Origin: Oculina patagonica
Taxonomy: Eukaryota
NCBI RefSeq assembly: GCF_052425735.1
Contig: NC_135763.1
Location: 29,326,001-29,390,000 of the forward strand
Direction of reading: 5' to 3'
Length of the DNA stretch: 64,000 bases
The position numbers were made by a program, and so were the translations under genes. Positions 1-64,000 of this stretch are shown one piece after another. Position 1 is the stretch's first letter. The number at the start of each line of letters is the position of its first letter. The notes below the pieces were generated by a model that worked only from the letters and a program-made list of their open reading frames with translations, had not been told where the DNA came from and did no database searches.

Positions 1-205
1 AGGCGATGCAAGCGTTTTATAGCCACGCGGATACATCAGGTCCTGTTCTGTACTCTGTTGTAAGTATGTCTGATCACGAGTTATATAGTTTTAGGTGTGG
101 GAAATAAACGCTGTCTCAGACTGTCTCTGGCTCATAATTTAAGCTGCACATTGATTTATGTCTATCAGTCAGGAACTAATCAATCAATAGGTGAATCACA
201 CTTAC

Positions 206-3200
206 CGAGTCGAATCTGGTATGACTGTGGAAAGGGCACACCGAAAACACAATGAGCGGCTGTTACCACGTACTGTGGTGTCACCAGTGTACTACCACAC
301 TTAAAACTGAATTGTCCAGTGGTCTCATTTTTGATGAGTAGCTCCGCCTGCCAGGGCCACGAGTGTGGAATGGCTGTCTCACCTCCGACGATCCGGGACA
401 TAGGGGGACGTATACCACAAGGCAAGTCGTCAAGATCAGGAGAATCTGTAAAAAAAATTGTAGCGAGTTGCTCTGGAATTAGCGCATAGTAAGGGTTAAG
501 CTCGAGAGTATGTATACTCGAAAAATAAGCATGCTTTTATATGTATTTTGTATTTATAAAACGGATTGCTTTTGGACGTCGCCCTTCTTTTTTTTAAAGA
601 CGTCCTACTTTTTTGGACGTCGCCTACTTTTTCAAAGGACCTTTGTCACGAATTTAAACATATTTTTTAAACAGCTCAAACTTTTTTGTCGCAGGAGACC
701 TAATAATAATGGTCCATTTTAATTAACAATCGCTATATTACAGCACTAAAACTGTTAACAAGCATTTTGGGCTGCGCGGATGACTAAGACAGAAATGGAT
801 TGCAACTTGTAAAATTAAGGCTTAACTTTTCAAGTTGTCTCCATGCCTTCAAAAAATCTTTATAGTGATCTTTATAGTCGAAGTTTGATTTATGCCGGCA
901 AGATAAGTTATATCTTCCTTTAAATGCTCAAAGATTAATGTTTTCCATTGGTTAAGTTGCCTGACACTAATTTCAGGACAGCTTAGACAAAAAAATCTGC
1001 AAAATCCCCGTGACGTAGCTCCTTTACGTTTATCTCATTTTCAGTGAAAATATCATTAACAATGCTCGAAAATGTTCCTTGATTGTGAATATGTGGTCGT
1101 GATTTCTTCAATAAAACCGAAAAAAGGACTGTCACTCCTCCAATTTGAAGTAATAGTTCTCAATAAACGAAAGAAAAAGAATTTAACCCAATACACCGCG
1201 TGACCTAGTCCTTGGGCAAGACACTTTACTTACATAGTGTCTATCTCCACCCAGGTGTATAAATCGGTACCGGCGACATAATGCTAGGGGGGTGGGTACC
1301 CTGCAATGGACTAGCATCCCATTCACGAAGTAAAGGAAAAGTCTGTGTCCGAGCCAAGTAGCCCATACAGCCGGAGCTTATCCCGGTTTCCGTAGCATTA
1401 AGTGACTAGGAGTATTGCTACTCCCCCCTCTATGGGATGCTAGTCCATCGCAGGGTTACCCCCCAGCAGTAAATTCGCTGGTACCCATTTATACACCTGG
1501 GTGGAGAGAGCCACTGTGAGAGTAAAGTGTCTGGCCCAAGAAAACAACGCAGCGCCCAGGCCAGGCCTCGAACCCGGGCCGTTGAACTCGGAGTCGAGCG
1601 TACTCCCCGCCTCCCACTCCCATTCCGGTAGGGAGTAGAGATATTCCTAGCCACTTAATGCTAACGACATCGGGATAAGCTCCGGCAGTATGGGCCATAT
1701 GGCTCGAGGCTTCCCCTTTTTTTAAGCCATTTCAACTACAAAGCATGGTACCTCTTTCTCCTTCCGGGATCTCACACTCTGTGTTCTCTGGATAGTCACA
1801 CATATTTTTCTCTTCGTTAAACATCAGTCCATCTGGGCAAGGCATCTTGTTAGTGTTTCCTCCAGAGCAGGCGATGAATCCAAAACAAGTATGTGGATCT
1901 TTGTAATTTCCATCTTGCTTTCCTTTACAAAATCCTTCATCCAAGCAAGTTCCTACAAACAAAAATTTAGGGATTGTTTAGTAGATTCTAGATAAGTAGA
2001 TGTTACAAACGTTTGCTTGCAGGAGAAAACAGGGGCAAACTAACTAATTATAGCGCAGTCAGAAATAAATGGAGAAATTTTTCCAAATCATAGCTAAATC
2101 ATAAAAAATTTCCAAATCATAGCTAAAACATAGCTAAATAACTTCCAAATCATATATGTAGCTTTGTAGATCTTTCACGACCGAGTTATCAAGTGAGTAC
2201 TGACTTATTTTGTATTTATCATGCAAAACTGCGACTCCTACGCATATGTGCTAATGGAGGCCATAAAATTGTGCATAAAAATCTCCATTTATATCACGTC
2301 TAAATTACTGTTACGTCTGAAATCGAAAATGCAATAAAAATAGCCATCCTTTAGACAGTGAATGTCGCAGCGATCACATCAGGACATCACATATTTAAAA
2401 ATAATACAAAGAAGATAAATAAATAAAAATAAATAATTTACCTTTTATTTAGACAGGATGAGGATAAAAGCTAGAAGCTTGTGGGGCCGTGTATTCCTGA
2501 TCGAATTTGAATTCGGAGGTGTTGGTTTTTTGTGGAGGGAGGAAAGCCGGAGAACCCGGAGAAAAACCCTCGGAGCAAGGACAAGAACCAACAACAAACT
2601 CAACCCACATACATGTATAACACCGAGTCCGGGAATATTGGCACATTGGTGGGAGGCGAGCGCTCTCACCACTGCGCTATCCCTGACCCCCTCATGTGTA
2701 CATGTACTAAGTTTGTATTTTTTGATGAACAAGTTAATTAAGTTTTTAAATAAACTGTCGTGCTGCGTTGGCTAAGGCGGGCAAGTGAAACACTTAGGTA
2801 ATTATTAACTGGAAGCCGATCAGGGTAAATAACATGCCGTAGCGACTTTTGAACACTTAACTTTTTTAGTGTAAGCCCTTCGTCAAAGCACATTGTTATT
2901 GATCCACTCAGTGCTCCGACAAAGGGCCAACGCCACAAGGCGAAACGTCAGCTTTACAAAATTTGCTACAGGGCGTTATTTACCTCAATCATCTTCCAGT
3001 TGATACTCAACTGCATTTGTTTGACAAATGTTTTTTTTTTTTTCAAGTTTATTTTGTATCAGATAGAGCTACGTACCGAGCTGTACATGGAATGCAGTTC
3101 AAAATAGGACCAAGTATGTACGTAGAACCCGGGGGGGGGGGGGTTCTTTTTTTTTTTGGGGGGGGGGCCCGGGGGGGGTTTGGATATAAAAAAGGGGTGA

Positions 3201-4418
3201 TATTTTATATGGGAAGGGAAATTTTTTTTAAATTTTTTAAAAAGGGGGGGGCCCCCCCAAAAAAAAAAAACCCCCCCCCCCCCCCCCACGTAGAAAAGCA
3301 GATTTACGCTGCTTTGATTAACACAATCCCTTTTGTTTCTTGGTTAAACGGTTCATTATTACAATCACTATTGTTGTTACTGGGGTTGTCAGTGAGGGTG
3401 TAGCTGTTTGTTTGCTTATTTGTTTTTGTTATACCGAGCAGAAGCAGAAGCAACAACGTTTACATGATGGACTACGAAGTAAGGTAATAAAATTATGGAT
3501 CGATAAATGTCTGCTTAATGTATTACACAGAACGAAATTACTTCTAGTTTCGATTTTATCTCATTTTGTTCTGTCTTAAAAAGTTCTGATTTTGTTATAA
3601 ATGCATTTGCAGCACTAATAAAAATAGAAATTTTCTCATCGGAAACAAGATGACGCGTTGGAAGTCAAGGTGTCATCTCAGTTCCGTTTGCTTTTGAGGT
3701 GCAATTGTAGGATTTCAGCAGGAATATTCTTTTAGCGAAGTACTTGAAATGGGGCAAGGTGTAATAAATTATGATAATTACTATATCATACGGGTCGGCT
3801 GAAAGAAAAAAAAAAGGGTTCAAACAGTTCTTCAGTAGGTCGTGTTTCAAACAAAATTTAACGTTGAAATGATAAACTGAGCAAAAGTTGTGTTTTTATC
3901 ACTTGTTTTGAACTGCTCTTTTTGCGTCGGGAGAAAAAGAGAAAACTCTGCTTTTTTATAGCGTATCTTTTCTAGCCTTCAAGTTTGTTTTTTATCAGCG
4001 TCGAATATGCGCGACTGTTTGTTGTATTTTTATCCGCCATTCTTCTTAAATTGTACCCTTTTGATGATGCACGGTATTAACTTTTTCCTATATATTTTTT
4101 TTTTGGAAGAGCCGACAGTTCCTTTTAATTGAAATACGATTTGAGCAATCTCAAAGTAGATTATCTCATTGTTTTGCTAGAAAATAATCAAAATAATCCG
4201 CGTTCATGTCTGCTACAGTTAATTCGATCATCAGTAAATTAACTTTATCCTTGTAAAGCTAGGGCTCTTAAGCTACGAAGATATAGAGAAACAAAAACAC
4301 GCCCGATCAGGTGAACAAGCCATAAATTCAGAGTAGGAGAGCAATGCGACTTACCTTCAAAGTGGTTAAAAGAGATCAAAGCAGCACAAATCAGTTGAAA
4401 AACTGTTGACGGAGTCAT
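206..4418 (-). CDS. Secreted chitin-binding type-2 (peritrophin-A/CBM14) domain + S1A serine protease; 3' part runs off the window start
   Basis: Exons (minus): 4418-4355 ([22 protein letters not shown], signal-peptide-like, donor GTAAGT); 1952-1752 ([59 protein letters not shown], ChtBD2 cysteine pattern); 445-206 ([18 protein letters not shown]|[15 protein letters not shown]...TAAHC, activation site and His57 motif). All introns are GT-AG, phase 1 and frame-consistent. Confidence 0.88.
1210..1715. mobile_element. Nested tRNA-derived SINEs: minus-strand copy (about 1325-1617) inserted in a plus-strand copy of the same family
   Basis: 1333-1600 is near-identical to the full SINE at 44941-45235. 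The flanks 1210-1324 and 1618-1715 are the reverse-orientation version of the same body. TCCCATTC is duplicated at 1317-1324 and 1618-1625 (TSD). Confidence 0.8.
2450..2692 (-). mobile_element. tRNA-derived SINE, second family
   Basis: Minus strand begins GGGGTCAGGGATAGCGCAGTGGTGAGAGCGCTCGCCTCCCACCAATG (A-box-like head), followed by the GTTTTTCTCCGGGTTCTCCGGCTTTCCTCCC central domain typical of metazoan SINE superfamilies. Confidence 0.7.
2795..3012. repeat. Head-to-head inverted pair of a degenerate hammerhead-motif repeat (Penelope-derived type)
   Basis: Plus copy GCTCCGACAAAGGGCCAACGCC...CGAAACGTCAGC...GCTAC...GTTATTTACC...CTTCCAGTT (2913-3012) is mirrored by a minus copy at 2795-2890. The catalytic cores are mutated (CCGACAA and TTGACGA instead of CTGANGA). 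Confidence 0.5.
3128..3287. mobile_element. MITE with poly-G/poly-C termini and 8-bp TSD (interior looks homopolymer-corrupted)
   Basis: ACGTAGAA occurs directly at 3120-3127 and 3288-3295, and the G-run and C-run ends are inverted. Confidence 0.65.
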
Positions 4419-5803
4419 GGTTTTTTTATGCTCTTTCTTTTTAGCCCGTTCCCTTGCTATTTTACCGCGTCTAACAACGGCGTTGCTTTTAAGCGGGTTT
4501 TTGTTATTACACGAATTGTTTGTCTTTTACAATTATGATTGACAGATAAAGTAATTAGAAATATTTGGAGTTTGGCCGATCATCTCGTTAAGAAGTCAAC
4601 ATTTCTTGAAACCAAAACAGTATCGTTACATTTTGAAATATTCCCTTTATCTCACTGTTTAATGGTCGCTTTATTCTATCATGAAATGTGGAAATATTTA
4701 TTCTTTTGAAAGCTCTGTATTTTGGTTTTAGTTCAACCAATTTTTTTTGAATGAAACTAGTAAGAGTCGTCATATGTCAATATATGCCTAGGGTTCATTG
4801 TAGCTTGTGAAATATGTTGACTTTCTTTGATTAAATAACGCGGTCATTTTTTGACAAGTATGTACTAAAATCAATTAACGATGCTCGTTTAGCATTATCT
4901 CAAAGAAAAAAGTCATGAATGTTTGATTTTGTAATGAATACCTGAAACCGGCATGTTTATACCAACGCCGGTCAAATTTCCAATTTTGGACGTAACAGGG
5001 ACTGTTTTCCAAGTTCGAAAACGGCAAATTTTATTTCATTGTCAATTGCTTTTAACGTTATTGCTAGTTTTGTTAACTGAAAAGTCATAAACTACATTTT
5101 TATGAAGCACGGAAGTGATTCGATTTATTTCCACTTGTGAATCACTTGAAAGAGCCACCTTATGACACAAAAGAGAGTTGATTATTTGCCGTATAGCCAA
5201 ACTTTCCCACCAGCGCTAGCGTAGAACGTCCACCATTTAGATTAGACTAAATCTAAAACTTTTTACTACCACAGCAATAAGGTTTTTTTTTTTATTAATC
5301 TTTGATCAACGACTCAATTTCAGGTAGTAGCTGTATGATCCCTAAAATAATCCGCGATGTTTTCATATTATGTCACAATCGTAGATAGCATTGATATCAT
5401 TTATTAAAAGAGAATTCGATGATTCAGTTTTGAGTTTTATAGTTGAAGTCTAAAAACAAAAGCGAGACTGATGTACTTAGAAGTTGTAAAGCTCGAAAAA
5501 AACGAAACGCATTGCGGTACTTTCAGTTGTCATTAATAAAACATTGACGTTGCGAGTGGGAAAGATGAGTCAATCGTGAGTTCACTATGTCATCAAACAT
5601 TGAAAAAGAACGATGTTTGTTTACTGATATTATGGAAATTTAGTAGTTCGCTTTGGCCTGTGCTATTACGTTAGTCCATTTTATTCAGGTAGCGGCGGTA
5701 TCATCAGGCTTCTTCTAGTAGTACCTACGTTGATTCGAACGCGATTTTCAGTAAACGAAATATATCCTATGCTTTAGTGCATCGATGCTTTGGCAAAAAT
5801 AAA

Positions 5804-6038
5804 TAGAGAGATTAAGCTTGACGTTATATGGCAAACGGCAAACGCAAGCTGGCTTTTCATTTTGCTACCTTTTTATCAAATTATTAAATCAATCCATTAT
5901 AAATAAGGGAAACATTACACATTCACTCCATAACAGACAAAAAACTACTCATTTCCACGTACGAATGCCAAACGGTAGACGGCAGAAGTTGCGTTTTTGC
6001 CGTTCGCGGGAAAATAAACGTCACGCTTAACCTCTCTA
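5804..6038. mobile_element. MITE, TA-flanked (Tc1/mariner-type)
   Basis: TIRs TAGAGAGATTAAGCTTGACGTT ... AACGTCACGCTTAACCTCTCTA. Confidence 0.7.
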
Positions 6039-6364
6039 AAAAGCAAAGAAGCCGCTCGTAAAAGTGTGAAGGCAATTTACTTAGTTGTGAAATAGAAGTT
6101 AGTTGCACATAGCAACGGTATATAATAAAATTTCCTAAACATAAGAACAGCATCAACCACCAGAAGAGTCACGGCATAACTAGAACGGGAAGTTTTGGCT
6201 AAAACAGCACTTGCGTAATTCATATATATTCCTCAAAAGATCATTCGACTTTAGAATAAAATTAATATTCTCTATTGTCAAATTGTAAAAGCGAGGCTTC
6301 GCTATTTAATATTAACTAACGACTTCCTCTATATTTTGCTGCTGTTTTTTTTTTATTCGTTATA

Positions 6365-6680
6365 AGGGACGAGCCGGGCTGGCCCGGTTACCCGTGACTG
6401 GTACGGTTAGCTGGGATGACTTCCAGCCCGTTAATATAATGAGCCGAGCCAGCTCGGGATGGATTAGGTTTGGCACGAACGGAGGGTTAAATTTAGCACG
6501 AATGATTTTGGCGCGACGAATGAGTCAGATGATGTTGATGCCAGAAAAATTTCAGTAATGCTGGCCCGGTAAGCCGGCCGGGCTGGCACGGTGAACATCA
6601 CGGTTACAAGGGAATTTTCATTCCGGCTTCGTGATACCGGGATCTTAGCAAACCGGGCTGGCCGGGTTGTCTTGTAATTG
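6365..6680. repeat. GC-rich interspersed repeat with reiterated CCGGGCTGGCC motifs (probable MITE remnant)
   Basis: GC island in AT-rich DNA, with the motif repeated near 6374, 6578 and 6653. No clean TIR or TSD seen. Confidence 0.4.
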
Positions 6681-9289
6681 ACAAGATCTCGACAAAAACC
6701 GAACCAACGGGGCTCTTGTAATGCCCGAAACAAGGAGCCATCAAATTTTATGCTATGAAAAGGGATATTTAAGTTCTCACAGAATGCCAGTTGCTTCAGT
6801 TTAAGAATAAAAAAGTACATATATCTAGTAGGCAAAGTTTAGAGTATTTTTTTAATCTTCTTCGTGCTTTCCTTGAAATTACATTTCGTGTAGTTTAGCA
6901 CAAATTACTTAGAGTTGGAAGAATCAAACGGGTAATTACCGCTAGAAACACACTGTTCAATTTACACGCGAAATGTACCATATTTCAAAAAAAAAAAAAA
7001 CTTCCAGTCTAGGAATATGCCGCGCGCTTATTCTTTGTTTTCGTTAATTTTGTTCGATTCAAGTGGAGCAGGCCTGACAGTGTTTACCGAATAATACGTG
7101 GATCGATGTGCTCAATTTTCACACAGAGCATATTTCACACTTTATTTGACTATTCCTTATAAATGAAAAACAAACAGGCGGTTGTGATTGTGAAAAACAT
7201 GTTTACACCTAGTTGTCATCAAAACATTGCTCGTGTAATTACTTTTAAGGGACGAGAAAAAATTCCATCGAAAATGAAAAGCGACTTTACTCCACCCTCT
7301 AAAAGAGACCGTATTAAGCTGAGCCCAAAAACAATGCGATAAAAACTTATCAAACCTATACAAGAATCAATTAGGTTTTTTTCAATTAAATTTTACTAAA
7401 ACGTCGACCAACTCAAAATTCAACTTAGATAACCGCCGACAGTTTTTGTGACCATTTCTTTTCGTACTAACGACTCGATTAGGCACTAAATTTTGGGAAA
7501 CGAGCTGAAATTACCCTGGCCTTCGAGGGAGATAACATTTTGGACCATGTTATGACAAGTAAAAATGTAATATAACTCACAAAAAAAATTGGATTTTACT
7601 TAAGATCTGTTGCAGTGGGAGTTTTATCGGTACAAGTGCACAATAACTGTTTTTTTTAACTCTCGCTCCTTAATGACAGATATTAAAACCCCAGAGATAC
7701 AAACTTTTTTAAAACGAACTTTTTAAATTGAGAAATGTCACAAAATTTAAAAACTGGGCAGTCCATTTCTGAAAAAAAAAAGACCAGCTATTTTCCCCAT
7801 TGTATATATTGAACATTAGATGTAAACGTGTTTAAATTGAGACTCGTCAATAGAAACTCTAGGTAGTTGATATTGGGACTGAAAAAGGCAAGACAACAAT
7901 TTTAATGATGCATTTTTCACATTCTGCAATAAAGTGAATTTGTTAAATGTTATTCAGTACCGAAAAATGTAGCATGAACCATCCGAAGCTTTGATCCCGT
8001 TGTCACCTGCCAGCCAGATAAAGTACTGCTATCACAATAACAAATAAACGAGATAATTCTTCGGTTCTTGCACTTGGACACAAGCATTTTAAAAGTACAG
8101 TTTTATCATCAGATTAAAGGAAAACTTAAAGTAATAGTTTTGTTAGAAAAGAAGAAAAGTATACATCATTAACTAAATCTTAGTACACTGGGAGTACACT
8201 GACTTGTACAAATAACACAAATCTGGTTTTCAGTTTCGTCGCAAAAATAGTTAAAATTTTCTTATTTTTAGTCCACTGCTTTGGAATTTCCTTTTTGGAA
8301 TCCCCTGTAACCAAGTTGAAGTAGGTTTACAACGTGTAACGTCTTAATACCCCTCTGAGAAGTATTTACTTTGTTTGAAACCTCCTCCGTCAAAGAAGTA
8401 CCTGACCATTACTACGCTACGCGCCTTTAGGAAAATATTTCTTTTACAGCGCTTACGTGTTTAACGTGAAAAAGCTTTGTTAAAAAAACGGGATAATTTT
8501 TTGGTCTAGTTCACGTTTGAGCACGAGCATTTGAGTTAAGTTTTATCAGGAGAGAAGAAGAAAACGTCAAGTGACAGTCTTGGTAGAAAAAAGAAGAAAC
8601 ATTACCACGCTAAGCGCCCTAAGGTAAATGTTTTTTTTTATTATTTTTTTTTTTTTTCTACAGCGCATACGCGTTTAATGACTCTGCACGTAAGTTGATA
8701 GTTTTCGAAACGTTTCCTAGCCGACCTTCTGAATAACAATCCACGCAATATGGTTAAATTCTGGGTTTCACGAATTGGAAAATTTAAACAATCAGTTATT
8801 TCATGATAATTGTTATATCCTAATTTTGTCAATTTTCTTTAGCAACACGTGTTTAATTAGCTTCTTCTGCATTTATTTGTCTTCCATTTTAAGTGTATAC
8901 AAGAATATAAATTATGTTTGTGTTCAATAAACAAAGAAAAGTATGTTGTCTTTTAGGGTAATTACTATTTTAGCCCACTAAAGTTGAACTGTTTTAAGGG
9001 TTGAAACGCTATTTGTCGTGCGAAGTTAACAAAAATAGAGAATTGATTATAGAAAGTACATGTATTCATGGAAGTCTTTTACTAAGCTTATATCGTTGTT
9101 TTATGAATTTAGATGTATTACGTGAAAGTAACTGGAGTGACCAACCATTTGATTTCCTTAGTACAAGCGCCTATCTTGTTAAGAAAAAAATTGACTTCAC
9201 TTTTCTAATGGTTATATACTATCAATCAAACTTGTGAGATAATGGAAACATTAAAACCGTCTCTTTATTCTATTTAAACAGGAAACTTA

Positions 9290-10095
9290 GAAAGTCTGTA
9301 GTGATTTTAATTTTTCGAAAGATTGTGTGTAACGTTAGCAAACAGGATTAAAAAGTAATCTTTTAAAATCTGATGGGTTTGCCAAAACGAAAATCAGTTT
9401 TGTTAGATCCTGACATCTGTAAGACACGTTAATTAATCTAACCGACTGGGAAAGGAAGGTAGACCATTACCTTTAGTGCTTCGATAATTGCTCTTTAAAC
9501 ACCGTACATGTAATAAACATGAATGTGCATAAAAAAATGTGCTACATGTCGGAAAAGTATTTTACAGTTAAAACATTTGTTGCTCCAAATACGAAGCTTT
9601 AATTCCCCAGTGGTGCTAATTTTACCAGCAAGATAGTTTTTTCCTTTTCAACTTTGGTGTAAACGTCTTTAAGGAACATGGAAAAGAGCATAGATAAACA
9701 GCAGTTAAAATGTTTAGGAATACTTTGTACGCGTCCGAACTTAAGCAAACATTAATTAAAATAAATTGTTAAAAAGTAACCTTTTAAAATCTGATGGATT
9801 TGCCCGAAAAATCGTTTTTGTTCGACACTGACATCTGAAAGACACACGTTAATAAATCTAACCGGCAGAAAAAAGAAGATGGACCATTACTTTTAGCGCC
9901 TCTACAATTGCTCTTTAAACACCTTACAGGTGATAAAAGTGAATGTGAATAAATGTGCTACATCGGGAAAGTCTTTTACAGTTGAAACTACTGTTGCTCG
10001 AAAGATGAAGCTTTCCCCAGTCGTGGTAATTCTATCAGCTTTTCTTGCACTCTCAAAAGGTAAAATGTTTCTTATCAAATAAGGTGTTTAACGCT
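9290..10095 (+). repeat. Two tandem ~420-bp promoter + exon-1 units; the upstream unit carries a dead signal-peptide exon
   Basis: Anchor TTGCTCTTTAAACACC at 9488 and 9908. Unit 1 has ACG (9591) in place of ATG and AT in place of the GT donor; unit 2 holds the live exon 10005-10059. Confidence 0.85.
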
Positions 10096-13000
10096 ATTCA
10101 ACATTTTGCAGTAAGACTTCGTGTGGAGAGCCGAGCACCATTCACAAAATTCTAGTTCTCAATTAACTTGAATTTTTATTTAAAATAGAATGAATCGAGG
10201 TTCGTTTGTTATGTTTGAGACTTCAAAAAAAATCTCAGTCACTAAACAGCAGCTTCTACCAAAGACAACTCTTGTTTTATTGGCTTTGAGGGTCATTTGT
10301 TAAGGAGTGCAACTGTCTTCTGAAAGGCTTTAGTATTGAAAAGAAAGAAAAGAAAAAGAAGGCTAAAATTATACAGCTTTTGTTGATCCTATCTTGGTTC
10401 TCAGTTTGTCTTATTATTTATAATAACCAGGCCTCCAAACTGAAAATGTTTATTGAAAAGTAAGAATCGGATCTCGAAGTTTCTTTTAATTCACTTCAGT
10501 AGTGGAAAATGGAAAATCCGAAGCACATAAGCTAAAATGAAACTTATACAATCAGCAATTAAGTAAAGTAAGTCAGAAAATCGTTCTTTTGCCAAATTTA
10601 TCATAAAAAAGAAACAAAATCACTAAGGAAATCTGAATTTATCCTTTAAGGTTGTGGCAGACGTCACTTCACCTCTCGCGTCGTTGGCGGAGAGAATGCA
10701 CCTAAACATTCCTGGCCATGGCAGATCTCACTGCGAATGCGTATCGAGGGCCAGCTGAGGCACATCTGTGGCGGTTCCCTGATCGGTGACCAGTGGGTGG
10801 TGACAGCGGCGCATTGTGTCGTGAATGAACAGGACCAACCAAGCAGTCCTGATATGTTTACTGTTGTAGTTGGTAAGAAAATGATTCCCAGCCTTGATAA
10901 CCTACAGTTTAACGACGATGACGACGACAACGACGACGATAACAACAAAAACATTACGACAACTAGTTAACTTTATTTTCATGAACATAAATTCAAGCAG
11001 CATTGTATACAAAATTATTAACTTTGTAATTGCAACACACTAAAATATCACTTACAAAACGAATACTTAACTGCTTAACTTAAAAACCCACATTACAGTT
11101 GCATACACAAGTTAAACTTGTTACATTATTACTTACAATACCAAAACATGATTACTTATGCCCCCAATACTAGTAAAGAATACAATTTAGCAAGTTAATT
11201 TAAACGTAAAAATGTGCAAATTAATAAAAAAAAACTTTTAGAGAAGTTCGGCCGATTCATCTACCTAATGCTTTTTATTGTTCACTGGTAGATACTTGTA
11301 TTTACTTGGTATTTGCGGTGTAATCATTTCGATGGAAAACGCCTCCTAACTTAAGAGTGTGAATCAGTCAGAAGAAAATTAATCTTAATACAAACTGGGT
11401 TTTTGTGCGATTTCTGATTTAGTAAAACGCTATATTTTATCCGAGTAAGATAACACATAAAATAATTACAATTAAATATAAAATAATGGAAGCTTTAAAA
11501 AAGTTCCATTAGTTAAATAACACTATTTGAAAAAATTAAAATAATCGCCGCTCTTTTAACTCCAAAACTTGAATGCATGATAGAGAAACTGCACTATATC
11601 AGTAAAGCATACTAATATATTATTTTTTACCTGTGTAGGTGCACACGAGCGACTTGGCACAACCGATGTACAGCAAGCGATAAAAGTGGAAAAGCTCTTT
11701 GCTCATAAGAGCTTTAGCATGCAACACCTGAGAAATGATATCGCCCTTTTGAAACTAAGCACACCGGCAAAGCTTAGCGACAAAGTAAATACTGTTTGCC
11801 TTCCAACCCATGGATCGAGAATTCCTGACGGGCACAAATGCTATATAACAGGTACGGTGCTCAGGCATATTTATAGCTTGTGGTTAGCGTTCCATATCAA
11901 TATATCAATAATCACAAATTGTTATCTTTTTATTTAGAAACTTAGGTATCCCTAGTGGGTTCTCGCCTTTTTTATATATAGAAAAAACATCTGATATGCT
12001 TCTGGACGCAATTTTAATCAATGCTTTAGAAGGTTAGAGTACCTGCTGTGATACCAAATTTAGTGTAAATTAGCAGTGTCTCACCTGTTTGGTCCGAGAT
12101 TGTGGTTTGCACTTTGCATAAGCACAAGCAAAAGCATGAACACGAATAGCAAACGCACCGCATTAACTTTATGCCGTCAATACAAGGCCTGAGCGAAAAT
12201 CATAAACGCGAGAAACTATTGTTCGTTCTTATTGCTCATTCTTATTTATTATTGTGCTCATTCTTCTGAGGTCAGGTTCCTTTGTCTTACACATTTATTT
12301 TCTTGCCAAATTTTGTCTAGGATGGGGGTTAACAGAAGGTGGCGGTAACGTGGCAGACATCTTGCAACAAGCGATGCTTCCCGTACAGAACCCCGACACA
12401 TGTTCTAACGTGAACAGCCCTCTGGGACCAGTTGACGAGGCCACTATGATCTGTGGAGGAAGTGGCCAAGCCAACCAGGCCGGTGGTTGCCAAGGAGACA
12501 GTGGTGGGCCGTACGTATGCGAGGAGAGCGGAAAGTGGGTTCTGCGAGGGGCTGTGAGCTGGGGACATGGCATGTGCATCACTGAACACTTCACGGTCTT
12601 TTCACGAGTCAGTTCCTTCAGGAACTGGATCGACAACAAGATGGCAGGTGAAAGTGAGTATCAAGCAAGCATCTGAATAGTGTGACCACTTTCAAGTTCG
12701 GTCATTATACAATTGAAAGCCGGCTTCAGCTTCTAGTTGACATTTGATTGGATAAAAAATGTAAAATGTGAAATAATTAACAGTGATCACTGTACTCTTG
12801 TGGACTCCTTGTTCTAATATATTAAGATTGCTGTCCGACATTTAATGTTGTCTGATCAACATCGTAAAATTGTGGACAATTCAAATAGTATAATGTATTT
12901 TGAGCCGGAAAATGTACACGTAGAATCTGTGTAGCTTTAATTCCCTAAAAGTAAATTTAATTTTAATAACCTCCACAATGTTTTCGTCTTAAAGTTGTCA

Positions 13001-13961
13001 GCGATCGATCTGGGCGATCCGTTGCTCTAAAAAGAGTTTAATCATCATACGCATGGCAGATTCTGCAAAAGAATGACCGCGAGACATTGGACTTAAGTTG
13101 ACTTTGTCCCTATTTTAACAAACTAGAAACTTCCCTTGGCTAATAACAAACATTTTGTATTTTTTTCTTTCATTTCTCTAGTTACCAACCATTATTTTGA
13201 CCTCGTTACCTCTTTGCGCCATGGGACGCATAAGGCCTCGTAATTTCTTACCAGTTTTATACCAAATATTACACTAAACCTTCATTGGCGCTCTCAAAGC
13301 ACCGCTCTGTATACGAATTTTAAAGACAATGTATGGGAATGCGGGAAGTACACTCCAAATGCTATTTTTGAAAATAAATTTCAATTGAAGTGACTTCCTT
13401 TTTTTTATTGGGCCAGCTTTAAGCCAATAAGGTGATTTATACCTTCTTGGGTTTTACTCCCATTTTGCATACGTTGTCTTGACAATTTAGATACAGAGCT
13501 CTGGCCGCCTGTTCCTATTCTTCCGGGCCTGGGTGGGAGTGCTTGAATGTCAGTTATCAATTAAATTTAGCCATTTCTATACATTTTGGCCCATTTCTCA
13601 GCTACCAATGAATTTTGCAGCTTTCAGATCTTAGCTATCAAGTAAAAACGCGCAATTTATCAGCTGACAGTGAACAATTTTGACCAATTTTCACTTATCC
13701 CTGATAAACCCCGTGCAGACCCTCATTCTTGTAACGCATTTTATTTACAACTCTTTGACATCTCTTCTTCTTAATTTTACTTTCAGCTGGTGAAGGAAGT
13801 GGGGCAGGTTAGTATATTTGGTGACACTACTTTGAAGTTTTTTTTTGTTGTTGATGTTGTTTACGAATTTTAGTATTTCCGTGAAAACGGACACATAAAT
13901 TTTTAAAACCACGAACGATATCAATCGGTTGATATTTTCTTTGTTTGCAGCTCTGGAGTAA
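10005..13961 (+). CDS. Secreted chymotrypsin/elastase-like S1A serine protease zymogen (predicted 284 aa)
   Basis: Exons 10005-10059 ([19 protein letters not shown]), 10651-10872 (CGRRHFTSR|VVGG...TAAHC), 11639-11851 (NDIALL), 12321-12653 ([10 protein letters not shown]...VSWG...HFTVF), micro-exon 13787-13807 (TGEGSGA), 13951-13961 (ALE*). All GT-AG and phase 1; triad intact; G189/G216/T226, so not trypsin-like. AATAAA near 14037. Confidence 0.92.
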
Positions 13962-15069
13962 AGACACTGCCTTCTTGGTGCTTCAACAAAGAAAAAAATG
14001 GCATGATGCAATGATTCACTGTAGCGTTATAGAATGAATAAATACGGAAGATGCATTGACGTCAGTGTTGTTTGAATTGATACTTTCCATTTAGCTTTAT
14101 TAAAATACTGTCACTGGCTTATCTTTCCGAAATGGAAAAGTCATGAAAAGCAGCAAGAGAACTTAGGTATGCTCTATTGATACGAGTGGCAACAATGATA
14201 TAAAGTGTTACAAAACCTCAAAATCACCGTCTATTTAGCCCTGTCGTTTCCCAGTCGTGCTCTGAAGTAAAAAAAACCCAACAATAAAACAATTAAAGAT
14301 AACAAAAAATGGGCCGAAGAAAAAAAAAAGGGGAGGGGCCGAAGTAAAACGGAGAGCTTTGATTACTGCGAATAGAAGTCGAGGAAACAGTGAGGGTTAC
14401 CCACTTCACTGTGCAGCGCCCGCGCAGCAAGCAGCAATAATTTCTGCGTAGCGGGTAGGGGTGCTGGTTGTGGTAGTGGTGGTGGTGGGGGAGAGGGGTA
14501 TTTAGGGGGTTATACACGAATAAGTAAGTGTCAACCAGCTTGGGGTATCTGTGGGCATGCTCCCAAGGAAAACCGGCAAATGCATTTAAAATTAAGAAAA
14601 CCGAACGTTCAGGGCTTAAAATATGGTCAGGCACCGTACGTTTTGGAAAATGTTAAAAAAAATGTTGATGTTTCTACATTTAATATGTCAATGTCGAATT
14701 ATCTAAGGCTACTTCAGGATTACATTTATTACTAAAATTCTCTTCTGAGGGGCGAGCATACCTTTCAAGGAAAAGGCGTGTTCATTGTCGAATTTAGTTG
14801 CTAAAGGTACGATTTCATTTTCATTTTTGGAACAGTGAACTTGAAAATGTCTTTTCTCTTTTTATTCATTCTGGCATCTCTGTAAATACTGGTACTTCAA
14901 CATGATGAGGAAGGTTTGTGTCTTGATGTGGTCAATGGGTAGTTTTATCGAAAGTTTCGTGGAGCAGCCACGAAATGGCATTTCGTTATTGCAACATTTT
15001 ATCTTTTTAAGCAATAAGTTTGCAACAATATTTAGCCGAATAAATTTAAAAAAATCAGAAATATCTTGC

Positions 15070-15175
15070 CGTCCCATCCAGGGGGGAGTAGAAATACCCC
15101 TCGCGCTTAATGCTACGGAAACAGGGAAAAGCTCCGTGCTGATTGGCCGCTAGGCTCGCATGCAGACTTAACCTA
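15070..15175 (+). mobile_element. 3' fragment of SINE family 1
   Basis: CCCATCCAGGGGGGAGTAGAAATAC...TGCTACGGAAAC matches the reverse complement of the 44941-45235 element. Confidence 0.65.
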
Positions 15176-15344
15176 CCACACTTATAATAAGATATTTCAA
15201 CGTTACATATGCCACATTCGTATCACATTAAAAATAAGATGTTCTATCGAGAGTGACCGTACTCCAGCATTTTAGCAGAGTCATTTTACTTACTTTGCAC
15301 AGACAAAAGTTGATGTAAACTTGAACAAACTTGGTTTTGATTTT

Positions 15345-15725
15345 ATGAAATGAATATATGAAATTCATATATTTGTACTGCGGATATACATTTTAAGCAA
15401 ATGAAAGATCATCACAGTAATGAACTCAACTAAAGCAGTCAAGAAAAGCAAGCCTGAAAAATCAGGCTTGAACGGGAATCGAACCCAAGCCCTCTGCGAT
15501 ACTAGTGCAGCGCTCTAACCAACTGAGCTATCAAGCCAACTGGGAGCTGGTCACTTGCGAGTTCGTATCCTCATGATACCCGTGGACGGAGAAGATATGA
15601 AATGAATCTATAAAATTCATATATTTGTACTGTGGATATACATTGTAAGCAAATGAAAGATCATCGCAGTTGTGTACTCAACTTGAGTTGAGTTCATTAC
15701 TGCGATGATCTTTCATTTGCTTAAA
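15345..15725. repeat. Composite repeat: ~253-bp-period direct repeat enclosing a tRNA-like cloverleaf, ending in a long hairpin
   Basis: ATGAAATGAAT.TAT.AAATTCATATATTTGTACTG...AAGCAAATGAAAGATCATC occurs at about 15344 and 15597; 15647-15724 folds back (TAAGCAAATGAAAGATCATCGCAGT...ACTGCGATGATCTTTCATTTGCTTA). Confidence 0.75.
15465..15537 (-). tRNA. tRNA-Thr(AGT)-like sequence, probably repeat-borne pseudo-tRNA
   Basis: GGCTTGA TA GCTC AGTTGGTTA GAGC G CTGCA CT-AGT-AT CGCAG AGGGC TTGGG TTCGATT CCCGT TCAAGCC: perfect 7-bp acceptor stem, A and B boxes, one mismatch each in the anticodon and T stems; embedded in a repeat. Confidence 0.45.
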
Positions 15726-15839
15726 TTTGGTTTTGGTTTTGTCAAAGAAAAAAAATATGAATCACAACATCTTTTTCTTGTTTTAATCCACTTTAAAGTT
15801 TACGGCATTCGATGTTTTGTGTTCTTCTTAGATGCATTT

Positions 15840-16020
15840 ATATAAGTACTGGCATGATTCCGAGTGCAATTTGGGATAAATCAGCACGAGTAAGTTTTTC
15901 AAAGTCAATCGAAATTGCAGGAGCCCGTAGGGAAAAATCAATTTGTAGTCTTTAAAAAAAATTTTAGGTCCCGATTTATCCCAAATTTTACGAGAAAAAC
16001 CATGTGATAACTTGTTAAAT
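15840..16020. repeat. Hairpin-type interspersed repeat (MITE-like)
   Basis: AATTTGGGATAAATC (about 15868) is inverted as GATTTATCCCAAATT (about 15973). Confidence 0.5.
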
Positions 16021-16760
16021 CCAGATGTCACTATGGAATTTTAGCGCCCTCTTTCATTCATTATCACGTGCTTTTATCATCATTCGGTTATATATATATA
16101 AATGGGCTTAAATGCACCACTTCAATTCATGCTTGTTATCTTCCTTCTTTACAAGCTGTAGCGAAAGAAAATCCTCGATTTGTAACTTTCGGTAGTTTCG
16201 TAAAGCCTCTCTTGTGCTGCACAAACGTCAAAGTGCTAGTACTATAGTTTATAAAATTATAATTTTCGTTAAATCGGTCAAACGTGGCATGAATAGATAC
16301 GTTGTTGCGCACTTTTTGCTCTCTCAAACCCTCCGACGGCGGCCGTTATTTTGTTTTGGTGTTTTTCCCTGCGACTCCCCACCGCCAGCCAAATAGTTTT
16401 GTACTTCATTTTCCATTTGGCTGGCATCTCATTCAATGGGGACAAGAAAGTCTTAGCTGCTTTATGCTATAGTATTAAGAAAAAAGCTTTGGCAATGGGA
16501 CCCTTTGGCTTAATGCAATCTTAAGCTCCATGTTTTTGTCAAGGTGAAATCTTGTACAATCCTTAAGATCAATGAAGCCAGGTGGATCATTAAAGTGGAC
16601 TTAGCTCCACCCAAGGGGCATGTGAGAAATTTCCATCGACCGTGCTGTGTATATTGGGGAGACTGGCAGCAGGATGCAGACCGTTTCAGGGAACACCGTA
16701 GGGATGTGATCAACGGCAGGAATGTCCTTCCTGTACCTGCACATTTTAACCATCTGGATC

Positions 16761-19700
16761 CTGCCTCGTCCCCAGGCGCCGATTGGCCGGACGTTGAGGC
16801 GGTAAGGCGGGAAAACAGGGAGCGCGGGGATTGATGGTTAGGGAGCGAGCCGCGGAGCGCCTGGCAGATCTTGCATTCAATATGGCGGACCAAAATGTCA
16901 TCAACCCTGAAATGTGTATTAAAAACAGCAAAAGAGCCGTCTATTTAGCATTTTTACAGCACAGAGCGCCTTGGACACATCTTTTATGAAAAATATTCTT
17001 ATTAAGACGACGGACTTCACCACCATTTTCGCACGCTTCATGTCCCAGCTCAGCTTGAGAAGAGCCAGGAGGAGCATACGAGGCACTCTGTGAAGTTAAA
17101 AAAGCTTTAAATCCTTTACGGCAAAGAGACGTTGAAATGTCTAATGACATTTTCCGAACTCCAAGAGAGACAGGTACTCATTTCCGTTTATCGAAGTTGT
17201 CTTGTAAATCCGAGTGTAAATGACAAGAAAATTAGTTATCCTTTCCATTGTTTTGTGTAGAATTTTTTTCGTAGAGCCCGAGAGTTAGTTGCCTTTTAGT
17301 TATTCCATGGACGCTCATTTAAGCCAGACGCGACAAAAATAATGCAACAACAGTATGAATCCATCGATACAAATAACAATTCATCTGTCTTTGGGATGTC
17401 ATTTCTACTATCTCTGGTTTACTTCAATTAAATGTTAATTATCTGCTTATCAGTAATCAAGCACAACCTTTGATAGTTGTTTTATTAATTGAAAATAAAA
17501 ATTACATTAAAAATGTTTGATATCATAACTGTAATTTTTTTCAATGCAATTTTTTTTATTGATTGCCAGTAGGTGACTTTTTTCCCATTAAACTACAATT
17601 TATTAAGGATAAATACACATTTTTTTTGTTAAGCATTGTGGCAGTGAGTCTGCCATTTATGCTGTGAATGCAACTGAGGCAACTAAATTGTTTGGAATGT
17701 ACCCTATGCCATGCCATGCAGGCTTTTAATTTGGGGGCAGGTGCAGAGAGCATTTCTGATGAATGTGACACTGTTTCCATGAAGTTTTTAGAATGGTTCA
17801 TGTGCGGTATATGATTTAAGATCATCTTGAAATCTTGCTTTGTAAAAATGGAAAGATAATTTTTCTCATAAATATTTATGTATTAATATGCAAGGCTAGC
17901 ATCTTTGGACATCCAAGGCCCACCATCATTCTATTCTAAATAACTCTAGTAACAAACCCCTCTTAATTTTTTATCACTCTCCTGTAATTCTTTACAAATT
18001 TAAAATAGTACATGTATTTGTAAAATTCTTTACTTTTTTAGCAACTGAAAAGAAATGTTTACTTTGTGCTTGCAAATTTGGTGTCTAAAGGCCTTTGTTA
18101 TGCTCCCACTGACTTGATATTAACTAATTACAAAAGGAGCTGGGGTGAACTGTACATGGAGGGTTGAAGAGGGTAGTAAATCACTTTAGAAAATCAATCA
18201 AGTTAATTTTCAGGAGAAGGCTAACTATTATGTCCAGATCATAATCAGATGAAGGGCACCACCAAGGAAATTGTCGTACAAACAGTAATCCTCAGATTAT
18301 CTCATGCACAACTTATTTAAATTCACAGTAGGTTAAGGCCATGCAGGTAAAACCCTCCTGGCTAGATAACTTTTGCAAATTGAAGGGAAATGTCTGAATG
18401 GTTTTGCAAAATCAGTACTACTAAAAATATTTTTAAAAATGTAAAAAGGTATCTTTTTCTCTTACAACAGCTGTTGTCATGTGTATAAAGCAGCAGGGTA
18501 GGCAAAGCACACATTCAACATTTAAAGTGTTTTAATTGTTTTCCAAGACTGCTAGAGGCAGTGGGCTATTAGCAGACTGGGGAAAAAGTGGCAACTCCAG
18601 GTTTGCCGGTTTATTTATTTTAATCAAATTGAATATGGTTAGCCAGGAGTTGCCATGTTCACATCAAATGCATTTAAGAGTCAGTAACAAACTCTTTGAT
18701 GTAAAATTGCCTGGCATCTCAATTTATTTTCCTACACTATCTCAGCCATAAACTCTTGGGCCGGCAAAAATGATTTAAGTTTTGCTGTCTGTCATAGTCC
18801 AGTGTTTTGTTACCCTTAGGAATAAAGTTTTGCCACACATTCTCTAAAAACACCTACTTAAAAAACACTCCCTGTGACACTACAACTAGAAAAAACTATA
18901 TTTTTTTTGTTACAAGTTTGTCAAAGTCTTATCCTGCTTAAATCCTCCAAAAGAGTGACCAAAACCTTATTTCTCCTTACAGTATCAATGCATTATCAAG
19001 CAGTACAGTGACGAGAAACACACAAATTAATCAGCGGAGAGTAATTTCGATATTAACACTTGAATCAGTAAAAAGAAATTTTGAGTAGGATCTGCCTCCT
19101 CTGGTCACTAACACATTAAGTGCTGAAATAAACAGAACTACGCAAAGTTGAAATTTCAATAATTGTACTTTCTGTCAAGAAAGGTAAATTATGAGGTTAA
19201 CCTAGCTAGAATTAAATATCAGCACACATTATAATTGTTTATGTGTCATGTTCTCATAAGATCTCCTACGTTGGACAACATTAATTTGATAAAACACTTG
19301 TTAGCACTTGAACGGCTCTCTCTGGAGCGCTGCTTATAGACTTTATAGCTGAAGTTTAACGGCCAAGAGGTACAAATAAAAGTATACCGAAATGTAAGGA
19401 AGCTAAGCACTGCTCAGAAACGAAACAAACCAGCTCTGGCATCGATTGAAGCGAAACTTACCCTCAGTTCGAAGCTTATAAAGAAATTTAATTTTCTAAC
19501 GACGGCAGATATTCTTTACCCTCCGCCATTGACGATCTTCTCGCAATCAAAGTGGGATTTTCTCTGTTCAATCTTCTGCTCAGATTTCATATCATTTCTC
19601 CGGATAAATCGCTGATTTTGAGCTAGATTTCCCGCCAACATTAGATTAAAGCAAGGGGACCCCCGCTTTGCTGAAACCAGCCTCAGTGAACGCTGAAAAG

Positions 19701-19999
19701 AATCGGCTCGATAGAGAAACGAAAACGATCCGAAAGGCCGTCAAAATCCCCATGTTGACAGTACTAACTTCCACGTAGCTCCCAGTGTTGATTTCTTGAC
19801 CGTTAAACTTGTTAAAAGCGCTAAAACGCCTTTTGACGAGAAACCGAACATTTTTGCCAAGAAACTGAACAGGATCTGCCAGGCGTCCGCTTCCCCGTCC
19901 GCATCAGGCCCAGAACGCCAAGCGAACCGTGCACGTCAGTCCCACAACACCAAGCGAACCGTGCACGACCAAGGACGAGGACGCCTGGGGACGAGGCAG
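16761..19999. mobile_element. 3239-bp non-autonomous DNA transposon, 18-bp perfect TIRs, 9-bp TSD
   Basis: CTGCCTCGTCCCCAGGCG at 16761 and CGCCTGGGGACGAGGCAG ending at 19999; ATCTGGATC at 16752-16760 and 20000-20008. No intact transposase ORF seen. Confidence 0.9.
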
Positions 20000-20174
20000 A
20001 TCTGGATCACTCCCTGCAGGATATGGAGGTCGCTGTCCCGTGAAGGCAGGCCTGGTTAACCAACACCACCGAAAGAAACAGGGAGAGCCACGACTTCAGC
20101 TTCACGTGAATTGACTTCTTTGTCTTATCGCGGCAACGTTCGCTTATGCAACGAACTTTTTAACGGTAAAACAG

Positions 20175-20218
20175 TTTTGTCCCCTGAAGAAGGCAGCATT
20201 GCTGAAACGTCGGAAAAA
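20175..20218 (+). ncRNA. Minimal type-I hammerhead ribozyme-like motif of a Penelope-like element
   Basis: TTTGTCC..CTGAAGA A GGCA-GCAT-TGCT GAAACGTC GGAAAAA: CUGANGA and GAAA cores, short stem II, palindromic ACGT stem III, TCC/GGA stem I. Confidence 0.5.
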
Positions 20219-21689
20219 TTATTTTGACTACAACGTGGTATTTACCTATTTTGTCGTTCATGGACTTAGCTCCTGTAACATGAAGTGACTAGGAGAAGTT
20301 ACGTTGGGTTTGGAGTCAAACGTTCCCACCAACATATTGAAAGTCCACCGTCTAAATTAGACTAAAATTTCTAATTTCTACTACCATAGCAAAAACGTTT
20401 GATTTTTCTTTGATCTGATGAAGAAATCTCTGGTAGTACCGGAACGATCACTAATCCATCAAGAGGAACAGGCCCTGCAATATCACTGACACAGCTCACA
20501 CAGGGCATATTTTACCATTTATTTTACATTGCCGTATAAATTAAAAACTAAAAGTCGCGATTATGAAAAGCATGTTAAAACTTAGTTGTCAAAAATACAC
20601 TACTCGCATAATTTAGTTTATGGCGCGAACGAAATTCAATCAAAAACGAAAAGTGACTTCGCACCACCCTTCTAAAACGCACCTTAGGCAAAACCCGATA
20701 AAATTTTAAATTGAATCTCACAAAAAAAATCGACCAACGTTGCAATCGAAATCTACCCAGTATCAGCCAAGATAACCACCGAGAGTATATATGACTGTTT
20801 GTTTTCGTACTAACCAGCTAACGACCACATTAGGCAATCTTGAGAAACGTTTTAATGTATCTCTATTTTCGATTGCGATATACCCTTCGAGGGGGATTAC
20901 ATTTAAGACATTTTACGGAAAATAAAAATGTAGCTGACAAGAAAATTTTTTATATCGTTCACGATCTGTCGCAATGAATGGACGTTTTATCGGTACGAGT
21001 GACGGTGTAACATACTAGAGAACGCTACTAATACTGCTTCTTTTCATCTTAAATTTCGCTTCTCAGTCACTATTATGAAAAACGCAGGGATACATCAATT
21101 AAAATAAACTTGTTTAAATTAAAAAAAAATGCGCTTAGCATCTCTAAAGACGAAAGGAAAGTCATTGCTTTACGTGGTATGTATTTAACTCTTTGCCGCA
21201 TGTTTTTGGCGTAAAAAATAACATGAACTGGAATAATCCAGATCTATATAATTCCCGTTGTACATTTTTCACATCCTTCAAAGAAGAAATTTGCTTACCG
21301 CATGTCAAGGGTTTAAACATAAGCTTTAATCTCGTCGTCACTTGCCAGCAAGATAATGTACTGTTATCACAATGAGAAACGAGACGATCCTTCGGTCTAG
21401 CTTGAGTTAAAACATAAGATTTTAAGTACAGATCTATAACGAGAGTAAAAGAAGTTAAAATAATTGTCTTGATAGAGAAAAAAAAAAGAAAAAAAGAGCA
21501 GAAAAAGGTGGATACTCATTAACGAAATAGGAATGGGCCGGAAAGGATTGTACAGAATTCTCGCAAAATTGGTTTTGCTTCATCAAAAAAAAAAACATTT
21601 AAATAGCCTAGATAATCCCTCCATTTTTAAGCTAGGAAGTGGCACTTTTACACGGTTTGATGGCTGATGTGCTATCGAGATGTATTAAC

Positions 21690-22465
21690 TTTCATTGAAA
21701 CCTCCTCCGTCAAAGAACTATTTGACCATTTAAGTAAATACTCTTTGTGCGGTGCATACACTTTTAATGTGAATGAAGATTGAAATGGCTCTGCAAGTGC
21801 GTTTGTAACTTTTTGTAACATTTTCTGGCCGTCCTTCTAAATAACAACCCACACAAAATTGTTAAATTCTGAGTTTAATGGAAATCTTACCCAAACGCTA
21901 ATTTCGTGACAATTTTGATACCTTAAATATAACTTTGACAATTTCTTTTAACAAAACCTGCTTGGTCAGTTTCTTCTACTTTTCTTGTGTAGAAAAATAA
22001 ATATAAATTAGTGTTTGCGTGCATGTTCAGGTAACAAAGCAAAGTCAGTTGTCTTTTTTTGTTTAACCTCCTCCATCAAAGAAGTATTTGGCAATTATCA
22101 CGCTACACCTTTTTAAGTAAATGTTTTATTGCACAGCGCATACACGTTTCATGTGATTGAAGACTGAAATGGCTAGCTCTGCACGTGCGTATAAAATCAT
22201 TTTTTGTAACATTTTTTGGACTTTCTTCTAAATAACAACACACGCAAAATGGTTGAATTCTGAGTTTAACGGAAAATTTTAGCAAACTCGCATTTCGTAA
22301 TAATTTTAATATTTTTATTTTGTCAATGTTGTTTAGCAAAATTTGTTTGTTCAGCGTCACCTAGTTATATTCGTCTTTCATTTTGCATGTCTATATGAAA
22401 CTAAATATTAAAAGCTTTTGCATGCGTGTTCAGCTAACAAAGCAAAGTAAGTTGTCTTTCACAGT
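21690..22465 (+). repeat. Tandem duplication (~366-bp period) of a conserved upstream block
   Basis: AACCTCCTCC.TCAAAGAA.TATTTG at 21699 and 22065; homologous blocks at about 8379 and 37560. Confidence 0.75.
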
Positions 22466-22779
22466 AATTACTGATTTAGAGCACTCTAGCTGCGCTATTT
22501 GAAGGGTTAGAACGCTATTTTTCGAGCGTCGACGTTGACAAATGTTTAAAGGAAGTGGTTAAGCAAATTTACTAGGTATTCATGGTAGTCTTTAACTAAG
22601 CTTATATTTCTTATTTCTGAAGGTAAAGTAACATATGCATTCATTCAATTCACTGAAAAAAAGCCCATCTTGTTTAGAAAAAAAAATTTAAATCATTTCA
22701 GTCCTTATTAAACTATTAGTCAACCTCGTCAGATAATGGACACATTTGAACGGACTCTTGAATTTATTTAAAAGAGGGA

Positions 22780-24755
22780 CATGGACTATTTGCAGTTAAA
22801 ATGTTTCAAAATAGTGCATGTAACTTTAGAAGACACAATTTAAAAGTAACGTTTTAAAATCTGATACCTGAAGTTTGCCCACCAAAAAATCAGTTTTGTT
22901 CAAAACTGACATAATAACACAACAGTCAATAAATCTAATCGACTGAGAAAGGAAGATGAACCATTGCTTTTAGTGTTTCAATAATTTTCATTTAAGCACC
23001 TTACAGGTGATAAACGTGTACGTGTACGTATTAACGTGCTACATCGGAAAAGTACTTAACAAATAAGCTTACTGTTGTTCCAAATATAAAACTTTCCCTG
23101 GTCGCAGTAACTCTGGAATTTTTAGCACTCTCCACAAATAGTTTTCTTGTTATTAAGTGAGAGTCAACGTCCTTTAAAAACATAAGAAAAGAAAAACGTA
23201 GAAAATCTCCAGCTATAATGTTTCGAAATAGTACATGTAACTTTAAAAAACATAATTTAAGAGTAACCTTTTAAATTCTAATGGGTTTACAAAAAAAGGA
23301 AACTGTTTTGTTCGACACCTGACATGTGAAAGACACAAGGTAATAAATCCAACTGACTCAGAAAGGAAGATGGACCATTACTTTAAGTGTTTCGATAATT
23401 GTCATTTAAACACCTTACAGGGGATAAACGTTAATGTTAATAAACGTGCTACCCCGAAAAAATACTTTACAGTTAGAACTACTGATGTTCCAAATATATG
23501 GGTTTGCTCGGTCGTGGTAATTCTAAAGGCATTCCTAGTAGTCTCCTAAGATAATATTTTTTTCTTATCTATTAAGGTGTTAACGTCCTTGAAGAACACA
23601 AAAAAGAACATACGAAATATTGCGTGTAACTTAAGCAAACATAATATATGCAACCGTCTAAAATCTGATGGTGACATCTAAGAGATACAAGTTTATAAAT
23701 AAAAACGACTGGGAAATGAAGATGGACCAATACTTTTAGTTTAAGTGTTCCGATAATTGTCATTTAAACACCTTACAGGTGATAAAAAGGTATAATGCGT
23801 GTATAAATGTGTTACATTGGAAAAGCCCTTTACATTCAAAACAACTGATATTTCCTAAGATAGGTTCCCGGTGGTAGAATTCCGACAGCGTTCCTAGCAC
23901 TGTCTTGAAATATATTTTTTTTTTCTTAAAACTAAGGTGTTAACACCCTGAACATAGAAAAAAAGGCAGAAAATCTGCAGTTTTAATATTTTAAAATATT
24001 GCGTGCTACTTAAGCAAACATAATTAAAGAATAACCTTTTAAAATATTATGGGTTTGCCAAAAAAGAGATCATTTTTGTTCAATGCTGACATCTAAAAGA
24101 CACAAGTTAATAAATCTAAACGACTGGGAAAGGAAAATGGACTATTACATTGAGTACTCATATATTTTTCATTAAAACACTTTCCAGGTGATAAACGTGA
24201 ATACGCGTATAATTATGCTATATTGGTACAGTACATTTACAGCTAAAACTACTGATGTTCCAAATATATAGGTTTCCGCTATGGTGGTAATTCTGATAGC
24301 ATTCCCAGCACTTTCCTGGGATTTTTTCTTCTCAAATAAAGTGTTGACGTCTTTTAAGAACATTGAAAGAAGGTGGAAAATCTGCAGTTTTAATTTTTCG
24401 AAATATTGCGTGCTACTTAAGCAAACATAATTACAAAGTAACCTTTTAAAACCTTAAGTGTTTGTGTTTGTCACTCTTTGCGATGCTAACATCTAAAGGA
24501 CACAAATAAATAAATCTAACTTACGTGGAAAGGAAGATAGGACACTTCTTTTAGTGGTTCCAAAATTGCCATTTAAACACCTTACAGGTGAAAAATGTGA
24601 GTGTGAATAAATCTGCTACATCGGAAAAGTCCTTTGCAGTTGAAACTACTGTTTTTCCGAAGATGAAGCTTTTCCCGGTCGTGGTAATCCTGACAGCATT
24701 TCTAGCCCTCTCCCAAGGTAAAATGTTTCTTGTCAAAAAGGTGTTACCCTCTTTA
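22780..24755 (+). repeat. Five tandem ~360-415-bp promoter + exon-1 units; only the last exon copy is intact
   Basis: Anchor CAC(C/T)TT(A/C)CAGG at 22997, 23411, 23769, 24178 and 24578. Each unit ends in a homologue of the signal-peptide exon; units 1-4 lack the GT donor. Confidence 0.88.
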
Positions 24756-25579
24756 ACACTGTTGTAGTTATTTGTACTTTGCAGTTCAAGGAGTGAGTCT
24801 GTCTTCCAAATGATACATTTTTTTATTGCTCCTCTTTTGCTACTCAAAAATCACTTAAGCCTGGTTTTCACTAGCGACGCAAGCACAAGCGCAAGTACAA
24901 GCACAAGGATAACCACTCTTATTTCACCGTGAAAACTGCTTCAAGGTAAGCAAAAGCACAAGCGTATTGTATTTTAATGCTTCTGCTTTTGCTTGCCGCA
25001 AAATTTGTCCTTTTAGCGTGATTCCGCTTGTGCTTGCGTCGCTGGTGAAAACCAGGCTTTATGAATAACCAGGCTGTCTTTTATCAAACTAAATATCTTT
25101 AAGGAAAAGTACGCTTCAGAGCTCGAACTTTTTTCAAATTAATTTTAGTAGAGGAAAATAAACACTCCAAAACACATAAGGTAAAATAAAATCTCGTCAA
25201 CAAATAATGCCTTTGTCGATCTCAGCACAGACGTGGAACTTAAGGCGTCAGAAAAGCGTTATTTTGTCTAATTACCAAAAAATATGAAATAAAATCATCC
25301 AGTAAATCTTAATTCATCCCTCAAGGGTGTGGCAAACGTCACTTCGCTTCTCGCGTCGTTGGAGGCGTGGATGCCCCTAAGCATTCATGGCCATGGCAGA
25401 TCTTACTGGCAAATAATAAAATGAGGAGGTATTGTGGCGGCTCTCTGATCAGTGATAAGTGGGTGGTGACAGCGGCGCATTGTGTCACGGATCAATGGAA
25501 TGGGCTATTCAGTCCTGATATGTTCACCGTAGGAGCTGGTAAGTAGATGATTCCCAGCGTTGATTACCTTCAGTCTTTT

Positions 25580-25619
<40 letters not shown>

Positions 25620-28600
25620 GCGAACACAACAACTAGCTCTATTCGCATGATCAAACTTCAAACAGTACGTATTGCAAAGAGTCCGTTTTTTTATTGCAAC
25701 ACACAGATATAGTACTTACAACACGAATACGTACTTATACTGCTTACAAAACTTACACTAACTTTCACTAACTGCAATATCGTCACACTATTTGCAATAT
25801 TATTACTTACACAACTTATAAACGAAAACGTTTACCACAATTTGGGATGTGATTTTTCCAATTGTCAATTATTTTGCTGAAAAAACTCGTCCTGCTAAAA
25901 GGCGAATATAATACAGAAGATGAGAAATTAAAATACAGAATAGGTTTTTTGATTGAACAGATTTCTGATTGACTAAAAGGCCTTTTTATAGTTAGATAGA
26001 GCCTAAATATTAAATTAACAATTAAATATGTATAAATGAATAAGAGCAACACTGCAGTTCCATTGGAAAAATAGTTGTTTCCCACAAATAGATACACTAC
26101 CAATGATCGAACCCCTCCCCTATAAAACTCGGGTTTCCCTTCCAATAAACTATCCTTAACTTGACCGTTAATACGTTTATCTAGAAATCGGTTTCTCTGC
26201 ATATTCTTTATCTTGGGCAGATACAAACAGAATAGCCAGGCTAGACCTTTTTTTAAAGTACATTCAGGCTTTTGTTTTGTTCATTATAGTATGCTAATAG
26301 CTGCTTTAACCTTTGTAGGTTTACACAACCTATTTGAAACTACTGATGTGCAGCAAATGATAAAAGTTGATAAGATCTTTGCTCATGAGGGCTTCAGCTA
26401 TGCACACATGAAAAATGACATCGCCCTTTTGAAACTCAGCACACCGGTAAAGCTTAGCGACAAAGTGAATACTGTTTGCCTCCCAGCACAAGGTTCCCGA
26501 ATTCCTGACGGGTACAACTGCTATATCACAGGTACGGTGTTTAGAAAGATTTATCTCATCTTATGGGGTTTACCTATATGTGTGCGTATATCGCGAATTA
26601 ATGATCATTTTGTTCAAAAACTAAAGTCGTGCATTGGCATGCTTTAAATGAATTTCAAAGACAGAGATCACTTTATCTTTTTTCGAAACCGTTCTACTTT
26701 TTTTCGAAGTGTTTTCTTATGTATCATCTTTGTATTTCCTCTTCATTGTACATATCCTTTCTAAGTATACATGGCTCGCGAGCTAATGTCAATATCTCAT
26801 AATCATAAAGCTAGGTCAACAGCTATGGTCATTTTTTGTTCTTAAGGCTGATTTTCATCACTTGGATTAAGCAAGGACAAAAACATAAGCGCGTGAGCAG
26901 AACAAACGCACTCAATCCCGTTTGCTGTCGATTCTGAGCGAATAGGCAAAATCATAAACACAAGAAACCACAGTTCATTGCTTTTGCTCATTTGCTTCTC
27001 TTCCTATGACAAAAAGATCGAGTGTTCGTTGTTATAATGCGATGATGCGTATTCTTCTGCTTATTTCCAGTGAAAACCAGTCTTCAATTCCTTTGGCTTA
27101 CACATTTCTTTTCTTGCCAAATTTTGTCTAGGATGGGGGGTAACAGAAGGTGGTAACATACCACACATCTTGCAACAAGCCATGCTAACCGTGCAGAACC
27201 ACGACAAATGTTCCAAAGTGAACAGCGCTGTGGGTCCAGTTGACGAAGCCACCATGATTTGTGGAGGAAGTGGCCAAGCCAACCAGGCCGGTGGCTGTAA
27301 AGGAGACAGTGGTGGGCCGTACGTGTGCGAGGAGAGCGGCAAGTGGGTTCTGCGAGGGGCTATGAGCTTGCGCTATGGCAAGTGCACCACTGAACACTTC
27401 ACGGTCTTTGCACGAGTCAGTTCCTTCAGGAACTGGATCGACGACAAGATGGCAGGTGAAAGTAAGAACATGTATCAAGGAAGAAGATAATTCACACCCC
27501 TAAGTACAGTTATTATCCAATCAAAAGCAGAGGACTTCTTACAGTTGACTTTCGATTGGATAATACATACCAAAAATATTGTGGGATATCAGTGATCACA
27601 CTTTTGGACTCATTCCTCTAACTTATTTAGATCGTGTCCGTATCCGATCAAAATTATAAAATTGTGGAAAATTCGATATAACACAGGCAGCCCAAGCTCT
27701 CTATTGGATTACCTTTGGACGTGACTTTTGCTTTTTAGCGGTGTTGTGTTACAAAGGTTCGATTTTTAAGGTTTGTATGGGAACGTAACGGTTTTGCTTT
27801 AAAAGTAAAAAAATCGTATATTTTGTGAATAAAATTGACTTACCCTGATTTCGTGTTTCCTTCTTTGCTGTTTGCCAGCTTCTCATGTCGATATAGCAGT
27901 GGAAACCAAAAATAACGATAACTCGCCGAAATCGCGTTAGATCGACCTGAGAAGCTGGCAAACAACAAAGAAGGAAACACAGAATCAGGGTGAGTCAATT
28001 TTATTGAAAAAATATACGATTTTTTTACTTTTAAAGCAAAACCGCTGCGTTCTCATAGAAACCCTTATAAATCGAATCTTTGTAACACAACACCGCAAAA
28101 AAGCAAAAGTCACGTCCAAAGGTAATCTCATAGAGAGCTTGGGCTGCCTGTGGATAAAACAATGCATTTTGAGTCGGGAAATGTACTCGATTTCCTGTTA
28201 GTGAATTTAATTCCAATTAATATAAATTTACATCAAGTATTTCTTTTGACAAGTACAATTCAGAAATGGATGGCCTCGTCAGCGGGCGATTTTTGTATTT
28301 CTTATAATGGCTTTAGTTACCAATCATCCTACCTCATTGCGCCATGGTCACGCATCCTCGACCTCGCTTTGTATATAGCCAACTGGTCTGCCTCCTGCCA
28401 GTTGGGATTTTTAGCCTTGTTATGTTCATTTATAAATTATTTGTTTCCTCTGTTTCAGTGGCATGGCTGTAAACTACAACGTAGCTATCTCGTTGAGATA
28501 TGAAACTAAGTGCATGACCACTACAAACACATATTTTTTTTATTTTTTTTTTAAGTGACTCACTTTGTGTTTGTTTTGTGGCATTTTAATCTCTTAAAGC

Positions 28601-29396
28601 AGTTCAAGGAGTGAGTCTGTCTTCCAAATGATACATTTTTTATTGCTCCTCTTTTGCTACTCAAAAATCACTTAAGCCTGGTTTTCACTAGCGACGCAAG
28701 CACAAGCACAAGTACAAGCACAAGGATAACCACTCTTATTTCACCGTGAAAACTGCTTCAAGGTAAGCAAAAGCACAAGCGTATTGTATTTTAATGCTTC
28801 TGCTTTTGCTTGCCGCAAAATTTGTCCTTTTAGCGTGATTCCGCTTGTGCTTGCGTCGCTGGTGAAAACCAGGCTTTATGAATAACCAGGCTGTCTTTTA
28901 TCAAACTAAATATCTTTAAGGAAAAGTACGCTTCAGAGCTCGAACTTTTTTCAAATTAATTTTAGTAGAGGAAAATAAACACTCCAAAACACATAAGGTA
29001 AAATGAAATCTCGTCAACAAATAATGCCTTTGTCGATCTCAGCACAGACGTGGAACTTAAGGCGTCAGAAAAGCGTTATTTTGTCTAATTACCAAAAAAT
29101 ATGAAATAAAATCATCCAGTAAATCTTAATTCATCCCTCAAGGGTGTGGCAAACGTCACTTCGCTTCTCGCGTCGTTGGAGGCGTGGATGCCCCTAAGCA
29201 TTCATGGCCATGGCAGATCTTACTGGCAAATAATAAAATGAGGAGGTATTGTGGTGGCTCTCTGATCAGTGATAAGTGGGTGGTGACAGCGGCGCATTGT
29301 GTCACGGATCCATGGAATGGGCTACTCAGTCCTGATATGTTCACCGTAGGAGCTGGTAAGTAGATGATTCCCAGCGTTGATTACCTTTAGTCTTTT

Positions 29397-29430
<34 letters not shown>

Positions 29431-32400
29431 GCGAACACAACAACTAGCTCTATTCGCATGATCAAACTTCAAACAGTACGTATTGCAAAGAGTCCGTTTT
29501 TTTATTGCAACACACAGATATAGTACTTACAACACGAATACGTACTTATACTGCTTACAAAACTTACACTAACTTACACTAAATGCAATATCGTCACACT
29601 ATTTGCAATATTATTACTTACACAACTTATAAACGAAAACGTTTACCACAATTTGGGATGTGATTTTTCCAATTGTCAATTATTTTGCTGAAAAAACTCG
29701 TCCTGCTAAAAGGCGAATATAATACAGAAGATGAGAAATTAAAATACAGAATAGGTTTTTTGATTGAACAGATTTCTGATTGACTAAAAGGCCTTTTTAT
29801 AGTTAGATAGAGCCTAAATATTAAATTAACAATTAAATATGTATAAATGAATAAGAGCAACACTGCAGTTTCATTGGAAAAATAGTTGTTTCCCACAAAT
29901 AGATACACTACCAATGATCGAACCCCTCCCCTATAAAACTCGGGTTTCCCTTCCAATAAACTATCCTTAACTTGACCGTTAATACGTTTATCTAGAAATC
30001 GGTTTCTCTGCATATTCTTTATCTTGGGCAGATACAAACAGAATAGCCAGGCTAGACCTTTTTTTAAAGTACATTCAGGCTTTTGTTTTGTTCATTATAG
30101 TATGCTAATAGCTGCTTTAACCTTTGTAGGTTTACACAACCTATTTGAAACTACTGATGTGCAGCAAATGATAAAAGTTGATAAGATCTTTGCTCATGAG
30201 GGCTTCAGCTATGCACACATGAAAAATGACATCGCCCTTTTGAAACTCAGCACACCGGTAAAGCTTAGCGACAAAGTGAATACTGTTTGCCTCCCAGCAC
30301 AAGGTTCCCGAATTCCTGACGGGTACAACTGCTATATCACAGGTACGGTGTTTAGAAAGATTTATCTCATCTTATGGGGTTTACCTATATGTGTGCGTAT
30401 ATCGCGAATTAATGATCATTTTGTTCAAAAACTAAAGTCGTGCATTGGCATGCTTTAAATGAATTTCAAAGACAGAGATCACTTTATCTTTTTTCGAAAC
30501 CGTTCTACTTTTTTTCGAAGTGTTTTCTTATGTATCATCTTTGTATTTCCTCTTCATTGTACATATCCTTTCTAAGTATACATGGCTCGCGAGCTAATGT
30601 CAATATCTCATAATCATAAAGCTAGGTCAACAGCTATGGTCATTTTTTGTTCTTAAGGCTGATTTTTATCACTTGGATTAAGCAAGGACAAAAACATAAG
30701 CGCGTGAGCAGAACAAACGCACTCAATCCCGTTTGCTGTCGATTCTGAGCGAATAGGCAAAATCATAAACACAAGAAACCACAGTTCATTGCTTTTGCTC
30801 ATTTGCTTCTCTTCCTATGACAAAAAGATCGAGTGTTCGTTGTTATAATGCGATGATGCGTATTCTTCTGCTTATTTCCAGTGAAAACCAGTCTTCAATT
30901 CCTTTGGCTTACACATTTCTTTTCTTGCCAAATTTTGTCTAGGATGGGGGGTAACAGAAGGTGGTAACATACCACACATCTTGCAACAAGCCATGCTAAC
31001 CGTGCAGAACCACGACAAATGTTCCAAAGTGAACAGCGCTGTGGGTCCAGTTGACGAAGCCACCATGATTTGTGGAGGAAGTGGCCAAGCCAACCAGGCC
31101 GGTGGCTGTAAAGGAGACAGTGGTGGGCCGTACGTGTGCGAGGAGAGCGGCAAGTGGGTTCTGCGAGGGGCTATGAGCTTGCGCTATGGCAAGTGCACCA
31201 CTGAACACTTCACGGTCTTTGCACGAGTCAGTTCCTTCAGGAACTGGATCGACGACAAGATGGCAGGTGAAAGTAAGAACATGTATCAAGGAAGAAGATA
31301 ATTCACACCCCTAAGTACAGTTATTATCCAATCAAAAGCAGAGGACTTCTTACAGTTGACTTCCGATTGGATAATACATACCAAAAACACACTTTTGGAC
31401 TCATTCCTCTAACTTATTTAGATCGTGTCCGTATCCGATCAAAATTATAAAATTGTGGAAAATTCGATATAACACAGGCAGCCCAAGCTCTCTATTGGAT
31501 TACCTTTGGACGTGACTTTTGCTTTTTAGCGGTGTTGTGTTACAAAGGTTCGATTTTTGTTTTTGCTGCAGCCGCAATGGCTGCAAGCAAAAAAGGAATT
31601 TTGCCGTAAGGTACGTGTGTAAGTGCCGTAAAGAGGAGAAATCTGAACTACCGATGTCAATCAAATCCATGAACAAACAAAATCGAAACCAATGAACCGT
31701 AGCGCTGATCGCATCGAAGTTACGGGCCAAAGTACGAGCACCACGTTGAAGGGAAAGAAAACCGTTTAAAAGTATACGCATTGGGAAAGAATGTGGCGCG
31801 ACCACTCCAGTTTTAAGATCCATCACGAAACAGCGAAGACTTGAACCCGCCGAATTAAATTTTTCTCAAAGGACCGGTTGTCAAGTTAATTCGCTCCCCT
31901 CACCCTCACTTCAGTACCGTTAAATCACGGAGGTGTGCCACCGTAAGAAGAATAAAAACAGTAACCCAAAATAGACCACGAACTCAGCACGTATTCTGTC
32001 GTGGCACAGTAGTTTAAAAAATAATCCCAAATAAAGTTCACAGCTCCGACTGAGGGGTCTAAGTATAGCCCCGCTAAAAAGCTGAAAGGAATTTTTGAAA
32101 AAATTTTACTGCCACGCTGGCGCCACATTTATTTTGTGAAGATTAATTAAACGCCGTGAAAAATAGATGATGTCCAGCGAGCCACTGCCCCGCGTCCTCA
32201 TACCTCCAACTAATCAAAAAAGAACCGCAGAACAACAATGGTCCTTACGATCCCGATTAAGACATGACGAGAGTGCGTGAAGGGATGATGAAATGTATTT
32301 ATTGTTTCAAAATGAATTTGCGTTACGTTCAACGCCGTCTTTCTGTTGTTGTACGCCGGTGCGCGTGCGATTATTTTATTTTGAATTTTGATAGTAAATT

Positions 32401-34631
32401 CAGGTTGAATTAAAAAAGTGATAAAATAGTGATACCGCCACAGTGAAGACAATAAAAGACGTTGGATTTCAATCTCGACTCACTTGTCTTTCATCAACAT
32501 GTTCCCTAAGACTTTGCTCTAGCAGCAAAACACATGGACCCATTGGGGCCCTATTTTTAAGGTTTGTATGGGAACGTAACGGTTTTGCTTTAAAAGTAAA
32601 AAAATCGTTTATTTTGTGAATAAAATTGACTTACCCTGATTTCGTGTTTCCTTCTTTGCTGTTTGCCAGCTTCTCATGTCGATTTAGCAGTGGAAACCAA
32701 AAATAACGATAACTCGCCGAAATCGCGTTAGATCGACCTGAGAAGCTGGCAAACAACAAAGAAGGAAACACAGAATCAGGGTGAGTCAATTTTATTGAAA
32801 AAATATACGATTTTTTTACTTTTAAAGCAAAACAGCTGCGTTCTCATAGAAACCCTTATAAATCGAATCTTTGTAACACAACACCGCAAAAAAGCAAAAG
32901 TCACGTCCAAAGGTAATCTCATAGAGAGCTTGGGCTGCCTGTGGATAAAACAATGCATTTTGAGTCGGGAAATGTACTCGATTTCCTGTTAGTGAATTTA
33001 ATTCCAATTAATATAAATTTACATCAAGTATTTCATTTGACAAGTACAATTAAGAAATGGATGGCCTCGTCAGCGGGCGGTTTTTGTATTTCTTATAATG
33101 GCTTTAGTTACCAATCATCCTACCTCATTGCGCCATGGTCATGCATAAGGCCTCGCAATTTCCTACCAGTTTTGCACATAAAGGAGGCAAGCGTGGCCGA
33201 GTGGTTTAGGGCGCTGGTGTTGTAATCCGGAGGTCGTCGGTTCGAGGCCTGCTCTTGCCACTAGCTGGATTTGTTTCTCGGTTGTCCCTAGTTCAAATCC
33301 TCGACCTCGCTTTGTATATAGCCAACTGGTCTGCCTCCTGCCAGTTGGGATTTTTAACCTTGTTATGTTCATTTATAAATTATTTGTTTCCTCTGTTTCA
33401 GTGGCATGGCTGTAAACTACAACGTAGCTATCTCGTTGAGATATGAAACTAAGTGCATGACCACTACAAACACATATTTTTTTTATTTTTTTTTAAGTGA
33501 CTCACTTTGTGTTTGTTTTGTGGCATTTTAATCTCTTTGTTTTTATGGAGCCAGTTTCAAACCATTTATGTTAATTATACCTTCTTGGGTTTTTTTTTAA
33601 CAGAGTTCAGACTGCCTGTTCTTATTCTTGAGGGTCTGAAATGTCAGTTTTCAATTAAATTTAGCCATCATCATAAAATTACGGCATATTTTACAGCTTT
33701 CGGGTTTCAGCTATTAGTTGAAACGGGCCATTTCTCAGATGAAAGTTATTTTGTTCTTTATTAATTTTCACTTATCGCTTAAATTAAACCCCGTCCAGTC
33801 ACCATCAATCTTGACGACTGTTTTAACTTTTTCTCTTCTTAATTTTACTCTCAACTGGAGAAGGAAGTGGAGCAGGTATCTGGTGTTACCACATTGAAAT
33901 TGACTTCACATTGAAATTGACTTTCTTGTTGTTTGCGAATCTAATCACAGGTAGCCCAAACTACGAATGTGTTGACCTTTGTGTGGGCTGTGTGACTTTT
34001 TGGCGGATTCGGTGCGATTTTCTGGAGTAACGGTTCCAACAGTTTTTATCAACGGTTTCTACTGCTCAATATTTATACCTTTTACCGTTGGAACCGTTAC
34101 TTCAGAAAAATCGTTCGCTGAAAACAAATAAAAACACTCTGCCCACACAAAGAACAACACAGGAGTTCAATTGAGTGATTTCTTATTAAAATTCAAGAGT
34201 AATTTTTCGTATTTTTTTACCCATACAAATTTATCCTTATAAATATGCAAATAGCTCGAATTACGTAACAATAAAAAGGTCAACACATTCCTAGCTTGGG
34301 CTACCTGTGATTAATGGTAAATAAAGGTGACTGGCCTACACGACTCCTACGTTTGTGACATTTGTAACCTTTGCCGTTTTCTGTTGAGTTCGGTCTTTCG
34401 ACCATATTAGCTTCTGACTTTTTTTCTGAGGGTACTGTTATTATTTGGAGGCATTATGTATTGAATGGAGCCGTAAGATTGTGGCCAAGGAAGTGTCTAG
34501 AGGTCATAAGTCTGCGCTGCGTGGTTTCCGTTTGTAGGGTTGAATGACACCTCCAGAGAAAACGGAAAAATATATTTTTATAACCACGAGTTATATTGTA
34601 TTTATTTATTTTTTTTTCAGCTCTGGAGTAA
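24663..34631 (+). CDS. S1A serine protease gene with in-frame internal duplication of the three protease exons (potential 525-aa two-domain protease; 273 aa if one module is used)
   Basis: Exon 1 24663-24717 ([19 protein letters not shown]). Module A: 25326-25538, 26319-26531, 27132-27461. Module B: 29143-29355, 30130-30342, 30943-31272. Terminal exon 34621-34631 (TLE*). One signal exon and one terminal exon only; all phase 1; both modules keep AAHC, NDIALL and GDSGGP. Confidence 0.8.
24858..25058. mobile_element. PIF/Harbinger-type MITE (duplicated at 28675-28875)
   Basis: TIRs AGCCTGGTTTTCACTAGCGACGCAAGCACAAG / CTTGTGCTTGCGTCGCTGGTGAAAACCAGGCT; TTA on both sides. Confidence 0.8.
27682..28152. 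mobile_element. Long-palindromic MITE with CACAG...CTGTG termini (CMC/EnSpm-like); second copy 31473-32943 is interrupted
   Basis: CACAGGCAGCCCAAGCTCTCTA ... TAGAGAGCTTGGGCTGCCTGTG, with inverted similarity over most of its length. Confidence 0.8.
31559..32558. mobile_element. 1000-bp Helentron/DINE-1-like non-autonomous insertion
   Basis: Absent from the matching site in copy A and inserted in a T-run. 5' subTIR TTTTGCTGC with adjacent partial IR GGCTGCAAGCAAAAA; 3' subTIR GCAGCAAAAC followed by hairpin GGACCC-ATT-GGGGCC. Confidence 0.6.
33182..33470 (+). mobile_element. tRNA-derived SINE, third family (other copies 28355-28530 headless, 56536-56835, minus-strand head 59890-59965)
   Basis: A box TGGCCGAGTGG, B box GGTTCGAGGCC; shared body TAGCCAACTGG...CCTGCCAGTTGGGATTTTTAAC. 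Confidence 0.75.
33946..34309. mobile_element. MITE with CACAGGTAGCCCAA termini, AT on both flanks
   Basis: CACAGGTAGCCCAAACTACGAATGTGTTGACCTTT ... AAAGGTCAACACATTCCTAGCTTGGGCTACCTGTG; termini related to the 27682 element. Confidence 0.75.
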
Positions 34632-37600
34632 AGACACTGTATTCCTGGTGCTTCAACAAAGAAATAAATATCATGATGCAATGATTCACTGTAGAATAGG
34701 CATAAGAATATAAGAATAAAGATGGCAAGATACCTTGGCGTGCTGTTTTTATTGATATTCCCGACTTACTTGAAAAAAAAATACTGAACTGCTTGAGATA
34801 CTTAATTGTCTTAACCGTACTATATCGTTGTGGTAGCCAAGAGGTATACTTTTTCGCCAGTGTTTTCGCAAATTATTATTTGAAATCAAGGTATATATTC
34901 TGCCGGTATCCGCCGAGATTTTTTTAAAAAAATAATTGTTTATACACACGAAGTGCTCTCAACAACAAGTGATCTCGACATTATCAGAAGGAAACCATTT
35001 AAAGTCAATTTAATTGACTTCTCAATTCATGCGTGGAAAACGTACAAGGACTTCAAGCGGCACTAGCCAAGCGCGAAACCCTTTACAGAATCTTAAAACG
35101 TAGCAAATCTTGTTAATCTTCGATAAAATCCTCGTCACAATCTAAAATCTTTCTTTATCAAGTATAACCTACAGTATCACTTAATTGAATCACGTAAAGT
35201 CACCCTCATTCTTGACAACTGTTTTAACATATAACCATTCATACCACGACCCGGAGATCTGACTCGCCGACGACATGCCCCCCCGGGCACGCACAGAGCC
35301 GGGGCGACCAGAGAAGGGAGAGGCACGGGAGGAAGAGAGAGGAGACGCAGGTGGAGGAGCGGGACCAGAAGGACGGTGGACGACAGGACGAGGAGGACGG
35401 GCCCCCCGATGGACCACGTACCCGGCCCCCCGCCGTGGAGAGGAACCCACGCCCGCCGAGACCGGCCCGGGAAAGAGGAAGGGGACCCAGAAAGAAGGGA
35501 AAGGGGGGAGGCCCCCGAGAGTCACCGCAGGACGAGGGACCCGGGGAGGGAGGAGGCCGCGACGGGGAGGAGGAGGAGGGAGAGGGCCCCGGACGGGGAG
35601 CCGACCGAGGCGAGCAGTGGCGGACCAGCCCGGGGAGCAGGGTAAGTCAAGTAAGTCATTCATACCAGCAATCTTACTCAAAAGTCTGCTTGTAAAACAC
35701 TTTGACAACACTTTTGAAGTTTAATTGAAGTGAAAATTGACATAGCAGCTGGGGAAGGATCCACCTGAAACTTTGCATTGTACAATAAGTGTAGAACTTT
35801 GGTTAAAACTCGAATTTTTTTTTTTTTTTTGCACAAGGACGTTCCGCTGAAAATTTGTGGAGATTCGTGGCTGAATAACACTTGATGTTGCTATCGATAA
35901 GCTATTCAAGTTTCTGCTGATGCCGGTCGAATAGTGACTTGACGGTAAGCAAAATGTTTTCGTTGCTCGAGTTGTGTGGACATTGTACTACAAATTACGA
36001 AATATGTAGTCTTTTCTTACCTCGAAAACCACCACACCAAATTTCGTAGCCCTTTTTTGTATTTTCTGTTAGAGCATCTTCTTGTATTCCTATTATTGTC
36101 GGTTCAGAAACGCCGGCGAAAAGAGAGTTTACGCCTGCCATTTTTTTTTTTGGATCACGCATTGTTGGAGTGAACTAATGCTTGTTAGCCCGAGAGAGCG
36201 AACCAATCAGATTACTTGAAACACCGAGGTCAATGAGTGTATATGTACTCATGAATATTGGTGATCCGGAGCATTGATGAAATGATGTGGCTAAGGGGCT
36301 GTTAATAAGTCAATATGCGGGGCAGATCGAAGCAGGCAAATCTTTCTTGCGAAGAACTAAACTTAAAATAATTTTAGTCGTCATTTGTGGCTTAGCTCTC
36401 AAGAATGTAATACATATATCACTAATATTTGGGCATAGTATACAGGGGTTTAATGCTTGATTTTTCGACACAAGTTTCTACAATGACATCGAATAAAATA
36501 GAATCTCCATGATCCCGTCTACTTCCCCAGGTAGTTTCCCACCAACTGAAGTTGAAGACCAGAGATGAAAACTTTGATTAAAAAGTGGTGAGAAGTGAAA
36601 CAGTGGATTTTGTATCACCCCCCCCCCCCCACTCCCTACTCCCCCCTCTCCAAGCAGAAGCCGACTTAAAACTGTGCGACGCTTTGAGCTTTTGAAATTT
36701 GCTTGCTTTGAGAAAACCTCTGAGTCATATAACTGCATATTTCTTTCGAATACAACAGCTGTTCAAGAACTAAAGCTGACTTCCAGCAGCTGTTGACTCC
36801 CATAATATATTCGCACGAAGGATAAGCGTAATACTATCTTTTTCCCTGCAACCTCCTACCGCTTCGTGTTTATTTTTCGCGGTTTCAAGACCCGACATGT
36901 CGTGATTACATGCAAGTCCATGGTTAAAACTTTTGTTGCTCTACGGATACAGTGAATTGTGTTCATAGGAAGGCTGAGTCGAATAACGTGATTAGTTTTG
37001 GTTCGAAAAACTGCAATGGAGATAAAATAATTAAATTATAGATGTAAAAATGGCAATCGATTGAGAAACATAGGTAAAAAGGAATAATGTTGGAAAATAT
37101 TTTGCTGTAATGGAAATAAAAGTTAATGTGACTTCACTTCTTTGTGTCCAACTTTGAGATGTGTTATTTAGGCATATAGTCATTTTTGTAGCATTTTCTC
37201 AAGCTTAGGGTGGAAAAAGCTATCTGAATAAAAAATCAGGAATTTCTTGTCTGAGCATAATAATTCAGTGCCAAAGACTTAGATGTTCTATCATGAAGGT
37301 CCTTGTACACCAGCATTTGAACACAGTCATTATCAGTAGATAAAAAAAAACACAACGGTGTTGTAGCAAATGGACAAAACCGCAAAAAAAAAATGGAATT
37401 CAGAAGTTTATACAGAATATAGGTTTTTGTTTCTTCGGAAAAACATATTTGAATCACATTCTTCTTTTCTTTTTAAGTCCTCCTCTTAAGTCAAGTTGTA
37501 GTAACCTTGCAGCGTTTGATGTTTTTTGATGTCCTATTTAGATGTATTTTCTTTCCTGTTGTCCCCGTCAAAGAAGTACAGGACCATTGTTATATTACTC

Positions 37601-37980
37601 GCCTTTAAGTAAATTATATTCTTTTAAACAACACAACACGTTTTATGTGAATGCAGATTGCAAATTGGCTCTGCGCCTGCTTTTATAATTTTAATCGCAA
37701 GTTATTAATTCTCATGGTATATTTTCACATTCTGCAAAAGCGAATCGCATATTATTGGTGTGAAAATGTGACATGAACAACCCCCTGCTTTCACAATCCG
37801 AAATGAGATTCTCGTTCGGTCTTGGGCTTGGACTCAAGCATTTGTGTACAGCTTTATCGGCGCATAAAAAGAAAAAGAAAACTCATAGCAGTAGTTTAGA
37901 GAAACACAGCAGAATAAGTGTGGATATTCATCAGTGAATTACAATCGAACTGAAAATGATTGCACAGATATGCGCCTTAA

Positions 37981-64000: not shown

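Follow-up and report, generated by a model that had tools for sequence, protein, structure and literature searches.

The window, the whole stretch of DNA analysed here, comprises 64,000 nt of Oculina patagonica (GCF_052425735.1, NC_135763.1:29,326,001-29,390,000, forward strand), and positions below are window positions unless given in Mb. Genes A, B, and C in this window have chymotrypsinogen-like protease bodies, whose translated exons contained a signal peptide, a CG.RHF.SR/VVGG activation site, the His/Asp/Ser triad motifs TAAHC, DIAL(L/I)KL, and GDSGGP, and a PF00089 domain (precomputed for window product P0001 and its homologues). Exon boundaries of gene A were deduced from AG/GT sites and reading phase. 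Upstream of genes A and B lie head-to-tail copies of the 5' end of the gene itself, which we call cassettes or units, each ~410 bp long; one dead and one live unit precede gene A, and four dead units and one live unit precede gene B. The arrays were picked up by repeat search and blastn, and unit coordinates came from an nhmmer profile built on cassette units (Table 1). A first-pass annotation of this DNA had proposed two units for gene A and five for gene B, and the profile placed all seven. Raw identity between these units was 67-78% over ~400 columns. With default settings, TRF found the gene C array alone and did not detect those of genes A and B, because their unit copies are too diverged. 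A literature search found no account of this locus and no Oculina genome paper covering it.

Table 1. Cassettes, protease genes, and related repeats in the window, and further arrays on the same chromosome (chromosome positions in Mb).
Feature	Position	Strand	Basis
Distal ~390-bp segment, one copy, gene A	~8677-8954
Dead cassette A1, gene A	9282-9680	+	nhmmer, 354 bits, profile columns 7-411; sequence
Live cassette A2, gene A	9683-10108	+	nhmmer profile, sequence
Gene A exon 1 CDS (ATG 10005, donor GT 10060)	10005-10059	+
Gene A body, chymotrypsinogen-like S1 protease	10651-12676	+	AG/GT sites, phase; PF00089 on exon 4 product
Gene A exon 2	10651-10872	+
Gene A exon 3	11639-11851	+
Gene A exon 4 (stop TGA 12674)	12321-12676	+
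Separate ~390-bp tandem duplication, two copies ~71% alike, distal upstream of gene B	21699-22459	+
Dead cassette B1, gene B	22772-23183	+	nhmmer, sequence
Dead cassette B2, gene B	23189-23599	+	nhmmer, sequence
Dead cassette B3, gene B (internal deletion of ~60 bp)	23613-23952	+	nhmmer, sequence
Dead cassette B4, gene B	23958-24363	+	nhmmer, sequence
Live cassette B5, gene B	24365-24764	+	nhmmer, sequence, RNA contig joint
Gene B exon 1 CDS (ATG 24663, donor GT 24718)	24663-24717	+
Gene B body, exons 2-4 (approximate)	25326-27490	+	sequence, RNA contigs
Gene C independent tandem array, 405-419-bp units, ~3.8 copies, 78% alike	40338-41885	+	TRF, blastn, nhmmer
Gene C single live cassette (E-box CACCTTACAGGTG at ~41927)	41798-42090	+	nhmmer, sequence
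Gene C exon 1 CDS (ATG 42007, donor GT 42062)	42007-42061	+
Gene C body	42785-44940	+
R1 array	30.32 Mb
R2a, R2b arrays	30.43, 30.44 Mb
R4 array	30.51 Mb
R6 array	30.93 Mb

The live unit A2 comprises the promoter, the 5'UTR, exon 1 (18 residues, phase 1), and ~45 bp from the start of intron 1. Its upstream neighbour A1, to which A2 is the nearest unit by raw distance (0.22), has promoter-like sequence and a pseudo-exon 1, in which the start site is replaced by CCAAAT-ACG, the signal-peptide part has a 4-bp insertion and one deletion, and the donor region reads AAGATA where the live unit has AAG/GTA. In the gene B array, none of the four upstream units has an in-register ATG or a GT donor. The combination of (C)GAAGATG or GAAAGATG with AAG/GTAAAATG was confined to the last units A2 and B5, as the first-pass annotation had stated. 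CCAAAT stands ahead of ACG or ATA in A1, B1, B2, and B4, and B3 reads CCTAAGATA, so that the count of four out of five dead units given earlier was also right. The claimed replacement of the GT donor by AT was correct in that the donor G is lost in all five dead units, but the substituted base is sometimes other than A. Similarly, CACCTTACAGGTGATAA-like and GACATCTG-like sequences were present in all seven units, several in degenerate form, but the GATA part of the E-box/GATA pair ascribed to each unit is not conserved in other corals. Overall, ~7 of 413 columns distinguish the dead from the live consensus.

Profile and similarity searches recovered ~45 unit matches in at least seven head-to-tail arrays within 1.6 Mb of one chromosome. 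At least five further arrays of the gene A/B unit lie 1.0-1.6 Mb from the window, and gene C has an array of its own, so that the arrays reach beyond the two genes of the earlier annotation. In every array, GAAGATG and AAG/GTA occurred in the gene-proximal unit only. The upstream units had CCAAAT and AAGATAGTT in common across arrays; CCAAAT and the G>A donor change were common to dead units at six loci, and the donor GT was missing in 26 of 26 upstream units. At least 13 units were truncated, and unit order was shuffled between loci. Two arrays were orphans: no protease body was detected downstream of R2 or R4 by tblastn with the exons of gene A, and R2a stops 450 bp into intron 1. Capture of the R2 and R4 arrays by new genes was considered and set aside, as the ORF listing gave nothing convincing downstream.

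The units are repeated and AT-rich with a period of ~400 bp, and three different ~400-bp duplications occur in these upstream regions, as might be seen if the units were a mobile element or satellite lying near the genes by chance, or an assembly artefact. We rejected this explanation as extremely improbable. All 40 matches listed, a lower bound as the search scores best candidates only, lay within 29.33-30.93 Mb at paralogous loci and none was dispersed, the unit consists of the gene's own promoter and exon 1, and it is collinear with a single-copy orthologous region of another coral. Short-read DNA contigs from a second sample (run X4) spanned the flank/B1, B1/B2, B2/B3, B3/B4, and B4/B5 junctions with ~0.65% differences, which argues against an artefact.

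Variable-first-exon architecture is known from clustered protocadherins and UGT1A. The arrays resemble these clusters in that a promoter and first exon are repeated in tandem, by local duplication, ahead of one shared set of downstream exons, with two units in gene A and five in gene B before single exons 2-4. Upstream cassettes might accordingly serve as alternative promoters or first exons, or initiate read-through transcripts whose 5' leaders are long; TATA-like A/T boxes persist in dead units, and many dead units at the R loci retain an ATG and the 18-codon signal-peptide frame. However, the GT donor is absent from every upstream unit, and the dead units of the window also lack the in-register ATG. 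RNA evidence, consisting of assembled contigs from two runs, included a joint between gene B's live exon 1 and exon 2 (24713>25322, GT..AG, cut +4, X14) and the joints of exons 2-3 (25537>26318) and 3-4 (26529>27130), both GT..AG, with reads from the gene B body being indistinguishable from those of a 98.7% identical copy at 28599-31558. In these contigs, whose assembly drops rare transcripts, depth was zero across the dead units (22477-24423) and the introns, and none covered a dead unit or joined one to exon 2. A poly-A raw-read run (X20) yielded just 13 aligned reads, all on one intronic repeat, and was uninformative on transcript starts. On the absent donors and absent RNA, we rejected alternative first exons as very unlikely, and spliced use of dead cassettes is largely refuted. 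Unlike variable-first-exon clusters, the Oculina arrays splice from the proximal cassette only and make no alternative first exons, because all upstream cassettes descend from one donor-less copy.

We built a genome-wide tree of 33 units, 26 of which were full-length dead units. All 26 dead units formed one clade (support 98/98, or 99/98 with another species' unit added), which persisted with support of 85-89/91-92 once the start and donor columns were removed, and the live units grouped with the one unit that the syntenic gene of another coral possesses. Monophyly of the seven window units was rejected (AU test, p = 0.00065), as was that of the R6 units (p = 5e-54); for genes A and B alone, clustering by gene was not rejected (p = 0.07-0.17). 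The tree thus supports one common origin for the dead lineage, and the earlier expectation that dead units cluster across genes held genome-wide, with neither clustering by gene nor independent decay. The accompanying proposal that a dead unit arose before genes A and B separated stood in part: it agrees with the single dead clade, less strongly with genes A and B alone, but such timing is not required, because identity between loci is mosaic, which points to exchange between arrays, and nine homologous loci of other corals are without an array. The sharing of dead units has two readings, namely inheritance from before the gene split or non-allelic exchange that carried a dead unit from one paralogous array to another.

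Between R1 and R2a, identity was ~98-99% in the dead units, 93% across the live unit and the adjoining part of the intron, and 85% farther on. Unit distance divided by dS ranged from ~0.26 to 0.94 among locus pairs, and distances did not scale with dS. Exchange is favoured by this R1/R2 mosaic, by the single live unit at the other coral's syntenic locus, and by the lack of scaling. Dead units of the window and of the R loci were 2-3 times less diverged from each other than the synonymous sites of the attached genes, a comparison confounded by exchange between loci; exchange accounts for the low divergence, though constraint would as well.

No array was present at any of the nine homologous loci compared, which came from at least five assemblies of other corals. 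The syntenic locus L044 of another coral had one live-type unit, and no unit match was found at six of the nine loci (L046/L047, TARA scaffolds L049-L054, L055-L058), leaving the age of the arrays loosely bounded. The E-box CACCTTACAGGTG was kept in live coral promoters with dS>1 (L048, L043, L044, and gene C), and is therefore a genuine promoter element, present in extra copies in the dead units. The GATA half-site was unsupported as a conserved element, as other live promoters have GTTAG, GTTAC, GAAAA, or GTTAA at the position that is GATA in the Oculina units. We also dropped a PTF1-type site made up of an E-box and a TC-box: a TGGGAAA-like sequence lies ~60 bp from the E-box, and this spacing is too great for that bipartite model.

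The first-pass annotation had read the dead cassettes as a possible enhancer array or copy-number tuner of expression. On that view selection would maintain them as a promoter-derived array that acts as an enhancer or recruits factors, unit number would set the expression of a digestive protease, and each unit would add further copies of binding sites found in the promoter itself (the E-box CACCTNNNAGGTG, a forkhead-like GCAAACA, and AAGATGGACCATT). Across loci, dead units have kept their full length and are still 72-78% alike, yet the introns of the same paralogues are for the most part no longer alignable. Among the dead units, 43 invariant columns were observed versus 12 expected under uniform drift, and conserved columns clustered (permutation p = 0.0025), the most conserved 12-column windows being ACTTAAGCAAAC and AAGATGGACCATT. 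The E-box block, best preserved in the dead units, had the lowest non-consensus rate (0.091, mean 0.136); the extra conservation was mild and concerned this and a forkhead-like block. Gene C, moreover, has on its own amplified a segment overlapping the forkhead-like and GACATCTG parts. Its array is in a different register from those of genes A and B, each unit consisting of a distal upstream segment, sequence homologous to the flank of gene A at 9190-9275, and unit columns ~26-155 (TTAAGCAAGCAAAAG ... CTGACATCTGAAAGAC), with neither core promoter nor exon 1. This amplification could reflect selection for extra copies of the segment, and together with the clustered columns it counts against regarding the dead units as passengers.

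On the other side, exact motif retention in the dead units was close to the neutral expectation, with the E-box intact in 14 of 26 and a fraction of ~0.42 (0.864^6) expected by chance at a non-consensus rate of 0.136. Conservation was ~0.8-0.9 along the entire unit, and the substitution profile was nearly flat (gamma shape parameter 3.2-3.3). The pseudo-exon and intron stub were conserved as much as the promoter part, which suggests recent common ancestry or exchange and not constraint on individual sites. Truncations, orphan arrays, and shuffled unit order resemble drift, and one unit suffices in the homologues of other corals. Divergence from the second sample was 0.65% in the array (14 differences) versus 0.99% in the gene region and intron (21), a difference that was not significant. 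With near-uniform substitution, many truncated units, and near-neutral motif loss, the evidence is mixed and the dead units look mostly neutral. We thus regard maintenance as an enhancer array as possible but doubtful. A fuller version seems unlikely: here the dead cassettes would be a selected regulatory device, with rDNA-spacer-like arrays of the disabled promoter in a polymerase II gene family recruiting gland-cell factors at the deeply conserved E-box and the forkhead-like site, copy number (readily altered by unequal crossing-over, and passed among paralogues through exchange) tuning digestive protease output, and gene C a convergent case.

We consider it reasonably probable that the arrays arose by tandem duplication of 5' cassettes, with one dead lineage that spread across loci and now consists mostly of passenger copies. 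A cassette of the chymotrypsinogen-like family, comprising the proximal promoter, 5'UTR, signal-peptide exon 1, and ~45 bp of intron 1, would have been duplicated in tandem, and an early copy would have lost its start context (CCGAAG>CCAAAT) and splice donor (GT>AT). This lone dead lineage may then have grown and shrunk via unequal crossing-over and reached at least six loci of the paralogues in a 1.6-Mb region, whether it was inherited with gene duplications, carried from array to array by gene conversion or non-allelic recombination, or both. Selection would preserve one intact cassette adjoining each working gene, the sole source of mRNA, and we infer that the dead copies mostly drift and decay, as the truncations, orphan arrays, and near-uniform substitution suggest. 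Since real promoter elements are still copied in them, dead units might add some upstream transcription-factor binding.

Duplicated promoters are found in the intergenic spacers of rDNA in Xenopus, Drosophila, and others (PMC1215480; PMC12326227), where their number correlates with growth rate (PMC1215480), a precedent for an enhancer role. As in the Oculina arrays, copies of the gene's own promoter lie head-to-tail upstream of the functional promoter in numbers that vary between loci. However, rDNA is transcribed by RNA polymerase I, and enhancer activity and spacer transcripts have been experimentally shown there, while the Oculina arrays belong to a polymerase II protein-coding family and each of their units contains a coding exon and a stub of intron. 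If the dead units were true enhancers, they would be a polymerase II counterpart to the promoter-derived spacer repeats of rRNA genes and a simple copy-number path to altered expression of a secreted enzyme. A second precedent is provided by the 34- or 46-bp promoter repeats of Aspergillus fumigatus cyp51A (TR34/TR46), which raise expression (PMC5146965, PMC4954732), and a CYP51 enhancer repeat in Penicillium digitatum is cited in PMC4336317. These are likewise tandemly multiplied promoter segments with factor binding sites, but they are 34-126 bp long, of recent origin, almost identical to one another, and strongly selected by drugs, in contrast to Oculina units of ~410 bp that are 22-33% diverged and occur at many paralogues.

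If the dead units are passengers, the arrays present a clear case of gene 5' ends that duplicate, die, and are exchanged between coral paralogues. They also carry a warning for annotation, as pseudo-first-exons with an ATG and a signal-peptide frame lie upstream of the true start. The proteins of genes A and C are ordinary cnidarian S1 proteases of the chymotrypsinogen or elastase-like kind, with 'chymotrypsinogen A-like' and 'B-like' matches in Montipora capricornis and Nematostella vectensis, and only the 5' architecture departs from the coral homologues examined.

The 64-kb window (C6 29326001–29390000), from the stony coral Oculina patagonica, contains three paralogues of a chymotrypsinogen-like S1 protease (genes A, B and C), each with four exons and all on the plus strand, in which exon 1 is 55 nt long, encodes the signal peptide and is in phase 1. 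Genes A and B are preceded by tandem copies of a cassette of ~410 bp (the unit), which starts ~320 bp 5' of the ATG, takes in the 5'UTR and exon 1, and ends ~45 bp inside intron 1. The two units before gene A (A1–A2) and five before gene B (B1–B5) described in the first-pass annotation were placed contiguously and in register by a unit profile search, with pairwise identities of 67–78% over ~400 columns. As that annotation had also described, a GAAGATG-type start and an AAG|GTAAAATG donor were found among the seven units in A2 and B5 only (live units), while four of the five dead units (A1, B1, B2 and B4) carried CCAAAT ahead of ACG or ATA; B3 read CCTAAGATA. The donor G was lost in all five. 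An assembly artefact was ruled out, as DNA contigs from an independent sample crossed every gene B unit junction with ~0.65% differences. Gene C has one live cassette and a separate array, whose unit consists of distal upstream sequence and unit columns ~26–155, without the core promoter or exon 1; a genome-wide search found no copies of this unit outside gene C.

Protease genes and cassette arrays (window positions unless noted)
Feature	Position	Strand	Description
Gene A	10005	+	ATG
Gene B	24663	+	ATG
Gene C	42007	+	ATG
A2	9683-10108	+	live unit, last unit of gene A
B5	24365-24764	+	live unit, last unit of gene B
Separate duplication	21699-22459		~390 bp, farther upstream of gene B, distinct from cassette array
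Gene C array	40338-41885		unit 405-419 bp, ~3.8 copies, 78% alike, different register, 5' of live cassette
Gene C live cassette	41798-42090		single
R1			6 units, then protease gene
R6			~9 units, then protease gene
R2a, R2b	30428447-30429819 and 30442954-30444022 (C6 coordinates)	-	
R4	30507762-30517690 (C6 coordinates)	both	several blocks

When unit A2 was searched against the whole 529-Mb genome, at least 40 matches were obtained, and among the matches listed all fell within 29.33–30.93 Mb of the window's chromosome. Analysis of the fetched match regions with nhmmer identified ~45 units organized in arrays, including those named R1, R2a, R2b, R4 and R6. In every array, the live-type unit was the gene-proximal one only. 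The upstream units had CCAAAT and AAGATAGTT in common across arrays, and many of those in the R loci retained the ATG. No protease body was found at the R2 and R4 arrays (orphan arrays), and R2a was a partial copy of R1 that stopped 450 bp inside intron 1. Two orphan arrays finished in live-type units (R2_10823 and R4_19311) that had lost neither the ATG nor the GT donor. The orphan arrays could be partial duplications that led nowhere, or could act as promoters of something not recognised.

A maximum likelihood tree was built from the 32 units (6 live and 26 dead) that covered at least 300 columns. The split between live and dead units was supported at 98/98, and at 85/91 without the start and donor columns; from the promoter part alone it was recovered weakly (35/73). 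Clustering of units by gene was rejected for the R6 units (p = 5e-54), whereas among the units of genes A and B alone such clustering was disfavoured but not rejected (p = 0.07–0.17). By raw distance, A2 was the nearest unit to A1. In another coral, the locus L044, which is syntenic with the upstream region of gene A (dS to gene A 0.60), carried a single unit. With this unit added, the dead clade was supported at 99/98 and the L044 unit was nested among the live units with B5 and A2. A single clade of the seven window units was rejected (p = 0.00065; p = 0.059 without the diagnostic columns). These results support a single origin of the dead lineage from one dead ancestor, and indicate that its units were not made locally from A2 or B5. 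The main evolutionary claim of the first-pass annotation, that the dead units go back to one dead unit, was thereby upheld.

Unit distances (A2–B5 ~0.33, window-live to R-live 0.23–0.27, B5–L044 0.41, and dead units between loci ~0.3) did not track gene-body dS, which was 0.35 for A–B, 0.34 for R1–R6, and 0.63–0.94 between window and R genes. The identity between R1 and R2a was a mosaic, with 98–99% in the dead units, 93% in the live unit plus proximal intron, and 85% beyond. Both this mosaic and the non-clocklike distances suggest that arrays exchanged sequence, through non-allelic recombination or gene conversion. At nine homologous loci in other coral assemblies no array was found: L044/L045 had one full unit of the live type, L048 and L043 matched the core promoter and exon 1 only, and the remaining loci had no unit match. 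Given the signs of exchange and the lack of arrays in other corals, the arrays may be confined to the Oculina lineage, their dead unit having passed between paralogues; alternatively, an old array may have been lost in other lineages. The earlier proposal that a dead unit predates the split of genes A and B is one of two timings that the data allow. A single node of the unrooted tree joins the window-live units with L044, the R-live units and the dead units, so the tree cannot place the dead lineage before or after the gene duplications.

The dead units may be an enhancer array or expression tuner, as the first-pass annotation proposed, and their sequences bear on this in two ways. Their consensus differed from that of live units in about seven columns, majority-base conservation was 0.8–0.9 along the entire unit, non-consensus rates were 0.133 in the pseudo-exon and 0.134 in the intron stub, and the gamma shape parameter was 3.2–3.3. 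CAGGTG was kept in 14 of the 26 dead units, close to the expectation of 0.864^6, and GACATCTG in six. Many units were truncated, subtype order varied between loci, and second-sample divergence did not differ significantly between the array (0.65%) and the mostly intronic gene region (0.99%). This flat conservation, motif loss, truncation, reshuffled order and divergence look neutral.

Hints of constraint came from 43 invariant columns in the dead units versus 12 expected, and from the clustering of conserved columns (0.93 in the top 12-column window versus 0.889 in permutations, p = 0.0025). The best-conserved blocks were ACTTAAGCAAAC and AAGATGGACCATT, and GCAAACA inside the former fits the forkhead core, RYAAAYA. 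The E-box block had the lowest non-consensus rate (0.091), and the independent gene C array overlaps the forkhead-like and GACATCTG parts of the cassette. The inverted E-box CACCTTACAGGTG was conserved in the live promoters of L048 and L043 (both with dS > 1 to gene A) and in those of L044 and gene C, and is therefore a real element. Of the E-box and GATA pair noted in the first-pass annotation, the E-box was thus conserved in other live promoters, but the adjoining GATAA was not.

Two sequencing runs were judged to be RNA from GT..AG joints in their contigs and zero intron depth. In gene B, the joints linked live exon 1 with exon 2 (24713>25322, cut +4), exon 2 with exon 3 (25537>26318) and exon 3 with exon 4 (26529>27130). 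RNA-contig depth over the dead units (22477–24423) was zero in both RNA-like runs. That the dead units are not transcribed is a provisional result, since assembled contigs can miss rare RNAs and a poly-A raw-read run was uninformative. Spliced use of the dead exons was excluded because their GT donors are missing. One RNA-like run, X14, had low contig depth (~2) at 22300–22476, 5' of the array, and at 24424–24600, 5' of the live unit's presumed start; noise, genomic DNA carry-over and a weak upstream transcript are the three candidate origins.

We consider it fairly probable that the 5' cassette is prone to duplication, that disabled copies would drift, decay and pass between paralogues, and that selection would retain one live cassette per working gene. 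Three known systems come closest. Clusters of variable first exons have the same layout, but their defining use of each first exon was not seen in these arrays. Promoter duplications in rDNA spacers (PMC1215480) follow the same logic, with a different polymerase and a function that was shown there and is putative here. The third system is the short promoter repeats that raise the expression of cyp51A (PMC5146965).

The gene B body, from intron 1 to the 3' flank, was tandemly duplicated (24781–27767 and 28599–31558, 98.7% identity); the second copy lacks its own 5' cassette, and the two are indistinguishable by RNA contigs. On either side of the duplicated body are an inverted repeat (27682–28072 versus 32943–32553) and a direct repeat (27762–28355 versus 32553–33146) with 84–99% identity, which may mark a mobile element or the breakpoints of the duplication. 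A very high-copy repeat (24778–25131), probably a small transposable element, lies within gene B intron 1, with summed contig depths of ~200,000 in a DNA run and 4,000–20,000 in the RNA-like runs, and many loose contig ends starting at 24853–24857 and 24895. In every paralogue, an AAC/ACA microsatellite occupies the same position where intron 2 begins (~10930–10960 in gene A, 25580–25633, 29397–29444 and 43035–43077), and this shared position indicates that it is older than the gene duplications. Further exon-2-like protease pieces with 55–60% identity were found on the minus strand (246–419 and 57505–57633), with no A/B-type cassette near them. A 268-bp repeat with 90% identity, probably a dispersed element, occurs near the window start (1333–1600) and directly past the gene C stop codon (44942–45206), with an inverted partial copy at 45522–45741.

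Follow-up and report, generated by a model that had tools for sequence, protein, structure and literature searches.

Multi-domain S1A proteases are known from vertebrates, where they include the polyserases, TMPRSS9, and ovochymase, and cnidarian proteins are also annotated as being of this kind; for example, P0180 of Porites lutea (543 aa) is annotated as 'transmembrane protease serine 9-like'. Such proteins have at least two complete chymotrypsin-fold modules per polypeptide, and in front of each module come a propeptide with a Cys and an activation site of the form R↓(I/V)VGG; the two-module coral gene described here shares this organization. The linker of P0180 ends in CGKGPDSR↓IVGG, the same layout as CGKRHFASR↓VVGG in the present gene, and its modules are old and diverged, with 53% identity to each other and 37–39% identity to the protein predicted here. 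Unlike members of the polyserase, TMPRSS9, and ovochymase kind, the present gene has modules differing at only 2 of 252 residues, a legible junction, and a close relative with a single module, and its predicted protein is without a transmembrane anchor or other accessory domain. The best full-length matches (60–66% identity) belong to the cnidarian chymotrypsinogen/CTRL/chymotrypsin-like elastase family, which includes P0033 ('chymotrypsinogen B-like') and P0159 of Oculina patagonica and the Logan transcript P0163. A predicted signal peptide, a CGKRH propeptide, the catalytic triad, and five predicted disulfides are common to this family and the two-module gene. Family members have one protease module, in many cases with a ShKT or other domain behind a phase-1 intron after exon 4, whereas the two-module gene and its two neighbours have a 3-codon terminal exon instead. 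Under the exon-shuffling rule, a symmetrical set of phase 1-1 exons can be duplicated in tandem to add a domain without loss of the frame; the block duplicated here has a phase-1 intron at either end and differs in nothing of principle, being unusual in its freshness and in the preservation of the ancestral state in a sister lineage. Multi-module S1A proteases are known, corals included, and what is new is a very young case.

The gene lies in a window of 64,000 nt of O. patagonica DNA (NC_135763.1, 29,326,001–29,390,000, forward strand), the whole stretch analysed, and its features are listed in Table 1 in window coordinates. The locus is best explained by a real, very recent 3.8-kb tandem duplication in a stony-coral S1A zymogen gene, yielding a predicted two-module protease (probability about 0.8), and a two-headed protease has probably been caught at birth. 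A sequence-only reading of this DNA had proposed an in-frame polyprotease of very young age, or else alternative use of its modules; this is supported as far as contigs allow by a same-taxon DNA run (X1), an independent NCBI assembly of a close relative (L009), and an RNA run (X15). To our knowledge, multi-domain proteases are as a rule encountered only when they are old and have lost their breakpoints and intermediate states; at this locus the junction, the hybrid intron that would splice the fusion, the ancestral single-copy allele of the relative, and the first handful of mutations are all legible.

Table 1. Features of the duplicated protease gene, in window coordinates; ancestral and derived states are those suggested by the single-copy relative, and functional motifs are read from the translation.
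Feature	Position	Strand	Remarks
Exon 1	24663..24717	+	Start codon, predicted signal peptide (18 residues + 1 base), phase-1 donor; single occurrence
Copy A	24781..28595	+	3' part of intron 1, exons 2–4, 5' part of intron 4
Left breakpoint	24777..24781		CTTTG in intron 1; duplicated unit begins at 24781
Exon 2A	25326..25538	+	Propeptide CGKRHFASR, activation site R↓VVGG, His57 motif TAAHC; derived Q, F
Exon 3A	26319..26531	+	Asp102 motif NDIALL, Cys122 equivalent VCLP
Exon 4A	27132..27461	+	Ser195 motif GDSGGP; ends GAA-A before donor GTAAGA
Hybrid intron	27462..29142	+	1681 nt; begins as intron 4 and ends as intron 1, with AAA between
Junction filler AAA	28596..28598		Missing in the single-copy relative, where 28595 runs straight into 33538
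Copy B	28599..33537	+	Without its own first exon
Exon 2B	29143..29355	+	Second propeptide and activation site; P, L ancestral; silent T derived
Exon 3B	30130..30342	+	Identical to 3A
Exon 4B	30943..31272	+	Identical to 4A
B-only insertion	31559..32552		994-nt dispersed repeat in intron 4B
150-nt segment	33147..33296		In B and the single-copy relative, missing from A
Right breakpoint	33535..33539		CTTTG in intron 4; duplicated unit ends at 33537
Terminal exon (exon 5)	34621..34668	+	Completes codon A-CT, then CTG GAG TAA (T-L-E-stop at 34629–34631)

Self-BLAST of the window resolves copies A and B as a head-to-tail tandem repeat of three blocks (A 24781–27767 = B 28599–31558, A 27762–28355 = B 32553–33146, and A 28354–28595 = B 33297–33537), with 19 substitutions in ~3823 aligned bases, that is, 99.5% identity over 3.8 kb, which is far beyond chance. 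Copy B lacks 20 nt present in A (27577–27596) and contains a 994-nt insertion that is absent from copy A and from the relative's assembly and has many genomic copies at 72–80% identity; the 150-nt difference is read as a probable deletion in A inside a high-copy repeat. The window is without any N, the junction has no gap, and no third copy or alternate haplotig was found elsewhere in the 529-Mb assembly. The duplication from intron 1 to intron 4 and its arrangement of one signal exon, two modules, and one terminal exon, as first proposed from the letters, are borne out by the self-BLAST and the exon model, and the CTTTG at 24777 and 33535 and the extra AAA at the junction are found in the sequence as described.

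At the junction, the letters at 28593–28599 read CTT-AAA-G (junction word TCTCTTAAAGCAGTTC; sequence across the junction AATCTCTTAAAGCAGTTCAAGG). The junction sits between two high-copy repeats, and word depth is very high at 28250–28649. The breakpoints would have been joined without homology. A 5-bp microhomology and three bases of filler make end joining or replication template switching a more probable mechanism than unequal crossing-over between repeats. NAHR between the repeats was considered and rejected, since the breakpoints fall outside both nearby repeats and have only CTTTG in common. In the assembly of the close relative, where collapse of short reads is conceivable, there is one copy, contiguous over 24780/24781 and from 28595 into 33538; similarly, the close relative's DNA run (X3) has a single copy and a clean run through the left breakpoint. 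Judged from these sequences, the comparison shows the relative's single-copy gene to be the likely ancestral state. Polarised in this way, copy A accounts for 8 of the substitutions and copy B for 11, and both amino-acid changes (P→Q and L→F) appear to have arisen in copy A.

Exons are flanked by AG..GT and all introns are phase 1, so the exons can be read as a single open frame from exon 1 through both modules to the terminal exon; the spliced model (exon 1, exons 2A–4A, exons 2B–4B, exon 5) has 1578 nt, no internal stop, and two full modules. Exons 4A and 2B join in frame and read into ↓VVGG, and translation thereby upholds the in-frame join with a second activation site that had been predicted. 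The last 43 bases of the hybrid intron, acceptor included, are identical to intron 1, and the hybrid would retain the donor of intron 4 and the branch-point/acceptor region of intron 1; because of these retained signals and the phase-1 introns, the pre-mRNA should be spliceable in the order 1-2A-3A-4A-2B-3B-4B-5. The terminal exon is followed by a short 3'UTR with AATAAA at 34663. Pfam Trypsin (PF00089) is matched by exon 2 (profile positions 1–50, E 2e-15), exon 3 (61–125, 2e-12), and exon 4 (127–220, 1e-15), the motifs TAAHC, NDIALL, and GDSGGP are present in both translated modules, and a putative signal peptide, propeptide, R↓VVGG site, and ten cysteines per module (including that of VCLP) can be read from the sequence. 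By domain signature and triad motifs, both modules are thus assigned to the S1A (chymotrypsin-fold) serine proteases, and the open frame, as predicted, contains the two complete modules that characterize a multi-module S1A protease of the polyserase/ovochymase type.

The predicted product would be secreted and would consist of one signal peptide and two complete zymogen modules; each module has a propeptide Cys and an R↓VVGG activation site to itself, along with the His/Asp/Ser triad and a set of ten cysteines. In chymotrypsinogen the propeptide stays attached through Cys1-Cys122, and by likeness to that protein the propeptide Cys is predicted to pair with Cys122 here. If the second site were cut, modules 1 and 2 would then remain linked by a disulfide, as a two-headed protease. 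That the gene is a lineage-specific, possibly still segregating variant, encoding a secreted two-headed protease whose heads are disulfide-tethered after activation, is a tentative proposal held at rather less than even odds.

Evidence for a fused transcript comes from X15 (2019, another study), in which a 406-nt contig at a depth of 25.4 joins 27461 to 29143 with GT..AG ends, the RNA junction that the sequence-only reading had put forward as a check. This contig comprises the last 30 nt of exon 4, then exon 2, then 164 nt of exon 3, and its exon 2 has the B-type P and L at both replacement sites, with 1 mismatch. Modules A and B are joined on one mRNA in this exon 4-exon 2-exon 3 contig, a single contig from one run with a 30-nt anchor, which tells that the joint occurs but not how often; an identical joint would also arise by back-splicing into a circular RNA at a single-copy allele. 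In X13, a low-depth RNA run of the single-copy taxon, the exon 4-exon 2 joint does not appear; a contig of this run has ~51 further bases followed by exons 2 and 3, and its upstream end fits exon 1 by our own reading, with no exon 1-exon 2 joint among the matches listed for it. Intron read-through transcripts, named earlier as an outcome that would speak against the fusion, are not seen in the contigs of either RNA run: none continues into 27462 and beyond, and contigs stop or jump at 27461. An ending by read-through into the intron after exon 4 is rejected for now, given this behaviour of the RNA and the conservation of the terminal exon in paralogues. The gene belongs to a tandem cluster with paralogues at 10005–12652 and 42782–44928; terminal-exon homologues lie 1.1–1.3 kb behind exon 4 of both (at 13951, with the same TLE-stop, and at 46071), and the donor GAAA-GT(A/G)AG is conserved in both.

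The duplication may also be real without the two-module protein being the main or working product, if transcripts mostly have a single module (exon 1 spliced to exon 2B, or exon 4A to exon 5) or the fusion is misfolded and degraded, so that the locus is a copy-number or alternative-module variant heading for loss. All three isoforms would be in frame because every exon block is phase 1-1, and isoform proportions are not obtainable from contigs. In X15, two more contigs at 27461 go into other sequence, and their mixed consensus matches exon 5 at ~19 of 30 places (own count), which is compatible with exon 4-exon 5 joints. The copies also give no sign of selection, their exons having 3 changes in 756 bases and their introns 16 in ~3060. 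This account is nevertheless unlikely, since nearest-acceptor splicing yields the full two-module mRNA, the joint of exon 4A to exon 2B is the sole inter-module joint actually observed, and corals have stable two-module S1A proteins that are laid out alike (P0180). In the protein collections searched, the two-module gene had no annotated or assembled product: a search with the paralogue P0033 (range 183–581 aa) gave no match above 66% identity to the two-module protein, one with exon 2B gave no matches, and one with exon 4 gave genomic ORF fragments only. Annotators should be warned neither to split the two-module gene in two nor to collapse it to one.

DNA contigs give indirect evidence of the tandem arrangement itself. 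In X1, the contig covering 24650–24810 ends exactly 30 bases (k-1) past the left breakpoint, as expected if 24781 is preceded by two alternative sequences in the reads. Word depth in this run is 42.7 in the flank contig (a single 168-nt contig, on which the comparison depends), 84–85 in exon 4, which is the same in both copies, and 64–76 where the copies differ, so that the duplicated part has ~2x the flank depth. Contigs of X1 combine alleles of the two copies (sites 25765, 25772, and 27552); Logan contigs collapse two copies, and B-specific pieces are thus invisible in this run. In the control X3 (other taxon label), a contig continues past 24810, and the flank has a depth of 95 compared with 74–88 inside, a ratio near 1. 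An assembly artefact, in which the haplotypes of a single-copy locus were strung in tandem and the RNA joint is a back-spliced circular RNA, would accord with the 0.5% A/B divergence (within the coral allelic range), with insertion differences of a kind that segregates as alleles, with the single-copy relative, and with the finding of no contig bridging 28595–28599 among the matches listed, but it is highly improbable given a join without gap or overlap whose 5-bp microhomology and 3-base filler are unlike assembler joins, the break and doubled depth seen in X1 and in neither respect in X3, the B-type exon 2 behind exon 4 as linear A-to-B splicing predicts, and the lack of this joint in X13. 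The tandem arrangement is accordingly judged to be present in the animal's DNA and not an assembly join, and the earlier caveat about joined haplotypes is largely removed by the X1 branch and depth, the single-copy state in X3 and L009, the X15 joint, the lack of RNA contigs entering the intron behind exon 4, and the conservation of the terminal exon in both paralogues.

If the fused protein is made, the gene is a testable case of a duplicated catalytic domain that is tolerated, tethered, and starting to diverge, and the single-module relative and the two-module carrier would form a natural before-and-after pair for early domain duplication and divergence in an enzyme. The junction is a simple marker by which fixation of the variant in coral populations could be told from segregation. 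The two copies differ in their exons at three positions, all in exon 2 as noted from the sequence beforehand: 25438C/29255T (silent), 25494A/29311C (Q/P), and 25508T/29325C (F/L). In both modules, the S1 pocket wall is noncanonical (S-W-G is expected at residues 214–216) and reads MSLRYG where the neighbouring paralogues have VSWGHG or VSWGHY; VSWG is found in the cnidarian chymotrypsinogen family. This pocket probably matters for specificity or activity and leaves the fold assignment untouched, and given such a wall, catalytic competence of both modules is not assured. The two derived replacements of module 1 (P→Q and L→F) adjoin the His57 loop.

Self-comparison of the window (G000:C6:29326001-29390000, from a 529 Mb assembly with 14 chromosome-scale sequences), which contains zero N, reveals a head-to-tail repeat of two copies, A and B, within one S1A serine-protease gene. 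The repeated unit extends from 63 nt inside intron 1 to a point in intron 4, and copy B therefore has exons 2-4 without the first exon. Base-by-base alignment of the copies over about 3.8 kb gives 19 substitutions and a few indels: 6 nt within an AAC microsatellite, 20 nt missing from B, a 994-nt insertion in B, and 150 nt found only in B. A sequence-only reading had described this locus as a young, in-frame two-module protease, and its coordinates held on re-reading the sequence, as did the CTTTG microhomology and the AAA filler at the junction. Cnidarian chymotrypsinogen-like proteins were the top protein matches, and the runs containing the stretch were coral runs.

Features of the duplicated protease gene and its surroundings (window positions)
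Feature	Position	Strand	Content
Exon 1	24663-24717	+	encodes signal peptide
Exons 2, 3, 4		+	213, 213, 330 nt; propeptide CGKRHFASR, activation site R↓VVGG, His, Asp, Ser motifs
Exon 5	34621-34631	+	T-L-E-stop only
Copy A	24781-28595
Copy B	28599-33537
CTTTG microhomology	24777; 33535
AAA filler	28596-28598
994-nt insertion	31559-32552
150-nt stretch	33147-33296
S1-pocket wall	27344-27361; 31155-31172		A-M-S-L-R-Y-G
AATAAA	34663		3' of stop
Upstream paralogue	10005-12652		terminal-exon stretch at 13951
Downstream paralogue	42782-44928		terminal-exon stretch at 46071
Lone exon-2-like fragments	246-419; 57505-57633	-	one at each window end
103-nt unit	within 22916-24728		four copies, upstream of exon 1
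243-nt repeat	23319-23561; 24486-24728		75% alike, overlapping exon 1
Stretch missing from relative	16766-20086		3.3 kb, upstream
Palindromic element	27682-28152; 32553-32943		about 470 nt, intron 4
Very high-copy short repeats	24853-25050; 28354-28551		flank junction region
GC-rich island	35190-35724		about 50% GC, 35-40% around

Every exon has AG..GT borders and every intron is in phase 1, and exons 2, 3, and 4 each match Pfam Trypsin, jointly covering the whole profile. Joining exon 4 of copy A (…GAA A↓GTAAGA) to exon 2 of copy B (AG↓GG TGT…) forms an AGG codon across the joint and leaves the reading frame intact (…[16 protein letters not shown]↓VVGG), which gives an in-frame two-module architecture; the hybrid intron, whose final 43 bases including the acceptor are the same as in intron 1, is usable. 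The only differences between the modules are a silent site and the replacements Q/P and F/L, all within exon 2, and each module has an intact triad and ten cysteines, among them the propeptide Cys and the Cys122 equivalent. Both modules have a remodelled S1-pocket wall (positions 213-216), with MSLRYG in place of VSWGHG, the adjoining paralogues reading A-V-S-W-G-H-G or A-V-S-W-G-H-Y, and the specificity or activity of both modules may therefore be unusual.

Reads were examined as Logan contigs from two DNA runs (X1 and X3) and two RNA runs (X13 and X15), placed on 24650-30649. The latter two are RNA because their contigs are spliced, and X15 carries the taxon label of X1 but comes from a separate study of 2019. 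One X15 contig, 406 nt long, begins with the final 30 nt of exon 4, continues with exon 2 (212 nt, one mismatch), and ends with 164 nt of exon 3; its joint, 27461 to 29143, is the one expected from the sequence-only reading and has GT..AG ends and a depth of 25.4. A graph contig at a branch shows a 30-nt anchor, and each 31-mer over the joint must be present in the reads. The e4A-e2B fusion joint is thus evidenced in RNA. Back-splicing of a single-copy allele into a circle could, formally, also produce such a joint; exon 2 past exon 4 in this contig carries P and L, the B-type that linear A-to-B splicing predicts. In X13, from the single-copy taxon, contigs at low depth join exon 2 to exon 3, with about 51 bases before them that read as exon 1, and exon 3 to exon 4, and the exon 4 to exon 2 joint is absent. 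A read-through ending, which that reading had set against a fused transcript, was not seen, as no contig in X13 or X15 enters 27462 onward. At 27461, two more X15 contigs pass from exon 4 into other sequence; one of them (depth 354, one mismatch) is probably from a paralogue, and, counted by hand, their mixed consensus agrees with exon 5 in about 19 of 30 positions. Contigs record the presence of joints and not isoform proportions.

Two haplotypes joined by the assembler would give equal depth in flank and repeat and leave the breakpoint unbranched, whereas X1, the best-matching run, shows both a branch and about twofold depth in the repeat. Its flank contig (24650-24810) ends exactly 30 bases past the breakpoint 24780/24781, which is k-1 for 31-mers. 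De Bruijn graphs break where the reads supply a sequence with two different left neighbours, and this stop fits a duplication because 24781 onward would have two such neighbours. Word depth in X1 is 42.7 in the flank and 84.9 and 84.3 in exon-4 contigs, where A equals B, and 64-76 in contigs holding A/B differences, as expected if variant words occur half as often as shared ones. X1 contigs combine alleles of both copies at 25765, 25772, and 27552, which indicates that the X1 reads contain both versions. In X3, which carries another taxon label, the corresponding contig continues to 24877, entering the next repeat, and depth is 95 in the flank and 74-88 inside (ratio about 0.9). On the side of the assembler artefact, the depth argument in X1 is carried by one flank contig, and 28595-28599 is unbridged among the contigs displayed; the site is bracketed by two repeats of very high copy number (word depth 80,000-300,000 in the DNA runs), which make bridging contigs hard to display. 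The duplication is very probably real, and the whole reading of a real duplication with a genuine fused mRNA is assigned a probability of 0.8.

The ancestral arrangement is preserved in a close relative. An exon-4 search found a 99% identical ORF on GCA_044670265.1, JADOBR010001287.1 (L009), a contig about 98.5-99% identical to the window with indels counted. L009 is single copy and unbroken through 24780/24781, and 28595 joins 33538 directly without AAA, as predicted for the gene before duplication. L009 and X3 have several variants in common, though they are not identical, and they are therefore probably the same taxon. Polarised against L009, the 19 A/B differences divide into 8 changes that arose in A, among them both replacements (P to Q and L to F), and 11 that arose in B, one of which is the silent T; L009 differs from both copies by 24 further substitutions. 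The 994-nt insertion, private to B, is a dispersed repeat, and the 150-nt stretch appears to be ancestral and lost from A. A-B divergence is about half that of either copy from the relative, and either the duplication postdates the split from the relative or it joined two alleles that already existed. The 994-nt insertion lies inside the palindromic element, which matches itself on both strands and is MITE-like, with dozens of copies (80-92% identity) across all chromosomes.

Exon 5 needed support because of its minimal coding content. The stretch recurs, acceptor and stop included, 1.3 kb past exon 4 of the upstream paralogue (76% identity over 209 nt), and the downstream paralogue has a diverged copy past its exon 4. 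The GAAA↓GT(A/G)AG donor at the protease-domain end is kept in all three genes, with diverged bases beyond it. Beyond this intron position, the collection protein P0030 carries an extra C-terminal Cys-rich stretch, ShKT-like in look, and another, P0052, carries PF00040 (fibronectin type II); the phase-1 intron after the protease domain is therefore old, as relatives append further domains there. Together, these observations support the exon as originally proposed. The clustered paralogues share the exon plan and the 3-codon terminal exon, with exon-by-exon identity to the protein of 57-84% upstream and 62-69% downstream. Just downstream of the gene, both strands of the GC-rich island contain long Arg/Gly/Pro-rich ORFs that overlap.

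Nearest-acceptor splicing would yield the two-module mRNA by default, and nonsense-mediated decay would not be expected because the stop sits in the last exon. The product would be secreted via its single signal peptide. In chymotrypsin, the propeptide remains bound via a disulfide, and cleavage at the second R↓VVGG would similarly leave module 1 held to module 2 by a propeptide-Cys/Cys122-equivalent disulfide.

Multi-module S1A proteases are known, with corals among the carriers. For example, P0180 from Porites lutea has two full modules, with a linker ending CGKGPDSR↓IVGG, that are 53% alike. The present locus adds a very young member to this group, and it offers a legible breakpoint, an ancestral allele preserved in a close relative, and an RNA-supported fusion joint. 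P0044, an unnamed two-module S1 protein (587 aa) of the representative library, has modules joined by a Thr/Pro/Ala-rich linker and 99% identical over the one 109-residue stretch compared, and it could represent either a further case of very recent module duplication or an assembly error, in a different organism.
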